Of a DNA stretch of 64,000 nt, positions 1 through 64,000 are shown one piece after another; within the stretch, counting starts at the first letter, position 1; each line of letters starts with the position of its first letter. The notes under the pieces were generated by a model that saw nothing but the letters and a program-made list of their open reading frames with translations, searched no databases and was not told where the DNA came from. The position numbers and the translations under genes are program-made. The DNA comes from Acidobacteriaceae bacterium (GTDB lineage Bacteria > Acidobacteriota > Terriglobia > Terriglobales > Acidobacteriaceae), in contig DATDHZ010000080.1 of the NCBI GenBank assembly GCA_036521315.1, positions 116,756 through 180,755 on the forward strand, read 5' to 3'.

Positions 1-1422
1 GGACTTGCGATTCACGGAGACGATGACGTCGCCCTGCTGCAGGCCGGCGTTATCGGCCGGGCTGCCGGGGCGGACGGTCTGGACGACTGCACCCTCGACG
101 CTCTGCGGCGCCTGAAGCTGCTGGCGCACGTCAGGCGTGAGATCGGCGAGGCCGAGGCCCCAGCGGCCTTTGTTATTGCCGTTCTGCGCCACTTCCGTCG
201 CACTGCTGTCGTTCATCGATTCCAGCGTGACCGGCACGCTGCTGGATTTGCCGTCGCGCGAAATTTCCAGCTGAATGGTCGTGCCCGGCTGCTGCTGGCC
301 GACGCGCATCTGCAGCTCGCCCGCATCATTCACAGGCTTGCCGTTCATGGCCGTGATGACATCACCGGTCTTGATGCCGGCTTTGGCGCCCGGCGAATCG
401 GAATTGACCTGGGTAACGACTGCGCCCTGAGCTTTCGTCATGGCGAAGAACTTCGCGTTCTCGGGCGTAACGTCACTGATAGTGACGCCCATCATGCCGT
501 GGCGAACGTGCCCGTCCTTGATGAGTTCGTTGACGATGGGCTCGGCCACTTCAGTGGGAATGGCAAAACCCATGCCGGAGAAGGATCCAGTCGGCGAGAC
601 GAGGAAGGTGTTGATGCCGATGAGCTGGCCGCGCGAATCGACGAGCGCACCGCCGGAGTTGCCGGGATTGATAGCCGCATCGGTCTGGATGAACTCGCCG
701 GGCTTGTGAGGATCGGCTTCCGGATTCGGGCGGTTGAGCGCGCTGATAATGCCCCGGGTGACGGTGAAGCGGAATCCATAGGGATTGCCGAAAGCGAGCA
801 CCATCTGGCCGGGATGCAGTTGCGCGGTGTCGCCCCACGGCACGCTGGGCAGGTTGTTCGCGTCGATCTTGATGACGGCGAGATCGGTGAGGGGATCGGT
901 GCCGATGAGCTTTGCCGAGTAGACGTCGCGATTGCTCATGGTGACGTGAATATCCATGGCTCCCTGCACGACGTGGTTGTTGGTGACGATGTAGCCATCA
1001 GGCGAAATGACGACGCCGCTGCCCAGGCCCTTCTCGATTTGGGGTCCAGGGCGCTGCATCGGGCCCTGGAAGAACTGCCCAAAGGGCGAGCCCGGTCCGA
1101 AGAACTGCTGCATCTGCTGCTGTTCCTGCTCCTGCTGGCCGCCGCCATCTTCGGCAAGCTGCTGCTGGGTGAGCTTCGAGGTGACGGTGACATTCACCAC
1201 CGCGGGCGTGATGTGGGCGGCCAGCGCTTCCATCGCCTGATCGAACGAGACGAGCGCGTTCGTTTCGTCGAGCGAAGGCGCGGCTGGAACGGCAGGAGCG
1301 GCGAGGGCCGCCGAAGCGGGCCTGGCGAATTCCCACGCCCCCGCGCCGACGAGCACTCCGGCGGCGAGCACCGGAACCGCGAGGCGACGCGTGAGCAGCG
1401 ACTGTAATTTTCCCTTGTTCAT
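1..1422 (-). CDS. htrA: Do/DegP/HtrA-family periplasmic serine endoprotease with two PDZ domains. It is partial: the C-terminal end runs off the window, so it is absent from the ORF track.
   Basis: Hand translation of the minus strand from ATG 1422-1420, with GGAGAA 7 nt upstream: MNKGKLQSLLTRRLAVPVLAAG... (signal peptide). Catalytic contexts are GYIVTNNHVV (His), DLAVIKI (Asp) and INPGNSGGALV (Ser, nt 643-669). PDZ-like stretches are VVTQVNSDSPGAKAGIKTGD and GAVVQTVRPGSPADNAGLQQGDVI. The frame stays open to nt 1. Confidence 0.9.
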   Translation of the reverse strand, partial: MNKGKLQSLLTRRLAVPVLAAGVLVGAGAWEFARPASAALAAPAVPAAPSLDETNALVSFDQAMEALAAHITPAVVNVTVTSKLTQQQLAEDGGGQQEQEQQQMQQFFGPGSPFGQFFQGPMQRPGPQIEKGLGSGVVISPDGYIVTNNHVVQGAMDIHVTMSNRDVYSAKLIGTDPLTDLAVIKIDANNLPSVPWGDTAQLHPGQMVLAFGNPYGFRFTVTRGIISALNRPNPEADPHKPGEFIQTDAAINPGNSGGALVDSRGQLIGINTFLVSPTGSFSGMGFAIPTEVAEPIVNELIKDGHVRHGMMGVTISDVTPENAKFFAMTKAQGAVVTQVNSDSPGAKAGIKTGDVITAMNGKPVNDAGELQMRVGQQQPGTTIQLEISRDGKSSSVPVTLESMNDSSATEVAQNGNNKGRWGLGLADLTPDVRQQLQAPQSVEGAVVQTVRPGSPADNAGLQQGDVIVSVNRKS

Positions 1423-1451
1423 GTTTGCTTCTCCACGGGTATTGCAAGATT

Positions 1452-1471
1452 GCAACTAATTAATTAGTTGC
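1452..1471 (-). promoter_or_regulatory. Perfect 20-bp palindrome GCAACTAATTAATTAGTTGC in the htrA promoter region; candidate BlaI-family operator.
   Basis: Lies in the 73-bp gap between the blaR1-like stop (1496) and the htrA start (1422). On the minus strand it starts 4 nt after TTGACT (1475-1480). A 14/18-identical copy lies upstream of the blaI-like gene (3587-3604). Confidence 0.5.
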
Positions 1472-1495
1472 TTGAGTCAAAAATTTTTGCGCTAA

Positions 1496-3127
1496 CTACG
1501 TTTGCATCGGTCCTGCCTGCAGAACTGGAATCATGAGGACCACGCGCCAGGTGCGCACGTGGACGCCGGTTTCGTCCTGCTCGACGACTCGGACGGTTTG
1601 GACTTGCACGGCCTGCATCGGAATCGCGTGCTGTGGCGCTGCTGCGCCGGGGTGCTGCGTCTGCGTCAGACGGTCGCTGCCGGGCGAGCCCTGAGCCGGC
1701 GCGGCGTCGGAACCGGGCTGCACATACTGGGTCTCGACGACCATGACTACTTGCGTCGCCGGAGGGCCGGCTTCGCGCTCCGAGACCGGGGTGCGATCGG
1801 GTGCGCCTGGATGCTGCGTCTGATCGAGGTTGGCCATCACCACCTGGGGAGCTTGCGTCTGGGCAACGGCGACTTCGGACTCAGCCTGGTTCTGTCCCTT
1901 CGCGTGGCGGGCGTGGAATCCTGACACGGGATGCGTCAGGCGTGGGGCCGTCGCCGTGTTGGCAGGCTGCGCTGCGGGGTGAAACATGACCGGGACGACT
2001 GCGGCCCCATGCAGGCTGCCGCGCAGATCCACGCCGGATGGAATGGGAACGCCGATGTGATTCGCCGCCGCCGTGGGATGCATCGGCTCTGCGTCGGGAG
2101 CGAAACTTACCATTTGCGGCACGACGGCCAGCACGCCGCAACAGGCCACGGACAACGCGGCGGCCAGGCCGAGCACGCCGCGACCCACGCGCGTGGTCGA
2201 TGAAGCTTTGCCGCTCAGGAGCCGGGCGATGCGCAGCGAAGCTTCCCTGGCTCGCGCGACGGCAGTCTGGGCCATGGTCCATCCGCGATGGGCGCAGCCG
2301 CGCTCGAGCAGACCGATCAGGCTGCCCGCATAGGAACGAGCATCGCCGGTTGCGGCGAGTACTGCGTCGTCGCAGGCCATCTCCCGCTCGAGCGAAAGGC
2401 GGGCATCGATCCACCACACTGCCGGATGAAAGAAGAACACGGCGCGCGCCAACTTCTGGAACAGGTTCGTCCAGTCGTCGCGGCGACGGAGGTGAGCCAT
2501 CTCGTGAATCAGGATTGGATGAAGCTGCTCAGCGCTCAGCTCGCGGAAACACCATGCGGGCAGCACAATGGCGGGATGTCGAAATCCGATGGCCGCGGGA
2601 ACGCGCGCTTTCTCTGAGACGAGCAGCCGGACGGCTCTTCCCTTCCCATGTTGCGCGAGAGCATCGCGCAGGATGGGGTCCAGAATCGCATGATCTATTT
2701 CCAGGCAAGCTCGGCGCATGCTGCGCACCTGGGACACGCCGGCGGCCAACCGCAGCAGTGCGACCAGTGCAATGGGCACCCACAGCGCCACAAAAGCAAT
2801 GGCCCAGATGCCGGGGACGGTCACTTCCGCGTGCGGAACCGCCCCGAAAGTGCGGCCCAGCGCGTGCCTGCTGGATTCGAGTCCGGTCAGCAGTGGAAGT
2901 GCCGCAACGCCGGCAAGCGCCGTGAGCCACACGAGAAATCGTGTTCCGGCGTTGGTGCCGCGGATGAGACGGAGGAGGAGCCAGGCGCAAATGGCGAGCA
3001 AGATGCCTTCGGGCAGCGAATTGAGCACGCGGCCAACCGCAACCTGCGCGACGTTTTCCGCGCCCCCCGCGAAGCCGTTGCGGGCCGCGGCGAAAGCTAC
3101 GAAGACCAGGACAGAGCTGCTGATCAT
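1496..3127 (-). CDS. BlaR1/MecR1-like M56 family membrane metalloprotease signal transducer, without a penicillin-binding sensor domain.
   Basis: HEXXH in LIHEMAHLRRRDDW, typical of peptidase M56. N-terminal TM helices are present. ATGA start/stop overlap with the upstream blaI-like gene (3124-3127). The C-terminal 190 aa are Q/T/P/A-rich low complexity with a repeated QTQHPGA. Confidence 0.85.
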   Translation of the reverse strand: MISSSVLVFVAFAAARNGFAGGAENVAQVAVGRVLNSLPEGILLAICAWLLLRLIRGTNAGTRFLVWLTALAGVAALPLLTGLESSRHALGRTFGAVPHAEVTVPGIWAIAFVALWVPIALVALLRLAAGVSQVRSMRRACLEIDHAILDPILRDALAQHGKGRAVRLLVSEKARVPAAIGFRHPAIVLPAWCFRELSAEQLHPILIHEMAHLRRRDDWTNLFQKLARAVFFFHPAVWWIDARLSLEREMACDDAVLAATGDARSYAGSLIGLLERGCAHRGWTMAQTAVARAREASLRIARLLSGKASSTTRVGRGVLGLAAALSVACCGVLAVVPQMVSFAPDAEPMHPTAAANHIGVPIPSGVDLRGSLHGAAVVPVMFHPAAQPANTATAPRLTHPVSGFHARHAKGQNQAESEVAVAQTQAPQVVMANLDQTQHPGAPDRTPVSEREAGPPATQVVMVVETQYVQPGSDAAPAQGSPGSDRLTQTQHPGAAAPQHAIPMQAVQVQTVRVVEQDETGVHVRTWRVVLMIPVLQAGPMQT

Positions 3128-3558
3128 CGGGATCTGCTCCCAGCGCCGGACCTTGTCTCGCTTCCGGAATTTGCTTCCAGCATTTTGCGCAGCCGCTCCA
3201 ATTCTTTTGGATCGATGCCGCGATCTTCCAGGATGTTCAGGACCAGATCTTCATGGGAATTGCGGAAGAACCTGCCGACCAGATGGCGAATTTCCGACCG
3301 GCTCGCTTCGTCACGCTCGACGAGCGGGCGGAAGATGTGGGCGCGGCCATCCTTGTCGTGCCCGACGTATCCTTTTTTCTCGAGGATCCGGATGGTCGTC
3401 AGCACCGTGTTGTAGGCGAGAGCCGGCTGCGCCCGCAGGCCGTCCAGAATCTGCTGCACCGATCCCTGCCCCTGCTGCCAGAGCACCTGCATGATGCGCA
3501 GTTCAGCCTCGGTGAGCGTTTCTGAGGATTTCCGGGGCACCGATCCATTCCCTTCCAC
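3124..3558 (-). CDS. BlaI/MecI/CopY family winged-helix transcriptional repressor.
   Basis: LTEAELRIMQVLWQQGQGSVQQILDGL...AYNTVLTTIRILEKKGYV matches the Penicillinase_R fold pattern. The gene is paired with the M56 gene. The start is GTG at 3558, or GTG at 3540, which is preceded by GGAAGGGA. Confidence 0.9.
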   Translation of the reverse strand: MEGNGSVPRKSSETLTEAELRIMQVLWQQGQGSVQQILDGLRAQPALAYNTVLTTIRILEKKGYVGHDKDGRAHIFRPLVERDEASRSEIRHLVGRFFRNSHEDLVLNILEDRGIDPKELERLRKMLEANSGSETRSGAGSRSR

Positions 3559-3586
3559 TTCTTTAGACCCGCCTCGACAGCAAAAG

Positions 3587-3604
3587 TAACTAATTTTGTA
3601 GTTG
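3587..3604 (-). promoter_or_regulatory. Second copy of the AACTA-N8-TAGTT dyad (CAACTACAAAATTAGTTA on the minus strand) in the blaI-like promoter / divergent region.
   Basis: Begins 1 nt after TTGTCA (3606-3611, minus strand). A TACTTT -10-like hexamer follows. 14 of 18 positions are identical to the core of the 1452-1471 palindrome. Confidence 0.45.
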
Positions 3605-3725
3605 TTGACAAGAGAGGGGAGAAAGAGCCCTGATTTTTCAACAAAATGCCAGCTATACGACGGCGCGGAAGCGGGGCCAGTAATTCTGTAGTCGAACGGT
3701 GAACTTCGTATTAGGCTATCCCGGT

Positions 3726-6700
3726 ATGCGGCCCTTTTGCTCTGTTTCCATGCTCTGCTTCTGCCTCGTTCCGTACGCCGGTCACGCCCAAACGCAAGCG
3801 AACTCCGCGCCGCCCGGGAAGCCTGCCGCCGTCCAACCGGCCGCAGCCGCGACCGATCCTTATAAGAACGAAGCGCTGGTCTTCGAGAAGTCCGAAACCA
3901 CGATCCGCATGCACGCGGACGGGACGGGCGATCGGGAAGTTCACGTGGTGATGCGCATCCAGTCGGAGGGTGCGGCGCAGCAGTTCGGGGTGCTGGCCTT
4001 CGCCTATGCCGGAGCCTACGAGACTCCGGTCATCAAGATGGTGCGCGTCCACAAAGCAGACGGTTCGGTGGTGGACACGCCGCCGAGCGACGCCATCGAG
4101 ATGCCGACAGAAGTGACGCGCGAGGCCCCGCTCTACAGCGACCTGAAAGAGAAGCACTTGCCGGTACGGTCGCTCTCGCCGGGCGACACGCTGGAATATG
4201 TTGTCGATACTTCGATTGATAAGCCAGAAGCGCCGGGTGAGTTCTGGGGCGCGCAGCACTTCACGCCGCCGGGCACGATCGTCGTGCTTGCCGAAGTGCT
4301 CAACCTCGAGGTTCCGGCGGATCAATATGTTCAGGTGTGGAGCCCGAACCACAAGTTCACTGTGGCCGAGAAGGACGGCATCAAGACGTACAACTGGAAT
4401 GTGCCGCAACTGGTGACGGCGCCGAAGAGCAGCGGGGATGATGCGAATAAGGTGACGCCGCCGAAAGATCCCGACGAAGACAGCGATGGGAGGAAACTGC
4501 CGTCTGTGGCCTGGACCACGTTCCACAGCTGGCAGGAGGTAGGCGCGTGGTATCGCAGCCTCGCGCTCGATCGCGCGCAACCGACGGACGCGATTCGAGC
4601 CAGGGCCGACGAGATTGTGAAGGACGGAAAGACTCCGGAGGATCAGGTGCGCGCGCTGTACAGCTATGTGTCGCAGCACAATCGCTACGTGGGAATTGAT
4701 TTCGGCATCGGGCGCTACCAGCCGCACAGCGCCGCCGAGGTGCTGGCGAACCAATACGGCGACTGCAAGGACAAGGACACGCTGCTGGAAGCGCTGCTGC
4801 ACGCGAAGGGCTTCTCCACTGCGCCGGCACTGATCGGGGCGGGGATCGCTCCGGTTCCGGACGTGCCGTCGCCGGCGGTATTCAACCACGTGATTACGAC
4901 TGTCAACCTGGCGGGCGCGCGCGTCTGGCTGGACAGCACGCCGCAGGCTGCGCCGTATGAGTACCTGAGCGCGATCATTCGTGACGAAAAGGCACTGGTG
5001 ATTCCTGCCGACGGGGCGGCTTCGCTGGAATCGACGCCGGCGGCGGTACCTTATCCCTTCAAGGCTGACTTTGAAGCGGTCGCGACGCTCGATGCCGATG
5101 GAAAACTCACTGGAAAAATGACCGCGACCTACAGGGACGACGATGAAGTGGGGGTGCGCACGCTGGCCCAGAACATCGCTCCGGCGGAGTGGGACAAGGC
5201 ATCGCAATACCTCTCTTCCGTGACCGGTTTTGGAGGGACGACCAGCAACACGCAGTTCGACCACGCCGACGACAACTCGAGCCCGATTGTGCTGAAGTAC
5301 GACTACAGCCGGCATCCTTACGGCGACTGGGACAACCACCGCATCGTTCCGCTGTTTCCGATGCTGGAATTCAGCGCGCTGGACAGCGACACCAAAGCAC
5401 CGGAGGAAGACATTCAGCTGGGCGCGCCGCGCACGCTGGTGGCGGTCTCTCACATTCGTCTGCCTGAGGGCTACGCGACCGATTTGCCCGATCCCATCCA
5501 CGTCAAGACGGACTTCGCCACGTTCGACAAGACGTACCGGTTCGACGGCGAGGAGATCGTCGCGGAACGCACCATCGTGATCCTGAAGAACAAAGTGCCG
5601 AAGGACGACTGGAAGGCGTACCAGTCGTTCACGAAGGACATCAGCCTCTCAGGCGAACCATGGATTACGCTGCTGCCACCCAACAAACCATTCACGGTGA
5701 AGGTGGAGAAATCGCCGGCTCCCGCGACGGCCGCCGCGAAGCCGGACAAAGGAACAGAGACGGCTACGATTGCTGCAGCGCCGCCGGGCGGGACCACTCC
5801 AGCGACGCCGGCCGCTTCGTCTTCGAGGGCTGAATCGGTGAGCGACCTGATGCAACAGGCCGGTGAGCGGCTGCGCTCCGGCGATCTGCAGGGCGCGAAA
5901 GAGGCGCTGGACAAGGTGAAGGCGAAGAACCCCAACCAACAATATATGTGGGGTATGTACGGGTATATTGCCGGGGTGGAACGCAATTTCAACGACGCGG
6001 CGGCCGATTATCGCAAGGAACTGGCGGCCCATCCGGAGAATCCCGGGATCGTGATCGCGCTGGCGCAAACGCAAACCCAGACGGGGGATTCGGTGGGAGC
6101 GCGGGAGACGCTTTCGCATTACTTCGCGGACCATCCTGATGATTTGCACGTCTCGCTGTATCTGGCATCGCTCGAGACGACGGCCGAAGACTACAACAGC
6201 GCGCTGAAGACGCTGGAAACGGCCGCGAGCCACAACCCCGATAATCCCGAACTGCAGCTCCAGGTGAGCAATGCGCTGGTGCGCCTGAACCGCAACCAGG
6301 AAGCGGCGGCCGCGGCAGAAAGTGTGCTGGAGGGGACCGACGATCCGGGATTGCTGAACGACGGCGCCTACACGCTGAGCGAGACCGGCATCGACCTGCC
6401 GCGTGCCGAAGAAGCGTCGAGGAAAAGCATTGCGAAGCTCGACGAGGCGTCGGCCAGGATGACGGCAGAGCAGGCCAACAGCAAAGCTTTCGGGGAGGCG
6501 AACCTTCTGATCGCCTCATGGGACACGCTGGGCTGGATCCTTTATCGCGAAGGGAAGCTCGACGAGGCGCAGGCACTGATCGGTGCAGCGTGGCGCTCGA
6601 GCCAGCACGCTGAAGTCGCGTATCACCTGGGGCAAATTGACGAGGCAAAGAACGAAAAGGACGAGGCTCTGGCCAGCTATACGTATGCTGATGAGGCCAT

Positions 6701-7082
6701 CGATCGCACCGTGACGCCCGACGTTCGGAATGAAATTCACGAAAGCCTGCAGCGTCTGCGCGGGGCGGGCGTGAAGTCCGCGCCGGTGGAGTCGCTTCAG
6801 GATTTGCGCACCTACAAACTGAGCCGGCCTGCGGGGGTGGGCGGATGGGGCACCTTCCGCATGGAAATCACCACGAGCGGGGTAATTGAAGCGCAGCAGA
6901 TGTCGGGCGAGTCGAAGATCGCGGGCATTCAGCCGAAGCTCACGGCGATGAAATTCCCTGAGCTGCTGCCGCCGGGCTCGAACGCTCACCTGTTGCGGAG
7001 CGCGGTGGTCAGTTGCTCGCTGGCCACGACCTGCGAAGTAGTTTTAGTTCCCGACGGCGGGTTGCAAACGGAGCGGCAGTAG
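3726..7082 (+). CDS. Secreted DUF3857 / transglutaminase-like cysteine protease-fold protein fused to a TPR region and a C-terminal TonB_C-like domain.
   Basis: Signal peptide MRPFCSVSMLCFCLVPYAGHAQ. Transglutaminase-core context NQYGDCKDKDTLLEALLHAKG. A Pro/Ala/Thr linker (PAPATAAAKPDKGTETATIAAAPPGGTTPATPAASSS) is followed by TPR-like repeats. The last ~100 aa show a TonB C-terminal-like pattern (weak call). The ORF track starts at GTG 3699; ATG 3726 is preferred. Confidence 0.7.
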   Translation: MRPFCSVSMLCFCLVPYAGHAQTQANSAPPGKPAAVQPAAAATDPYKNEALVFEKSETTIRMHADGTGDREVHVVMRIQSEGAAQQFGVLAFAYAGAYETPVIKMVRVHKADGSVVDTPPSDAIEMPTEVTREAPLYSDLKEKHLPVRSLSPGDTLEYVVDTSIDKPEAPGEFWGAQHFTPPGTIVVLAEVLNLEVPADQYVQVWSPNHKFTVAEKDGIKTYNWNVPQLVTAPKSSGDDANKVTPPKDPDEDSDGRKLPSVAWTTFHSWQEVGAWYRSLALDRAQPTDAIRARADEIVKDGKTPEDQVRALYSYVSQHNRYVGIDFGIGRYQPHSAAEVLANQYGDCKDKDTLLEALLHAKGFSTAPALIGAGIAPVPDVPSPAVFNHVITTVNLAGARVWLDSTPQAAPYEYLSAIIRDEKALVIPADGAASLESTPAAVPYPFKADFEAVATLDADGKLTGKMTATYRDDDEVGVRTLAQNIAPAEWDKASQYLSSVTGFGGTTSNTQFDHADDNSSPIVLKYDYSRHPYGDWDNHRIVPLFPMLEFSALDSDTKAPEEDIQLGAPRTLVAVSHIRLPEGYATDLPDPIHVKTDFATFDKTYRFDGEEIVAERTIVILKNKVPKDDWKAYQSFTKDISLSGEPWITLLPPNKPFTVKVEKSPAPATAAAKPDKGTETATIAAAPPGGTTPATPAASSSRAESVSDLMQQAGERLRSGDLQGAKEALDKVKAKNPNQQYMWGMYGYIAGVERNFNDAAADYRKELAAHPENPGIVIALAQTQTQTGDSVGARETLSHYFADHPDDLHVSLYLASLETTAEDYNSALKTLETAASHNPDNPELQLQVSNALVRLNRNQEAAAAAESVLEGTDDPGLLNDGAYTLSETGIDLPRAEEASRKSIAKLDEASARMTAEQANSKAFGEANLLIASWDTLGWILYREGKLDEAQALIGAAWRSSQHAEVAYHLGQIDEAKNEKDEALASYTYADEAIDRTVTPDVRNEIHESLQRLRGAGVKSAPVESLQDLRTYKLSRPAGVGGWGTFRMEITTSGVIEAQQMSGESKIAGIQPKLTAMKFPELLPPGSNAHLLRSAVVSCSLATTCEVVLVPDGGLQTERQ

Positions 7083-7118
7083 TCTTCGGCTTTTTCAACG
7101 AGGGACGCGGAGACGCGC

Positions 7119-7784
7119 TTAGATTTTTGGGCGCGTGAGCCAGTCACCCGCATGCTTCTCAATCGCGATGCGGACCAACTGGCTGCGGGTGCGCACGCCT
7201 GCTTTGTGGAACAGCTCCTGAATGACGGCCTTGACGGAACTTTCGGAGATTTTCAGGTTCCAGGCGATCTCCTTATTCGCGAGCCCTTCCAGGATACCGG
7301 AGAGCACCTCGCGCTGGCGTTCGGTGAGCGGGCGCGTGCTGCGCGGCTCTTCTGTGCGCTGCTCAGATCCCGAGATGAGCGAGCGGATGATTTGCCCTTC
7401 CAGCCACATTTCGCCTCGAGCAACTTTGCGAATGGCTTCAAGGAGCTGATCGGGATTGTTGTGCTTGTAGAGGACGCCGGAAATGCCGGCCTGGAGGACG
7501 TCGTGGGTGACACGACTGCTCATACCGGCGGTGACCATAAGAACGCGCGCGGGCCATTTGCGATCGTGAATGTGGCGCAGCAAGTCAGTTCCTCGCTGGT
7601 CGCCGAGGTCGTAGTCGAGCAGGATGACGTCGAGCGGCATGCGGTCCAGAATCTCGAGCGCTTCAGCAATCGAGGCGCAGTGGCCTGTGACTTCGAGATC
7701 GGGCTGGGCTTCGAGAAGCCGAACGAGGCTCTCGCGAAAGAGGCTGTGATCGTCGATGAGGAGAATGCGCGTCGGAGGCGTCAT
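7119..7784 (-). CDS. NarL/LuxR (FixJ) family response regulator (REC + LuxR HTH).
   Basis: MTPPTRILLIDDHSLFRESL...DVILLDYDLGD (receiver domain), then LTERQREVLSGILEGLANKEIAWNLKISESSVKAVIQELFHKAGVRTRSQL (LuxR HTH). ATG 7784 overlaps the kinase stop (ATGA), so the longer ORF-track start at 7874 is rejected. Confidence 0.9.
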   Translation of the reverse strand: MTPPTRILLIDDHSLFRESLVRLLEAQPDLEVTGHCASIAEALEILDRMPLDVILLDYDLGDQRGTDLLRHIHDRKWPARVLMVTAGMSSRVTHDVLQAGISGVLYKHNNPDQLLEAIRKVARGEMWLEGQIIRSLISGSEQRTEEPRSTRPLTERQREVLSGILEGLANKEIAWNLKISESSVKAVIQELFHKAGVRTRSQLVRIAIEKHAGDWLTRPKI

Positions 7785-9259
7785 GCAGAGATCTCCGGCG
7801 ATTCCACAATCGGTATCTCGACTACGAAGCCGGCGCCATTTTCGACAGGCTGATAGCGCAGCTCGCCCCGGCACGCCCGCATGAGCGCCCGGGAGAGAAA
7901 AAGGCCGAGGCCGGTCACTTCGGCCTCTTGCTGAAACGGATGGAACAGCCGGTCAGGATGCGCGACGCCGCCTGCGTTGTCGACGAACTCAACCAGCACG
8001 CAATGGTCCTGGAGAAGCGCGGAAACCGAGAGTTCCGGATCACTGCGTCCGGTGAGCGCGCGAATGGCGTTGGAGGTTACGTTGAGAAACACCTGGAGGA
8101 GGTTCTGACGGTCCGCCCATATAGCGGGCAACTCCGCCGGAATGTTCCAGCGGCATTCGATGCCTGCATCGCGGAGGGCGGGAGCCACTACAATACGCAA
8201 ATCGTCGAGGACGGCGATCAGGTCGATCTCAGCGCTTTGATCCGTATACTGCCGCAGGTCGACTGCTGCGATTCTTTCGAGAGCATGCAGCAGACTGCCG
8301 AGGGCCTCAAAATCCTTATCGCGCGAAAGCAAACCGCTGCGGGTGAGGTTCTGATGCACGACGGAAATGGCTCCCGAGACATTCCGCACCTCATGGGAGA
8401 CCGCGGCCGCCGCGATGCGCGACCCCGCGAGCATCTGCTGGAGGCCGGTCTCTTCGCGGGTACGCAGATCCTCTGATGTGTCGAGGATCATGGCGGCGAG
8501 CCTGGTGCCGCGGTGTGTCGCATAGGTGGAAAAGCTGATCTCTGCCAGAAAGACCTCGCCATCGGCGCGGCGTCCGCGCGACTGCATGGTGGTTCGGTAC
8601 TGCTGCGATGTCTGCAGCCGGGGAACATGAGCGAGAGAGGGAAAGTAGCCATGGATGGACCGGCCTGGCAGGTCGCCCGCAGGAAGCGTGAGCAAACGAT
8701 GCGCCGCATCGTTCGCCATCAGCACGGTTCCATCGGAGTCGGCGGTAATGATGGCGGCAGGACTGCTTTCGATGAGCACCCTGAGTTGCTCTTCGGCCTC
8801 GCGGCGAGCTTCGCTTTCGTTTGTGATTTCCTCGAGATGATCGAGGGCGGCCCGGCGGTTGCGGTGCACCTCGCGCGTGAACATGCCTGCACCGAAGAAG
8901 GCGACGAAGTACAGGATGTCGCGCGTCGACCCGGCTCGAGGGTGCCACGGAAACGCGTCGAAGGATTCGGCCAGGACCATGCACAGGGCGGCTACGCCGC
9001 CGATCTGCCACGGCTGGAGCACGCTGCCGACCATCATCATGGGAAGCAGATACAAAAGGCTCAGCGGAATCTCGTCCACAGTGCGCCAGTCAGCGATGGC
9101 GATCACGGCGGTTAACACCGCAGCGCGCAGCAAGACCTCTCGTCTGTTCCCCCGGAAGAATGTCGCGTACATCGGTCCCTGTGCCTGCATCGGCGGTGGT
9201 TGTGAACTACTGCCATTGTAGTGACCAGCTGCGAAGGGCACGAAAACGAAGGCAGCCAA
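7781..9259 (-). CDS. Membrane sensor histidine kinase with a PAS domain.
   Basis: About four N-terminal hydrophobic helices. PAS-like region SSPAAIITADSDGTVLMANDAAHRLL. H-box AAAVSHEVRNVSGAI. HATPase_c motifs (NVTSNAIRA, TGLGLFLSRAL). The start is uncertain: 9259, 9190 or 9172. Confidence 0.85.
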   Translation of the reverse strand: MAAFVFVPFAAGHYNGSSSQPPPMQAQGPMYATFFRGNRREVLLRAAVLTAVIAIADWRTVDEIPLSLLYLLPMMMVGSVLQPWQIGGVAALCMVLAESFDAFPWHPRAGSTRDILYFVAFFGAGMFTREVHRNRRAALDHLEEITNESEARREAEEQLRVLIESSPAAIITADSDGTVLMANDAAHRLLTLPAGDLPGRSIHGYFPSLAHVPRLQTSQQYRTTMQSRGRRADGEVFLAEISFSTYATHRGTRLAAMILDTSEDLRTREETGLQQMLAGSRIAAAAVSHEVRNVSGAISVVHQNLTRSGLLSRDKDFEALGSLLHALERIAAVDLRQYTDQSAEIDLIAVLDDLRIVVAPALRDAGIECRWNIPAELPAIWADRQNLLQVFLNVTSNAIRALTGRSDPELSVSALLQDHCVLVEFVDNAGGVAHPDRLFHPFQQEAEVTGLGLFLSRALMRACRGELRYQPVENGAGFVVEIPIVESPEISA

Positions 9260-9414
9260 AAGATAGCCAGCGATGCCCGCAAGAGGGGTAGACGAGGGCG
9301 AAAGATCGATCCCGGGTTAACGGATCGCTCTTTATTCTTGGGATAACCCTGCTGTCGATTCCTGTGTGGCTGGCCTGTCGATGCGGCTACAGGAGCGCAT
9401 CTCGAGTTCCCTTC

Positions 9415-10695
9415 ATGACAAGATCACACTTCATTCGCAGAAGCGCCTGCTGCCTTCTGGCTTTGGCGATTGGCTGCGGGACACAGTGCCGGGGACAGAG
9501 CCTCACGTGGGATCAGGTCAAAGCGAAATTCGAGGCGGATAATCCGACGCTGAAGGCGGACGAGTCGAGCGTCGAGGAGATGAAGGCGCAGGAGATGACG
9601 GCATATCTTCGGCCGAATCCCCAGTTCGGGCTAACCGTAGACGGCACGCAAATTGCGCCGAACGAGGGGGTTTGGAAGCCGCTCGCGGGGACATTCGAGG
9701 CGCCGTCGATCAGCTACCTGCACGAGCGCGATCACAAGCGCGAACTGCGCCGCGATGCCGCTGAGCACGAGACGCAGATTGCAGCCTCGCAGCACGACGA
9801 CATGGAACGGACAATGCTGTTCACGCTGCGGTCGGCCTTCGTGCAGGTGCTGCAGGCCAAGGCCATCGTCGAACTATCGAAGCAGGAACTCGACTATTAC
9901 AACCACATTATCGACATCAGCCACGAGCGCTTCATCAAGGGCGACCTGGCTGAGATCGACTTCGAGCGCATCGAGCTGCAGCGGGTACAGTATGAATCCG
10001 ATTTGCAGACCGCCGAAGTCAGCGTGCGCACAGCGAAGATCCAGCTGCTGCAACTGCTCGATGACAAGACGCCGATCGATCAGTTCGATGTGCAGGGGCC
10101 GTTTGACTTCACCGATCAGCTGCAGCCGCTGGACGTGTTTCACCAGACAGCCATCGACAACCGGCCCGATCTGCGGGCGGCGATCCAGTCTGTGCAGCAG
10201 GCGGATACGAACCACAAGCTGGCGATTGCGAATGGATCGACTGACCCGACGTTTGGCGCCTGGTACACCCACAATGCCTCGACCAACAACAGCTACGGAA
10301 ACCAGACGCTTGGGCTGAGCGTCAATGTTCCGCTGCGCATCTTCGACCGCAATCAGGGCGAGAAGCTGCGGACGCAGATCGACATTACCCGCAACCAGCA
10401 GCTCGAGGAAGGCACACGGGCGCAAATCTTCAACGATGTGGACTCGGCATACGCGCAGGTGAACAGCAACCTGATTCTGCTGCGCCCGTACCACGACAAG
10501 TATCTTGCCGAAGCGGCGCACGTGCGCGACACGGTGACCTATGCCTGGCAGCACGGAGGAGCCTCGCTGATGGATTTTCTGAACGCGCAGAGCGACTACC
10601 GCAACGTGCAGATGGCCTATCTGCAGCTGGTGGGCTCGTATATGACGGCGGCTGGCCAGCTCAACATGGCCGTGGGACGCGAGGTGATCCAATGA
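9415..10695 (+). CDS. czcC: TolC-family outer membrane efflux protein (CzcC-like).
   Basis: Signal-like N-terminus MTRSHFIRRSACCLLALAIGCG. Coiled repeat pattern typical of OEP family proteins. First gene of the three-gene efflux operon; its stop overlaps the next start (ATGA at 10692). Confidence 0.8.
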   Translation: MTRSHFIRRSACCLLALAIGCGTQCRGQSLTWDQVKAKFEADNPTLKADESSVEEMKAQEMTAYLRPNPQFGLTVDGTQIAPNEGVWKPLAGTFEAPSISYLHERDHKRELRRDAAEHETQIAASQHDDMERTMLFTLRSAFVQVLQAKAIVELSKQELDYYNHIIDISHERFIKGDLAEIDFERIELQRVQYESDLQTAEVSVRTAKIQLLQLLDDKTPIDQFDVQGPFDFTDQLQPLDVFHQTAIDNRPDLRAAIQSVQQADTNHKLAIANGSTDPTFGAWYTHNASTNNSYGNQTLGLSVNVPLRIFDRNQGEKLRTQIDITRNQQLEEGTRAQIFNDVDSAYAQVNSNLILLRPYHDKYLAEAAHVRDTVTYAWQHGGASLMDFLNAQSDYRNVQMAYLQLVGSYMTAAGQLNMAVGREVIQ

Positions 10696-11834
10696 AGAAG
10701 CGGACCGTTGTACGAGCCGCTGTGGTTTTGGCGGCCGGAGCGATGCTGACCGCCTGCGGGAAAAAATTCGATCCCGCGCAGGGCGCGCCGCCTCAACCGC
10801 AGGTGGTGGATCAGAGCAACGCCGGGCGCGTCAGCGTCGATCATCCCGAACAGTTCCCCGTCGTCGCGGCCGAGAGCTTCGCCTCTCCAGAGACGCTGAA
10901 CGTGACAGGCACGGTGAACGCGGATATTTCCCGGGAAATTCCGGTGATCTCCCTGGCCAGCGGACGCATCGTGGAGATTCGCGCGCGGCTCGACGACAAC
11001 GTGAAGAAGGGCGACCTGCTGCTCAAGGTCAAGAGCCCGGATATTAACAACGCTTTCAACCTCTATCTGAAGGCGGTGAACGACGAACATCTCGCGTCTC
11101 TGGCGCTGGCACGCGCGAAGGATCTGTTCGCGCACGGGGCCGTTCCGCAGGCGCAGGTGGAGCAGACGCAGGATGCCGAGGACGATGCGAAGGCCGATCT
11201 GACGGCAGCGGAGCAGCAACTGGACACGCTGGGGGTGAACAAGGATCATCCGTCAGACATCGTGAATGTCTACGCGCCGATTTCCGGCGTCATCATTGCG
11301 CAGAATGTGACCAATGCAGCAGCGGCGGGCGTGACCTATGCGGGATCGCCGACAGCTTTCACCATTGCCGATCTGTCGGAGGTGTGGGTGCTGTGCGATG
11401 TCTACGAGAACGATCTGCCCAGGGTGAGGCTGGGACAAACCGCGCGGATTCACCCGGCTGCCTACCCTGACAAAGTGCTGACCGGCCGCGTGAGCGACAT
11501 CGGCCCGATCCTCGATCCGGCGATGCGCACGGCCAAGGTGCGCATCCAGGTTCCGAATCCGGGCAATCTGCTGCGGCTCGGGATGTTTGTGAGCGCGACG
11601 CTGTCGAGCACGACCAGCCAGGTTCACGCGGTGGTGCCGTCCGCGGCCATCCTGCACCTGCACGATCGCGACTGGGTTTTTGTGCCGGCGGGTGGAAAGC
11701 AGTTCCGGCGGGTGGAAGTGAGGGCCGGAAATACACTGCCGGGCGACAAAGAGGTCATTCTCTCCGGAGTCGCGCCGGGACAGCAGGTGGTGGGCAATGT
11801 TCTGGCGCTGGAAGCGACGCTGGAGGCGCAATGA
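10692..11834 (+). CDS. czcB: RND efflux periplasmic adaptor (HlyD/CzcB family) lipoprotein.
   Basis: Lipobox MLTACGKK. Biotinyl-lipoyl-like and beta-barrel segments (VYAPISGVIIAQNV, GMFVSATL). Translationally coupled to both neighbours. Confidence 0.88.
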   Translation: MKKRTVVRAAVVLAAGAMLTACGKKFDPAQGAPPQPQVVDQSNAGRVSVDHPEQFPVVAAESFASPETLNVTGTVNADISREIPVISLASGRIVEIRARLDDNVKKGDLLLKVKSPDINNAFNLYLKAVNDEHLASLALARAKDLFAHGAVPQAQVEQTQDAEDDAKADLTAAEQQLDTLGVNKDHPSDIVNVYAPISGVIIAQNVTNAAAAGVTYAGSPTAFTIADLSEVWVLCDVYENDLPRVRLGQTARIHPAAYPDKVLTGRVSDIGPILDPAMRTAKVRIQVPNPGNLLRLGMFVSATLSSTTSQVHAVVPSAAILHLHDRDWVFVPAGGKQFRRVEVRAGNTLPGDKEVILSGVAPGQQVVGNVLALEATLEAQ

Positions 11835-14800
11835 TCCGAAGAGTGGTCGATTTCGCCCTCCAGAGCCGTTTTCTGGTGCTGGCGATCGGAGTCCTGCTCT
11901 TCGCCTGGGGCATTGTGTCGTTCCATCGGTTGCCTGTTGAGGCGTATCCCGACGTGGCGAACAACTATGTCGATGTGATCGCGCAATGGCCTGGGATTTC
12001 CGCCGAGCAGATGGAGCAACAGGTGACCATCCCGCTGGAAACCGCGATGAACGGTATCCCGGGTATCGCCCACATCCGCTCCTGGTCGATCTTCGGTCTC
12101 TCTACCGTCGAGATGGTCTTTGGGGAGACGACCACCGACTTCCAAAACCGCGAACACGTGCTGGAGCGGCTTTCGCAGGTGAATCTTCCGGCGGGCGTGG
12201 TCCCGCAGATGGGCACGGACTGGAGCCCGGTCGGCCAGATTTACTTTTACACGCTGCGCAGCAGCAATCCGGAATACGACGTGATGAATCTCAAGTCGCT
12301 CGAAACCTGGGTGATTGAGAAAAACCTCAAATCCGTACCCGGCGTGGTGGACACGAACCCATTTGGCGGGCCCACGCGCGAATACCAGGTGCGGGTCGAT
12401 CCCGACAGGCTGATTGCCTACGGCCTGAACATCGGGCAGGTAGAACAGCAACTCGCGAACAACAACGCCAATGCGGGCGGCAGCTTCATCCAGGCGGGCG
12501 ATCAGCAGATCAACGTTCGCGAAGTGGGTCTGGTCAAGGATCTCGACGACATCGGCAACACCGTCATCACGACGCGGAACGGCACGCCGCTGCGGGTGAA
12601 AGACATCGCCGAGGTCACACAGGGGCCGATGATCCGGCTCGGTCAGTTTGGAGACTCGTACCACCGCGAGGACGGCAAGCTGGTCAACAACGACGACGTG
12701 GTCTCAGGCATTGCACTGCTGCAGAAGGGCGCCGACGCGCAGCCGGTGCTGAACGCCATCCATAAGAAGGTGGAGGAACTGAACTCGCAGATCCTCCCGG
12801 CGGGCGTCAAGATTGTTCCCTTTCTCGATCGCAGCGAGTTATTGCGCTTCACCACGCATACGGTTCTGCACAATTTGTCCGAAGGAATGATCCTCGTTGC
12901 GATCATTCTTTTTCTCTTTCTCGGCAATGTGCGCGGCGCCACGATCGTGGTGCTCACCATCCCGTTTTCGCTGCTGTTTGCGGCTACATGCCTTGATCTC
13001 AAGGGCATTCCCGCCAACCTGCTCTCGCTGGGGGCGCTGGATTTCGGCATGGTGGTGGAGGGAGCTGTGGTGATGGTGGAAAACATCGTTCGTCATCTCA
13101 ACCACAAAGACGAAAGCGGCCATTCCACGCAGGAGCGCATCGCCGAGGCCGCACACGAGGTGCAGCGTCCCGTCTTCTACGCGATCGCCATCATCATAAC
13201 CGCGTACTTGCCCATCTTCACGCTGCAGTCGGTGGAAGGACGGCTGTTCAAGCCGATGGCCTGGACGGTAGCTTTCGCATTGCTGGGCGCGCTGCTTTAC
13301 GCCATGCTTCTGGCTCCTGTTCTGTCGAGCATGATGCTCGGCAAAGGCGCGAAGGAGTGGAAGAACCCGGTGATGGAATACCTGCAAAATCGGTACCGGA
13401 GCGGCGTTACGTGGACGATCCGCCACCAGGCTTTCACGATTGGCGTGGGCGTGGTGGCACTGGTGATGGCCGTGTATCTGGGGTTCAGCGGCGTTATCGG
13501 CTCCGAATTTCTGCCTCATCTGGACGAAGGGGCGCTGTGGGTGCGCGGCACGCTCGACCAGAGCGTCGGCCCGGACGAGAGTGTGAAGGTAGCCAATGAG
13601 GCGAGGCTGCTGCTGTGCTCATTTCCTGAAACCACCGAGTGCACGAGCCAGACGGGGCGGCCGGACGACGGGACCGACCACACGGGATTTTTCGACACCG
13701 AGTATTTTGTCGGCCTGAAGCCCAAAGAGCAGTGGCGGCCGGTCTTTCGCCAGGACAAGGACAACCTGATCGCGTCGATGAACGAACAGCTGGTGAAGAA
13801 ATTCCCGGGCATCATCTGGGGCTTTTCACAACCCATCGAAGACAACATGGAGGAGGCGGTCAGCGGTGTGAAGGGCGAGCTGGCGACCAAGATCTACGGC
13901 GACGATCTGCACCTGCTGGAGAGCAAGGCCAGTGAGATTGAAGCGGTGATGAGCCGGGTGCCGGGAATTACGGACATCGGCGTCTTCCAGGTGACCGGGC
14001 AGCCCGATCTGGATGTGACGGTGGATCGCCAGAAGGCGGCACGCTGGGGCATCAACGTGGCGGACGTGCAGGATGCGATCCAGACCGCCGTGGGGGGCAT
14101 CGCAGTGAGCCAGGTGCTGCGGGGCGAGCAAGTCTACAACCTGACGCTGCGGTATCTGCCGCAGTACCGGGATACGCCGGAGGCCATCGCGAACATCCGC
14201 CTGGTTTCACCCTCCGGCGAGCGCGTTTCGCTCGCTCAGCTCTGCACGATTCGCGAAGCGGACGAGGGCTCGGAAATCTATCGCGAAAACAACGAGCGCT
14301 ATGTCGCCATCAAGTACAGCGTGCGCGGGCGCGCTCTCGGCGATGCGGTGAAGCAGGCAATACACGATGTCACCGCGCAGGTGAAGCTGCCGCGCGGTTA
14401 TCACATCGGGTGGGAAGGCGAGTATCAGAGCGAGGTGCGCGCCGAAGCCCGTATGGCGGTGATCGTGCCGATCACCGTGCTGCTGATCTTTATCATCCTG
14501 TACTCGATGTACCGGTCGCTCAAATGGTCGGTTCTTATTCTGGCCACCGTGGCCATGGCCAGCATCGGGGGTCTGCTCGTGCTGCTGGTGACCGGCACCG
14601 AGTTCAGCGTGTCGTCGGAAGTGGGATTCCTCGCTCTCTTCGGCGTCTCCGTCCAGTCCGGGATCATTTTGCTGGAATACATCAACCAGTTGCGCGCGCG
14701 CGGCGAAACCGTCGAGCAAGCCGCCGTGGAAGGTGCGGTGGTGCGCCTGCGCCCGATCATGATGACCATGCTGGTAGCGACTTTGGGACTGCTGCCGGCC

Positions 14801-14971
14801 GCGTTCTCGCACGGCATCGGCTCCGACTCGCAGCGGCCGTTCGCCATCGTCATTGTCGGCGGGCTGATGACCAACCTGCTGATGAGCGTCTTTTTGCTGC
14901 CGACGCTCTACGTCTGGGTGGCTCGCGACGCAGATATTTTGCCGCAGCCGGAAATGGAATTCGAGAACTGA
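11831..14971 (+). CDS. czcA: CusA/CzcA family heavy-metal efflux RND transporter.
   Basis: 1046 aa. N-terminus MIRRVVDFALQSRFLVLAIGVLLFAWGIVSFHRLPVEAYPDV and the 12-TM/large-loop architecture are typical of the HME-RND family. Confidence 0.93.
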   Translation: MIRRVVDFALQSRFLVLAIGVLLFAWGIVSFHRLPVEAYPDVANNYVDVIAQWPGISAEQMEQQVTIPLETAMNGIPGIAHIRSWSIFGLSTVEMVFGETTTDFQNREHVLERLSQVNLPAGVVPQMGTDWSPVGQIYFYTLRSSNPEYDVMNLKSLETWVIEKNLKSVPGVVDTNPFGGPTREYQVRVDPDRLIAYGLNIGQVEQQLANNNANAGGSFIQAGDQQINVREVGLVKDLDDIGNTVITTRNGTPLRVKDIAEVTQGPMIRLGQFGDSYHREDGKLVNNDDVVSGIALLQKGADAQPVLNAIHKKVEELNSQILPAGVKIVPFLDRSELLRFTTHTVLHNLSEGMILVAIILFLFLGNVRGATIVVLTIPFSLLFAATCLDLKGIPANLLSLGALDFGMVVEGAVVMVENIVRHLNHKDESGHSTQERIAEAAHEVQRPVFYAIAIIITAYLPIFTLQSVEGRLFKPMAWTVAFALLGALLYAMLLAPVLSSMMLGKGAKEWKNPVMEYLQNRYRSGVTWTIRHQAFTIGVGVVALVMAVYLGFSGVIGSEFLPHLDEGALWVRGTLDQSVGPDESVKVANEARLLLCSFPETTECTSQTGRPDDGTDHTGFFDTEYFVGLKPKEQWRPVFRQDKDNLIASMNEQLVKKFPGIIWGFSQPIEDNMEEAVSGVKGELATKIYGDDLHLLESKASEIEAVMSRVPGITDIGVFQVTGQPDLDVTVDRQKAARWGINVADVQDAIQTAVGGIAVSQVLRGEQVYNLTLRYLPQYRDTPEAIANIRLVSPSGERVSLAQLCTIREADEGSEIYRENNERYVAIKYSVRGRALGDAVKQAIHDVTAQVKLPRGYHIGWEGEYQSEVRAEARMAVIVPITVLLIFIILYSMYRSLKWSVLILATVAMASIGGLLVLLVTGTEFSVSSEVGFLALFGVSVQSGIILLEYINQLRARGETVEQAAVEGAVVRLRPIMMTMLVATLGLLPAAFSHGIGSDSQRPFAIVIVGGLMTNLLMSVFLLPTLYVWVARDADILPQPEMEFEN

Positions 14972-15121
14972 GGAACGCCGCCGTCCGCAGCTGGGACAGT
15001 AGCCAGGGGATGACCCTGTCGCGATGGTGATTCTCTATGACGGTTGCACCGATTTGCGCTTGCCTGGCGGTGACGCCTATCGCCGACTCTGGCTGTGCGA
15101 TGGCGGCAGGTGTAACGGTGA

Positions 15122-15464
15122 GCCATCGATGGGAACCAGGCGCCCGCGCTTCCGGGTGACGTTCTCCTGCTGCAGCACGTGCACGCTTGCCCCCGCGGCG
15201 GTACTTGGTCAGTGGGATCTGCCGTATGGGTGGGCTCCGCTCGGGTGGATCGCTGTGGATGGCATGAATCAATGCGGGGACCATGCCAATGCGGAACGGA
15301 TGGCGCAAGAATTCCCAGCGACAATCCGCGACAGTTTTCAGCGCGACCACATGATCCGCGAGAAATACAACGTCGTGACTCGCTCAGCGGAGTTTCAGGT
15401 GACGGCAGGGTATCAGCAAAACGTGGCCTGCTGCGGATGGACCACGGCGTTTATCGGGAGATGA
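15122..15464 (+). pseudogene. C-terminal remnant of a GH37 trehalase gene, 5'-truncated and frameshifted.
   Basis: The frame of ORF 15024-15464 reads LGQWDLPYGWAPLGWIAVDGMNQCG...IREKYNVV...AGYQQNVACCGWTTAF. E. coli TreA has [25 protein letters not shown]...VEKYDV...GEYPLQDGFGWTNGV. Just upstream, a different frame reads VLLLQHVHACPRGGT against TreA HLLQPGGLNTT. About 400 N-terminal codons are missing and the GFGWTNG motif has decayed. Confidence 0.55.
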
Positions 15465-15546
15465 AGAGCTTGCCCGACCGAGGCCAGCAGACGACTGCCG
15501 GTGCAGCGGGCCATTAACTCGCTGCGCGGATCGTGACACCTGAAAG

Positions 15547-17772
15547 TTAGTGCGCGGCGCTTTGCGATGGCTGGGCGGCAAAGAAAACCAGCTCGGAGGT
15601 GAGCGGCTCGGGCAACGCGACGCGCAGACCGCCGTTCATCAGATCGCGGCCGGAAGCGGTTGCGTCGGGCGAGGAGCCATCCTGAAAGTGCAGTTGATAC
15701 GAACTGTGCGGATCAAGGCCGGCGAGGACATACTGGTGCACGGGTTCATCGGGAGCCGAGCCGCGAAACGCATAGACCACGCCCCGGTGCAGCGCGGCCG
15801 CGTAGTACTCCATGCCGTCCCAGTGGAGGCCATCAGGACGCGGCGAAATGTGGAAGAGCTGCGCATCGCGGATGAGCGGGCGCAGGCGCGCCTTGTAGAG
15901 GGCGATGGCGTCGCGCGCGGCGGCGTGCTGCCCGGGCGTCCAGTTATTGGTGTTTTGCATGACGGAGAGCCAGCCCATCATGCCGCTGCGGAGTTCGTAG
16001 AGGAAATTCGCGATGGTCGGCGTGAGCCATTTGTCCACGTAGGTTTCGAGCATGGCGGGCGGCAGAACGTAGCTGGCGTCGTAGAAGGCGCGCCGGTTGG
16101 AGAGCGGATCATAGCTGTCGGTGATGGAGAAATAGTCGCCATGCGCGGCGCTGCCGAAGTCGACCATGCGGCCGCCGTCGTTGCAGATTTCGAGCAGCAG
16201 GCCGGGGTGATGGCGGCGGAGCTGCTCGTAAATGAGGTAGTAGGCGAGGACCGCGTGGTAGCTGACGTCGGTGGAATTGGAGCTGAGGACGATGTCTTCG
16301 CCGTCGTAATGCTCGACGGCAGTGTTGCGCGGATCGGGCGCCGCGTGAGGATGATTATCGCGCGTGCATCCCTGGGCGACGAGGTAGCCATCGTGCTCGA
16401 GCATATCGAGCTTGTCGCAGGCGACGATGCGGTTGACCTCGCGCGACGCGTACGCCGCCGCTGCAGGGACACCGAGGTCGATCGTCTGGCCCTTGAAGTC
16501 CTGCGGCTTCCAGCCGGCGGGCACATCGGCGACGAGCCAGTCGCGGACCGTGGGATCGCGGAGGTTGAGCGCGCCAGGGTTCGAGTCGAGGCCGGCCTGG
16601 GTCCAGTCGGTCCAGAGACCGAAGCGTTCGCCATGCGCGTGGGCATCGGCGGCAAGAACGGCGAGGCCGCGGGGAAATTTCACGGGATTCGCATACCAGT
16701 CGCCGACGCCACGGAACCAGCCGGCATCGAGATGAAACATTTCGAAGCCGAGGGCCGCGGAATCGGCGATCATCGCGTGCGCGGCTGACTCGTTGATGTC
16801 CATACCGACGCCCCAGCTGTTGTTGACGACGAGCGGGTAATGCGGATCGGACCAGGTACGCGGGTTGCCGAGAACGGCGCGGACCCACGGACGGAGCTGA
16901 TTTCCCGCGCCGTCGGGCCCGCCGGTGAACGAGCCGAGAAAAACGGTCGGCGCAGTAAAGCTGCCGCCGGGTATGAGCCGCGTGAGGGCGGGACCCGGAG
17001 CAGGATCGAGGCCAAGCTGAGCCGCAAGGAATTGTGCGGTGCGGCGGAACGCGATGCGCGTACGCCCGCTGAATTCGATGCCGGCGAACCAGCCGGACGA
17101 CTCGGGATTGGCGCGAAAGACGGCGGTGTAGGGGATGATCTCGCGCGGCTCGTCGTGGATGGGATGGGCGAAGGTGCTCGAGCGGCCGGTCCAGGTATAG
17201 CCTGGATCAATGGACAGGAGATGAGTGCCGAGGTCGGAGGGCGCACCTGCGCCCTTCTCGACATAGAGCTGGCGCAGGTTTGCGTCGCTCGGCACGGCGA
17301 AGCCGAGCGCGAGCGTGTCTGGGAGGGGAAGCCAGTACTCATCGCCGGTGAGATTTTCAATGAGCATGCTGTGCTCGATGGGCCCGAAGTCGGCGCGGGC
17401 GGTCCATTGCCAGGTGAGGCGCAGATGGGGCTGACTGGACTCGTAGACGAACACGACGCGATGCGGCGTGATGACCGAAGTGGAAGGAATGTTGCGCCAG
17501 ACGAGTGCCAGATTCCGGCCATTGCGCACGACCGATGCGGGCAGCGGCACGGACGCATCGTTGAGCCAGAGGTCGCGGCTGCGGCCATGGAGGGAACGAA
17601 GCTGAGGGGCGGTTGCGCCGGCGGCGAACTGGAGGGTCACGTCGGCCGTGCTCAGCGTGGCTCGGGATTGAGCAAAGGTGACGGGGAGGGTGGCGAGAAT
17701 ACAGCCGAGAATCGTCGCACGGAAAAGTGTGCTGTGAGATGAGGCGCGCATGGATGGGCTGAAGGGTCTCAT
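15547..17772 (-). CDS. GH36-family alpha-galactosidase-like glycoside hydrolase, secreted.
   Basis: NNSWGVGMDINESAAHAMIADSAALGFEMFHLDAGWFRGVGDWYANPVKFPRGLAVLAADAHAHGERFGLWTDW, plus KLDMLEHDGY and CNDGGRMVDFG, match GH36 signature regions. Signal peptide present. ATG 17772 lies 4 nt after the upstream stop. Confidence 0.78.
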   Translation of the reverse strand: MRPFSPSMRASSHSTLFRATILGCILATLPVTFAQSRATLSTADVTLQFAAGATAPQLRSLHGRSRDLWLNDASVPLPASVVRNGRNLALVWRNIPSTSVITPHRVVFVYESSQPHLRLTWQWTARADFGPIEHSMLIENLTGDEYWLPLPDTLALGFAVPSDANLRQLYVEKGAGAPSDLGTHLLSIDPGYTWTGRSSTFAHPIHDEPREIIPYTAVFRANPESSGWFAGIEFSGRTRIAFRRTAQFLAAQLGLDPAPGPALTRLIPGGSFTAPTVFLGSFTGGPDGAGNQLRPWVRAVLGNPRTWSDPHYPLVVNNSWGVGMDINESAAHAMIADSAALGFEMFHLDAGWFRGVGDWYANPVKFPRGLAVLAADAHAHGERFGLWTDWTQAGLDSNPGALNLRDPTVRDWLVADVPAGWKPQDFKGQTIDLGVPAAAAYASREVNRIVACDKLDMLEHDGYLVAQGCTRDNHPHAAPDPRNTAVEHYDGEDIVLSSNSTDVSYHAVLAYYLIYEQLRRHHPGLLLEICNDGGRMVDFGSAAHGDYFSITDSYDPLSNRRAFYDASYVLPPAMLETYVDKWLTPTIANFLYELRSGMMGWLSVMQNTNNWTPGQHAAARDAIALYKARLRPLIRDAQLFHISPRPDGLHWDGMEYYAAALHRGVVYAFRGSAPDEPVHQYVLAGLDPHSSYQLHFQDGSSPDATASGRDLMNGGLRVALPEPLTSELVFFAAQPSQSAAH

Positions 17773-17776
17773 GCGG

Positions 17777-20335
17777 TCACCGGGTGCGGAAGGCAACAGT
17801 CAGGGAGTGGCGGGAGTAAGCGGAGCCTGACGGAGAAACGGGCGCGCTCGCAGGTGCGAAGGTGACGCGGTACCAATCGGGACTGATACGCGTGGCGGAG
17901 CCGCCGCGCACATCGGCGATGATCCAGGGGCTCTCGATTTCAACCGACGACTGATCGGCGGAAGCTATGTCGGCGGCGAGGGTGAGCGAAGAGCCGTCGA
18001 GATGGAGCGCGGTCAGCTTGAGGCCGCGGGAACCGTCCCCGCGTGCGGGCATGACGGTGGGTATGCGAACACCCACGCCTCCGGAGTAGGAGATGCGGAT
18101 GTGGGCGGAGCCGGTGGGGAGATCGAAGGCGACACGAGCGTGTTGATCTTGCGCGTGCTGTTCGAGGATGGCGGGGGCAGAGCAGCCATCGATCAGAGCA
18201 TGGATGTTCGTCGCCCCCAGGAGAATTTCGGGAGCGAAAACGACGTGAACCGGGCCGGATTGAGCGGTGAAGACGGCGTCGGTCTCACCGGGATGCTGAT
18301 CGATGGTGACGGCGACCTGCGCGGGGCCGACCGGCATTTGCGCGAGGGAGATGTGCTCCCATCGCGGATCGAGATGGGGAGCAAGGGTCAATGTGTGCTG
18401 AGCGGCATCCACTTCGAGACCGAAGAGACCGCGGATCGCAGCGTGGAGAAAGCCGGCAGAGGACCAGGATTGTTCCGGCACCGATTCGATTTGCGGCTGG
18501 AAGCTGTCGCCATCGGAGAGCTCATGCAGGTGGCCGGGAGAATCCAATTGTAACCATGGCAGGAGCGAATCGAAAATCGGCAGAGCGATGGCCGGCCGGT
18601 GAGCGCGCAAGAATGCCACGGCATTGTCGGCTGTAAGCAACGGGGAGACGCTGCCCGCCCCGTAGGAACGGGGATCGTAACGCGGTGAGGAAGAAGCGAG
18701 GCCGCGCGTGCCCCAGTCGGTTTCGAACGCAAAACCAGCGAGGCGATCGAGCGCGGCGTTTTCACGATCCGAACTGAGCAGGTCATTGCCGAGCAGATCG
18801 GGATGGGCGCGCTCGTCGGTGATGGGAGCGCCGCTCTCTGTATAGCCAGCGATCCAGAAATGCTTTTGCTGGTTCCAGTAGCGGGCAGCGAAGGCGCGGC
18901 GCGCGGCTTCGGCAGGAGCGGCCGCGGCGCCGGACTCATCGGGGTGGCCGGCGGCGAGGGCGAGCGTGCGGTAGGCCGACGAAGCGGCGACCCATGCGGC
19001 CGAAAAGCTCACGTCTTCGCTCATACGGTCCTGCTCGTTTCCGCCTTCTTTGTCAGCGGGAATTTTTGGCAATGCCGTTTTCGGATCGATGAGCGAGCAG
19101 GCGTACTTCCAGGCGGCGGCGATCTGCTGCCAGTGGTCGCGGAGGAATGGGCCGTCGCCCGTGGCGGCGAAGTAGTCGGCGAGCGTGGAGAGAAACGCGT
19201 AGGTGATGTCGACGTGGACGTACATGTAGGGATATTTGTTGGCCCAGTCGAGAAAGCCGGCGCTCTGCGAGATTTCGTGCCAGATCATGCCGTTGGCGGG
19301 GTTCTGGTAGCGAAGGATGAAGTTGAGCTCGTCGCGTGCACGGGCGATGTCGCCGGTGGCGAGCAGGGCTTCCACGGCGACGAGACCGTCTCCGGCAAAG
19401 AACCAGTCATATTGCGGGCGGCGCTCGGGGCGCGAGGGGCCGTAGCCGGCAACTTCGCCGCAGCCGATGCGCGGATTGCAGACCCAGGCCTGATCGAGTG
19501 CGAGGCGAGACCAGGTGAGGGCGCGGTTGAGAGTATCGTCGGGGGTTTGGATTTGCAGGCCGGCAGCGAGGAGTTGCGTGACGTGGGAGCGGTATTCGGC
19601 GCGGAGTTGCGCCTCGTCCCGCTCGAGGGGCAGGAGCGCAGAACCTTCGGGAGACGGCTTGCTTTCGAGCGCGGCGAAGAGCACGGCGTGGCCGTGGGAG
19701 GGGCGCAACACCATGGACTGCGTGAGGTCCTTGCGAAGAGTGGCGTTGACGACGGATGTGTGGGTGGCGACCTGCGGTGATGCGATCACGGCACGGAATC
19801 CGGTGGTGGCTTCGGAGATGACGTAGCCGTGGAGCTCGTCGCTCCAGCGCAGATCCTGGCCGCCGAGGGCCCCCGGCCACATGAGGTCAAGGACAGGCAG
19901 AAAGGTGACACGGAGATCGATCGGATGCGCGCTCTGCACGTCCCAGTAAAGGATGACGGCGGGTCGATTGAGCGGAACAAAGAGGCGCTCGCGAATTTTG
20001 TAACCGTTGCCGTCATAAATGCGGGCGATTTCGTCAGGGTGGTATTCGATGCGGCGAAGGAGCGGGGCAGCATCGACCGGGGCGGAGGAATCGGCGGGGA
20101 CAATTTGCAGCCGCAGATGCGTGAAGAGCTGGAAAGGGTAGGCCCAGGCTTCGAGACCGTAGCCGGTGTAGCCCATCAAGACGGCGGCCTGGCCGTGCGC
20201 GGCGGCGAAGCGGGGCTGCGTGGAGACATCGGCCGTGAGGCTGAGGGAGTTGGCGAAATCCTGCGCGCAGACGGGAAGAGCCAGGGCCGTGACAGCGAGA
20301 AGCGCGAGAGCCGAGCGGACCAACGCAGCGATCAC
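17777..20335 (-). CDS. Secreted (alpha/alpha)6-barrel protein, amylo-alpha-1,6-glucosidase / glycogen-debranching (GDE_C, COG3408)-like.
   Basis: Signal peptide MIAALVRSALALLAVTALALPVCAQ. Core YDWFFAGDGLVAVEALLATGDIARARDELNFILRYQNPANGMIWHEISQSA. Paralogous to the next gene upstream. Confidence 0.6.
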   Translation of the reverse strand: MIAALVRSALALLAVTALALPVCAQDFANSLSLTADVSTQPRFAAAHGQAAVLMGYTGYGLEAWAYPFQLFTHLRLQIVPADSSAPVDAAPLLRRIEYHPDEIARIYDGNGYKIRERLFVPLNRPAVILYWDVQSAHPIDLRVTFLPVLDLMWPGALGGQDLRWSDELHGYVISEATTGFRAVIASPQVATHTSVVNATLRKDLTQSMVLRPSHGHAVLFAALESKPSPEGSALLPLERDEAQLRAEYRSHVTQLLAAGLQIQTPDDTLNRALTWSRLALDQAWVCNPRIGCGEVAGYGPSRPERRPQYDWFFAGDGLVAVEALLATGDIARARDELNFILRYQNPANGMIWHEISQSAGFLDWANKYPYMYVHVDITYAFLSTLADYFAATGDGPFLRDHWQQIAAAWKYACSLIDPKTALPKIPADKEGGNEQDRMSEDVSFSAAWVAASSAYRTLALAAGHPDESGAAAAPAEAARRAFAARYWNQQKHFWIAGYTESGAPITDERAHPDLLGNDLLSSDRENAALDRLAGFAFETDWGTRGLASSSPRYDPRSYGAGSVSPLLTADNAVAFLRAHRPAIALPIFDSLLPWLQLDSPGHLHELSDGDSFQPQIESVPEQSWSSAGFLHAAIRGLFGLEVDAAQHTLTLAPHLDPRWEHISLAQMPVGPAQVAVTIDQHPGETDAVFTAQSGPVHVVFAPEILLGATNIHALIDGCSAPAILEQHAQDQHARVAFDLPTGSAHIRISYSGGVGVRIPTVMPARGDGSRGLKLTALHLDGSSLTLAADIASADQSSVEIESPWIIADVRGGSATRISPDWYRVTFAPASAPVSPSGSAYSRHSLTVAFRTR

Positions 20336-20361
20336 TCCATTCTCGATGACGAGTTTCTCAG

Positions 20362-22920
20362 CTACCAGGACAAGGTTACCGTTTTTTCCACGAAACCGGG
20401 GGCGGCCGGAAACTGCACAGTGAGTGTGCGGAGACCATTGGCGACATCGCCCAGTTGGGCGTCATGCGCGGCGAGATGCGGCAGGATGAGGTTTTCGCGA
20501 ATCGAGAGCACTTGCGTAGAACCGCCGGGAGCGGCAAGCTTGAGCGCGAGGGAGTGGTTTGTCGCGTCATCGGAGACGACTTTGAGCTGATGGGTCTCGG
20601 CGCCCGGGGCGGGCAATTCTGCGGCGATGGCCGCTTCGACGGCGGGGAGAGGGATGTGGAGCGCGCCATCCCCCACAACGGCTCCAGGCGCGGCGGAAAC
20701 AAGACGCAGGGAAGTGTCGCTGGATTGGACGAGCAATTCCCTGCCCTCGCGGCGGAAGGTGAGGTCAAGCGTGTGGCCGCCGAATGGGATGCGGCGGACG
20801 ACAGCACGGTCCCAGGTGGCGGGAAGATGCGGCGTGACGGAGAGCGTGTGCGCGGGGTCGTCCCATGAAAGGCCGAAGAGGCCGCGCAAAATGGGTGAGA
20901 TGACCATGGCCGAGGACCAGAGCTGGTGCGCAGTGCTGCGGCCGAGGACCTGGTAGAACTTGCCGGAGAGGAGTTCGGTGACGCTGCCTGGATCCTGGGG
21001 CCACGTCAGCTCCGCGTTCTGCATCAGGTGAGAGTACGCGGAGAGCGGGTGACCAGCGCGGTATTCGGCGAGCGAAACCCATCCGGTGAAGAGCGGCCAA
21101 ACCGTGCCCTGGTGATAGCTGATGGGATCGTAGAACGAGGTTTGGTCGCTCAGGTCGCGCGTGCCCCAGTCCGTGGAGAACTCGTTCGTGGCCCAGCGCT
21201 CGAGCATGAATTCAGGATGGGCAAGCTGGAAGTCGCCATCCCACCAGGCGACGGAGGGAAAGATCGTGGCAGTGGTGTCGCGCTGGCCGGCGTTCCAGCT
21301 GAATGCATAGTTTTGCTGTTCGGGCAGGTAGTATTCCTGCTCGATGAGAGGCACGATGCGCTGGGCACGCTGCGATGCTGCCGTAGCCAGATCGGCGTGG
21401 CCGGCAGCGGACGCGAGATGCGCAAAGGCGAGGCTGGCCTGCTCATCGAGGGCGGCGAGATAGATTTCCTGACGGGGCATGGAGGGAATCCAGGATTCGA
21501 CCCAGCCGGAACCCTCAGCGTTGTCGTAGATGCCGTCGCCGTCGGTGTCGTGGGAAGTTTCGAAGGTCCAGGCTCGTTGCAGGCTGGGCCAGATCGACGA
21601 GACGAAAGCCGCATCGCCGCTGATGCGCAGATAGTCATTCGCTGCCATGAGAAAGAGGGGCGTGGAGTCCGCGGCAGCCCACTCATAGGGTAGCGAGGCC
21701 CAGTCCACCAGACTCGCGGTCTGCGACCACTCATGCATGATCTTGCCATCGGCGCGCTGATGGTCAATGAGGAACTGCATCTCCTGCTTCGTGGTTTCGA
21801 AGTCGCCGTAGCTGTTGACGGCGTAGAGGGTCCAGAGCGCATCGCGGCCGAAAAACCATCCGAAGCCGGGGCGTGCGGCATCACCGGACCCATAGAAACC
21901 GGCGGTGAGCGCCTGATGGCCGGAGCCGATGGGAGTTTCGACGCGGAGCTGATCAATCGCGGTCTCCGCCCAGGAGAATGCGTCGTTGAGGCGCGCGTCC
22001 GGCGTTTCGATGGAGGTATGCCGGGCGAGGAAGTCGCGATAGTGCGACTGATTCGCGGTGAAGATGGACTGCGCCTGGCTGTCGAGTTGCGCGAGGCTTG
22101 CGGCGAGAGCGGATTTGGTGGCGGTCTCGGGAGAATCGGCGAAAGTGGTCAGGAGTGGATAGACCTTGCCCGCATCCTGCTTTGGATCGAAGTGCAGGAC
22201 AAACTGGAGTGGCCAGGAGGCGGCGCGTTCCTGATATGGCGGAAGAATGCCGGACTTCGCCGTTGGGAGCGCCAGCGCGGCGGCGTGATCGGGCGTATTG
22301 AGATGCAGGATGTAGAAGCCGGAACCGCGGGGCGATTCGACCCACTCGGGCGAGGGGCGATCGGGCGACTCGGCAGGCCACATGCGCTGCATATCAGGAT
22401 GAAAGCTGAAGGTGACGTCCATGGGTCGGACGGCTGCGAAGGAGAAAAAGATCAGCGCCCCCGGGTTGCCGGACTTCGGGGCGAGCATGATCTGGCGAAT
22501 GGTGAAGTTGGCGTGCGAGTACGTGATCGTCGTCTCGTCGGGCTGCACGTCGATGGAGGCGGCGTGGGGATTGACTTCGATGGGGACGGCGTAGTCCTGC
22601 ATGGAAACGGAAAGCCGCAGGTCGCTGAAGATCTTCCATGGGAAGAGCCACACTTCGCAGGAGCCGTCCTGCTGGCCGAGGACAGCACCGCGCGGGCCGA
22701 CGACAGAGAATGGCAACTGCGGCACTGCGTCGCGGTGGATGGCTGGCATATCATGCGCAGCGACGGGGAAGGCAGAGACCGGAGACAGATCGGTCTGACC
22801 GCGAGCGGAACTGGCTGCCGCGACCAGGCAAAGCAGCGCGAGTTCCGGAACGAGGGTGCGAGTCAGCAAGGTACCAACCTCCGCGCGGCGCGGGAACCGC
22901 TGCCCTGGATTGAAAAGCAT
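20362..22920 (-). CDS. Second secreted GDE_C/COG3408-like (alpha/alpha)6 glycosidase paralogue.
   Basis: FGWFFGRDALWTLYAVNSYGDFETTKQEMQFLIDHQRADGKIMHEWSQTA parallels the neighbour. ATG 22920 (MLFNPGQ..., followed by a signal-like LALLCLVAAASSARGQ) is preferred over ORF-track start 23154, which would overlap the receptor gene. Confidence 0.6.
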   Translation of the reverse strand: MLFNPGQRFPRRAEVGTLLTRTLVPELALLCLVAAASSARGQTDLSPVSAFPVAAHDMPAIHRDAVPQLPFSVVGPRGAVLGQQDGSCEVWLFPWKIFSDLRLSVSMQDYAVPIEVNPHAASIDVQPDETTITYSHANFTIRQIMLAPKSGNPGALIFFSFAAVRPMDVTFSFHPDMQRMWPAESPDRPSPEWVESPRGSGFYILHLNTPDHAAALALPTAKSGILPPYQERAASWPLQFVLHFDPKQDAGKVYPLLTTFADSPETATKSALAASLAQLDSQAQSIFTANQSHYRDFLARHTSIETPDARLNDAFSWAETAIDQLRVETPIGSGHQALTAGFYGSGDAARPGFGWFFGRDALWTLYAVNSYGDFETTKQEMQFLIDHQRADGKIMHEWSQTASLVDWASLPYEWAAADSTPLFLMAANDYLRISGDAAFVSSIWPSLQRAWTFETSHDTDGDGIYDNAEGSGWVESWIPSMPRQEIYLAALDEQASLAFAHLASAAGHADLATAASQRAQRIVPLIEQEYYLPEQQNYAFSWNAGQRDTTATIFPSVAWWDGDFQLAHPEFMLERWATNEFSTDWGTRDLSDQTSFYDPISYHQGTVWPLFTGWVSLAEYRAGHPLSAYSHLMQNAELTWPQDPGSVTELLSGKFYQVLGRSTAHQLWSSAMVISPILRGLFGLSWDDPAHTLSVTPHLPATWDRAVVRRIPFGGHTLDLTFRREGRELLVQSSDTSLRLVSAAPGAVVGDGALHIPLPAVEAAIAAELPAPGAETHQLKVVSDDATNHSLALKLAAPGGSTQVLSIRENLILPHLAAHDAQLGDVANGLRTLTVQFPAAPGFVEKTVTLSW

Positions 22921-23068
22921 GCCGCGGAAAATTCGGCAGACACCCCGCGAATCGACGCTCTGGCAACGAAGGCGATGTTGGCGGTCACGCGAAACCCAGC
23001 CGGCACAGGATTTCGGGAACGACGCGGGGATGACACAGTTTTCTGCCATCCCCGGGAGGGATTGCGGT

Positions 23069-26000
23069 TCAGAACTGGAACCGGCCGGCAAACTGCAGGC
23101 GGCGCAGCGAAGTGCCGTCCTGCTCGGAAACCGTGCCCTGGATATAACCGGCATTGGTGCCGATGCAATCCACGCAAGGCGATGGCTCCGAGTAATTCAC
23201 GTGGTTGAAAACGTTGTAGGCCTGGACGATGAGCTGCATCTTGAGGCCCTCGTGAATGGTGAAGTTCTTGGCGAGGGTAGAGTCGACGTTGAAGAGGCTG
23301 GGACCCCATAGCGAGTCGCGGCCGAGATTACCCCACGTGCCAACGTCAGGGCGAGCGAAAGGACCGAAGCTGTCGCCGTTCGCGGTGAACGGATACGGCG
23401 ATGTGGCCAGGTACGGCACGCGCAGGGCGATGGGATCGAACTTACCCTTGTGGATGCCCCATCCATGGCCAGGCACTTTATTGACGAAGGAGGGCCCGCA
23501 GCCATCACGCGCCGCGACGTCGTTGTCGAGAGCGATTTCGTTGTAGCACGGCGTGAAGGGCAAGCCGCCGTCAAGCGTGAGGTTGGCGTTGAGCTGGAAT
23601 CCTCCGATGATTTCGTTCATCCAGCCCGGCACGTTGGAAGCGACGAGCTTGTCGCGTCCGAATGGCAGGTCGTAATTGCCGGCAAAGACCCATGCCTGGC
23701 GGCGATTGTAGTAGCTGTTGCCGCGGCCGATGCGCGGGTTGATGAGGAACTCATACGACTCATGGTCGATGTCGTGGGACCAGGTGTAGTGGGTGAGAAA
23801 CTGGAGACCGTTTTGGTAGCGCTTTTTCAGGATGATCTGCAACGCGTTGTAACTGCCGGTCGCTTCGTTGTAGTTGTCGGAAAGATCCTGGGTAAAGCCA
23901 AACGCGTAACCATTGTGGACGCCGAGCTTCTGAGCATCGCCGTTGTTGTAAGGACGGCGATCGTCGTAGGTGTAATCGACGCCCGTGGCAGGGTTGATCT
24001 GATCGAAGCCGGCGACAGTGGCTTCATTGGCGTTGTACTGGTTCGAGGAATCGAACATGTTGTGGTAAGCCTCACTGCCCACATAGGCGACCTGCAGCGC
24101 AAGGCTGTTGGTCAACTGCTGCTCCACGGTGAGGTTCCATCCTTCCACGGTTGGCAGCCGCAGCGTCCGCGGACGCGCGGTTTGCGAAACACCGATGGGT
24201 AGCGGATAGATGCCGTTGCTGGGGATCGGGGAAAACGTATAGCCGGGCGGACCTGCAGCCACGCCATCCTCGGTGGTACTGAGGTTGAAAGCGGCACCGT
24301 ACTCGCTGGCGGGGTTGAGGTTTTGCTCGACCTGGAGCGGATAGGAGCCGGTCAGCACCTCGCCGAAGGTGTTGCCCGCCCATCCCTGGCCGTAGACGAT
24401 GCCGTAGCCGGCGCGCACGACGGTTTTGGGCATCACCTGCCACGCAACGCCGAGACGGGGGGCAAATTCGCGAGGATTGTTCTTTACGTTCAGGGCGTTA
24501 TTCACGCTGCCGTAACCGGCGATGAGGATGTAGCCGGCATCGAGATCGAGCAGGCCGCCTTCGCCTTTGGCCGTCACGGACTCCGGCGTGTAGAGTTCCC
24601 AGCGCAGGCCGTAGTCGAGGGTGACATTGCGAGTGACGCGCCACTGATCCTGCGCGTAGGCGAAGAGGCGGTTCTGGCGGGTCTGGCCGATGACGGTGGT
24701 GCTTTGATTCACGGTGCGCTGGAAACCAGACACATCGCCGAGCATGAAGGTCGCAAAGCCGAGGCCCGCTGAGGACCCGCCCGCGGTCCGAGCGCCGGCG
24801 AAGTCATACGTGCCGGAGCGCAGGACGTTGCCGCTGCCGCTCAGAGAGAGCGAATTGTTCTTGCCGAAGCGGTAGTCCACGCCGAACTTGATGTTGTGGT
24901 TGCCCATTTCGTGGGACCAGTTGTTCACGATCTGGTACTGCGCGGTCTGCTGCAGGTTCGCCTGCGCGGACGTGCCGTATTCGATGTTGGCGCCGTTGTT
25001 CGCGCCGTTGGGCGGAATCTGGATATTGAACTGCGGGAGGCCGCCGGTGAGCGAGAGCGGCGCGGGGTTCCCATTGGGGATGCCGAGATTCGTGCCCAGC
25101 GGCTGGGTCGCGTCCGGTCCCGCCGTATTGTTGTAGATCTGGTAGTAGCCGAAGCGGAAGTCGGTGAGCCACTTCACCGAGAGCACGTAATCGCCGCCCG
25201 AAGCGAGGCTGTTGTAGTGGAAGGCATCGGTGCCGGCAAAACCGCCGGATCCATAGCCGGCGCCGCCCGCCGCGCCGAAGTATGGCGCGCCCGAGAGATT
25301 GCCGCTGAACCACGTGTAGCGGCCGAAAAGATGGAGCTTCTCGGTCGGCTTCCAGTCGATGCGGGCATCGGGTTGGTCGGTGTTGAAGATGCCGAAGCCG
25401 GTAGCAGCAAAGTTGTTGATGATGGAGGTGCTGCTGGTCGGCTTGGGCAGAAGCTTGAAGAAGTTCTCCGCGGCCGTGGAGAGGTCGGCTGCCGGAATGA
25501 TGTTGCCGGCGAAGGGGGCACGGCCGGCGTCGCTCGTGTCCATGAGGCTCGTGGGCTGATAAGCCTGAAGACCGCTGGCCAGGTAATCGCTGAGATTGCA
25601 GTCGCCGCCTGAGCTGCACGTGGTTTCAGCCAGCAGAGTGGGAACGGTGGTGAGCGTGGAAGAACCGGTTTTTTCGCGCAGACCCTGGTAGTCGCCGAAG
25701 AAAAAGAGCTTGTCTTTGCGGATCGGGCCTCCGATGGATCCGCCGAACTGATTGTGCAGCGTGGACGGCAGTGTGGTGTTGGGCGGCGCATTGGCAAACG
25801 GATCGCGGGCCTGCTGCGCGTCGGAGCGGCGGTACTCGAACGCGGTCCCGTGGAAGTCGTTGCTGCCGGAGCGCGTTTGCGCGGTGACGAGGCCGGCGAC
25901 GGCCTTTCCGAATTCGGCGTCGTAGTTCTGCGCCGTGACTTTCATTTCGGAGACGGCGTCAAGATTGGGGTTGATGACCGCGACGCCGTTGAGAGGATCC

Positions 26001-26647
26001 TGATTGTCGGTACCGTCGAGCTCATAGCCTGTGGCGAACGGAAGCTGACCGTCGACCTCGATGGATTCGCTGCGCTGCGGGTTGCCGCTGCCTTCACCGG
26101 GTCCCCAGCCGATGTAGGTGGTGCCGGGGGTGAGCAGCTCAAAGGCGGTGAAGTTGCGATTCATGTTCGGGAGGTTTTCGACGGCGCGTTCATTCAGAAT
26201 GGTGGAGACGTCGGCGCGGTCGGTCTGCAGGAGAGTGGTTCCACCCTGGACGGTCACGGTTTCCGCGGTCGAGCCGACGGCCAGTGCGAGGTTCACTTCC
26301 GGAGCGGTATCGGCGAAGACGGTAACCGGCTCGATGGTCTCTTTCGTGAACCCCTTCGCGTCGGCCTGGACGCGATAGGTATCGGGGATGAGATGCTGAA
26401 CGCGATACTCGCCGCTGGCGTTCGTCTGCGTTGTCTGGACTGTCGCCTTGGTGATGTCGATGACCGTGACCGTGGCGTTGGGGATGACGGCGTTGGATTT
26501 ATCGGTAACCGTGCCGTAGACCGACCCATAGACTGCCTGGGCGTTGGCCGCGGGTATCGTCACCCAAGCGAAGGCCAACAAGGCAGCGAACGCGAGGAAA
26601 AGGCGAAACATTCCGGATGAGAATCCGGATCCGGATGTATGGCGCAT
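23069..26647 (-). CDS. TonB-dependent outer-membrane receptor with an N-terminal carboxypeptidase-regulatory-like domain.
   Basis: Signal peptide, then AVYGSVYGTVTDKSNAVIPNATVTVIDITKATVQTTQTNASGEYRV (CarboxypepD_reg), a plug region, and a long beta-barrel ending in the aromatic residue of ...LQFAGRFQF. AGGAGGAGC lies upstream of ATG 26647. Confidence 0.85.
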   Translation of the reverse strand: MRHTSGSGFSSGMFRLFLAFAALLAFAWVTIPAANAQAVYGSVYGTVTDKSNAVIPNATVTVIDITKATVQTTQTNASGEYRVQHLIPDTYRVQADAKGFTKETIEPVTVFADTAPEVNLALAVGSTAETVTVQGGTTLLQTDRADVSTILNERAVENLPNMNRNFTAFELLTPGTTYIGWGPGEGSGNPQRSESIEVDGQLPFATGYELDGTDNQDPLNGVAVINPNLDAVSEMKVTAQNYDAEFGKAVAGLVTAQTRSGSNDFHGTAFEYRRSDAQQARDPFANAPPNTTLPSTLHNQFGGSIGGPIRKDKLFFFGDYQGLREKTGSSTLTTVPTLLAETTCSSGGDCNLSDYLASGLQAYQPTSLMDTSDAGRAPFAGNIIPAADLSTAAENFFKLLPKPTSSTSIINNFAATGFGIFNTDQPDARIDWKPTEKLHLFGRYTWFSGNLSGAPYFGAAGGAGYGSGGFAGTDAFHYNSLASGGDYVLSVKWLTDFRFGYYQIYNNTAGPDATQPLGTNLGIPNGNPAPLSLTGGLPQFNIQIPPNGANNGANIEYGTSAQANLQQTAQYQIVNNWSHEMGNHNIKFGVDYRFGKNNSLSLSGSGNVLRSGTYDFAGARTAGGSSAGLGFATFMLGDVSGFQRTVNQSTTVIGQTRQNRLFAYAQDQWRVTRNVTLDYGLRWELYTPESVTAKGEGGLLDLDAGYILIAGYGSVNNALNVKNNPREFAPRLGVAWQVMPKTVVRAGYGIVYGQGWAGNTFGEVLTGSYPLQVEQNLNPASEYGAAFNLSTTEDGVAAGPPGYTFSPIPSNGIYPLPIGVSQTARPRTLRLPTVEGWNLTVEQQLTNSLALQVAYVGSEAYHNMFDSSNQYNANEATVAGFDQINPATGVDYTYDDRRPYNNGDAQKLGVHNGYAFGFTQDLSDNYNEATGSYNALQIILKKRYQNGLQFLTHYTWSHDIDHESYEFLINPRIGRGNSYYNRRQAWVFAGNYDLPFGRDKLVASNVPGWMNEIIGGFQLNANLTLDGGLPFTPCYNEIALDNDVAARDGCGPSFVNKVPGHGWGIHKGKFDPIALRVPYLATSPYPFTANGDSFGPFARPDVGTWGNLGRDSLWGPSLFNVDSTLAKNFTIHEGLKMQLIVQAYNVFNHVNYSEPSPCVDCIGTNAGYIQGTVSEQDGTSLRRLQFAGRFQF

Positions 26648-26878
26648 CGTGCTCCTCCTGAGAAATCCATTGGCTGGCGTCCAGCACTCCGGCGCCAGGC
26701 TTTGTGATTCGGGAGATGCTTGTTGTCTTTGCTCCCTGTGGTTTACCAGCGATTGTGATGCAGATCGCCGCGCACCGGGCAACAGCGCGGCCACGGCCTG
26801 ACACAGATCGCATCACAGCCGCTAAGTATTCGCGTCGAAATGTAGCGCTTACAAGGTTTTTTACGGTCAATTTGACGG

Positions 26879-28162
26879 GTGAAATGCCGTGTGACATACT
26901 CGCCACGGATTCAAATGGCGGTCAGTCATCCAGTTACCAATGTCGGTGTGCCCAGTGTTGCGGATGAACGATGGGCCCTGGTAACCCGGATCGCAGCGAG
27001 TCAACACCTCAAGACCTCTCCGCGCCTGCGGGAATTCCTGTTTTACATAGCGAGATGTGCGATTCGGGAGGCTCCGGAAGAGGCGACGGAGCAACAGATC
27101 GGCATTCGCGTCTTCGGCCGGCCAGCGGGATACAACTCCAGCGAAGACAGCATCGTTCGCACCCATGCGCGGCTGCTGCGGCAAAAGCTCGCGGCGTATT
27201 TCAGCGAGGAGGGCGCGCAGGAGACCGTCATCCTCGAAGTGCCGAAGGGGCATTATCTTCCGATTTTTCATGCGCGCGAGGGGCCGCGAGCTCCCGAGCC
27301 CGTCGCTGTCATCGTGCCGCATGGCGTGGAGAGGACCCAGGAAGACGAGGGGTTCGCGCCGACGCGACCCTGGAAGCTGTGGATTGCGCTGGGCACGGCG
27401 ATCCTCGCCGCGCTGCTGCTGGGTGCAGCCGTCGTGTCGCACCCATGGAGAAGGGCGACTCCGCAGCCAACGGCGGTCGATCTCTTCTGGCGTCCATTTC
27501 TGAACAGCGACCCGCCGCTCGTGATTTACAGCAACGCTCTCTTTGAGGGGAGTTCGACACAGGGATTGCGCTACGCGCCGCCGGAAACGGTGCGTCGGGC
27601 AAACGGTGACGGGTATGTGGATACCTACACCGGCATCGGCGAGCTGGCATCGGTCTACACACTGACGCGGCTGTTCGATTCGCACCATGCAACGTTCTTG
27701 TTGAAGCGCAGCCTTCTGGTGACGTGGGACGAGGCGCAACTGCGGAACCTGATCTTCATCGGATCGCGCGCGGAGAACCCTTCGCTGCGCGTGTTGCAGC
27801 CGACCTCGGACTTCACCATGGTGGCGGGGCCGGATTCGGCGGGAGTGGTGAACGTGCATCCTTTACAGGGGGAGCAGGCGGTGTATTCCAGGCCGGAGCG
27901 TCCGCTGACGACCGACTACGCGATCCTTGCGCTGCAACCGGGCGTGCAGGCGGGGCGCCAGATGCTGGAGTTCAGCGGGCTGACGACGTTCGGTACGCAG
28001 GCGGCAGTCGATTTCGTGTGCAGCCCGGACACGATGGGGCCCCTGCTGAAGAAGATCACCGGACCCAAAGGCGAGATTCGGCCCTTTGAAGCTGTGCTGC
28101 AGACGACGATCGGCGGCGGCGTGCCGCTGCAGACGCGGCTGGTGACGATTCGGGTCCACTGA
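26879..28162 (+). CDS. Membrane-anchored one-component regulator: N-terminal OmpR/CadC-like winged-helix, one TM helix, and a periplasmic domain I do not recognise.
   Basis: SPRLREFLFYIARCAI...EQQIGIRVFGRPAGYNSSEDSIVRTHARLLRQKLAAYFSEEGAQETVILEVPKGHYLPIF resembles the recognition helix/wing of Trans_reg_C. The TM helix is LWIALGTAILAALLLGAAVV. About 240 C-terminal residues have no recognisable motif. Confidence 0.5.
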   Translation: MKCRVTYSPRIQMAVSHPVTNVGVPSVADERWALVTRIAASQHLKTSPRLREFLFYIARCAIREAPEEATEQQIGIRVFGRPAGYNSSEDSIVRTHARLLRQKLAAYFSEEGAQETVILEVPKGHYLPIFHAREGPRAPEPVAVIVPHGVERTQEDEGFAPTRPWKLWIALGTAILAALLLGAAVVSHPWRRATPQPTAVDLFWRPFLNSDPPLVIYSNALFEGSSTQGLRYAPPETVRRANGDGYVDTYTGIGELASVYTLTRLFDSHHATFLLKRSLLVTWDEAQLRNLIFIGSRAENPSLRVLQPTSDFTMVAGPDSAGVVNVHPLQGEQAVYSRPERPLTTDYAILALQPGVQAGRQMLEFSGLTTFGTQAAVDFVCSPDTMGPLLKKITGPKGEIRPFEAVLQTTIGGGVPLQTRLVTIRVH

Positions 28163-28257
28163 AGAACAGGGTTGAGGGGATAAGGCTTAAGGATTAGGAA
28201 TTGCGCCTGAGCGCGCACATTCAATCTGAATCCAGGCATCACCGGCATGGCTCGCCG

Positions 28258-29280
28258 CTATTGCATCGGCCCGAGGCCGCTCTCGTTCCCCAGGTGACTT
28301 TTCGCGGCGAGTTCATTCTCGCGCTTCGCCTCGTCCTCTTGTCCCGCGATGCGATAGGCCTGCGCGAGCGAGGCGTGGGTGACGTAGTTGCCGGGGTCCA
28401 TCTTCTCGGCATGCTGCAGATACATGATGGCGGTGCGCGCATCCTGGCGGCGCAGCAGAACGCGCCCCATAAGGATGAACGGGCCGGTGCTGGACATATC
28501 GAGGGAGAGCGCTTTGGTGAGTGACTGCTGCGCGAGGTCGAGCTGATTGGTGCGCAGATAGGCGTCGCCGAGGCGTTCGTAGACGGGAGCGTAGTCCGGA
28601 TTGATGCGCTGTTCGGCCTGAAATTCCTTCAGTGAGAGATCGATGTTGGAGTCGAGCAGGGCGACCTGGCCGAGAAGAAAGTGGGCCAGCGGCAGTTGCG
28701 GATTGACGTCGAGGGCTTTCTGCGCCTCCACGGCTGCCTGACGCGGCAGGTTGGCGTGCTGCAGCATGGTGGCCAGCAGCAGCCTGGCCGCGCCCGATTC
28801 GGGATCTTCGCCGTATTGCGCGGCGAAGGCTTTGCGGGCATCGTCGTAACGATTGGCGTTGAGATAGCAGAGGCCGAGGACGTAGTTCGCATCCGTGCCG
28901 GCGTTGGGAGTCCACTGGCGGACTCGCTCTAGAAACGGAATTGCGGCCGCCGGTTGGCCCAGCCGGTAGAGCGTGAGGCCCTCCATCTGCACTGACTCGG
29001 CGTCCTGCGGGTCTTGCTGGATGGCCGCGTTGAAGGCGTCACGCGCCTCAGCGAGTTTGCCGGTGCGGTACCAGGCGAGGCCGAGCGCGTGCTGCACACC
29101 TTTGGCGCTGGGCGGCATCTGCTTCAGGATCGCGAGTGCATCGTCGACGTGATCGTGATCCAAAGCTTGCTGCGCCTGCGCCAGCGTCTCACCGGCCGGA
29201 GCCGGAGCAGCCTGCAACTGTGCAGCGAAAGATGACAGCGAGACAAGAAGAAAAGGGACGCAGGAACAGAGACGCATCAC
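28258..29280 (-). CDS. Secreted tetratricopeptide (TPR) repeat protein.
   Basis: Signal peptide MMRLCSCVPFLLVSLSSFAAQLQA. Repeated A-x-x-x-Y/F...A...P-type TPR units run throughout. Confidence 0.8.
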   Translation of the reverse strand: MMRLCSCVPFLLVSLSSFAAQLQAAPAPAGETLAQAQQALDHDHVDDALAILKQMPPSAKGVQHALGLAWYRTGKLAEARDAFNAAIQQDPQDAESVQMEGLTLYRLGQPAAAIPFLERVRQWTPNAGTDANYVLGLCYLNANRYDDARKAFAAQYGEDPESGAARLLLATMLQHANLPRQAAVEAQKALDVNPQLPLAHFLLGQVALLDSNIDLSLKEFQAEQRINPDYAPVYERLGDAYLRTNQLDLAQQSLTKALSLDMSSTGPFILMGRVLLRRQDARTAIMYLQHAEKMDPGNYVTHASLAQAYRIAGQEDEAKRENELAAKSHLGNESGLGPMQ

Positions 29281-29308
29281 GCCCCAGCATACTGCGCGCG
29301 ATGGGGCG

Positions 29309-31057
29309 ATGAGTAGTGATAGTATTTGCGGCGGTATGTGCGCTGTGAAGCTGCCGGCCCTGGTTCTGGTGGTGGTGCTCGGGACTAGCTACGCGATGCA
29401 GAGCGGACCCTATCCGGCGAGCCGGAAGTACGCGGCGCCGGCGTGGTTCGTGAATGTGGCGTCGCAGGCCGGGCTCACGATGCGCAATGTGAACGGCGAA
29501 GCGGCGACGAAGAATTACATCATCGAGACCACCGGCGGCGGCGTGGCGATCTTCGATTACGATCACGATGGCTGGCCCGATATCTATCTCACCAGCGGAC
29601 AGAATCTGCAGGGCGAGCCGAATGCCGATGGCGTGCCGACGGGACATCTCTACCACAACAACCACGACGGAACGTTCACGGACGTGACGAAGCGGGCGGG
29701 ACTCGCGACGACGGGCTGGGCGCAGGGCGCGTGCGTGGGCGACTACGACAACGACGGCTGGGACGATCTCTACGTGACCTATTACGGGAAGAGCCGGCTC
29801 TACCACAACGACGGCAACGGACACTTTACGGAAGTAGCCGAGCAGGCTGGTGTGGCGGGCGATGGAACGAAGTGGGGCACGGGGTGCGCCTTCGTCGATT
29901 ACGACCGCGACGGCAGGCTGGATCTGTTTGTTGCAAACTACGTGCAGTTCGATTTGAAGACCGCGCCCAAGCCGGGCGAAGGGATGACGTGCATCTGGAA
30001 AGGGACGCCGGTGGAGTGCGGGCCGCGCGGACTGCCCTACACAACGAATTTGCTCTATCGCAACCTGGGCAACGGCAAGTTTGCCGACGTGACCCGGACG
30101 AGCGGGGTCGCGGCCACGAATGGGCATTATTGTCTCGGCGTGGCCACGCTCGATTACAACCGCGATGGATGGCCGGACATTTACGTGGCCAGCGACAGCA
30201 CGCCGAGCATTCTGTATCGCAACAATAAAAATGGAACGTTCACGGATGTGGCCGTCGATTCCTCGGTAGCCTTCAGCGATGACGGTAACGAGCAGGCCGG
30301 GATGGGCGCGACCGTGGGCGACTACGATGGCGACGGCTGGCCGGACATCTTCAAGACGAATTTCTCCGACGACATTTCGTCGCTCTATCGGAATAACCAC
30401 GACGGCACGTTCACCTCGACGATCTACGATGCAGGACTGGGGCTGAACACACATTACCTGGGTTGGGGTGTGATGTTTGTGGATGTGGACAACGATGGCT
30501 GGCCCGATCTGCTGCTGGCGAACGGGCACGTCTATCCGCAGGTCACGGCTGATCGCGGCGCGAGCTATCGCGAGCCGCGGGTTCTCTACTGGAACCAGGG
30601 GAACGGGAAGTTCAAAGAGATGACGAACACGGCGGGCCCGGGCATTACAGAGCCGATGCCCGCGCGCGGACTCGCTATTGGCGATTTGTGGAACGACGGG
30701 CGCGAGTCGGCGGTGATCAACGACATGGATGAAAAGCCCATGCTGCTGGTCAATCTGGCGGCAAATGACAATCACTGGCTGGGCGTGATCCTTCAGGGAA
30801 CACAGTCGAATCGCGATGGTATCGGCGCGCGCGTGACGGTGAAAGCAGCTGGACGAAGCTGGGTGCAGGAGGAGCGGAGCGGGTCGAGCTATCTATCAAG
30901 CAGCGACCTGCGGCTGCACTTCGGGCTGGGCGCGGCCAATGCGGTGGAATCGATCGACGTAGCCTGGCCGAGCGGGCGCGACGAGCGCTTTGCAGGAGGC
31001 GCGGCGAACCGGTTCGTGACGCTTATGGAGGGAAAGGGCGTCCCGGAGAAGAAATAA
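29309..31057 (+). CDS. CRTAC1 family protein (FG-GAP/VCBS repeats + ASPIC/UnbV C-terminal domain).
   Basis: Six repeats of the D-x-D-x-DGW-x-D type (FDYDHDGWPDIYL, GDYDNDGWDDLYV, VDYDRDGRLDLFV, LDYNRDGWPDIYV, GDYDGDGWPDIFK, VDVDNDGWPDLLL). C-terminal NRDGIGARVTV...SGSSYLSSSDLRLHFGLG. Confidence 0.85.
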   Translation: MSSDSICGGMCAVKLPALVLVVVLGTSYAMQSGPYPASRKYAAPAWFVNVASQAGLTMRNVNGEAATKNYIIETTGGGVAIFDYDHDGWPDIYLTSGQNLQGEPNADGVPTGHLYHNNHDGTFTDVTKRAGLATTGWAQGACVGDYDNDGWDDLYVTYYGKSRLYHNDGNGHFTEVAEQAGVAGDGTKWGTGCAFVDYDRDGRLDLFVANYVQFDLKTAPKPGEGMTCIWKGTPVECGPRGLPYTTNLLYRNLGNGKFADVTRTSGVAATNGHYCLGVATLDYNRDGWPDIYVASDSTPSILYRNNKNGTFTDVAVDSSVAFSDDGNEQAGMGATVGDYDGDGWPDIFKTNFSDDISSLYRNNHDGTFTSTIYDAGLGLNTHYLGWGVMFVDVDNDGWPDLLLANGHVYPQVTADRGASYREPRVLYWNQGNGKFKEMTNTAGPGITEPMPARGLAIGDLWNDGRESAVINDMDEKPMLLVNLAANDNHWLGVILQGTQSNRDGIGARVTVKAAGRSWVQEERSGSSYLSSSDLRLHFGLGAANAVESIDVAWPSGRDERFAGGAANRFVTLMEGKGVPEKK

Positions 31058-31341
31058 CGGTTAAGGGCGGGACCCCACGGCCACCGTCTGGCGGATCGGA
31101 GAACGCACGTCAGGAATCGCGAAATTCATTGGCCTTGTTTTTATTACGAATCGGGTCGAGGTCTTACGGATAGGATCACTCTTGCGCTCGCGTCAAGGCG
31201 CGGTCCCGCTGCCGAACCGCGGATGGCCGGTGCGCACTTTGCCATGCTGAAATCTTGGTGAGGGTGCGATTCGAGCGTTCTTCCGCACCAATGGCCAGCT
31301 CATCGTAAAGGCTTGCGGGGCGGTCAAACGGAAACGACGGC

Positions 31342-31370
31342 TTGACAGCCTCGGGCGCTTTCTCTAGCCT
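31342..31370 (+). promoter_or_regulatory. Sigma70-like promoter of the alpha-galactosidase-like gene.
   Basis: TTGACA (31342-31347), a 17-nt spacer, then TAGCCT (31365-31370). The spacer contains GCTTTCT, and a CAAACGAAAG element follows at 31389-31398. Confidence 0.4.
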
Positions 31371-31419
31371 CACGCTCGTAAAGATAAACAAACGAAAGAC
31401 ACGCGAAGAGGGGGCAATC

Positions 31420-33882
31420 ATGAACAATCACCGAAGTATTGCAACAGGAGTCCTTCTCTGCGCAAGTTTGGCGTTACAGTCCGGGTGGTCCGCCCGGGCG
31501 GCCGCGCAACAAGCGCTGTCTGTTTCGGTGAACGACCGCGGTCAGTATGTCGTCGGCGTACCGGGCGACAACGCGCCGGTGCTGGTCTCGGGAGTCGCAG
31601 CGGAAGTAGGTGGCATCTGGATTCACAGCGCGGATTATCCGCATCACGCGATCCAGGAGACTGCAGCACAAGGCTATCTCGGCGCGGCGCAGCAGTGGAT
31701 CGTGACATTCTCCGGACTGGCGGGAAAACCGGATCTCGTCTACCGGCTGCGGTTGTACCAGTCGGAGCCATTTGCGGATGTGGCCGTCTCGGTGGAGAAT
31801 AATACCGGCCAACCCATCGACGTGGAGAGCCTTCGCGCGGTCGAGGCCGTGGGTGACGCGATCGCGGCGCTGGCCGGCCCTGCTGCGGCGGAGCGCGTGC
31901 TCTCCGACAGTTTCAGCGAAGACCGGCCGGCGATGCAGATTCACGATCTGGGCGATGCGACGCACGGCATGCACCGCGCGGTCGGCAGCCAGTTGATCTA
32001 CAACCGGCAAAGCCGTGAGAACCTCTTCGTCGGGGCGCTCACAGCGGATCGGTTCCTGACCATCTTGCGGCTGCACGTGGACGGGCCCGCTGAGGCTCCG
32101 CGCATCACGCATTACGAGGCCGATTCAACCGGTACGACGGAGATGGAAGAGGAAAACTCGCTTGAAAAATCTTCCGCCGAGGATCGTGTGGAATTGCGTC
32201 TGCCGGTCGAGCCGGGAGGGACGCTCTCGTCCGAGACGATAGCGATTGCTGCCGGCAACGATTATCACCGGGAACTGGAAACCTACGGCTCGCTCATCCG
32301 GACAATTCATCACGCGCGTGTTTCCGCACCGCCGCTGATGGGATGGTGGAGTTGGACGGCCTACTACTTCGGACTGAACGAGGGCGCGGCGCTCACCAAT
32401 GCCGCCTGGCTGGCCCAAAACCTGAAGAGCTTCGGTTACGACCTGTTTCACATTGACGAAGGCTACCAGTACGCCCGCGGCGAATATGTAACTGCGAATA
32501 GCACAGTTTTCCCCGACGGCCTCGGCCCGGTCGAATATCAGGTGCGGGGGCTCGGCCTGACGCCGGGCATCTGGACGGCCCCGTTTGAGATCTCTGAACG
32601 TTCTGAAGTCTATCGCGACCATCGCGATTGGCTGGTGAAGAACGCACAAGGCCAGCCGATCCACGCGGGATTTGTCGACGAGGACAAGGATCAGCTCTAT
32701 ATCCTCGACACGACCAATCCCGGAGCCGCGCAATACCTGCGCGAGACATACGGCAAGCTGGTCCGCGACTGGGGCATTCACTACATCAAGATGGATTTTA
32801 TGGACGACAGCGCAATCGAGGGCTACTACTTTGAGCCGCACACTACGGCGATGGAAGCGCAGCGCATCGGACTGCAGATCATTCGTGACGCTGTCGGCGA
32901 TCAGGTCTACCTCGACAAGGACGGCAGCGCGATGCTCAACCCCGTCGGCTACGTCGATTATGGGCGCATCTCGCAGGACACCGGCCACAGCTTCGAGGCC
33001 AGCCGCGATGCGGCCACCGGTATAGCTGCGCGCTACTACATGAATCGCAACTTCTATGTATCCGATCCCGATGCATTCACTGTCTCGACCCAGCGCATCA
33101 CCGATCAGTCGTGGCACGAGGGCAAAGCGCCGCTCACCCTAGAGGAGGCTGAGGTCTCCCTTGCGCTGGCGGCTGTATCCGGCGGCATGCTGGAGATCGG
33201 CGACAATCTGCCGTCGCTCGAGAACTCGCCAGATCGGCTGGCGCTGATCGAAAACCGCGATCTGATTAATATGGTGCGGCTCGGCAAGGCTTCGGTGCCG
33301 ATGGATCTGATGAGCTACGCAGTGGCGGATCGGCAGCCAAGCATCTTTTACCTGCGCGAATCGCCGCAACAGAGCATTCTCACCGTCTTCAACTGGACCG
33401 AGGGCGCGCAACGGCGGCAGATTCGGCTGGCCGATCTGGGTCTGCAGGAAACGGGCGACTATACCATCACTGACGTATTCGATCACGGGACGGTTGAAAC
33501 TGGGTCGGGAACGCTGGCTTTCGAGCAACCGGCGCATGCGGTGCGGGTGCTGAAGATCGTGGACCATACACATTCCGCGCCGCAATTCGTTTTCGCCGTC
33601 GACTGCCCGAAGTCGGGAGCTACGGGAACGCAGCTTTCCCTGGCCGCGCATGCGGGCGAGGGCGACCCCGCGCTTACCTTTCGCTGGGCCTTCGGCGATG
33701 GTGTGGAACAGGAGGGCGCGGAGGTACGGCATGCCTGGACGGAGCCCGGCGGCTATTCGGTTCGCGTGAGCGGTACGGGTCTGAACGGAGCGCAGCAGGA
33801 GCACACCTGCGCAGTGAACGTGACCGGATTGCTCCCGACGGTGTTCGCGCCCGAGAAGAATGCGCGCTACCAGCAAAAATGA
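31420..33882 (+). CDS. Secreted clan GH-D (GH27/GH36 melibiase-type) alpha-galactosidase or alpha-N-acetylgalactosaminidase-like enzyme with a C-terminal PKD domain.
   Basis: MGWWSWTAYYFGLNEGAALTNAAWLAQNLKSFGYDLFHIDEGYQYARGEY...GLTPGIWTAPFE. IHYIKMDFMDD is a KxD nucleophile context. GRISQDTGHSF is present. PKD-like FRWAFGDGVEQEGAEVRHAWTEPGGYSVRVSG. ATG 31420 is preceded by GAAGAGGGGG. Confidence 0.78.
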   Translation: MNNHRSIATGVLLCASLALQSGWSARAAAQQALSVSVNDRGQYVVGVPGDNAPVLVSGVAAEVGGIWIHSADYPHHAIQETAAQGYLGAAQQWIVTFSGLAGKPDLVYRLRLYQSEPFADVAVSVENNTGQPIDVESLRAVEAVGDAIAALAGPAAAERVLSDSFSEDRPAMQIHDLGDATHGMHRAVGSQLIYNRQSRENLFVGALTADRFLTILRLHVDGPAEAPRITHYEADSTGTTEMEEENSLEKSSAEDRVELRLPVEPGGTLSSETIAIAAGNDYHRELETYGSLIRTIHHARVSAPPLMGWWSWTAYYFGLNEGAALTNAAWLAQNLKSFGYDLFHIDEGYQYARGEYVTANSTVFPDGLGPVEYQVRGLGLTPGIWTAPFEISERSEVYRDHRDWLVKNAQGQPIHAGFVDEDKDQLYILDTTNPGAAQYLRETYGKLVRDWGIHYIKMDFMDDSAIEGYYFEPHTTAMEAQRIGLQIIRDAVGDQVYLDKDGSAMLNPVGYVDYGRISQDTGHSFEASRDAATGIAARYYMNRNFYVSDPDAFTVSTQRITDQSWHEGKAPLTLEEAEVSLALAAVSGGMLEIGDNLPSLENSPDRLALIENRDLINMVRLGKASVPMDLMSYAVADRQPSIFYLRESPQQSILTVFNWTEGAQRRQIRLADLGLQETGDYTITDVFDHGTVETGSGTLAFEQPAHAVRVLKIVDHTHSAPQFVFAVDCPKSGATGTQLSLAAHAGEGDPALTFRWAFGDGVEQEGAEVRHAWTEPGGYSVRVSGTGLNGAQQEHTCAVNVTGLLPTVFAPEKNARYQQK

Positions 33883-33923
33883 TCTCCAGAGGAGTATCGG
33901 GACTAAACGTGATCAGCCGGCGC

Positions 33924-34727
33924 TTACACGACAATCACTTCGATATGCAGAGCGCGCAGAGCCGCTTCCGTTTCGCGTTCGATTCCGCGGTCGGTGATGA
34001 CGCAGTGGATCGCATCGGGCGGAACAATGCGGGAAAGGCTGCGGCGACCGAACTTGGTCGAGTCGCAGACGGCGACCACGCGGCGCGCCGCCTTGACCAT
34101 CGCCCGGTTCACGCGCGATTCAAGAAAGTTCGGCGTGGTCAGCCCAATTTCCGGATCGAATCCGTCCACACCGAGGAAGAGAATGTCGGCGTGCATTTCC
34201 TTCAGCACGTCCTCTGCCAGCGGCCCGACCAGCGAGAAGGAGTTTTTGCGGAGGATGCCTCCGATCAGAACGACTTCGAGATTCGTGCTGGCCAGTTCAG
34301 CGGCAATGTTCATGGCGTTGGTGATGACGGTGAGCTGAGAGAATCGTCGCAATTCCTGGCAGATGGCCGTGGTGGTGGTGCCGGAATCGAGCATCACGCA
34401 TTGCCCTTCCTCCACCATTTTCGCGGCGGCTGCGGCAATGCGCTGTTTCTCCTGGAGATGCTGTTTCTGTTTCTCCTGCAGCGTGGGATCGAAGAGCGCG
34501 CTCGACTGAATGCGGAGCGCGCCGCCGTGGGTGCGCCGCACAAGGCTTTTCGACTGGAGATACTCCAGGTCCTTGCGAATGGTGATCTGCGAGATGCCGA
34601 GGTCGCGGGAGAGTTCCCCGACCAGCACGCGGCCATGGTTCTGAACCAGGGATAGAATATGCTGCCGGCGCTCGTCGATCAGGAGCTGGGGAGTTTCGTC
34701 GGCCTTTCGTGCCGATTTGCGGGCCAT
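33924..34727 (-). CDS. DeoR/GlpR family transcriptional repressor (AgaR-like by context).
   Basis: ERRQHILSLVQNHGRVLVGELSRDLGISQITIRKDLEYLQSKSLVRRTHGGA (DeoR HTH) plus a C-terminal sugar-phosphate-binding DeoRC pattern. Confidence 0.85.
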   Translation of the reverse strand: MARKSARKADETPQLLIDERRQHILSLVQNHGRVLVGELSRDLGISQITIRKDLEYLQSKSLVRRTHGGALRIQSSALFDPTLQEKQKQHLQEKQRIAAAAAKMVEEGQCVMLDSGTTTTAICQELRRFSQLTVITNAMNIAAELASTNLEVVLIGGILRKNSFSLVGPLAEDVLKEMHADILFLGVDGFDPEIGLTTPNFLESRVNRAMVKAARRVVAVCDSTKFGRRSLSRIVPPDAIHCVITDRGIERETEAALRALHIEVIVV

Positions 34728-34924
34728 CGTTTCGTTTGCTTTCCCCGGGAAGGTTACACCAAACCTCGGCTTTCGTCATCGATGATGCGTCGACGCGCAG
34801 GTCTGGCATACATTCGGCGGGCGCAGTTGTGGCTTCAGAGCACATTTTCGGGCTGGGACGATGAGTGCCCGGCTGTGAAGAGGAAGCAACAACGAAGGTT
34901 GCTACACTGCACCGGGAGACCCTC

Positions 34925-35869
34925 ATGCCTGCGCTGGATATTACGATTGCCGGCGAGGTCAATCTTGACCTCATCCTTTACGGCCTCGACGAGGCGATTC
35001 CGGTCGATCGCGAAGTGCTGGGATCCAATTTTGAATTGACCCTTGGCAGCTCGTCGGCCATTCTCGCGCACAATCTCTCCGTTTTGCGACGCCGCGTCGG
35101 TTTCGTTACGCTCTGCGGGTCCGACGCTATGGGCGCAATTGCCATGGAACGGCTCGCGGAGGGGGGTGTCGATTTGTCACAGTCGAAGCAAGGCGGCCCG
35201 GGAACAAAGACCGGCGTCACCATCCTGCTGCCGCATGGCCGATCGCGCCGCATTCTTACCTATCCTGGCATTATGTTCGACATGAAGGTAGCCGACCTGG
35301 ACATCGACTATCTCGCGTCGGCCCGCCATTTTCATCTGTCGTCGCTATTTTTGTTGCGCGGCCTTCACGCGGGCCTTGCAGACTTGCTCCGCGCACTGAA
35401 GAGGCGAGGCCTGACGCTGTCGCTCGACACGAATGACGACCCTGACGGTCAATGGAACGGGGTGCTCCAGGACGTGCTGCCGCTGATCGATATCCTTTTA
35501 CCCAACGAAGACGAAGTCTGCCGCATAGCGCGGCGCGGGTCGATGGCGGAGGCGCTCGATGTTCTTGGGGGCATGATTCCGATGATCGCCGTGAAGTGCG
35601 GCAGCCGGGGCGCGGTCGTGCAGCAGGGGGAGCGTCGAATGGAAATTCCGCCCGTGCCGATGCAGCCTGTAGACACCATCGGTGCGGGTGACAGCTTCAA
35701 CGCTGGTTTTCTCTCTGCCTGGCTCTCCGGAGCGCCTGCGGAAACGTGCGCTGCCGCCGGAAATGTGACCGGAGCGCTCTCAACGCAGCGCCCCGGCGGG
35801 ACCGAGGCATTTCGCGATCGGGCGCTGATGGAAGAGTTCCTGGGCCGGCATCCGCTGCCCGCGGGATGA
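34925..35869 (+). CDS. PfkB-family carbohydrate kinase (possibly tagatose-6-phosphate or ketose-phosphate kinase).
   Basis: MPALDITIAGEVNLDLILYG... and the C-terminal anion-hole motif DTIGAGDSFNAGFL. The stop overlaps the AgaS start (ATGA 35866-35869). Confidence 0.85.
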   Translation: MPALDITIAGEVNLDLILYGLDEAIPVDREVLGSNFELTLGSSSAILAHNLSVLRRRVGFVTLCGSDAMGAIAMERLAEGGVDLSQSKQGGPGTKTGVTILLPHGRSRRILTYPGIMFDMKVADLDIDYLASARHFHLSSLFLLRGLHAGLADLLRALKRRGLTLSLDTNDDPDGQWNGVLQDVLPLIDILLPNEDEVCRIARRGSMAEALDVLGGMIPMIAVKCGSRGAVVQQGERRMEIPPVPMQPVDTIGAGDSFNAGFLSAWLSGAPAETCAAAGNVTGALSTQRPGGTEAFRDRALMEEFLGRHPLPAG

Positions 35870-37164
35870 AGAACGGTACCTTGACTTGCTGTTGGTTTCG
35901 CTTTCCAATGATACCTTACGCTTCATTACGAAGATCAACCGCCAGCCTCAAAAGGCTCGCGGGCGTCCGGGGGAACATCACGGTGGACCCACTTACCAAC
36001 CTGGTCGGCCTGAGCGCGCCGGAAAAGGCTGCGCGGGGCCTCGAGTTCACGCCTGCCGAGATCTCCCAGCAGCCCAGAACCTGGATTGCGACATTTGATC
36101 TGTTGCTAAAGCGGCGCAAGGATCTGATCGATTTCCTGACAAATGCGGGGATCGCCAGACCGACGGAGCAGAGGCCGACCGTATTTCTTATCGGCGCCGG
36201 GACGTCGGACTACATTGGCCGATCGGTGCACCACCTCTTGCAGACGCAGTGGCAATGCGAAGTGATTCCGCTGGCGAGCACCAGCCTGCTAACTGATTTT
36301 GCTGAGTCGATCATCAGAGATAAACGCTATCTCTGGATCTCTTTTTCACGTTCCGGAGACAGTCCCGAAGGGGTCGCAGTGCTGGAGCGCGCTCTGGCGG
36401 AGTATCCGGCAATTGCGCATTTGCTGGTCACCTGCAACCAGGCCGGTCGCATGAACCGGGCCGTACACGGGCGCGACAACTGCTTTTCGATTGTGCTCGA
36501 TAATGCGACGAACGATCGTGGCCTGGCGATGACCAGTTCATTCACCAATATGGTGCTGACCGCACAGTTTCTCGCGCATGCCCGGAGTCTCGAGGTGTAC
36601 GAGCCGGTCCTGCGCCGGCTGGCCGGCGCCGCGCAGGGATTCATGCCGCGGGCTGCGGAAATGGCTTTTGATCTGGCCGCAACGGGCTTCGAGCGTGCCT
36701 GTTTCGTTGGATCGTGTTCGCTGGCGGGCGCCGCGCTCGAATGCTCCCTCAAACTGCTGGAACTGACGTCCGGCCAGGTACAGACGATGACGCAACCGAC
36801 CCTCGCTCTTCGGCACGGGCCGATGGCCGCGCTCAATGGAGAAACGCTGTTCGTCGGTCTCGTGTCGAGCCACCCGCAGAGACGCCGTTACGAATTGGAC
36901 CTGCTGCGGGAAGTGGGCAGCAAGGGGCTGGCGAAAGTGAGAGTCGCCATTGCGACAGATCCCGACGGCCTTGCCTCCGATGCCGAGCACGTTCTGTCCC
37001 CTGGCGCTGCGGGGCCGATCCCCGACCTGTATCGGCCGATGCTCGATGTGATCTTCGGCCAGTTGCTCGGGCTGTTTGCGTCCATTCGCTGCGGGCTCAA
37101 ACCGGACGCGCCGAGCCCCACCGGGGCCATCAATCGCGTCGTGCAGAACGTAGAAATCTATTAG
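35866..37164 (+). CDS. agaS: AgaS-type double-SIS galactosamine-6-phosphate deaminase/isomerase.
   Basis: Collinear with E. coli AgaS as I recall it: PAEISQQPRTW, ISFSRSGDSPEGVAVLERA, VTCNQAG, NDRGLAMTSSFTNM, LRHGPMAAL, SSHPQRRRYELDLL, PDAPSPTGAINRVVQNV. The start is ATG 35866 or ATG 35908. Confidence 0.85.
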   Translation: MKNGTLTCCWFRFPMIPYASLRRSTASLKRLAGVRGNITVDPLTNLVGLSAPEKAARGLEFTPAEISQQPRTWIATFDLLLKRRKDLIDFLTNAGIARPTEQRPTVFLIGAGTSDYIGRSVHHLLQTQWQCEVIPLASTSLLTDFAESIIRDKRYLWISFSRSGDSPEGVAVLERALAEYPAIAHLLVTCNQAGRMNRAVHGRDNCFSIVLDNATNDRGLAMTSSFTNMVLTAQFLAHARSLEVYEPVLRRLAGAAQGFMPRAAEMAFDLAATGFERACFVGSCSLAGAALECSLKLLELTSGQVQTMTQPTLALRHGPMAALNGETLFVGLVSSHPQRRRYELDLLREVGSKGLAKVRVAIATDPDGLASDAEHVLSPGAAGPIPDLYRPMLDVIFGQLLGLFASIRCGLKPDAPSPTGAINRVVQNVEIY

Positions 37165-37433
37165 CTGCCGCGCGAGGCTCTCCTCCGGCATTCCTGTCCA
37201 CGCGTGTCCTCCCGGAGTTGCGGGCAATCTGGCACCTGACAGGTTCCAGAGGACCGGTGAACGTAGGCCGGCCGGCGATTACCCCTCTTGATCACCGTCC
37301 AGGCGCCGGACGGCATAAACATCTCAATCCTCGCGATTCCATCAAGATAACCATGGCGCGGCGAGCTGGTTGGCGACGGCGCCAGAGCAAATCCGTGTCC
37401 GGGTTCGAACAAAACGAAAGTTTGTGGTTTCGC

Positions 37434-37463
37434 TTGACAGGGTTTAGAAACTAGCAGTACTGT
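37434..37463 (+). promoter_or_regulatory. Sigma70-like promoter of the second TonB-dependent receptor gene.
   Basis: TTGACA (37434-37439), an 18-nt spacer, then TACTGT (37458-37463). AAAACGAAAG (37411-37420) and TTTCGC (37428-37433) abut the -35 element. Confidence 0.4.
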
Positions 37464-37545
37464 TTAACGCGAGTAACAGAACACATGCTGTCGGTGTGCT
37501 CTGTCAGAGTCAGGGTTGTGCAAGGCTTTGTTTCTGGAGGCGAGG

Positions 37546-40500
37546 ATGTCTGGATTTTGGGGGAAGATCGATCGGATTATTAGAGATGGATGGATGGGTT
37601 CCCGGTCCGTAACAGGGCGCATTGTGGCTGTGGCTCTTGCGTTGGGACTGATGACAGCCTGCACTGCCGCGGCGCAAACGGCGAGCACCTTCGACACCGG
37701 CACCATCACCGGCACCGTCACGGATCAGTCCGGCGCAGTCATTCCGCATGCATCGGTGACGATCTCCAACACCGGAACCGGCAACACGATCAAGGCTCAG
37801 TCGAACGATGAAGGGATCTTTTCTGCGCCGGGGCTGCCCTTCGGCAATTATGTCGTGACTGCTTCAGCCAGCCAGTTTGCACAGACCACGACGAAGCCTT
37901 TTGCGCTGAACGTGGGCGCCACGGTGCGCGTCGACCTGAAGTTATCCGTCGCCGCGGCAACCGAAAATGTCACGGTCACAGGAACTTCGGTTACGGTCGA
38001 TACGAACAGCGCAACCGCTGGCACGACCATGAATGAGGATCAGATTCGCAACCTGCCCACGAACGGCCGTGACGTGATGGACTTCCTGGAGATTGCTCCT
38101 GGGTCCATCAACTCTACCGGGTATTTCCAGGGCAGCGTAAACGGCCAGGAAAACTTTCTGACCGGACTGAATGTGACGCTCGATGGCCAGAATTCGACGC
38201 GTCCCGATGTCAACGGCTTCGATGAGACGGAGGGAAACGAGGCCAATCGCCTAACGCGGGCGAGCATCGACAGCATTCAGGAAATTGATTTTGCCAACAG
38301 CGGTTACAGCGCCGAGGTGGGCGATTCGCTGGGTCCCCAGATGAACATCGTGACCAAGGGCGGGACGAACGAATACCACGGTGAGTTATTCGATTTCTTC
38401 CGCAACGACGCCCTCGACGCGAACGATTATTTTGCCAACACGCTGACGAATCCGAAAGTGCCGCTGCGGATGAACCAGTTCGGGGCCAATCTGGGCGGGC
38501 CTTTCGTGAGAAACAAGGTTTTCTTCTTCGCCAGCTACGAAGGCATTCGCCAGCGGACGACGCAGATCAACGCGATTTACGAGGTGCCGAGCGCTTACGT
38601 ACGTTCGCAGTTCGTGGCGGCCATGCAGCCGGTGCTTGCGCAGATGGCGCCTCTGCCCGCCGGGTGCACCGCGATCCCCGCGCCGGCTTCCTGCGCCGAC
38701 CCGTCCACCGTGGACGAGACAAATGCCACAACGAAGGCCCACGGAGCCCAGTTGGTCTTTGATCCCGCTGCTTTTTCCACCAGTTTGCGGGAAGACAGCG
38801 GCGCAATCCGCGTGGACTACAACGTGGGTGATAAGGATCGAATGTTTGTCCGTTTCAACATCGATAATGGGCTGACCAACCAGCAAGTGGGGCTCAATCA
38901 GGGCCAGACCACGCCGCTCGCCGAGGTCAATAAGTCGACGATGATTGACGAAACGCACACGTTCACCCCGAACCTGGTGAACGAGCTGAGCATAGCGTTC
39001 CACAGCTTCTACTCGAACACGAATTCCGAAACCCCGCAGCCCTTAACGCAGTTTAGCGGCTTCTTCGTGAATCTCGGTGCGCTTCCCGGCGCCCCGATCA
39101 GTTTCAATCAGATCAACCCACAGTCGAAATTCGAGATCTTCGATAACGCGACGAAAACCGCCCGTAGCCATACGATTCGCTTCGGAACGCATATCCAGTT
39201 CAACCGCATCAATGAGTGGCTTCGCCCCCTGCAGAACTTTGCTTTCGGCGATTTTTCCGACCTCGAGAACGACCGGCCCTTCGTGCTGCAGAAGATCGGA
39301 TTCAACAACTTTGTCGGCGTGCGCAACTCCAACTGGGATCTGTACGCCGAGGATGACTGGCGCGTGAGCCCAAAGCTCACGCTGAACGCCGGGCTGCGCG
39401 TCGGCATCAACACGGCCTGGAGTTTCAGGGACAACGTGGCACCCAACTTTGATTTTGCCACGCAGTCGTTTCTGCCGGCCAATCAAACGGCCTACAAGGG
39501 TCCGACTTACGATGTGGCGCCGCGCCTTGGGCTCAACTTCGATCCTTTCGGCCACGGCAAGACGGTGATTCATGCTTACTACGGGCTGTTCTTCAATCCG
39601 ATGCACTTTGGAACCAACCTGGTGAGCAACAATCCAGCCTATGAGAGCTACTCACTGAATGCCTTCGAGGTGGCACTGGTCTATCCGATGGCGAATCCCC
39701 CGCTGCCTGCAGGCACACAGAACGTCTATATCGTTCCGCGGAGCATGCATGACCCTTACTCGCCGAACTGGCTAGTGGGCATTCAGCAGGAAATCCTGCA
39801 CAACACAGTTCTCACCGTGAACTACACGGGGAATGAAGACCATCGACAGGATTCGGGCATCGATTTCGCGGCGGAAAACCTGAACCCGCCGAACTACTTC
39901 AGCCAGGCGTATCCGTTGCCGGGTTTCGCCAACGAGTATTACGAGCCGGACGTGCTGCAATCCAGCTATAACGCCCTCCAGGTGCAGCTCCGTCACAACA
40001 TCGGCAAACTCAATGTGGAAGGCAACTACACCTGGTCGCACGAGATCGACGACATGGTGAATGTCTTCAACAGCTTTTCCGATCCTTACAATCCGCGCGA
40101 TGACTTTGGCAATGGCGACTGGGACGTCCGCCATAACCTGACCGGCAGCGTCGTCTACAACTTCACCGATCTGAACGGGCACGGCGCGCTGATGCGCACC
40201 CTTCTCGGCGGATGGCAGACGTCCACCATCGTCCAAACGCGCTCCGGCGATGCGATCAACGTGACAGATTCCGGTGGCGGCATTTTCGGCCTGTCCACCC
40301 GGCCCAACTCCACCGGGCAGCCGGTGAAGTTGTCGAACTTCTCCTGGCCGTATCACACATACAACATCCACGCGTTCATAGTCCCCCCGACGTTCAATGG
40401 CACGCCTGGCGATCCTTCGACGCTCGGCAATGTCGGGCGGAACAGCCTGCGAGGACCCGGGTTCTTCCAGTGGGACTTCTCGGGGATGAAAAACTTCCCG

Positions 40501-40731
40501 CTGACGGAGAAAGCGAAGCTGCAGTTCCGCGGCGACCTGTTCAACATCCTCAATCACCCGAACTTCGGCAACCCCGGTGTGGGAGTTTGCACCTCGTTTT
40601 CGGTCTTTGGCTGCGCTCCCAACACAACCAACTTCGGTCATGTTGGCTCGACCATCGCAGATCAGGACGCGAGCCTGGTCGGCACAGGAACGGCACGGCA
40701 AATTCAGCTCGCTCTGAAGGTCATCTTCTAG
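37546..40731 (+). CDS. TonB-dependent outer-membrane receptor with a CarboxypepD_reg-like N-terminal domain.
   Basis: GGAGGCGAGG lies upstream of ATG 37546. Signal peptide ...AVALALGLMTACTAAAQT. TGTITGTVTDQSGAVIPHASVTISNTGTGNTIKAQSNDEGIF. Plug region (NLPTNGRDVMDFLEIAPG). Barrel ending ...LALKVIF. Confidence 0.85.
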   Translation: MSGFWGKIDRIIRDGWMGSRSVTGRIVAVALALGLMTACTAAAQTASTFDTGTITGTVTDQSGAVIPHASVTISNTGTGNTIKAQSNDEGIFSAPGLPFGNYVVTASASQFAQTTTKPFALNVGATVRVDLKLSVAAATENVTVTGTSVTVDTNSATAGTTMNEDQIRNLPTNGRDVMDFLEIAPGSINSTGYFQGSVNGQENFLTGLNVTLDGQNSTRPDVNGFDETEGNEANRLTRASIDSIQEIDFANSGYSAEVGDSLGPQMNIVTKGGTNEYHGELFDFFRNDALDANDYFANTLTNPKVPLRMNQFGANLGGPFVRNKVFFFASYEGIRQRTTQINAIYEVPSAYVRSQFVAAMQPVLAQMAPLPAGCTAIPAPASCADPSTVDETNATTKAHGAQLVFDPAAFSTSLREDSGAIRVDYNVGDKDRMFVRFNIDNGLTNQQVGLNQGQTTPLAEVNKSTMIDETHTFTPNLVNELSIAFHSFYSNTNSETPQPLTQFSGFFVNLGALPGAPISFNQINPQSKFEIFDNATKTARSHTIRFGTHIQFNRINEWLRPLQNFAFGDFSDLENDRPFVLQKIGFNNFVGVRNSNWDLYAEDDWRVSPKLTLNAGLRVGINTAWSFRDNVAPNFDFATQSFLPANQTAYKGPTYDVAPRLGLNFDPFGHGKTVIHAYYGLFFNPMHFGTNLVSNNPAYESYSLNAFEVALVYPMANPPLPAGTQNVYIVPRSMHDPYSPNWLVGIQQEILHNTVLTVNYTGNEDHRQDSGIDFAAENLNPPNYFSQAYPLPGFANEYYEPDVLQSSYNALQVQLRHNIGKLNVEGNYTWSHEIDDMVNVFNSFSDPYNPRDDFGNGDWDVRHNLTGSVVYNFTDLNGHGALMRTLLGGWQTSTIVQTRSGDAINVTDSGGGIFGLSTRPNSTGQPVKLSNFSWPYHTYNIHAFIVPPTFNGTPGDPSTLGNVGRNSLRGPGFFQWDFSGMKNFPLTEKAKLQFRGDLFNILNHPNFGNPGVGVCTSFSVFGCAPNTTNFGHVGSTIADQDASLVGTGTARQIQLALKVIF

Positions 40732-40849
40732 GCGCGGCGCAACTGGAGATCGACGGCAATCGCGAGCGGATCGCTCATCCGCTCGCCGACTCCCAGTCAC
40801 TCCTGGTCTCGCGTTCCGCGCGGCGGCACACGCACCTGCAGGAGGGTCT

Positions 40850-42031
40850 ATGCACACGGGTGGATCCCTCGCACTGCTTGCTTCGCTCGTCGCCGTTCTT
40901 TTCCCGGCCGCGTGCGGCGGAGCGGGATCGGGCTCGCAGCCGGTGCCCCCGCACACCCCGCAATCGTCCGGTTACTTTCCCTACCAGCAGGGTTGGCTCG
41001 GCGCGGACGGCGCCTATTCGATCCCGATTGCCACGAACCAGAGCCTTTGGATCTTTGCCGACACCTTCATCGGCCCCTCGACTGCAACCAGCCGCACGCA
41101 AGCCAACGGATTCATCCACAACTCCATCGCCATCTCCACCTGCTCGAGCGGCAGCTGCAGCTTTCAGTACTACTGGCCGGGAATGGGCACATCGAATCAG
41201 AGCGCAGTCTTTGCCGCTCCAGAGACGGACTGGTTCTGGCCGATGGATGGCTTCACCTATAACGGCACGCTCTATCTGGCGCTGATGCAGATGCACGCTC
41301 AGGGCAGCGGCGCGTTTGGCTTTGCCTACAGCGGCTCGCAACTAGCCAGCATCAGCAATTACAAGGCCCCACCCTCGCAGTGGAAGATCACCTACCAGCA
41401 GCTCAATAGCGGCGGCAGCGCGGTCCCTGGCATCTCCATCGTCGTCAATCAGGGACCGAGCGGCAATCCCGACCCCTCGAATCCGCAGGGCGCGAACTAC
41501 GCCTACTTCTTTACCGGTGCAGGCGCCAGGCCGTATCTTGCTCTGCTGCGCCTGCCGCTCGCCGATCTCGACAACCTCGCGCGACCAGGCAACACCGACT
41601 GGCAATATCTGAATACCAGCGGGACCTGGGAGTCCTGGCCGGACGCGGCCACTACGCTGCCCGCCGACAATGCGCCCCTCATCAATCCAGGAGCGACGGA
41701 GATGACCGTTCGCTGGCACAGCTCAACAAACCAGTGGATTGCCGTCTACCCGTCGGGTCTCAAGAACTATGCCTACTACAGCCTTTCCTCTTCCCTGACC
41801 AGCGGCTGGGGCTCGCAGGAGACGGTCTATACCTATCCGGAGATGCAGCCCGGTAATCCCAATTACACGCCCAATGTCTTTTGTTATGCGGCGAAGGAGC
41901 ACGTCGAGTTCGAAACGGCCGGACAGCTCTTTTTCACTTACGCCTGCAATTCCACCGTCGAGAGCGATGTAACGAATAACATGAACCTTTATCACCCGGT
42001 GGTCGTCACGCAGGCGCTGCCGAGCCAGTAG
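40850..42031 (+). CDS. DUF4185-like beta-propeller protein, predicted lipoprotein (putative glycoside hydrolase, GH183-like).
   Basis: Lipobox-like LVAVLFPAACGG. QQGWLGADGAYSIPIATNQSLWIFADTFIG resembles the N-terminal G-x-D-x-x-x-S...W-x-F-x-DT pattern I associate with DUF4185. The size (about 370 aa mature) fits. Family assignment is from memory only. Confidence 0.5.
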   Translation: MHTGGSLALLASLVAVLFPAACGGAGSGSQPVPPHTPQSSGYFPYQQGWLGADGAYSIPIATNQSLWIFADTFIGPSTATSRTQANGFIHNSIAISTCSSGSCSFQYYWPGMGTSNQSAVFAAPETDWFWPMDGFTYNGTLYLALMQMHAQGSGAFGFAYSGSQLASISNYKAPPSQWKITYQQLNSGGSAVPGISIVVNQGPSGNPDPSNPQGANYAYFFTGAGARPYLALLRLPLADLDNLARPGNTDWQYLNTSGTWESWPDAATTLPADNAPLINPGATEMTVRWHSSTNQWIAVYPSGLKNYAYYSLSSSLTSGWGSQETVYTYPEMQPGNPNYTPNVFCYAAKEHVEFETAGQLFFTYACNSTVESDVTNNMNLYHPVVVTQALPSQ

Positions 42032-42098
42032 GAGTTGACGGGTGATCGGGCCTACCGCGACGCGCAATTCGGAACCGAGGACGACGAATGGAACAACC

Positions 42099-43217
42099 AT
42101 GAAGATTTGCCTTCGCGCATTCGCATGGGCCGCCCCTTGCCTGCTGCTCTTTTCGGGGCACCGCGCGTTTGCGGCAGCGCCCGGCTCCACATGTACGCCG
42201 GAGTTCCCGCTCGAACACGCACAGGCTAACGGATGGCTGGGTGCGGATGCCGCCTACTCCATTCCGCTGCCCGACGGCCGCGATGTGTGGATCTTCGGCG
42301 ACACGCTCTACGGTGAGCAGCGGGTGGTCAACGGGTCGACTCCGCAGATGGTGCGCAACAGCATCGGCATCTCCACGTGCCGGCATGGCCGATGGCACGT
42401 GCAGTACGTGATCCGCAAAGATGCACAGGGGCGGCCGGACTCTTACTTCACCCCCGAGCACCCGAACACGTGGTACTGGGCGCTCGACGGATTCGTCGCC
42501 GGACGCGATTTGTGGGTGACGCTGCTCTGCGTGCGCAGTGCGCCGGCGAAAACGGCAGCCATGGGGTTCGAGACATGCGGCACGGATCTCGCCCACATTC
42601 CTTCGCCCGGCCCCGATCCGCAGAGCTGGAAGATCGACTACTTCCCACTGGTGCCCGACGGCGCGCATGCCTATCCTTCAGCAACCGCGGTGGTCGATGG
42701 TCCGGATGCGTACGTCTTCGCTCTGAACGAGAAGGGCAACCGGCCCCTCGAGGCCACGCGCATCCCGCTGTCCGGCCTCGCCGATCCGCAGAAGAATCTT
42801 GAATACCTGGCGAGCGATGGTCAGTGGAAGCCAGGATTCGATCCAGCCGCCGCCCAGGAAGTGATGCATAGGGGATCGCCTGAGCTTTCCATCCGCTACC
42901 ATCCCGAGCTCAAGCAGTGGATTGCGGTCATGTTTGACCCTGAGGCGTTCTCGTCGAGGATCCTGCTGCGCACCGCGCCCTCGATCACAGGGCCGTGGGG
43001 CGACGGTCAGGTCATCTATACCGTCCCGGAGATGCAGCCCACCACGCCGGGTTACGACAAAAACACATTTTGCTACGCTGCCAAGGAGCATCCCGAATTC
43101 GAGCGCGGCGATCTGGTCTTTACCTATGTGTGCAACACGTTCGATGTTCCAAAACTGGCTGCGAACCTAAGCATCTACTTTCCGCGCGTCGTGCGCCGGT
43201 CGATGCCGCCGCTTTAA
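42099..43217 (+). CDS. Second DUF4185-like beta-propeller protein, with a cleavable signal peptide (paralogue of the preceding gene).
   Basis: MKICLRAFAWAAPCLLLFSGHRAFAAAPG. ANGWLGADAAYSIPLPDGRDVWIFGDTLYG. The C-terminal NTFCYAAKEHPEFERGDLVFTYVCNT parallels NVFCYAAKEHVEFETAGQLFFTYACNS in the neighbour. Confidence 0.5.
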   Translation: MKICLRAFAWAAPCLLLFSGHRAFAAAPGSTCTPEFPLEHAQANGWLGADAAYSIPLPDGRDVWIFGDTLYGEQRVVNGSTPQMVRNSIGISTCRHGRWHVQYVIRKDAQGRPDSYFTPEHPNTWYWALDGFVAGRDLWVTLLCVRSAPAKTAAMGFETCGTDLAHIPSPGPDPQSWKIDYFPLVPDGAHAYPSATAVVDGPDAYVFALNEKGNRPLEATRIPLSGLADPQKNLEYLASDGQWKPGFDPAAAQEVMHRGSPELSIRYHPELKQWIAVMFDPEAFSSRILLRTAPSITGPWGDGQVIYTVPEMQPTTPGYDKNTFCYAAKEHPEFERGDLVFTYVCNTFDVPKLAANLSIYFPRVVRRSMPPL

Positions 43218-43250
43218 AAACCCGAAGCCGCGCGGGCGGAGCGAGGACGG

Positions 43251-44072
43251 TTGATGGCCGACGGTATTCGCAACCCGGTTTTATCGGAAGAACTATCAGG
43301 CCATCCCGGCGTGCGGCTGCTCACGCTGTATTCGCCCGGGCTGCGGCATCGCGCCGACGTGACGCTGTATTTGCCGCCTGCGCCCGCGGGTCGTCCCCTG
43401 CCGCTGCTCATCCTCATGCATGGCGTTTATGGCAGCCACTGGAATTGGTGTGCGATGGGAAATCTGCCGTCCATCGCAGGCGAGATGCTCACCGCGGGCG
43501 AGATCACCCCTATAGCTGTCGCGATGCCCTCCGATGGGCTTTGGAGCGACGGCAGCGGTTACGTCGCGCACAAGCGCTTCGACGCCGAGGCTTGGATCAT
43601 CGACGATGTTCCCACGTGCGTGCGGGGTTTCTTTCCGCAGATTCAAACCAGTAGGGTCTTTCTCGCTGGACTTTCCATGGGCGGATTCGGGGCTCTGCGC
43701 ATTGGCGCGAAGCATGCGTCACGAGTAGCCGGCATCTCAGCGCATTCTGCGGTCACCAGCCTCGCCGATCTGAGGCAATTCATCCAGGACCCGATTGAAG
43801 ACGACCTGACCGCCGGCAAACGCGACGCGGACCTTCTTTACTGGATGCGCCGCAATCGGTCCCGCCTTCCTCCGATCCGCTTCGACTGCGGGACAGGAGA
43901 TTCGCTGCTGGCCGGCAATCGGGCGCTTCACGCGGCACTACAGCGGGCGCGCATCCCGCATGCATACGAAGAGCACCCCGGCGGACACGACTGGGCGTAC
44001 TGGCAGCGGCACGTGCGCACCACACTGCGCTTCGCCTCGCAACTCGCCTGCGAATCCGCTCAATTTAGCTGA
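43251..44072 (+). CDS. Esterase D / 'putative esterase' (PF00756-like) alpha/beta hydrolase.
   Basis: PLPLLILMHGVYGSHWNW, nucleophile elbow GLSMGGFGAL, and C-terminal HPGGHDWAYW. Confidence 0.72.
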   Translation: MMADGIRNPVLSEELSGHPGVRLLTLYSPGLRHRADVTLYLPPAPAGRPLPLLILMHGVYGSHWNWCAMGNLPSIAGEMLTAGEITPIAVAMPSDGLWSDGSGYVAHKRFDAEAWIIDDVPTCVRGFFPQIQTSRVFLAGLSMGGFGALRIGAKHASRVAGISAHSAVTSLADLRQFIQDPIEDDLTAGKRDADLLYWMRRNRSRLPPIRFDCGTGDSLLAGNRALHAALQRARIPHAYEEHPGGHDWAYWQRHVRTTLRFASQLACESAQFS

Positions 44073-46263
44073 TCCGTCTCACGCCGCTGCTGCTCGCTGC
44101 GTATTCCGCTCCCTGGTAGGGGAGATTCTCGAGCTGCGCCGCTGCATCAAAGTCGGCGAGCTTTGGAGCGGCGCGCAGCCCGCCGTACAAAGTTGGATCC
44201 ACACCGAAGATCGACTCGATCACAAGGTCGGCGAACGCGCCAGCGGAGATGCAGCACCAGTCCTCGATGTACGGCGCATCCTCCGATGCTTTATGCGCGC
44301 CACCATAGAGAGGCGGGACCACGTCTTCGGTGAAGTGGCCCTGGCCGATCGGTCCTTGCCGGCCTGCCTTTGCTACTTCCGTCAGCCAGGGGGCAATCTG
44401 CTCGCGCCCTTCGCACTTGTATAGGCCTTTGGCGCACATGGGAGGCCACGCAGCGTACGCGCCCAGGCAACTGTGATCCGGGCGGATGTTCCACGTCGCG
44501 TCGGGATCGCCGGCCGACAGCGCGCGCATCCACTTCTTCGACGCGAGCTCTTCGTGGAAGAAGTGCGCCATCTCCGATTTTTGCCGCGCCGTCAGGTCTT
44601 CGCTCATGTTGTCGAGTACGGCAAGGAAGTCGTAGCAGTGCCGCACTTCATTGAAGCTTGCGTCCGGCTGGCCGCAGCGCCACCATCCCTTGCCGTCGAC
44701 GTAGAGCAATCGATTGATGCGGGCGGCGAGATCCTGCGCATCCACCCGCAATGCCTTCGCCTGCTGGCTTTGGCCGCGCCGCTCCAGCAGCTCGCCGACA
44801 AATCGCATGCTGGATACGTTGCCTGCGTTCATCCCCGCCACTTCATGCAGATAAGTGCTCACCACTTCGAGGAGATTCGAAATCTCTCCGTAATCCGCCA
44901 GCCCCGTGTTCGTCTTCACCAGCTTCTTCCAATACGTGGCGTGATCGTGCAGATGGTCGATCACCTTGCGTTCGCCGACCGTCTTGTCGAGCCATGCGAA
45001 ATCCCCGGTCACCCGCAGATAATTCTGCGCGCAGCGCACGATGGCCATGTCGTTGACGCCGTACCAGGGTCCGATCGCATCGCCTGTGATGTAGTCCGTC
45101 GCCAGGTGCTGATGCATATCGCGCTGGAACCAAACCTCCACCAGCCCACGCAGCGGCTGCGGATCGAGCAGGGCGAGGCTCAGGCTGGTCAGCGCTGTGT
45201 CCCAGGGAAAGCTCAGAGTCGGCAGCACGTGGCCGCTGAGCGTCAGGAGGGTTGGGCCATAAGCGGAATCCGGCGATCGTCGCCGCGCCGTCAGCAGCCC
45301 CTTGAACCCGTTGTGGTACAAGTTCCAGAGGGTTTCGTTGTCCGTCTTCAACTGCGGCAGATGACCCGAGAAATCGCTGTTGCCCGGCGTGAACGCGGAC
45401 CGCACCAGGCGGTCGAAGACCGATTCATTGTCGCGGTCGAGCACCGCGAAATTCTCCTGCAGCCGATCATGCAGGCCTTCCGCATCAGACGCGTTCGAGG
45501 CAATCGCCGCTACAAAGTGGAATTCGCGCCGCTCGTCCGGCTGCATGCGCAGCGTGTATCGCAGCATGTTGCCGCCGCGCACTTCCTGTGCCGGAGGATG
45601 AATCCCCTGGGCGCAGGCCGCGGGTGAGTGCTGCGCGGCAAAGGTAATCCGGCCCTGCGCGGCGTTCCAGGTCTGCCGGTTGTCGCCCTCCCCAGGGAGC
45701 TCGTTGAACCAGGTCGTCCCCTTGTGAATGACGCCCGCGCGCATATCGAACCCGAGCGTGACGTCGCGGCTCGTCCCAGCCATGTTGCGCACTACAATGC
45801 TCTGCACCGTGGCGCGCGTATCCGCGGGCAGGAACATCTCGGCGCGAATGAACAGCTCGTCGACGGTCTGTTCCCGCACGACGCGGTGCGGAAACCACTG
45901 GTATGTGACGGCCTGCGCCGGATCATCGGAGATCGAGGCGAGCCTTCCGTTCACAAACAGCTCGCAGGTTGTGAGGTATCCGGGGCTCCATGGAATGCTG
46001 GGAACCCCGCAGCACGCATAGGGCGGAAAGGCGATCGCGCTGATGGCGGAGACGGACTTTACCGTCTGCGCGTAGCCCCAGTCGTTCATCGCGATGGGCA
46101 GGTTGAACAGCTCCATGAATCCGTGCGTCATCCGCACGCTGGCCAGGTCGGCCAGGCCTGGGATCGCAGGACGCGACGTGGGCGAAAACGCGCGCAATGG
46201 TGAAGCGCCCGCAGCGAGCGCCGCCGCGCCCGCCGAGCCTTTGACGAAATCGCGGCGGTTCAT
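44065..46263 (-). CDS. Tat-exported large protein, probably a beta-sandwich + (alpha/alpha)6 glycosidase-like fold; family not recognised.
   Basis: Twin-arginine signal MNRRDFVKGSAGAAALAAGASPLRAF at ATG 46263, preceded by CAGGAGTG. 733 aa. The fold guess rests only on helix-rich C-terminal repeats and sugar-locus context. Confidence 0.45.
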   Translation of the reverse strand: MNRRDFVKGSAGAAALAAGASPLRAFSPTSRPAIPGLADLASVRMTHGFMELFNLPIAMNDWGYAQTVKSVSAISAIAFPPYACCGVPSIPWSPGYLTTCELFVNGRLASISDDPAQAVTYQWFPHRVVREQTVDELFIRAEMFLPADTRATVQSIVVRNMAGTSRDVTLGFDMRAGVIHKGTTWFNELPGEGDNRQTWNAAQGRITFAAQHSPAACAQGIHPPAQEVRGGNMLRYTLRMQPDERREFHFVAAIASNASDAEGLHDRLQENFAVLDRDNESVFDRLVRSAFTPGNSDFSGHLPQLKTDNETLWNLYHNGFKGLLTARRRSPDSAYGPTLLTLSGHVLPTLSFPWDTALTSLSLALLDPQPLRGLVEVWFQRDMHQHLATDYITGDAIGPWYGVNDMAIVRCAQNYLRVTGDFAWLDKTVGERKVIDHLHDHATYWKKLVKTNTGLADYGEISNLLEVVSTYLHEVAGMNAGNVSSMRFVGELLERRGQSQQAKALRVDAQDLAARINRLLYVDGKGWWRCGQPDASFNEVRHCYDFLAVLDNMSEDLTARQKSEMAHFFHEELASKKWMRALSAGDPDATWNIRPDHSCLGAYAAWPPMCAKGLYKCEGREQIAPWLTEVAKAGRQGPIGQGHFTEDVVPPLYGGAHKASEDAPYIEDWCCISAGAFADLVIESIFGVDPTLYGGLRAAPKLADFDAAAQLENLPYQGAEYAASSSGVRRIS

Positions 46264-46288
46264 GGAAATCACTCCTGGAACAGAGAAA

Positions 46289-46313
46289 TGTATGATTCGG
46301 CACAAATCATACA
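46289..46313. promoter_or_regulatory. Perfect 9-bp inverted repeat TGTATGATT-N7-AATCATACA upstream of the Tat-exported protein gene.
   Basis: The arms at 46289-46297 and 46305-46313 are exact reverse complements. Located 26-50 nt upstream of ATG 46263. Confidence 0.4.
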
Positions 46314-46405
46314 GGAATTGGTTCCGCTTTGCGGAGATTCGTTCATACAAGGCGCGAACTCGCCAGCAGCCGATTCGGCGCACTTGCCACACCGCGGCAA
46401 CGCAC

Positions 46406-47251
46406 TCAGACGCGCAGCACTTCGATGCCCAGCTTCTGATAGGGCGCGATCAGTTCATCCGTCGCGCCGCTGTCGGTGATCAGGGTGCGCAGTAAAGTGG
46501 TTTCGCAGATGCGCCAGTTTGCCACGACGTTCAGCTTTGTATGGTCGACGACGGCGATGTGTCGTCGCGCATGGCGTGCCATGGTGGCGTTCAGCTCCGC
46601 TTCATCGGCGTTGAAACAGCTGACGCCCCACTGCGGATCGATGCCGTCGGCGCCCACAAACATGGTGTGAATGAGCATATTCTCAAGGCTGCGAATCGCT
46701 GTCGGCCCCACCAGCGAGAACCATTCACCGTGCAGATGCCCTCCCGTGACGAAGACGTTAATGTCCTTCCGCTTCGAAAGCTCCATCGCGATGTTCGCAG
46801 TGTTTGTGACGACGGTGATTTTGCTGTTGAGCGGCAATCCGCGAATGATCTCCGCCGTGGTTGTGCCTGGCGTGATGGCGATCGTCTCTCCGGAGGTGAT
46901 GAGCGCGGCCGCAGCCCGTCCAATGCGCCGCTTCTCGTTCGCCTGCCGCTCCACCTGCGCTGTGAATGAGCGGTCCTTCTTGAAGGGCTCGTAGAAGAGC
47001 GGCTCGATAGAGACTGCTCCGCCGTGCGTGCGCCGCAGCAGTCCCTGTTGTTCCAGCAAGTCGAGATCGCGCCGGATGGTCACGACAGAAACGCTGAGCA
47101 GTTCGGCCAGCTCGTCGACCACCACCGAGCTGGTGTCCTGCAAAGAAGTCAAAATCGAGTTGATCCGCTGCTGTTGCTTTTCCCGGCTGTGTGATGCTTC
47201 TGCGTTGCCGCCTGCCGGCGTTGCTTTCTTCTTCTTCGCTCGTTTGACCAT
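46406..47251 (-). CDS. DeoR family transcriptional repressor with a Lys-rich N-terminal tail.
   Basis: MVKRAKKKKATPAGG... then VVVDELAELLSVSVVTIRRDLDLLEQQGLLRRTHGGAV (DeoR HTH) and a DeoRC-like C-terminus. ATG 47251 is preferred over ORF-track start 47320. Confidence 0.85.
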   Translation of the reverse strand: MVKRAKKKKATPAGGNAEASHSREKQQQRINSILTSLQDTSSVVVDELAELLSVSVVTIRRDLDLLEQQGLLRRTHGGAVSIEPLFYEPFKKDRSFTAQVERQANEKRRIGRAAAALITSGETIAITPGTTTAEIIRGLPLNSKITVVTNTANIAMELSKRKDINVFVTGGHLHGEWFSLVGPTAIRSLENMLIHTMFVGADGIDPQWGVSCFNADEAELNATMARHARRHIAVVDHTKLNVVANWRICETTLLRTLITDSGATDELIAPYQKLGIEVLRV

Positions 47252-47501
47252 GCCATGCCCTTTCCGGCGCTGCTTATCCCTCTCGCTCGCGAGCTTTTCC
47301 CATCCGAAATCACGACACAACCGAAAACCTTAGAAATCGAACGAGATGTTTATATCGGAAAGTTGCCGTGTTCGAAAGTGACGAAAAGAATCCCGAATGA
47401 AAAGCGGGACTCCGCTCGCCTGCCGGACCGGGGCGGGGAATTCTGAGGCTGGAATCCCGAACTGAGCATGACGGGGATGTAGATTTATTGCTAATTCGGC
47501 A

Positions 47502-47559
47502 AAAACGAACATGACTTATGATTGTTATCGTTGAAAACGAACAAACAATCTGCTACGAT
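47502..47559 (+). promoter_or_regulatory. Direct 10-bp repeats AAAACGAACA (47502-47511, 47534-47543) overlapping a TTGAAA-17-TACGAT promoter of the cupin-PGI operon.
   Basis: TTGAAA 47531-47536 and TACGAT 47554-47559. The -10 ends only 11 nt before ATG 47571. An imperfect complement TGTTATCGTT lies at 47523-47532. Confidence 0.45.
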
Positions 47560-47570
47560 TCCTTCCTGTC

Positions 47571-48158
47571 ATGAAAAGCTCTGCTCCTGGGCCTCCGGCC
47601 GTCCTCGCTCCTCCTGTTTTGCTGGACCTGGCTCGCGGGGTCATGGCCGGCGAGGGGATCATCGAAAGCCGCAAGACCTTCGGCGAATTGGCGAATGTCT
47701 TCCGCGATCGCGCCGCGTACGCGCACTTCGATCCGGCAGGCGAGATCTACCGGGTCCGCTCGTGGATGCCGGTTGTTTCGGGTACTGAGGGCGGTCTATT
47801 CCTGGGCGTGACGGTGCTGCAGCCAGGAAAAGTAGGGGACGAATACTTCATGACGCACGGTCACTTTCACGCGAATCCCACACGCGCCGAATACTACGCC
47901 ACCGTCTCCGGCAGCGGGATGCTTATCCGCATGGATCGGGAGCGCCGCACCTGGGGGGAACCAATGGCTCCCGGTTCCCTGCACTACATTCAGGGCGAGC
48001 ATGCGCATCGCGTCGCCAACACCGGCAGCGTGCCGCTCATCTTCTGGGCGTGCTGGGGCAGCGATGCCGGCTATGACTACGGAACGATTGCCGAACGCGG
48101 CTTCGGAGCCCGCCTGGTGGAGCGCGAGGGCCAGCCGGTGTTCCTCGCCGAAGAGTGA
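47571..48158 (+). CDS. Cupin-type (archaeal-type) glucose-6-phosphate isomerase.
   Basis: TVLQPGKVGDEYFMTHGHFHANPTRAEYYATVSGSGMLI and SDAGYDYGTIAERGFGARLVEREGQPVFL align with Pyrococcus furiosus cPGI (TVLYPGKVGKEFFFTKGHFHAKLDRAEVYVALKGKGGMLL; ADAGHDYGTIAEKGFSKIVIEENGEVKVV) as I recall it. Confidence 0.85.
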   Translation: MKSSAPGPPAVLAPPVLLDLARGVMAGEGIIESRKTFGELANVFRDRAAYAHFDPAGEIYRVRSWMPVVSGTEGGLFLGVTVLQPGKVGDEYFMTHGHFHANPTRAEYYATVSGSGMLIRMDRERRTWGEPMAPGSLHYIQGEHAHRVANTGSVPLIFWACWGSDAGYDYGTIAERGFGARLVEREGQPVFLAEE

Positions 48159-48162
48159 TCCA

Positions 48163-48948
48163 GTGACTACGGACCTCTTCGATCCCGGCTTTGCGATCCG
48201 CCTCGACCCCGACAGCCTCGGGTTTCAGTATGGCCCCGGCGTCTTCGGCCCTGCTCCGGAACTGCGACGACTCGACGACATCCGGCCAAGCCTGCGCGAT
48301 CCGCAGTGCAGCGGCCCCGATCCGGTATACGGGATCGCGATGGACGTGGGGAAAGAGGAGGATCGTGCGGAGTTGCAGCGGCGGTCTCTGCTCTTCGGCG
48401 TGGTGGTCTACGCCAGCGGCCGGCTGGGCGAGGAGCCGGTGCGCAGCCAGGGCCACGTCCACGCCATTGCACCGCATTGCGGGTGGTCTACGCCGGAGCT
48501 GTTCGAGATTTGGGAAGGCCGCACCGTCATCTACGCACAGCAATCCGCCGGTGACGATCCCGGCCGCTGCATTGCCGTCGAAGCCGGCCCTGGCGATCAT
48601 GTTGTTGTGCCGCCGGGCTGGGCGCACGCGGTCATCAACGCGAGCGAATCGGAGCGGATGGTCTTTGGCGCGCTTTGCGAACGGCAGTATGGGTTTGTTT
48701 ACGATGAAATCCGCGCCCACGGAGGTCTCGCGTGGTTTCCCCTGCTGCGCGACGGAGGCGTGGAGTGGCAGGCGAACCCGCGGTACGCGTCTTCCCTGCT
48801 GAGCGTTCGCGCCGCACGCCAATATCCGGAGCTCGGAGTGGCTCCGGGCGTGCCGATCTATCGGCAGTTCGAAGATCATCCGGACCGCCTGCAGTGGGTT
48901 TCGGAACCGGCTCGCGCCGCTTCGTTCTGGACCACCCTGGAGCCCTGA
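48163..48948 (+). CDS. Second, divergent cupin-fold glucose-6-phosphate isomerase family (PF06560-like) protein.
   Basis: GTG 48163 lies 5 nt after the upstream stop and is in frame with ORF 48001-48948. GEEPVRSQGHVHAIAPHCGWSTPELFEIWEGRTVIYAQ...GDHVVVPPGWAHAVINASESERMVFGALCERQYGFVYDEI reproduces the HxH...E...H cupin metal-site spacing. Confidence 0.62.
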   Translation: MTTDLFDPGFAIRLDPDSLGFQYGPGVFGPAPELRRLDDIRPSLRDPQCSGPDPVYGIAMDVGKEEDRAELQRRSLLFGVVVYASGRLGEEPVRSQGHVHAIAPHCGWSTPELFEIWEGRTVIYAQQSAGDDPGRCIAVEAGPGDHVVVPPGWAHAVINASESERMVFGALCERQYGFVYDEIRAHGGLAWFPLLRDGGVEWQANPRYASSLLSVRAARQYPELGVAPGVPIYRQFEDHPDRLQWVSEPARAASFWTTLEP

Positions 48949-48955
48949 AGACCGC

Positions 48956-51205
48956 ATGAAAGCTTTCGATCGCCGTACGTTCCTTACCGGCAGCGCCGCC
49001 GCTGCCCTGGTCACCGGGCTCGAACGGCCCGCCTCCGCCGCCCACCAGGGAAGGCACCCTGCGCCAGTCGCGACCGACCAGGCGGACTCGTTCAACGCAG
49101 TCGTGGACTTCCGCTATGCTCCCGCGGATTATCAATCGACGATTTGCTTCCCCGATGATCCCTTCAAGACGCTGGTCGGCAAGTGGGGCGATCTACGCTG
49201 CGACTTTCCCCACGATCAGTTCGCGCCGATCAATCAGTTCGGAACCATCGTGGAGTTCACGCTCTCTGGCATGGGCCGCGATACCTGGGCCGCACAAACG
49301 ATGGAGGCGCCCGGCGTCCCCATTCTCCATACGCGTCTCGAACGGGCCACGGCGACTATCGAGCTGATCGCATTCTGCACGCGCCGCGAAAATGAAGGGC
49401 GCGTCGACAACGTGCTCATGGAGATTCGCGCTCGCGACGAGGACGCAATGGTAACCCCGCTGGTCCGGATCCGCTCCGGCGAGAAATTTCAATGGAAGCC
49501 GACGCCCTCCGGCATTACCAGCGTGACGCGCGGCACAGGGCAGAATCCCTGGATGGTCGCCATCCCGCAGGACAACGCATCGCGTGATGTCTCCTGGTTA
49601 CCGGAGGAAGGCGGCTACCGCCTCACCCTCGAGCATGGAACAGCGAGCCAGACACGCCCGCTGCGCTACCTCTTCCGATTCCCGCAGTCCGCAACCCCCC
49701 CCGGCCTCGACACCTCCGCCACTGCGGACGAACTGCTCGCCGAGGTGCGTTCATGGTGGACCCAGTGGCGCGCATTCAGCGCTCCCGTCTCGTGGTCGAT
49801 CCCAGGCACGCAGGGTGAGTTCCTCACCGCCTGCGCGCGCAATATCCAGCAGGCGCGGGAAGTGAAGAACGGACGCCTCGTCTTCGAAGTCGGCCCCACC
49901 GTCTACCGCGGACTGTGGATCGTCGATGGCAATTTCATTCTCGAAGCCGCGCGCTACCTCGGGTTCGATGAAGCAGCCGACCAGGGCCTGCTTTCGGAGT
50001 GGAATCAGCAGGTCTCCACCGGCCAGATCATCGCGTCGGGCGGCAAGGAGCACTGGAAGGACACGGCGATCGCCATGTTCACACTGGTGCGCGCCTGCGA
50101 GCTGAAGCAGGACTGGTCGCTGCTCCGCCGGCTGGCGCCTAACGTCGGCCACGCCATCGAGTTCCTCATCCAGCTGCGTGACGATGCTCGCAAGGATGAT
50201 TCCCCGAACGGCCGTTACGGCCTCCTGGCGCCTGGATTTCCAGACGGCGGCATCGGCGGCGTCTGCTACGACTTCACCAACACGCTGTGGACGCTGGCCG
50301 GGTTGCGTGCCGTCGCCACCGCGAATCAAAGGCTGCAAATCGCCGACCTGTCGCGCGCCGACGGCTTTTACCGCGAGCTGCGCACCGCTTTCGACGCCGC
50401 CGCGCGCGCAGAAATGGTTCACGACCCGCGTGGCTTCACGTACCTGCCCATGCTCATGCACGACGATCCGCAGATGCATCTGGACCCGTGGGATCGTCCT
50501 CGTCCGCAAAGCGCGCAGTGGGCGCTCTCCCACACCATTTTTCCTGGAGACGTGTTTGCGAAGGATGATCCCGTGGTGCGCGGCCACATCGCGCTCATGC
50601 AGGCCTGCACGCAGGAGGACATTCCCGCGGAAACCGGTTGGCTGCACCACGAGGGCGTGTGGAATTACAACGCGGCGTTCGTGGCGGAAGTTTACCTGTG
50701 GGCCGGAATGCGCGAGTGGGCGCATCGCGCCTTCACCGGATACCTGAATCATGCTTCGCCGCTGCATGCGTGGCGCGAAGAACAGCCTCTGCAGCACGCG
50801 CTGCTCGGAGATTTATGGGGCGATATGCCGCACAACTGGGCCAGCGCGGAATGCATTCGCTATTTGCGCCACCGGCTTGTGCTCGAAGACAGCGAAACGC
50901 TGCGCCTGCTCGAAGGCGTACAGCCGACGGATCTGCTGGATCGCCGTCCCTTTTCTCTCGCTGGATCACCGACCCGCTTCGGCCGCGTGGCGCTTTCCGC
51001 GGAACCTTCAGGAAAGCGCGGATGGAAAGCGCGTTTTACCCGCGAAGCCTCCGCAGCGCCGCCGCAGGCCGTGCGAATCCCAGCCACGCTGGGCGCCGGA
51101 GCCGCCTTCACGCGCGTCGAAGGCGCGAGCACTCGCACACTCGCATCGGGGACGATCAGTATCGACCCTGCCGCAAATTCCTGGACTGCACTCTGGGAAA
51201 GCTGA
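48956..51205 (+). CDS. Tat-exported (alpha/alpha)6-barrel-like protein; putative glycoside hydrolase of unrecognised family.
   Basis: Twin-arginine signal MKAFDRRTFLTGSAAAALVTGLERPASA. Helix-rich repeats follow (GLWIVDGNFILEAARYLG, WKDTAIAMFTLVRACEL, TNTLWTLAGLRAVATA, WNYNAAFVAEVYLWAGM, DMPHNWASAECIRYLRH). Confidence 0.45.
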   Translation: MKAFDRRTFLTGSAAAALVTGLERPASAAHQGRHPAPVATDQADSFNAVVDFRYAPADYQSTICFPDDPFKTLVGKWGDLRCDFPHDQFAPINQFGTIVEFTLSGMGRDTWAAQTMEAPGVPILHTRLERATATIELIAFCTRRENEGRVDNVLMEIRARDEDAMVTPLVRIRSGEKFQWKPTPSGITSVTRGTGQNPWMVAIPQDNASRDVSWLPEEGGYRLTLEHGTASQTRPLRYLFRFPQSATPPGLDTSATADELLAEVRSWWTQWRAFSAPVSWSIPGTQGEFLTACARNIQQAREVKNGRLVFEVGPTVYRGLWIVDGNFILEAARYLGFDEAADQGLLSEWNQQVSTGQIIASGGKEHWKDTAIAMFTLVRACELKQDWSLLRRLAPNVGHAIEFLIQLRDDARKDDSPNGRYGLLAPGFPDGGIGGVCYDFTNTLWTLAGLRAVATANQRLQIADLSRADGFYRELRTAFDAAARAEMVHDPRGFTYLPMLMHDDPQMHLDPWDRPRPQSAQWALSHTIFPGDVFAKDDPVVRGHIALMQACTQEDIPAETGWLHHEGVWNYNAAFVAEVYLWAGMREWAHRAFTGYLNHASPLHAWREEQPLQHALLGDLWGDMPHNWASAECIRYLRHRLVLEDSETLRLLEGVQPTDLLDRRPFSLAGSPTRFGRVALSAEPSGKRGWKARFTREASAAPPQAVRIPATLGAGAAFTRVEGASTRTLASGTISIDPAANSWTALWES

Positions 51206-51206
51206 G

Positions 51207-52937
51207 CTAAACGCGCACGCGTGCCTGAATCGTGCCCAGCTCCCGCGCGGGGTTCGGCGTGCAAGGACGAATCGTATAGGGCCCCACCGCGGCCGGGATG
51301 ATGAAAGTCTCCGCATAGTGAACGACAAACGGCGCAAACGCGTCCGTCGGGCTTTCCACCACCGCCGCATCGCCTTCAATCAGATTGAGGACGTGCACGG
51401 TACCCTTCGTATCGTGCGGCACCGTGCCGGTGAACCAGTGGCGTCGCGTCTCAATGAACTCCAGCTCGTGCAGCCCGGTGCGCTCTTCGCGCCAGCCTTC
51501 CCCGCTCGCCGTCGCCTCCACGCGATTGATCAGCGACCGCCGCACCCACTCCGTCGTCCGGCTCCACTGGATATTGGCTTCGCCATACCGCAGATGGATC
51601 GGCCGCGGCCGTCCGTCCAGCCCCACCCGTCCCCAGTCCCACAGCTTGAACGTGAAAATGTACGGCGTGGCGCTGATCTCCAGCACCATGCTGTCCTTGC
51701 CGGAGCAGTGCACTGTGCCCGCGGGAATCAGAAAATGATCGTGCTTCTTCGCCGGAAAACGATTGACGTACTGCCCTGCCGGAAAATCGAAGTCCTCTTC
51801 CTGCGCACGATGCAGATCGCGCAGCATCGCGCTCTTGTCCACGCCTTCCTTCAGCCCCAGATACACGCACGCGCCCGGCTCCGCGTCCAGCATGTAGTAG
51901 CTCTCGTCCTGCGTGTAATCCATCCCGAAGTGCTCGCGAATAAACGACGGCAGCGGATGCACCTGCAGCGACAGATTGCCTCCGCCGACGGTGTCGAGGA
52001 AATCGAATCGAATCGGAAACTCTGCCCCGAAGCGCTCGACGATCACGTTGCCCAGCAGTTCCTGCGGGTGCGCCAGCACCAGATTGATCGACGGAACCTC
52101 CACGCGTTCCGCCCCGAAGCCCAGCAGCAGGCTGTTCTCCTCCGGAACGCAGTCGAAGCACCAAGCATGATTCGGCGCATCGCCCGCCGGAACACCGCAC
52201 ACCCGCTCCATCCAGTGCCCGCCCCACGGCCCCGGATCAAAGAACGGAACGACGCGGAACGGTCGCCGGACAACGTCGCGCAGGCAGCGCCGGAACACCT
52301 CACCGCTGATCGCCTTCGGGTACCCGGGCACACTCGTATCAAGCAGCACGCCGATGTGGTCGAAGAGGCGCATTTTCAGACGGTCTGCTGAGCGCCAGTC
52401 GACAAAAAATGATCGCTTGTACTTGAGGGACGGCGTCTCTTCCAAATTTTCCGCGCCGAAGTTGCCGCTCTCATTGCGCCGCTGCCGCATCTGGATTTCC
52501 CAGCGCGCCAGATCGGCGTACGCCAGCACATCGGAAGCCGGGCAGACCAGCGAAGCCCCCGTTCCAATCACCACCACAGCCGCATCATCCTGCGCGCATT
52601 GTTTCTGCGCTTCCGCCAGTTTCTCCGCGTCGAGGAAATCGGCAATCTCGATCGTGTTCATCCGGCCGAAGACCGGATCGCCGCCCAGCACCGGCTCCAG
52701 CATTGCGCCGATTTCTTCAGGTGAACGCAGCAGCGCATTCGCATCGATGAAGCAGGCTTCCGGCAGCGCCTGCCGCAGCCCGCGCTCCACTTCCGCGAGA
52801 TGCACGCCCGGATAGCACTCCACCACGAGTTTGCCGCGCGCTCCGACGCGCTCGTGCAAGTGCGCACCAATGCGCGCCCAGCCGGTCAGGCACTCGCTGG
52901 CGCTGCCCGCCTCCACGCATGGAAACCTATCGTACAA
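51207..52937 (-). CDS. Class I mannose-6-phosphate isomerase (cupin) with a ~230-aa N-terminal extension.
   Basis: FFDPGPWGGHWM, FPIRFDFLDTVGGGNLSLQVHP, QDESYYMLDA and IPAGTVHCSG match type I PMI motifs. TTG start at 52937 with GGAGAG 7 nt upstream. 11-nt overlap with the ROK gene stop. Confidence 0.72.
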   Translation of the reverse strand: MYDRFPCVEAGSASECLTGWARIGAHLHERVGARGKLVVECYPGVHLAEVERGLRQALPEACFIDANALLRSPEEIGAMLEPVLGGDPVFGRMNTIEIADFLDAEKLAEAQKQCAQDDAAVVVIGTGASLVCPASDVLAYADLARWEIQMRQRRNESGNFGAENLEETPSLKYKRSFFVDWRSADRLKMRLFDHIGVLLDTSVPGYPKAISGEVFRRCLRDVVRRPFRVVPFFDPGPWGGHWMERVCGVPAGDAPNHAWCFDCVPEENSLLLGFGAERVEVPSINLVLAHPQELLGNVIVERFGAEFPIRFDFLDTVGGGNLSLQVHPLPSFIREHFGMDYTQDESYYMLDAEPGACVYLGLKEGVDKSAMLRDLHRAQEEDFDFPAGQYVNRFPAKKHDHFLIPAGTVHCSGKDSMVLEISATPYIFTFKLWDWGRVGLDGRPRPIHLRYGEANIQWSRTTEWVRRSLINRVEATASGEGWREERTGLHELEFIETRRHWFTGTVPHDTKGTVHVLNLIEGDAAVVESPTDAFAPFVVHYAETFIIPAAVGPYTIRPCTPNPARELGTIQARVRV

Positions 52938-53859
52938 AGCCGCTCTCCTGCTGAAACAAAGGAACCACGCCGAGCAGCGCCGCGTCGTTGCCCAGCCGCG
53001 CCGCCCGCACCGCCGGATTGCCCCATGGCGTCCACGCGTAGCGATTCACGTAGTCCTGAATGAAGGGAAGAATCACATCGCCGCTCTTCATCACCCCTCC
53101 GCCGTAGAGCAGCACGTCGGGATCGAAGGCGTGCACGGCCGCGACCGCCGCGGCGCCCCACACGCTCAGACAATGCTGTTGCACTTCCTGCGCGACCCGA
53201 TCGCCGGCCGCCGCGCAGGCAAATACGTTTTCGAAATTGATCTCCAGCCCCCGCAGCGCGCTCGCGGCAAAGCCCGGCCACTCCGCGCATACCAGCGGCA
53301 GCGACCAGCCTGACGCTTCCGACTCCGCACATCCGATCGCTCCACAGGTACACTTGCGGCCGTTGAACTTGACAGGGACATGACCGCCCAGCACGCCTGC
53401 CTGGCCGTGTTTGCCCTGGAGCGGCCGTCCATCCATCATGGCGACGCCACCGATGCCCGTGCCGAGCGTGAACATCACCACGTCGGTTTCGCCCTGGGCC
53501 GCGCCCGCCGAACACTCGCCCAGCAGCGCCAGGCGCGCATCGTTCTCAAGATTCAGTGGCAGGCCGAACTGGCTCTGCGCCCACGCGCGCAGATCGAGGT
53601 CCACGGCGTCCACAAATTTTCCGTTGGTCGACGAGACGCGCGAGTTGCGCGCATCCACGAGCCCGCAGAATCCGAATCCCACACCCTGCGCGCTGCGCTC
53701 GTCGTCGAGCCGGCGCAGCACATCCGCTATCTCCGGGAGAATCGTACCCAGCGCGACGCCGTCACCGAATGTGATCGCGTCCCGCGCCACGATCGCCTGA
53801 TCTTCGACGAGCGCGCATGCGGCGTGGCTGCCTCCCAGATCAACCGCCAGGATTCTCAT
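52927..53859 (-). CDS. ROK family sugar kinase.
   Basis: MRILAVDLGGSHAACALV (ATP-binding DxGG), GTGIGGV, and the zinc motif CTCGAIGCAESEASG. ATG 53859 is preferred over ORF-track start 53997. Confidence 0.85.
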   Translation of the reverse strand: MRILAVDLGGSHAACALVEDQAIVARDAITFGDGVALGTILPEIADVLRRLDDERSAQGVGFGFCGLVDARNSRVSSTNGKFVDAVDLDLRAWAQSQFGLPLNLENDARLALLGECSAGAAQGETDVVMFTLGTGIGGVAMMDGRPLQGKHGQAGVLGGHVPVKFNGRKCTCGAIGCAESEASGWSLPLVCAEWPGFAASALRGLEINFENVFACAAAGDRVAQEVQQHCLSVWGAAAVAAVHAFDPDVLLYGGGVMKSGDVILPFIQDYVNRYAWTPWGNPAVRAARLGNDAALLGVVPLFQQESGFVR

Positions 53860-53996
53860 TGCGCACCCCCCGAAAGCCGGAAGCGCAACTGGACCCGCGG
53901 GACACAGAAGCACAACGGACCCGACTTCCGCGGAGTTGGCTCGTTCCGAAAAAGTTCGAGCAGCGTCATGGCAGGACAAACCAAGCCTGAACCGCA

Positions 53997-54021
53997 ATCA
54001 TAGCAGGTAAATGTTCGTTTT
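53997..54021 (-). promoter_or_regulatory. AAAACGAACAT-TTAC-CTGCTATGAT module upstream of the ROK-PMI operon, near-identical to the cupin-PGI promoter module.
   Basis: The minus-strand reading of 54021-53997 is AAAACGAACATTTACCTGCTATGAT. Compare AAAACGAACAAACAATCTGCTACGAT at 47534-47559. Confidence 0.45.
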
Positions 54022-54158
54022 AGGCGTAAAAGAACACGAATAATGATCGAATTCCATTGCATCGCCCACAGTCTCCACTCGGAACGCACTCCTGCCCCGT
54101 GGAATCGGGTCCGCAGCGAAGTCCCTGCTTTCCCGGGTGCGCCAGCCGCGGCAATCGC

Positions 54159-55535
54159 TTAGCCTTCCCACTCGTGCTGAATCTGTTCGAGGGTCTTGCC
54201 CCGCGTCTCCGGCACCATCTTCCAGATAAACACGAACGCGACTGCCGAGAGCGCCGCGTAGATGCCAAAGGTGCCGCTCACCCCCAGCGCGCGGATGAGT
54301 GAAAGAAACGTCAGCGTCACCACGAGCGTTCCGGTCCAGAGCGTCGAGGTCGCAATGGATGCGGCGCGCCCGCGAATCTTCGTCGGAAAGATCTCGGAGA
54401 TGACCACCCAGGGAATCGGGCCCATGGCAAATGCGAAGAATCCTGTGTAGCCGAGAATGCACGCGAGCACGACAAACGGCGAGACACCGGAAATGCGATC
54501 CATGATGACAAACAGCAACAGTGTGACGGTCATCCCGGCCGAAGCGGTCAGGAGCATCGTTCGCCGGCCCCAGCGATCGAGGCAATACAGCGCAATCAGG
54601 GTGCACGCCAGATTCGTGCCTCCGATGATCACGTTGGCCATCAGCGCCGTTCCCGTCGTTTGTCCGCTGAAGTGCTGGGTGATGAGGATCGATCCGTAAT
54701 ACAGCACGGTATTGATGCCAGTGATCTGGCACAGAATTGCTAATCCCAGCGCGATGGTCAGCGGCCGCCGCATCGCCGGCGAGAATACCTCGCTCCACGA
54801 TCCTTCTTCGCTCGACGCAGCCTCTTCGACAGCCTTTACTTCGACATCAGCCTGCAGAGCGCCGTAAATGCGCGCCAGGACGCGGCGCCCCTTCTCGCGC
54901 TGCCCATGGCTGATGAGCCAGCGCGGGCTCTCAGGAATGAACAGCAGCCCCAAAAAGAAACCAATCGCCGGTAGCGCGGCAACGCCGAGCATCCACCGCC
55001 AGCTGGCATCGCCCAGCCCGGCCAGGCCCCAGCCCACCACATAGGCCACCAGAATGCCCACCACAATCGCGAGCTGGTTCATCGACACGAGGCGCCCCCG
55101 ATTGCGTGCCGGCGCGACTTCCGCGATGTAGACCGGCGTCAGCACCGATGAGAGCCCGATGGCCAATCCGCCTGCCAGCCTGCCGATAGCGAAGACCGTG
55201 ACGGATTGTGCCAGGGCCGCCACGACCGTTGACCCTGCAAACAGGATGGCCGCAATCAGCAGCGAAGCACGCCGCCCCAGGCGATCCCCTATCAGGCTCG
55301 CGCCCGCCGCTCCGAGAAGGCAGCCCAGCAGCAGCGCGCTCGCCGCCATCTCTGTCTGGACCGTTGAGAGCGCGAAGTCGCGCTGCAGAAAAAGCAGAAC
55401 CCCGTTGATCACGGCCGTGTCAAACCCGAAGAGAAATCCTGAGATCGCGGCGACGACAGCGAGGAACAGAACGTAAATCGGCGACTTGGCCTTCGCGCCG
55501 CCAGGCGTTGTATCGACTACCGCGGAAATGTGCAT
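54159..55535 (-). CDS. MFS sugar porter family transporter (sugar:H+ symporter).
   Basis: Twelve hydrophobic segments; GDRLGRR, PESPRWL and PETRGKTLEQI signatures. Confidence 0.92.
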   Translation of the reverse strand: MHISAVVDTTPGGAKAKSPIYVLFLAVVAAISGFLFGFDTAVINGVLLFLQRDFALSTVQTEMAASALLLGCLLGAAGASLIGDRLGRRASLLIAAILFAGSTVVAALAQSVTVFAIGRLAGGLAIGLSSVLTPVYIAEVAPARNRGRLVSMNQLAIVVGILVAYVVGWGLAGLGDASWRWMLGVAALPAIGFFLGLLFIPESPRWLISHGQREKGRRVLARIYGALQADVEVKAVEEAASSEEGSWSEVFSPAMRRPLTIALGLAILCQITGINTVLYYGSILITQHFSGQTTGTALMANVIIGGTNLACTLIALYCLDRWGRRTMLLTASAGMTVTLLLFVIMDRISGVSPFVVLACILGYTGFFAFAMGPIPWVVISEIFPTKIRGRAASIATSTLWTGTLVVTLTFLSLIRALGVSGTFGIYAALSAVAFVFIWKMVPETRGKTLEQIQHEWEG

Positions 55536-55682
55536 CTTCTGCCCCGTAGTCTGGATATATGAACGATTTGTTTATATACGAAAGCGGAGGAGTTGCGAAA
55601 CAAGGAAAAACATTCAAGCCGCGGAGCCGGCGCCAGGTTCTGTCCATTCTCTTTCGAACGCCACCACCGCGGTCGCCGACAG

Positions 55683-56480
55683 CTAGCTCACACCAAGGCC
55701 GGCCAGCAATCCGCCATCCACCAGAAAATCGCTGCCCGTGCAGAAAGCCGCGCGATCCGATGCAAGGAACGCTGCCAGCTCCGCGATCTCTTCCGGCGTG
55801 CCGATACGGCCCAGCGGATGCGCCGCCCCGAAACGCGCGAACACTTCGTGCGTGGGCACGCCGGGGGAAAAGTGCGCGGCCGAGGCGGCCAGCATCGGCG
55901 TCCGCACCGATCCGGGGCTGATGGAGTTCACGCGAATGGCATCCTTCGCATGGTCGAGCGCCAGGGCCCGCGTCAGACTGTGGATCGCTCCCTTCGACGT
56001 GGCATAGGCCGCTACTCCCTTTTGGCACGCGTAGCCCTGCACCGAGGCAAGATTCAGGATGCATCCGCCGCCACGTTTCCGCATCACGGGGATCACCGCC
56101 CGCGCCATCAGATACACGCTGCCCACGTTGATGGCCATGCAGCGATTCCAGGTTTCAGGGTCCGTCTCCACCACGTCGCCGAACGGATGAATGGCCGCCG
56201 CATTCACCAGAATGTCAATGCCGCCCATCTGCTGCGCTGCTCGCTGCACGGCGCTTTCAACCGCCTGCGCATCGGCCACGTCGCAACGTTCCGCAACGAC
56301 CACGTTGCCCTGATCTTTGGCGAGCGACGCCAGTTCGCGATTGCCGGCGTCATCGATGCCGAGAGCCGTCACCTGCGCGCCGCCCGCAGCCAGGCGGAGC
56401 GCAATGGCTCGACCAATGCCGGTGGTGCCCGTCACCAGCGCGGTCTTTCCTGCGAATTCATTTGTCTCGACCATGCTCAC
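55683..56480 (-). CDS. Classical short-chain dehydrogenase/reductase (SDR), substrate unknown.
   Basis: TALVTGTTGIGRAIA (TGxxxGxG), NAAA, catalytic YATSKGAI. Its start overlaps the uxuA stop. Confidence 0.88.
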   Translation of the reverse strand: MSMVETNEFAGKTALVTGTTGIGRAIALRLAAGGAQVTALGIDDAGNRELASLAKDQGNVVVAERCDVADAQAVESAVQRAAQQMGGIDILVNAAAIHPFGDVVETDPETWNRCMAINVGSVYLMARAVIPVMRKRGGGCILNLASVQGYACQKGVAAYATSKGAIHSLTRALALDHAKDAIRVNSISPGSVRTPMLAASAAHFSPGVPTHEVFARFGAAHPLGRIGTPEEIAELAAFLASDRAAFCTGSDFLVDGGLLAGLGVS

Positions 56481-57691
56481 AATTCACCTCGCCCGTCCTT
56501 CGACACGCGCAGTTCGGGAACGGCATACTGCAACCCCCGAATCGCGCCGCGCAGCTCCGCCAATCCCTTCAGTCGTCCCACAAACGAATAACCCGCATTC
56601 CCCGGCTTGCCGATATCGTCTCCCAACTGATGCCCATGATCCGGCCGCATGGGAATCTCCCAGTCGCCGCGGCCCTGCGCCGCTCTCCGCCGCTCCTCTT
56701 CGAGCATCACGCGAACAATGCCCACCATATCGGAGCTCCCCGACAGGTGCTCCGCCTCATGAAACGAACCGTCGGCCTCGCGCTGCACCTGGCGCAGATG
56801 CAGGAAGTGGATGCGCGGTCCGAATTCACGCGCCATCGCCGGCAGATTGTTGTCCCCGCGGGATCCAAGGGAGCCCACGCAAAACGTCAACCCGTTGGCA
56901 GGGGCATCGTATCCCGCGAGAATCGCCCTCAGATCGTCCGCGGTCGAAACCACGCGCGGCAATCCGTACAGCGAAAAGGGCGGATCGTCGGGGTGGATTG
57001 CCAGAACCAGGCCCAACTGCTCCGCTACAGGAACCACTTCGCGCAAAAACTCGACCAGGTTCGCGCGCAGATCCTCTGCGGTCATGCCATCGTAGGCCGC
57101 AATCGCCGCCCGCATGGATTCGCGATCGTACGACGACTCCGATGCGGAAAGTCCCGCAATCAGGTTTTTCTCCAGCAAATCTTTCTGCGCCTCGCTCATG
57201 TGCGCGAAGCGCGCCCGCGCCGCCTGCACGCGGTCCGGCGTGTAGCTGTCCTCCGCATGGCGCCGCTTGAGCAGGAACAAGTCGTAGGCGGCATGATCAA
57301 TCGCATCGAATCGGACCGCGTATCCAGTCGATGGCAGCCGCCACGCGATGTCGGTCCGCACCCAGTCCACTACCGGCATGAAGTTGTAGGCGACGATCTT
57401 CACACCAATCTGCGCAATCGCGGCGAGCGAATCCTTCCACGCGCCAATGGCTTTCCGACGCTCGCCCGTCCGCAGCTTGATGGAGTTGTGCATGGGGATA
57501 CTCTCCACAATCGACCACTCCATGCCTGCTGCTGTGATCGCGTCTTTCCGTTTCTGCAGTTCGTCCAGGGGCCACGCCTCTCCGCGATAGAGGTGGTGCA
57601 ACGCAGTGACTATCCCCATTGCGCCCGCCTGCCTCGCGTTGTGCAGCGGGACCGGGTCCTCAGGACCAAACCAGCGCCAGGTCTCCTTCAT
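56477..57691 (-). CDS. uxuA: Mannonate dehydratase.
   Basis: MKETWRWFGPEDPVPLHNARQAGAMGIVTALHH closely parallels the E. coli UxuA N-terminus ([33 protein letters not shown]). Length 404 aa. Confidence 0.9.
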   Translation of the reverse strand: MKETWRWFGPEDPVPLHNARQAGAMGIVTALHHLYRGEAWPLDELQKRKDAITAAGMEWSIVESIPMHNSIKLRTGERRKAIGAWKDSLAAIAQIGVKIVAYNFMPVVDWVRTDIAWRLPSTGYAVRFDAIDHAAYDLFLLKRRHAEDSYTPDRVQAARARFAHMSEAQKDLLEKNLIAGLSASESSYDRESMRAAIAAYDGMTAEDLRANLVEFLREVVPVAEQLGLVLAIHPDDPPFSLYGLPRVVSTADDLRAILAGYDAPANGLTFCVGSLGSRGDNNLPAMAREFGPRIHFLHLRQVQREADGSFHEAEHLSGSSDMVGIVRVMLEEERRRAAQGRGDWEIPMRPDHGHQLGDDIGKPGNAGYSFVGRLKGLAELRGAIRGLQYAVPELRVSKDGRGEL

Positions 57692-58629
57692 GCTTCCCTG
57701 CCCCGCGCTCGATCGCCGGTCGCCGCTGTTACCGGCTCGATTCTGGAACGGTATTTCAATTGGCCACGAATTCCGGCGCGCACGCGATAGAGCGGACCTC
57801 CCACAAACACGCTCTTCGGATCGTATCCCTTGGGCGCGAGCACCACCGCGTTGGTCTGCGCGGCCGAGGTCACGTAAATCTCATCCAGTTCCGGCCCTCC
57901 GAACGCCACCGAGGAAGTCTGCTTCGCCTGAAAATCCAGGCGCCGCTCTCGCTTGCCGTCCGGATCGAATCGCGACACGCATCCGCCGAACCAGTGCGCG
58001 CACCAAACGTACCCTTCAGCATCGACGCACAGACCATCGGGTATGCCCTCGCTCCGATCGATCCGCGCAAACACCCGGCGGTTCTGCAGGGCGCCGTCAC
58101 TGCGCCGCCAGTCGTATGCATAAATCACCCGCGCCACCGTGTCAGCGAAATACATCGTCGCGCCATCCGGCGAGAACGCCAAGCCGTTCGAGAAGCAGAT
58201 GCCGTCATCCGCCAGGTGCACCGTCCCATCGCGATCCACGCGAAAGAGAAAGCTCGGCGCCGACCTGCCCTGCTCATCCAGGTGCCACGATCCCGAGTAC
58301 ACACGACCCTCCGGATCGGCAGCGCAGTCGTTCATCACGCATTCCTGGCCATCCGCTTCGTTTGCCAGCAGCAGCGCATCCTCACCGGGACGCCACAGCC
58401 AAATTCCGTCGCTGTTCGTCACGACAAATCCGCCATCCTCCTGACGACTGAACCCTCCCACCTGAAAGCCATCGCTGAGCCGCTCGTGGCGCTGTTCGCG
58501 CCACAAATAGCGAAAGAACCGGCGGCCCGTGATGTCCGTCCAGTAGAGCGCCTGTTCGCGCTCGTCCCACAGCGGTCCTTCGCCGCACAGGTTGCCTTCA
58601 TCAGCAATGATTTCAATGTCCATCGTCAT
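57688..58629 (-). CDS. SMP-30/gluconolactonase/LRE family lactonase (six-bladed propeller).
   Basis: NLCGEGPLWDEREQALYWTDI, NGLAFSPDG, PDGLCVDAEGYVW. ATGA overlap with the uxuA start. Confidence 0.85.
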   Translation of the reverse strand: MTMDIEIIADEGNLCGEGPLWDEREQALYWTDITGRRFFRYLWREQRHERLSDGFQVGGFSRQEDGGFVVTNSDGIWLWRPGEDALLLANEADGQECVMNDCAADPEGRVYSGSWHLDEQGRSAPSFLFRVDRDGTVHLADDGICFSNGLAFSPDGATMYFADTVARVIYAYDWRRSDGALQNRRVFARIDRSEGIPDGLCVDAEGYVWCAHWFGGCVSRFDPDGKRERRLDFQAKQTSSVAFGGPELDEIYVTSAAQTNAVVLAPKGYDPKSVFVGGPLYRVRAGIRGQLKYRSRIEPVTAATGDRARGREA

Positions 58630-58742
58630 AGTAGAAAGCGTCCCCGGTATACGGTCTGCCGCGTTGGCGTGTCAACCAACGCCCGACGCGCAGGCGATGC
58701 CATGCGGTGATCACGCCACCTTCAGAGGATAATGTTCGCTGT

Positions 58743-59942
58743 ATGAGTACGCAGAAAGTCGGGGTGAGAAGAGGCCGTTGGCGGAATCGCCCGTGCTGCA
58801 TTCTGAGCAACGACATCGTGGAGCTCACTCACCTGACCGGCGGCGGCCAAATTCCCGATTATCATTTTCTCGACGCGCCGACCCTCAATCCCTTCTGGAT
58901 CCCGCAATGGAGGCTCCGGGATCCGGTGCTCTTTCGCGCCGCGTGCGATGAGGCGACGTTCGGCCCGGAGCCCGTCGGCAAGTTGCTCAGCGGAATCGCC
59001 GGGCACAGCCTCTGTCTCGGGCTGTACGGCATGCCATCGGACGAAGAGATCGCCGCCGGCGCAGTGCTCCATGGCGAAGCCGGTGTGCGCCGCTGGACCG
59101 CGTCTCTGCGGTCTGGGCGGGACGAAGGCTACCTGCGCTTCTCCGTCCGCCTGCCTGCGTTCGGCCTCGTTTTCACGCGCGAACTTTCTCTGCGCACTGG
59201 CGAGTCGGTCATTCAGGTGCGCGAAGCCGTTCGCAATCTGCTGGACGCCGATCAATTCATCCAGTGGCAGCAGCACGCGGTGCTCGGTCCACCGTTCCTG
59301 GATGCGGCTGAATGTGTGATCACGCTGCCTGGTCTGCGAGGCATCACCGATCCCGGCGCTTACGAGGGCCACCCCGCGCTCGCCCCCGATTCGGAGTTCA
59401 CATGGCCTGCTGCGCCGGCCGTGGGCGGCGGCTCCGTCGACCTGCAGTATCCGTGCCAAACGCCTGGCCGCGGCTTTGTCGCGGGTATTCAGATCGATCC
59501 TCGCCGGGAACATGGGTTCGCCTGCGCGGTCAATCCGGCGGAGCGCCTGGCTTTTGGGTACATCTTTCGGCGTTCGCAGTTTCCGTGGGTCACTCTTTGG
59601 GAAGAAAACTGCACTCGCTTGGCTCCGCCGTGGGCCGGCCGCGAGCAAGCTCGTGCCTTTGAGTTTGGGGTGAGCCCTCTGCCCATTGGCCGCGCCGAAA
59701 CGCTGCGCCGCGGCGAAGCTTTCGGCACGCCCACCCTGCTCCGTGTCCCCGCTCGGGCCGCGGTCCATGCCGCCTGGGCCATGTTCTTGTGCCGCGTTCC
59801 ACATAGTACGCGCCGCGTTAACGACATCGTCTGCCATCCCAACCGGCTGTGCATCACCACCGACAGCACCGCCGAACTCACGATTCCGGCGGGTGGCATC
59901 GGCGAATTCCTGAATGGGCCTGCGCCGCGGTCGACAAGTTAG
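58743..59942 (+). CDS. Hypothetical protein, tentatively of the aldose-1-epimerase (galactose mutarotase)-like fold.
   Basis: 400-aa ORF divergent from the lactonase operon. Only a weak pattern (GAVLHGEAGVRRW...) recalls the mutarotase HG...W region. Coding status is supported by length and codon bias, not by motifs. Confidence 0.4.
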   Translation: MSTQKVGVRRGRWRNRPCCILSNDIVELTHLTGGGQIPDYHFLDAPTLNPFWIPQWRLRDPVLFRAACDEATFGPEPVGKLLSGIAGHSLCLGLYGMPSDEEIAAGAVLHGEAGVRRWTASLRSGRDEGYLRFSVRLPAFGLVFTRELSLRTGESVIQVREAVRNLLDADQFIQWQQHAVLGPPFLDAAECVITLPGLRGITDPGAYEGHPALAPDSEFTWPAAPAVGGGSVDLQYPCQTPGRGFVAGIQIDPRREHGFACAVNPAERLAFGYIFRRSQFPWVTLWEENCTRLAPPWAGREQARAFEFGVSPLPIGRAETLRRGEAFGTPTLLRVPARAAVHAAWAMFLCRVPHSTRRVNDIVCHPNRLCITTDSTAELTIPAGGIGEFLNGPAPRSTS

Positions 59943-59949
59943 TCATATC

Positions 59950-59967
59950 GCTCAGCTTGCGCTGAGC
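59950..59967. terminator. Possible bidirectional hairpin between convergent genes.
   Basis: GCTCAGC-TTGC-GCTGAGC, a perfect 7-bp stem with a 4-nt loop. There is no U-tract on either strand. Confidence 0.3.
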
Positions 59968-59986
59968 AGAGCGGGGATTCGGCGAA

Positions 59987-62545
59987 TCACTCGGTGCGCA
60001 GCGCCTTGACCGGGTCCAGCGAGGCGGCGCGCCGCGCCGGGATGATGCTGGCGACACACGCGCAGAAACCGAGGGTCAAAACCGCAACGCAGAGAACCAG
60101 CGGATCCCATCCTTTGACCTGATACAGCTGCGCGGCAATCAGCCGGCCGCAGCCGATCGAGGCGGGTATGCCGATGGCCAGTCCGATGAGGATCTGCAGG
60201 AAGGCTCCGCGCAGAACCAGGCGGACAATGCCGAAGCGATCGGCGCCGAGCGCCATGCGAATGCCGATTTCGCTGGTGCGGCGCTCCACAGTGTACGCGG
60301 TGACGCCGTAGAGGCCGACCGCGGCGAGGATGAGCGCGAGAATTCCGAAGAGACCGGTCATATTAGCGACGGCCCGCTGCTGATCGAAACGCGAATCCAC
60401 CGTGTCGCGCAGAGTCCACATGCCCAATAGCGTAAGGTTCGGATCGACGTCGGAGAAGACGTGCCGAATCGCAGGCTCGAGGCCTTCGGTGCTGCCGCGC
60501 ACCTGGAGAACCGCGCCCTCGATGAAGTGGGTCTCGTCGTCGATCTGCTGCATCATGGAGCCGTCTTCGTATTTCGCGTGCTGCGCGAGCGGCACGAAGA
60601 ACAGCGGGCGGGGCGGATCGGTGCTGGCAGGATCGGTGTACTTCGCGTTGCCTACCACGCCGACGATTTCATAGGTGCTGGAATAGCGGGGCAGATCGAG
60701 GCCGAAGTGCTGGCCGATGGGGTCTTCGCTGGGTTTGAAGAATTGCTTGACGAAGGCCTGGTTGACCACCACCACGTTCTGCGTCGAGGCGGTGTCATCT
60801 TCCGTAATCGTGCGGCCGCGGATAATTGGCTGGCCGAGGGTTTCCAGATATCCGGCACCGACGTGATCCCAGGAAGAGCCGACGGGTTCGTTCATGTTGG
60901 GCATGCCATGCCCCTGGCGAATGACCATCTCGCCCCAGTTGTCGGTCAGCGGCGTGTACTGCGCGAGGGCGGCGCGCTCAACGCCGGGGATATGGGTGAG
61001 ACGATCCTGCAGCTCGCGGTAGAGGGCGTCCAGCTGCGGTTTGGAGTAGGACGGCCATGGGGCGATGATGCCGATGGTGATGCGGTGGTCGAGCTGGTAG
61101 CCGAAGTCCTGGTGCTGCAGGTTGACGAGGCTGCGGGTGAGCAGGCCGGCGCCGGCCAGCAGGATGAGCGAGATCGCGGCCTGCGCGACGACCAGGGTCT
61201 TTTGCGACCACGAAGCGTGATCGCGAGTGCTGCGATTGGCGCCGCGGAGAGCCTCGGCGGGATCGGCGTGCGTGGCCAGCCATGCAGGCGCCGTTCCGAA
61301 GATGGCGCCGGTGACGAGAGACAGCGCAAAGGCAAAGAGCAGAACGGGCACCGAGGGCCTTGCCGAGATGGGGACAAAGTGCGCGCCGTGGAAAGCCATC
61401 GCGACGACGGCCTTGACCCCAAGCCACGCAACAGCCAGTCCGGCGAGGCCGCCGCAGATCGCCAGCAGAATGCTCTCGGTGAGGGTTTGTCGAATGAGAC
61501 GCCGGCGCGACGCGCCAAGGGCCAGGCGAACGGAGGTCTGCGTGCGGCGCGAGGCCCCGCGTGCGAGCAGCAGGTTGGCAATGTTGGCGCAGGCAATCAG
61601 CAGCACCAGGCCGCAAACCGTGAGCAGGATATGAAGACTGGCGGCGTAGTCGTCTTTCATTTCGCCCACGCCGGCTCCGGCAGGAATGACGCGGATGTTC
61701 TGTTTCGGGAGATCGGCTTTGACGTTCGCCATCCAGTCGGCGGGCATGCCACTGTCGTAGACGAGCCACTGGCGCAGGAGAGCGGTCATGCGCTGGCCGG
61801 TGGTGGAGACCGACGCGCCGGGCCGGACACGGCCGATGACGCGAAGCCACGCCTGAAAGTGGTGGAGCAACGAGTTGGACCCTGCAAACATCGGTTCGAG
61901 ATTGACCGGCAACCACATGTCAGGAGGATCGGCGCGAAGAGTTTCGCCGAAGAACCCGGGCGGCGTAACGCCCACGATGGTGACGGAATGGCCGTTGATG
62001 ATGAACGTGGAGCCGACGATGGAGGGATCAGAGCCGTACTGCTGCTGCCAGGTGCGGTAACTGAGGACGGCAACCGGCGCCGAGCCGGGCTGATCGTCGG
62101 AAGGAGCGATGGTGCGGCCCACAAACGCGCCGATGCCGAGCGTGGAGAAGTAATTCCCGGTCACCGCTTCTTCGCGCAATGGTTTAGCAAGGCGATCCGC
62201 TTCGCCACGGCGGACACTGTAGGTCCAGTTACCGGCCTGGAATGCGGCAAGCGAGGAGAATTCCGGCGCGTTCTGCTGCATCCGCCGGTAAAAGTCGTAG
62301 GAGAAAAAGCCCCAGTCGTCCTGGGTGGAACCCTGAATGCAGCAATCGTCCCCCTCGCCGATTCGGTAAAGGCTGCGTGGATCGCCCACCGGCAGCGACT
62401 TGAGCATGACGGTGTTAATGAGGGAGAAAATGGAAGTAGTGGCGCCGATGCCCAGGGCCAGGGTGAGCATCGCGGTGAGGGTGAAGACAGGGGAAAGGCG
62501 CATCTGGCGCAGAGCGTAGGCAAGGTCCTGGCGGAACGTCTGCAT
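59987..62545 (-). CDS. ADOP-family duplicated MacB/FtsX-type permease (no ATPase domain).
   Basis: MQTFRQDLAYALRQMRLSPVFTLTAMLTLALGIGATTSIFSLINTVMLKSLP (typical ADOP N-terminus). Two MacB_PCD + FtsX halves, with four TM helices each. ATG 62545 is preferred over ORF-track start 62776. Confidence 0.85.
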   Translation of the reverse strand: MQTFRQDLAYALRQMRLSPVFTLTAMLTLALGIGATTSIFSLINTVMLKSLPVGDPRSLYRIGEGDDCCIQGSTQDDWGFFSYDFYRRMQQNAPEFSSLAAFQAGNWTYSVRRGEADRLAKPLREEAVTGNYFSTLGIGAFVGRTIAPSDDQPGSAPVAVLSYRTWQQQYGSDPSIVGSTFIINGHSVTIVGVTPPGFFGETLRADPPDMWLPVNLEPMFAGSNSLLHHFQAWLRVIGRVRPGASVSTTGQRMTALLRQWLVYDSGMPADWMANVKADLPKQNIRVIPAGAGVGEMKDDYAASLHILLTVCGLVLLIACANIANLLLARGASRRTQTSVRLALGASRRRLIRQTLTESILLAICGGLAGLAVAWLGVKAVVAMAFHGAHFVPISARPSVPVLLFAFALSLVTGAIFGTAPAWLATHADPAEALRGANRSTRDHASWSQKTLVVAQAAISLILLAGAGLLTRSLVNLQHQDFGYQLDHRITIGIIAPWPSYSKPQLDALYRELQDRLTHIPGVERAALAQYTPLTDNWGEMVIRQGHGMPNMNEPVGSSWDHVGAGYLETLGQPIIRGRTITEDDTASTQNVVVVNQAFVKQFFKPSEDPIGQHFGLDLPRYSSTYEIVGVVGNAKYTDPASTDPPRPLFFVPLAQHAKYEDGSMMQQIDDETHFIEGAVLQVRGSTEGLEPAIRHVFSDVDPNLTLLGMWTLRDTVDSRFDQQRAVANMTGLFGILALILAAVGLYGVTAYTVERRTSEIGIRMALGADRFGIVRLVLRGAFLQILIGLAIGIPASIGCGRLIAAQLYQVKGWDPLVLCVAVLTLGFCACVASIIPARRAASLDPVKALRTE

Positions 62546-62623
62546 GGCAAACCTCAGGAGTGAATACGCTGCCAGGCGGAATCCGGTTCCCGCCTTATGG
62601 GAACGCGATCTCCGACCCTCCCC

Positions 62624-62661
62624 TTGACATTCGACCTGAACGGGAATACCTTCAGGTCGAA
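62624..62661 (+). promoter_or_regulatory. padR promoter with an embedded perfect 11-bp inverted repeat; the transcript is predicted to be leaderless.
   Basis: TTGACA 62624-62629, a 17-nt spacer, TACCTT 62647-62652. The arms TTCGACCTGAA (62630-62640) and TTCAGGTCGAA (62651-62661) are exact complements. The last base of the right arm is the A of ATG 62661. Confidence 0.5.
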
Positions 62662-63020
62662 TGACGACCGAAGAGAGCGACAGCCAACTGGAACTGCTGC
62701 AGGGCACCCTCGACCTGCTCATCCTGCAGACCCTTGCCTTTGGGCCGGCGCACGGCCACGCCATCGCCCGCATCATCCAGCAGCGATCGGAAGAAGTGCT
62801 GCAGGTTGGCCACGGTTCGCTCTATCCAGCACTGCAGCGCCTCCTGCGCGGCGGCCTCATCGTCGCCGACGACGGCCTCTCTGAGAACAATCGCAAGGCC
62901 CGCTTCTATCGCCTCACAGCGAAGGGCCGCAAACGGCTCACTGCCGAGACCTCTAAATGGGAGCGCTTCGCAGGCGCGATTGCGCGCTTGCTGTCTCCGC
63001 TGCCAGACCAAAACTCCTAG
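62661..63020 (+). CDS. PadR family transcriptional regulator.
   Basis: [56 protein letters not shown]...[14 protein letters not shown] is a canonical PadR winged helix. Confidence 0.9.
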
Positions 63021-63053
63021 GGCCCCGCAACATCATCAAGCGAGGAAACCGCC

Positions 63054-64000
63054 ATGGATCGCTGGGAAGATCGACGCAAGCGTTTAGAGGACGAAATGCA
63101 GCAGCACATCGACCTTGAAGCCCAGGAGAACATGGATGCCGGCATGTCGCCCGCCGAAGCCCGCCACGCCGCCATCCGCAAATTCGGTAACGTAGCCGCC
63201 GCCGGCGATGAATCCCGCGAAGCGTGGGGCTGGCTGTGGCCCGAGCACCTCCTGCAGGACCTGCGCTTCGCGCTGCGCACCTTCCGCAAAAATGCCGGCT
63301 TTACCCTTGTGGCGGTACTCTCGCTGATGCTCGGCATTGGCGCCAGCATCGCGTTGTTCAGCGTGGTCTACGGCGTCCTCATCGCGCCTTATCCCTACGC
63401 CAGGCCCAACCAGATCTGGGCCCCGGCGGTCCTCGGTCCCAAAGACGCCGCAAACGGCTGGCACTGGTATTCCCAGCGCGAAATGCAGGAAATCGAGAAG
63501 CTGCCTGCGTTTTCCGAGGTGATGGCGACGAATCCGAAGCGGGTGATGCTGACCGGCGGCATCAATCCGGAGAGCTTCTTCGGAGTCTTTCTGACCGGCA
63601 ATGCTTTCAACTTCCTCGGAGTGAAGCCACTGCTGGGGCGAACGATCCAGCCTTTTGATATCGGACCCGGCGGCCAGCCCGCGCCGGTCGTGGTGCTGAC
63701 TTACGGATTCTGGCAGCGCTTCTTCTCGGGCGACCCTCATGCCCTCGGGCGGAGGATTACGGTTGACGATGTGCCGCGCACCATCATTGGAGTCATGCCG
63801 CCGCGCTTTGGCTGGTGGACCAACGAGGCATTCTGGCTGCCTCTGCCGACCGATCTGAAAGATCCTGGCGGTCTCGCGGTCATCATGCGCCTCGCGCCCG
63901 GCGTCACGCAGCATGCCGCGGAGCAACAGCTCAACCAGCTGGACATCCATTTCGCAGCCGAGCACCCTGACGACTACCCGAAAGGCCAGCTCCGGACCAT
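63054..64000 (+). CDS. Second ADOP-family duplicated permease with a 'permease prefix' N-terminal segment. It is partial and runs off the window, so it is absent from the ORF track.
   Basis: Hand translation from ATG 63054: MDRWEDRRKRLEDEMQQHIDLEAQENMDAGMSPAEARHAAIRKFGNVAAAGDESREAWGWLWPEHLLQDLRFALRTFRKNAGFTLVAVLSLMLGIGASIALFSVVYGVLI... The frame is open to nt 64000. Confidence 0.85.
   Translation, partial: MDRWEDRRKRLEDEMQQHIDLEAQENMDAGMSPAEARHAAIRKFGNVAAAGDESREAWGWLWPEHLLQDLRFALRTFRKNAGFTLVAVLSLMLGIGASIALFSVVYGVLIAPYPYARPNQIWAPAVLGPKDAANGWHWYSQREMQEIEKLPAFSEVMATNPKRVMLTGGINPESFFGVFLTGNAFNFLGVKPLLGRTIQPFDIGPGGQPAPVVVLTYGFWQRFFSGDPHALGRRITVDDVPRTIIGVMPPRFGWWTNEAFWLPLPTDLKDPGGLAVIMRLAPGVTQHAAEQQLNQLDIHFAAEHPDDYPKGQLRT

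Follow-up and report, generated by a model that had tools for sequence, protein, structure and literature searches.

An operon of a soil acidobacterium that most likely breaks down mannose by oxidation, not phosphorylation

A D-mannonate dehydratase gene enclosed by genes for a lactonase and an SDR raises the question of which substrate feeds the dehydratase. The operon lies in the window, by which we mean the whole 64,000-nucleotide stretch of an Acidobacteriaceae genome analysed here. Gene calling was GC3-based, and domains were assigned by scans with Pfam and NCBIfam. Three genes follow one another on the minus strand: an SMP30/SGL lactonase as the first gene (57688..58629, 313 aa; PF08450, 247.6 bits), the D-mannonate dehydratase UxuA (56477..57691, 404 aa; TIGR00695 equivalog, 442.7 bits with a cut-off of 199.55; PF03786, 353.8 bits) and a classical SDR (55683..56480, 265 aa; PF13561, 223.8 bits). 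The sequence-only reading had joined all three by ATGA-type overlaps, which is right for the first junction, where an ATGA at 57691-57688 combines the lactonase stop with the UxuA start, but not for the second, where the UxuA stop and SDR start overlap in a GTGA at 56480-56477. Another possible ATG start of the SDR gene lies two codons inside, at 56474. Of 22 orthologous loci, 19 retain the lactonase/UxuA overlap of -4, and most of the 22 have a UxuA/SDR junction of -8, -4 or a gap of at most 12 nt. What the analysis establishes is the identity of the genes, their coupling in an operon, the folds, the phylogeny, the synteny and the gene content of the genome.

To our knowledge, only D-mannono-lactones yield D-mannonate on hydrolysis. 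Because of the identity of UxuA (TIGR00695, 442.7 bits), the product of the steps upstream of it should be D-mannonate. The operon, together with a divergent mutarotase-fold gene and an MFS porter, probably converts free D-mannose oxidatively to 2-keto-3-deoxy-gluconate (KDG); the order mannose, mannonolactone, mannonate, KDG, proposed earlier, is the reading that comparative genomics supports best, and we infer all of its substrates, its cofactor and its regulation. The porter would import mannose, the mutarotase-fold protein would equilibrate its anomers, and the AldT-like SDR would use NAD+ to oxidise C1, giving D-mannono-lactone. The SMP30 lactonase would open the ring to D-mannonate, which UxuA would dehydrate to KDG. 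KDG would then be phosphorylated by KdgK and cleaved by Eda to pyruvate and glyceraldehyde-3-phosphate, both enzymes being encoded on another contig.

The divergent gene (58743..59942, plus strand, 399 aa), whose ORF spans 58707-59942 with ATG 58743 as the likely start, had been credited with a weak mutarotase-like pattern. By sequence it matches DUF4432 only, below threshold (26.5 bits, cut-off 32.5). Its AlphaFold2 model (pLDDT 93.2) has a galactose-mutarotase fold, and Foldseek bore the pattern out by returning aldose-1-epimerase/galactose-mutarotase structures first, including 3ty1 (E 9e-15, TM 0.64-0.66), 3mwx and 4bze, which is B. subtilis GalM. We propose that this DUF4432-like protein acts as an aldose (mannose) 1-epimerase. 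In a related genome, G106, a homolog lies within the operon, with an AldT-like SDR on one side and UxuA on the other.

Downstream of the operon, the MFS sugar porter, ROK kinase and PMI described earlier are all present on the minus strand. The transporter belongs to the MFS sugar-porter family (54159..55535, 458 aa; TIGR00879, 353.4 bits with a cut-off of 237.8; PF00083, 375 bits). The ROK-family sugar kinase (52927..53859; PF00480, 162.5 bits) has an ORF reaching 53997 and a probable true start at ATG 53859 (MRILAVDLGGS); it carries the ATP motif DLGGS and the zinc motif CTCGAIGCAE, and no HTH domain was found in it. The PMI-like protein (51207..52937, 576 aa) was recognised by PDB matches, with no match in Pfam or NCBIfam, and consists of an unknown 230-aa N-terminal domain and a C-terminal type-I-PMI-like cupin. 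Residues 224-450 resemble the PMI structures 1zx5 (E 2.6e-10) and 1qwr (E 9.6e-9), with motifs QVHP, ESYY and AGTVH and putative Zn ligands Q325, H327, E345 and H410; in NCBI and JGI the family goes under the name 'class I mannose-6-phosphate isomerase'. On the plus strand, 47571..48948 comprises two cupin-type genes in tandem, both glucose-6-phosphate-isomerase-like (47571-48158 and 48163-48948; PF06560 GPI, 67.4 and 63.0 bits), followed by a gene for a 749-aa Tat-signal protein (48956..51205, plus strand). The AF2 model of the latter (pLDDT 90.7) combines a beta-sandwich with an (alpha/alpha)6 glycosidase-like fold; it has no Pfam match, and its Foldseek matches (GH133, GH63, GH94, GH78, GH95 and GH15, TM about 0.5) point to no specific family. 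It is possibly a glycan-trimming enzyme that supplies the locus. The ROK kinase, PMI-like protein and cupin-PGI would form a parallel branch from mannose to fructose-6-phosphate. As a counterpoint, such an adjacent phosphorylative mannose route would leave the oxidative one redundant.

The best solved relatives of the lactonase are the Caulobacter xylonolactonase 7plb (131 bits) and regucalcin, and the SMP30-type metal/substrate residues E17, N100, N148 and D198 are retained. We propose that it hydrolyses D-mannono-lactone. Its specificity is not fixed by homology, because homologs at 70-72% identity occur in unrelated settings, where their neighbours are an SDR and two CoA-transferases.

For the SDR, the best solved relative is Thermoplasma volcanium 3vtz (187 bits, 43% identity), while the AldT structure 2dtd scores 135 bits, similar to butanediol and hydroxybutyrate dehydrogenases. 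The protein has the motifs TGxxxGIG (17-23), D43/D44, N118, S146, Y159 and K163, and a motif invariant among its orthologs, NAAAIHPFG, whose His aligns with the Glu of AldT NNAGIE. We take this Glu to be Glu84, which is said, in work by Yasutake et al. from 2007, to touch the mannose C2-OH. UxuA-adjacent SDRs from 12 genera form two well-supported clades in a maximum-likelihood tree, one of which (96/87 support) includes AldT and 3vtz. The window SDR falls in a UxuA-adjacent clade that neighbours Thermoplasma AldT/3vtz and is joined to the AldT clade at weak support (93/30). Hexuronate-type SDRs, including the one from this genome's own hexuronate cluster, form a distant separate clade (100/98); this placement of the window SDR disfavours the earlier alternative that it is UxuB-type. 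For the UxuA-adjacent SDR of G106, 3vtz and AldT make up the top three PDB matches (212 and 184 bits). We propose that the window SDR is an AldT-like, NAD-dependent D-mannose 1-dehydrogenase, with the low AldT score, the His in place of Glu and the weakly supported link to the AldT clade counting against this assignment.

These enzymes could also be less selective, with a broad-specificity aldose dehydrogenase and lactonase handling several aldohexoses (glucose, galactose and others), of which only the mannose-derived fraction would pass through UxuA, so that the operon would not be dedicated to mannose. AldT-type enzymes act on several aldohexoses, reportedly oxidising them according to Nishiya 2004 as relayed by a citing paper, SMP30 lactonases are promiscuous, and both the His in place of Glu at the proposed C2-OH ligand and the occurrence of close lactonase homologs in other contexts fit such breadth. 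Against it stand the tight, conserved translational coupling with UxuA, the mannosidase neighbours and the finding of no gluconate or galactonate dehydratase among the loci examined, and we consider it unlikely.

The mannosidase neighbours emerged from a survey of 121 Acidobacteriaceae genomes with 20 full-length UxuA loci. An AldT-like SDR adjoins UxuA in 13 of the 20 loci and a lactonase in 11. The adjacent lactonases come from three unrelated lineages, SMP30a, SMP30b (only 28-33% identical to SMP30a) and a PF10282 7-bladed lactonase; judged by sequence, their presence at UxuA-SDR pairs amounts to non-orthologous displacement, unrelated enzymes having been recruited for one required role. 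In four genera the module has mannosidase genes (GH38 or GH2) as neighbours: G106 carries two GH38-like genes, G083 a GH38 gene, G038 one GH38-like gene and G052 a gene for a GH2 beta-mannosidase. The UxuA-SDR-SMP30b module was also found in G012 and G086, two genomes (97-98% complete) in which no uxaC was detected. The module transporter of G057 is nearer ExuT-type acid-sugar porters (29%).

This last, ExuT-like acid-sugar MFS would suit a reductive mannuronate route, in which the lactonase acts on D-mannurono-6,3-lactone and the SDR converts D-mannuronate to D-mannonate (EC 1.1.1.131-type) for dehydration to KDG by UxuA; it likewise reaches mannonate in three steps and does not require uxaC. 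We regard it as improbable, since the nearest characterised relatives of the SDR are aldose 1-dehydrogenases, the window transporter belongs to the sugar-porter family of MFS, the module is linked with ROK, PMI-like, GH38 and GH2 beta-mannosidase genes, and no polysaccharide lyase or uronate-specific gene was found among the scanned loci.

A hexuronate role was assessed from the genome inventory. The sequence-only reading had pointed to the lack of uxaC, which holds for the window but carries no weight as evidence, since the genome does have uxaC (G000:C86:59396-60850), on a different contig and accompanied by an SDR of its own. The genome search that it had suggested found kdgK, eda and uxaC, all on contig C86, with the kdgK-like and eda genes at C86:143141-145085, away from the window's contig. 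The C86 cluster consists of uxaC, a UxaE-like gene, a LarA-type epimerase and an SDR of the KduD/Gno/D-mannonate-oxidoreductase type (PRK08277, 227.7 bits), and contains neither UxuA nor UxaA. Because UxuA is single-copy in the genome (tblastn) and no UxaA (altronate dehydratase) was found there, the window UxuA, the genome's only mannonate dehydratase of its family, is probably shared between the operon and hexuronate catabolism through the separate uxaC cluster. The same facts, with the missing dehydratase of the C86 cluster, would fit an Ashwell-type hexuronate operon with UxuA as canonical last step, the lactonase opening uronolactones and the SDR as a UxuB-like fructuronate/mannonate oxidoreductase; SDR-type UxuB enzymes are known. 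However, the C86 cluster has its own PRK08277 SDR, a family absent from the top 25 for the window SDR, which sits in a well-separated clade; the module occurs in two genomes without uxaC; and a neutral-sugar porter, a mutarotase fold and adjacent mannosidase genes do not suit hexuronates, leaving this account with little probability.

Animal SMP30 proteins act on gulonolactone, and an L-gulonate-type route can be drawn in which the lactonase acts on L-gulono-1,4-lactone, the SDR converts L-gulonate to D-fructuronate and a second reductase elsewhere supplies mannonate to UxuA. Haemophilus influenzae has a proven pathway from L-gulonate through fructuronate and mannonate to KDG (PMC5788505). Such a route is very improbable here, as it requires two dehydrogenases where the operon has one, relies on the UxuB-like SDR of the other cluster, is at odds with retention of the module in genomes without uxaC-cluster genes and leaves the mannosidase, mutarotase and sugar-porter context unexplained.

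Putative regulatory sequences also recur at the locus. A promoter-like element of the lactonase operon (58646..58675, minus strand) consists of TTGACA (58675-58670), an 18-nt spacer and TATACC (58651-58646), and most of the 22 orthologous loci keep the pattern TTGACA-spacer-(C)GTATAC(C/G)G upstream of their lactonase gene. Upstream of this promoter lies a degenerate copy of an operator-like motif AAAWCGWWCAT, AGCGAACAT (58732..58740, minus strand), its degeneracy being a point against the proposed scheme; related loci have better copies, AAACGATCAT and AAATCGATCAT, in the equivalent position, and the motif is about 5-fold enriched upstream of lactonase genes (22 loci). Further copies are AAATCGTTCAT, 24 nt 5' of the MFS start codon (55559..55569, minus strand), AAAACGAACAT in the ROK promoter (54011..54021, minus strand), and AAAACGAACAT with AAAACGAACAA upstream of the cupin-PGI operon (47502..47544, plus strand). 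The 5.25-Mb genome has three exact copies of the 11-mer AAAACGAACAT, two of them at the window locus; of its 27 AAAWCGWWCAW sites, 4 are no more than 8 kb away from the locus, and a module ATGTTCTTTT-N7-AAAACGAWCAT-N6-TGGTATGAT is conserved among orthologous loci. A neighbouring DeoR-family regulator (46406..47320, minus strand; PF00455, 156.8 bits; PF08220, 67.9 bits) is a candidate repressor at AAAWCGWWCAT sites and would probably control both the oxidative and the phosphorylative branch. In G083, a DeoR gene lies between the ROK and PMI-like genes.

The proposed oxidative mannose route can be compared with several known systems. The Ashwell pathway (UxaC, UxuB, UxuA, KdgK, Eda) has UxuA, KdgK and Eda in common with it, and the genome has a uxaC and, as its only UxuA, that of the window operon; however, the operon lacks uxaC and a UxuB-type reductase, its SDR is phylogenetically distinct, and the Ashwell pathway has no role for the lactonase or the mutarotase. 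The Weimberg/Dahms pathways of Caulobacter crescentus (XylB, the SMP30 lactonase XylC, XylD) share the dehydrogenase-lactonase-dehydratase logic in one operon, and XylC (7plb) is the closest solved relative of the window lactonase. They differ in using a pentose (D-xylose) rather than a hexose, an IlvD/EDD dehydratase rather than UxuA with its xylose-isomerase-like TIM barrel, and in leading to 2-oxoglutarate rather than through KDG to KdgK and Eda. Mannose oxidation has been proposed by genomics alone for haloarchaea (PMC10963439) and Coxiella burnetii CBU_1275-1277 (bioRxiv 10.64898/2026.05.14.724635), in both cases, as far as the accessible text goes, with an AldT-like oxidoreductase, a mannonate dehydratase and KDG enzymes, and with no mention there of a lactonase or mutarotase dedicated to the route. 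The genes proposed for haloarchaea, among them ones labelled manD with no family stated in that text, lie in a mannanase cluster with an RraA-like gene (PMC10963439), and RraA-like genes also occur in G106, G038, G013 and G086. The nearest parallel in chemistry is Thermoplasma acidophilum, where AldT (Ta0754) adjoins the mannonate dehydratase ManD (Ta0753) and KDG is formed from mannose by the two enzymes in vitro (PMC6901390; Kopp et al. 2019 cited there). Both systems place an SDR aldohexose dehydrogenase beside a mannonate dehydratase and run from mannose through mannonolactone and mannonate to KDG, and some acidobacterial UxuA-adjacent SDRs share the clade of AldT. The Thermoplasma cluster differs in lacking a dedicated lactonase (the lactone is assumed to hydrolyse spontaneously), a mutarotase and a transporter; it ends non-phosphorylatively in a KDG aldolase, whereas the acidobacterial genome has KdgK and Eda, and the window SDR has His in place of the NNAGIE Glu. 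In both systems the in vivo role is a proposal. The oxidative mannose route has to date been demonstrated only with purified archaeal enzymes, and the bacterial variant predicted here would add a lactonase and a mutarotase-fold protein to this known type of pathway.

GC3-guided gene calls, confirmed by Pfam and NCBIfam profile scans of the window, placed three genes in series on the minus strand: an SMP30/SGL lactonase (57688-58629; PF08450, 247.6 bits against a cut-off of 26.3), the D-mannonate dehydratase UxuA (56477-57691; equivalog TIGR00695, 442.7 bits) and a classical SDR (55683-56480). The sequence-only reading had described ATGA-type overlaps at both junctions; the lactonase stop and UxuA start do share an ATGA, but the UxuA stop and SDR start share a GTGA. 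UxuA and the SDR share 4 nt at this junction, so that the mannonate dehydratase adjoins the proposed dehydrogenase, as in the AldT-ManD route of Thermoplasma (AldT, aldohexose dehydrogenase Ta0754; ManD, mannonate dehydratase Ta0753). Of 22 loci orthologous to this triad, 19 keep the lactonase/UxuA overlap; at the UxuA/SDR junction the distance is -8, -4 or a few bases. From these overlaps, the operon is a conserved, translationally coupled unit, and it has its own conserved promoter-like element (TTGACA-N18-TATACC). The lactonase has the Glu, Asn, Asn and Asp expected to bind metal and substrate: E17, N100, N148 and D198 lie in CGEGP, MNDC, FSNGL and IPDGL and were matched to SMP30 residues by motif, not structure. 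The close relatives are all Acidobacteriaceae MAGs, and the source genome is high-GC.

The SDR carries generic names in public records ('SDR family oxidoreductase', 'meso-butanediol dehydrogenase'). Its nearest solved relative is 3vtz of Thermoplasma volcanium (187 bits, 43% identity), with AldT (2dtd) a weaker match at 135 bits. A maximum-likelihood tree combined the window SDR and every UxuA-adjacent SDR identified in the family with AldT, 3vtz and 4dqx, two SDRs that adjoin lactonase genes, and the source genome's own paralogs. The window SDR fell in a clade (100/100) that consists of UxuA-adjacent SDRs and spans eight genomes in seven genera, and this clade formed a 96/94 clade with the SDRs of two further sampled genomes, G100 and G047. 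AldT and 3vtz grouped with the UxuA-adjacent SDRs of genomes G106 and G038 (96/87), and the three best PDB matches of the G106 SDR are to 3vtz and AldT. The window-type and AldT clades were neighbours, with a weak join (93/30), and the hexuronate-type SDRs, one on contig C86 of the source genome and one beside UxuA in genome G109, formed a distant 100/98 clade. NAAAIHPFG is invariant in window-type SDRs, at a position that reads NNAGIE in the AldT type and GIQ(H/R)YG in an intermediate group; in the window type, His stands for the Glu of NNAGIE. Yasutake and colleagues are said to have reported in 2007 that Glu84 of AldT contacts the C2-OH of mannose, and we take the Glu of NNAGIE to be this ligand. 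As it is not kept in window-type SDRs, homology does not prove specificity, and the enzyme could, less probably, be a promiscuous aldohexose dehydrogenase.

UxuA is single-copy in the source genome. It had been remarked that the window lacks uxaC, which is true but uninformative, since uxaC is present on C86; the proposed search for kdgK, eda and uxaC elsewhere in the genome located all three on that contig. A hexuronate cluster at C86:54716-60850 encodes a divergent UxaC (PF02614, 248.8 bits versus ~640 bits for the family's canonical type), an ExuT-like MFS protein, a LarA-type nickel-pincer 'putative hexonate epimerase' (NF052594, 643.6 bits), a UxaE-like protein that matches no NCBIfam model, and a KduD/Gno/UxuB-like SDR of the mannonate-oxidoreductase kind. 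The cluster contains no dehydratase and the source genome no altronate dehydratase (UxaA); the window UxuA is probably also the exit of this cluster, and one UxuA can probably stand at the junction of two feeder pathways. A search for an enolase-type ManD returned five enolase-superfamily matches in the source genome, all at most 26% identical to the queries. Genes for a KdgK-like kinase of the PfkB type and for Eda (TIGR01182, 197.9 bits versus a cut-off of 156) lie together at C86:143141-145085, and enzymes consuming 2-keto-3-deoxy-gluconate (KDG) are thus encoded. Across the Acidobacteriaceae, UxaC falls into two classes, canonical (~610-680 bits) and divergent (~240-290 bits), and 46 of 61 uxaC-positive genomes are without a full-length UxuA.

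Comparative genomics provides the strongest evidence for the oxidative mannose reading. In a family sample of 121 Acidobacteriaceae genomes, about one per genus, full-length UxuA was found in 19 genomes (20 loci) and UxaC in 61. The 19 neighbourhoods fetched besides the window were compared with the window proteins and Pfam, their genes being annotated by tblastn with the window proteins and by Pfam scans of selected ORFs. An AldT-like SDR adjoins UxuA at 13 of the 20 loci and a hexuronate-type SDR at one (G109). Lactonases adjoin UxuA at 11 loci and belong to three lineages: the window type (source genome and G049), a second SMP30 lineage, SMP30b (G038, G012, G052, G086, G047, G100 and contig C7 of G010), which is 28-33% identical to the window lactonase and as distant from it as both are from XylC, and an unrelated 7-bladed PF10282 type (G013 and G057). 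This repeated recruitment of different lactonases to an SDR-UxuA pair is as expected if the intermediate is a lactone. G012 and G086 carry UxuA-SDR-SMP30b and lack uxaC in the whole genome, so their mannonate cannot derive from uronate isomerisation; UxaC, on another contig in the source genome and absent from these two, is neither linked to the UxuA module nor required for it. These uxaC-less genomes also count against the suggestion that the SDR is a UxuB-type mannonate/fructuronate oxidoreductase. Phylogeny disfavours that role by placing the hexuronate-type SDRs in a separate clade, as do the NCBIfam ranks, PRK08277 being outside the top 25 matches of the window SDR and scoring 227.7 bits with the C86 SDR, and the presence of that second SDR in the uxaC cluster.

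Mannosidase genes flank the module in four of these genomes. The G106 operon encodes two GH38-like proteins, G083 has a GH38 protein of 1241 aa and G038 a GH38-like one, and G052 has a GH2 beta-mannosidase that carries mannosidase Ig domains. Less probably, mannonate arises by mannuronate-lactone hydrolysis and a mannuronate reductase, a route that fits the three-step logic and the ExuT-like porter of G057 but not the neutral-sugar and mannosidase context. An L-gulonate route (PMC5788505), likewise less probable, requires a second dehydrogenase. In the G106 operon, a mutarotase-fold homolog stands between SDR and UxuA; the operon also includes an MFS sugar porter, a UxuA paralog and an RraA-like protein of aldolase fold. 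RraA-like/UxuA-paralog pairs adjoin UxuA-SDR modules in four other genera (neighbourhoods L079:6085-7960, L069:3710-5688, L073:13260-17061 and L078:12460-15293), the paralogs matching the UxuA profile partially at 160-176 bits; the source genome has no such pair. At the G109 locus (L075), UxuA lies beside an ExuT-like porter and the hexuronate-type SDR, and uxaC is nowhere in the genome, which suggests direct uptake of fructuronate or mannonate. Lactonase orthologs gave no clue to substrate: the homologs away from UxuA are at most 68% identical, apart from those at loci L021 and L024 (70-72%). The latter (~6000-12400) lie beside an SDR, two CoA-transferases (PF01144, PF02515), a PIG-L deacetylase and a TonB-type receptor, a different, lactone-related cluster; the neighbours at locus L041 are an SDR, an EamA transporter and a LacI regulator.

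A gene divergent from the operon (58743-59942), in which a weak mutarotase-like pattern had been seen, has a sub-threshold DUF4432 hit as its sole sequence match. The pattern was borne out by an AlphaFold2 model (pLDDT 93) in which Foldseek recognised a clear galactose-mutarotase fold, with 3ty1, 3mwx, 4bze, 2htb and 1nsu as top matches (probability 1.00, TM up to 0.66-0.73). Candidates for the catalytic His/His/Glu set are H88, H110, H178, E287, E288 and E307, which are invariant in 34 homologs and lie in motifs resembling those of GalM. Distant homologs occur in two contexts, one with an enolase-superfamily gene and one uninformative. At L066/L067:5312-11273, a 42%-identical homolog is in a run with an enolase-superfamily (MR_MLE) gene and two proteins, 421 and 657 aa, without a Pfam match. 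On the other side of the triad, beyond a gap of 147 bp, the series continues with an MFS sugar porter, a ROK kinase and a PMI-like protein of 576 aa. Between SDR and MFS, no convincing intrinsic terminator emerged from a consensus scan. In 16 of the 22 window-type loci, and likewise in G083, the SDR is followed by ROK and PMI-like genes. The ROK kinase (52927-53859, minus; probable true start 53859) has the motifs DLGGS and CxCGxxGCxE and no DNA-binding domain. At the position of AGExGH, the usual motif of ROK sugar kinases, it reads AGVLGGH; the sugar-binding Glu is apparently gone, so its substrate may be unusual. The PMI-like protein (51207-52937, minus) matched no Pfam or NCBIfam model, and its cupin half weakly matches the solved PMIs 1zx5 and 1qwr (E 1e-10 to 1e-8). 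QVHP, ESYY and AGTVH are present, with four putative Zn ligands (Gln, His, Glu, His) kept. It has an unexplained extra N-terminal domain of 230 aa and at least 8000 homologs at E<=1e-5; public records call the family 'class I mannose-6-phosphate isomerase'.

Farther along the window are a DeoR regulator, two cupin-PGI-like genes and two Tat-signal proteins of ~750 aa; an ADOP permease is also encoded. The first Tat-signal protein (48956-51205, plus; 749 aa) has 912 representative homologs and no Pfam match. Its AlphaFold2 model (pLDDT 90.7) comprises a beta-sandwich, an (alpha/alpha)6 barrel and a second beta-sandwich, near GH133, GH63, GH94, GH78, GH95 and GH15 (TM ~0.5) and a member of none; the fold search gave a generic (alpha/alpha)6 fold of the glycosidase/phosphorylase kind, with no family or specificity, and on this model the protein is a candidate for a new glycoside-hydrolase-like family. 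The second (44065-46392, minus; 775 aa) is unrelated to the first (BLASTP E 0.78). PDB sequence searches with both returned nothing usable, the 775-aa protein faintly matching cellobionic acid phosphorylase 4zle (E 0.042).

An operator-like motif, AAAWCGWWCAT, lies upstream of the cupin-PGI, ROK and MFS genes, with a degenerate copy upstream of the lactonase. Its counts across the whole window are not above chance, and only its positional clustering, genome-wide rarity and cross-species conservation are meaningful: 4 of 27 genome matches fall within 8 kb at this locus, the exact 11-mer AAAACGAACAT has three copies in 5.25 Mb, two of them here (cupin-PGI and ROK promoters), and the motif is enriched 5-8-fold upstream of the cupin-PGI, ROK, MFS and lactonase genes in the 22 loci. 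The third copy of AAAACGAACAT, at C78:54822 on another contig of the source genome, may mark a further regulon member. A genome-wide scan found no operator copies near kdgK-eda or the uxaC cluster. The DeoR regulator is the obvious candidate to bind the motif, and we offer this reading of the regulation tentatively.

UxuA fixes D-mannonate as an intermediate, and the sole source of mannonate by hydrolysis is mannono-lactones. The AldT-like SDR, the mutarotase, the neutral-sugar porter and the mannosidase neighbours point to free D-mannose as the input. From the predicted activities, the AldT-like SDR would convert mannose to mannonolactone, the lactonase would hydrolyse this to mannonate, and UxuA would yield KDG, which would pass on to KdgK and Eda. 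Aldono-1,4-lactones are slow to open when the temperature is moderate, and a dedicated lactonase would therefore be expected to count more in a mesophile. On balance we lean, with some reserve, towards a real mannoside-fed oxidative D-mannose pathway run by Acidobacteriaceae (and, judging from other loci, many other bacteria), a reading that jointly takes in the AldT-like SDR, UxuA, a lactonase acquired in at least three separate recruitments, a DUF4432-type mutarotase-fold enzyme dedicated to the route and a co-regulated kinase/isomerase branch. That the mutarotase-fold protein itself handles the lactone in genomes without an operon lactonase, such as G106, we consider less probable. If true, the route would be the first oxidative hexose route through UxuA shown to operate in vivo, and two protein families that lack annotation would gain functions. 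Confirmation would also bring a further pathway into carbon-use models of soil bacteria, correct the generic SDR names and the label 'hypothetical' on the mutarotase-fold protein, and supply mesophilic enzymes for converting mannose to KDG.

Textbook mannose catabolism proceeds via mannose-6-phosphate. Full-text searches for a bacterial mannonolactonase or oxidative mannose pathway gave only Thermoplasma, haloarchaea and Coxiella, and no mannonolactonase. The papers found describe the oxidative route in vitro from two Thermoplasma enzymes (PMC6901390) and otherwise as genome-based suggestions for haloarchaea and Coxiella. In Thermoplasma, AldT and ManD, encoded by adjacent genes, perform the equivalent chemistry, and lactone hydrolysis is regarded as spontaneous at 50 C (PMC6901390). 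The loci described here would be a bacterial mesophilic version in which a transporter, mutarotase, dehydrogenase, lactonase and dehydratase are all encoded, by predicted function, and the predicted route is linked to mannosidases in abundant soil Acidobacteria. With its dehydrogenase, lactonase and dehydratase classes co-operonic in 22 loci and their overlaps conserved, the window operon shares the logic of the Weimberg, Dahms and De Ley-Doudoroff modules. Relative to the AldT-ManD pair, the bacterial version gains a lactonase, a transporter and a protein of mutarotase fold, and the proposed route is linked both to mannosidases and to a phosphorylative branch that runs in parallel.
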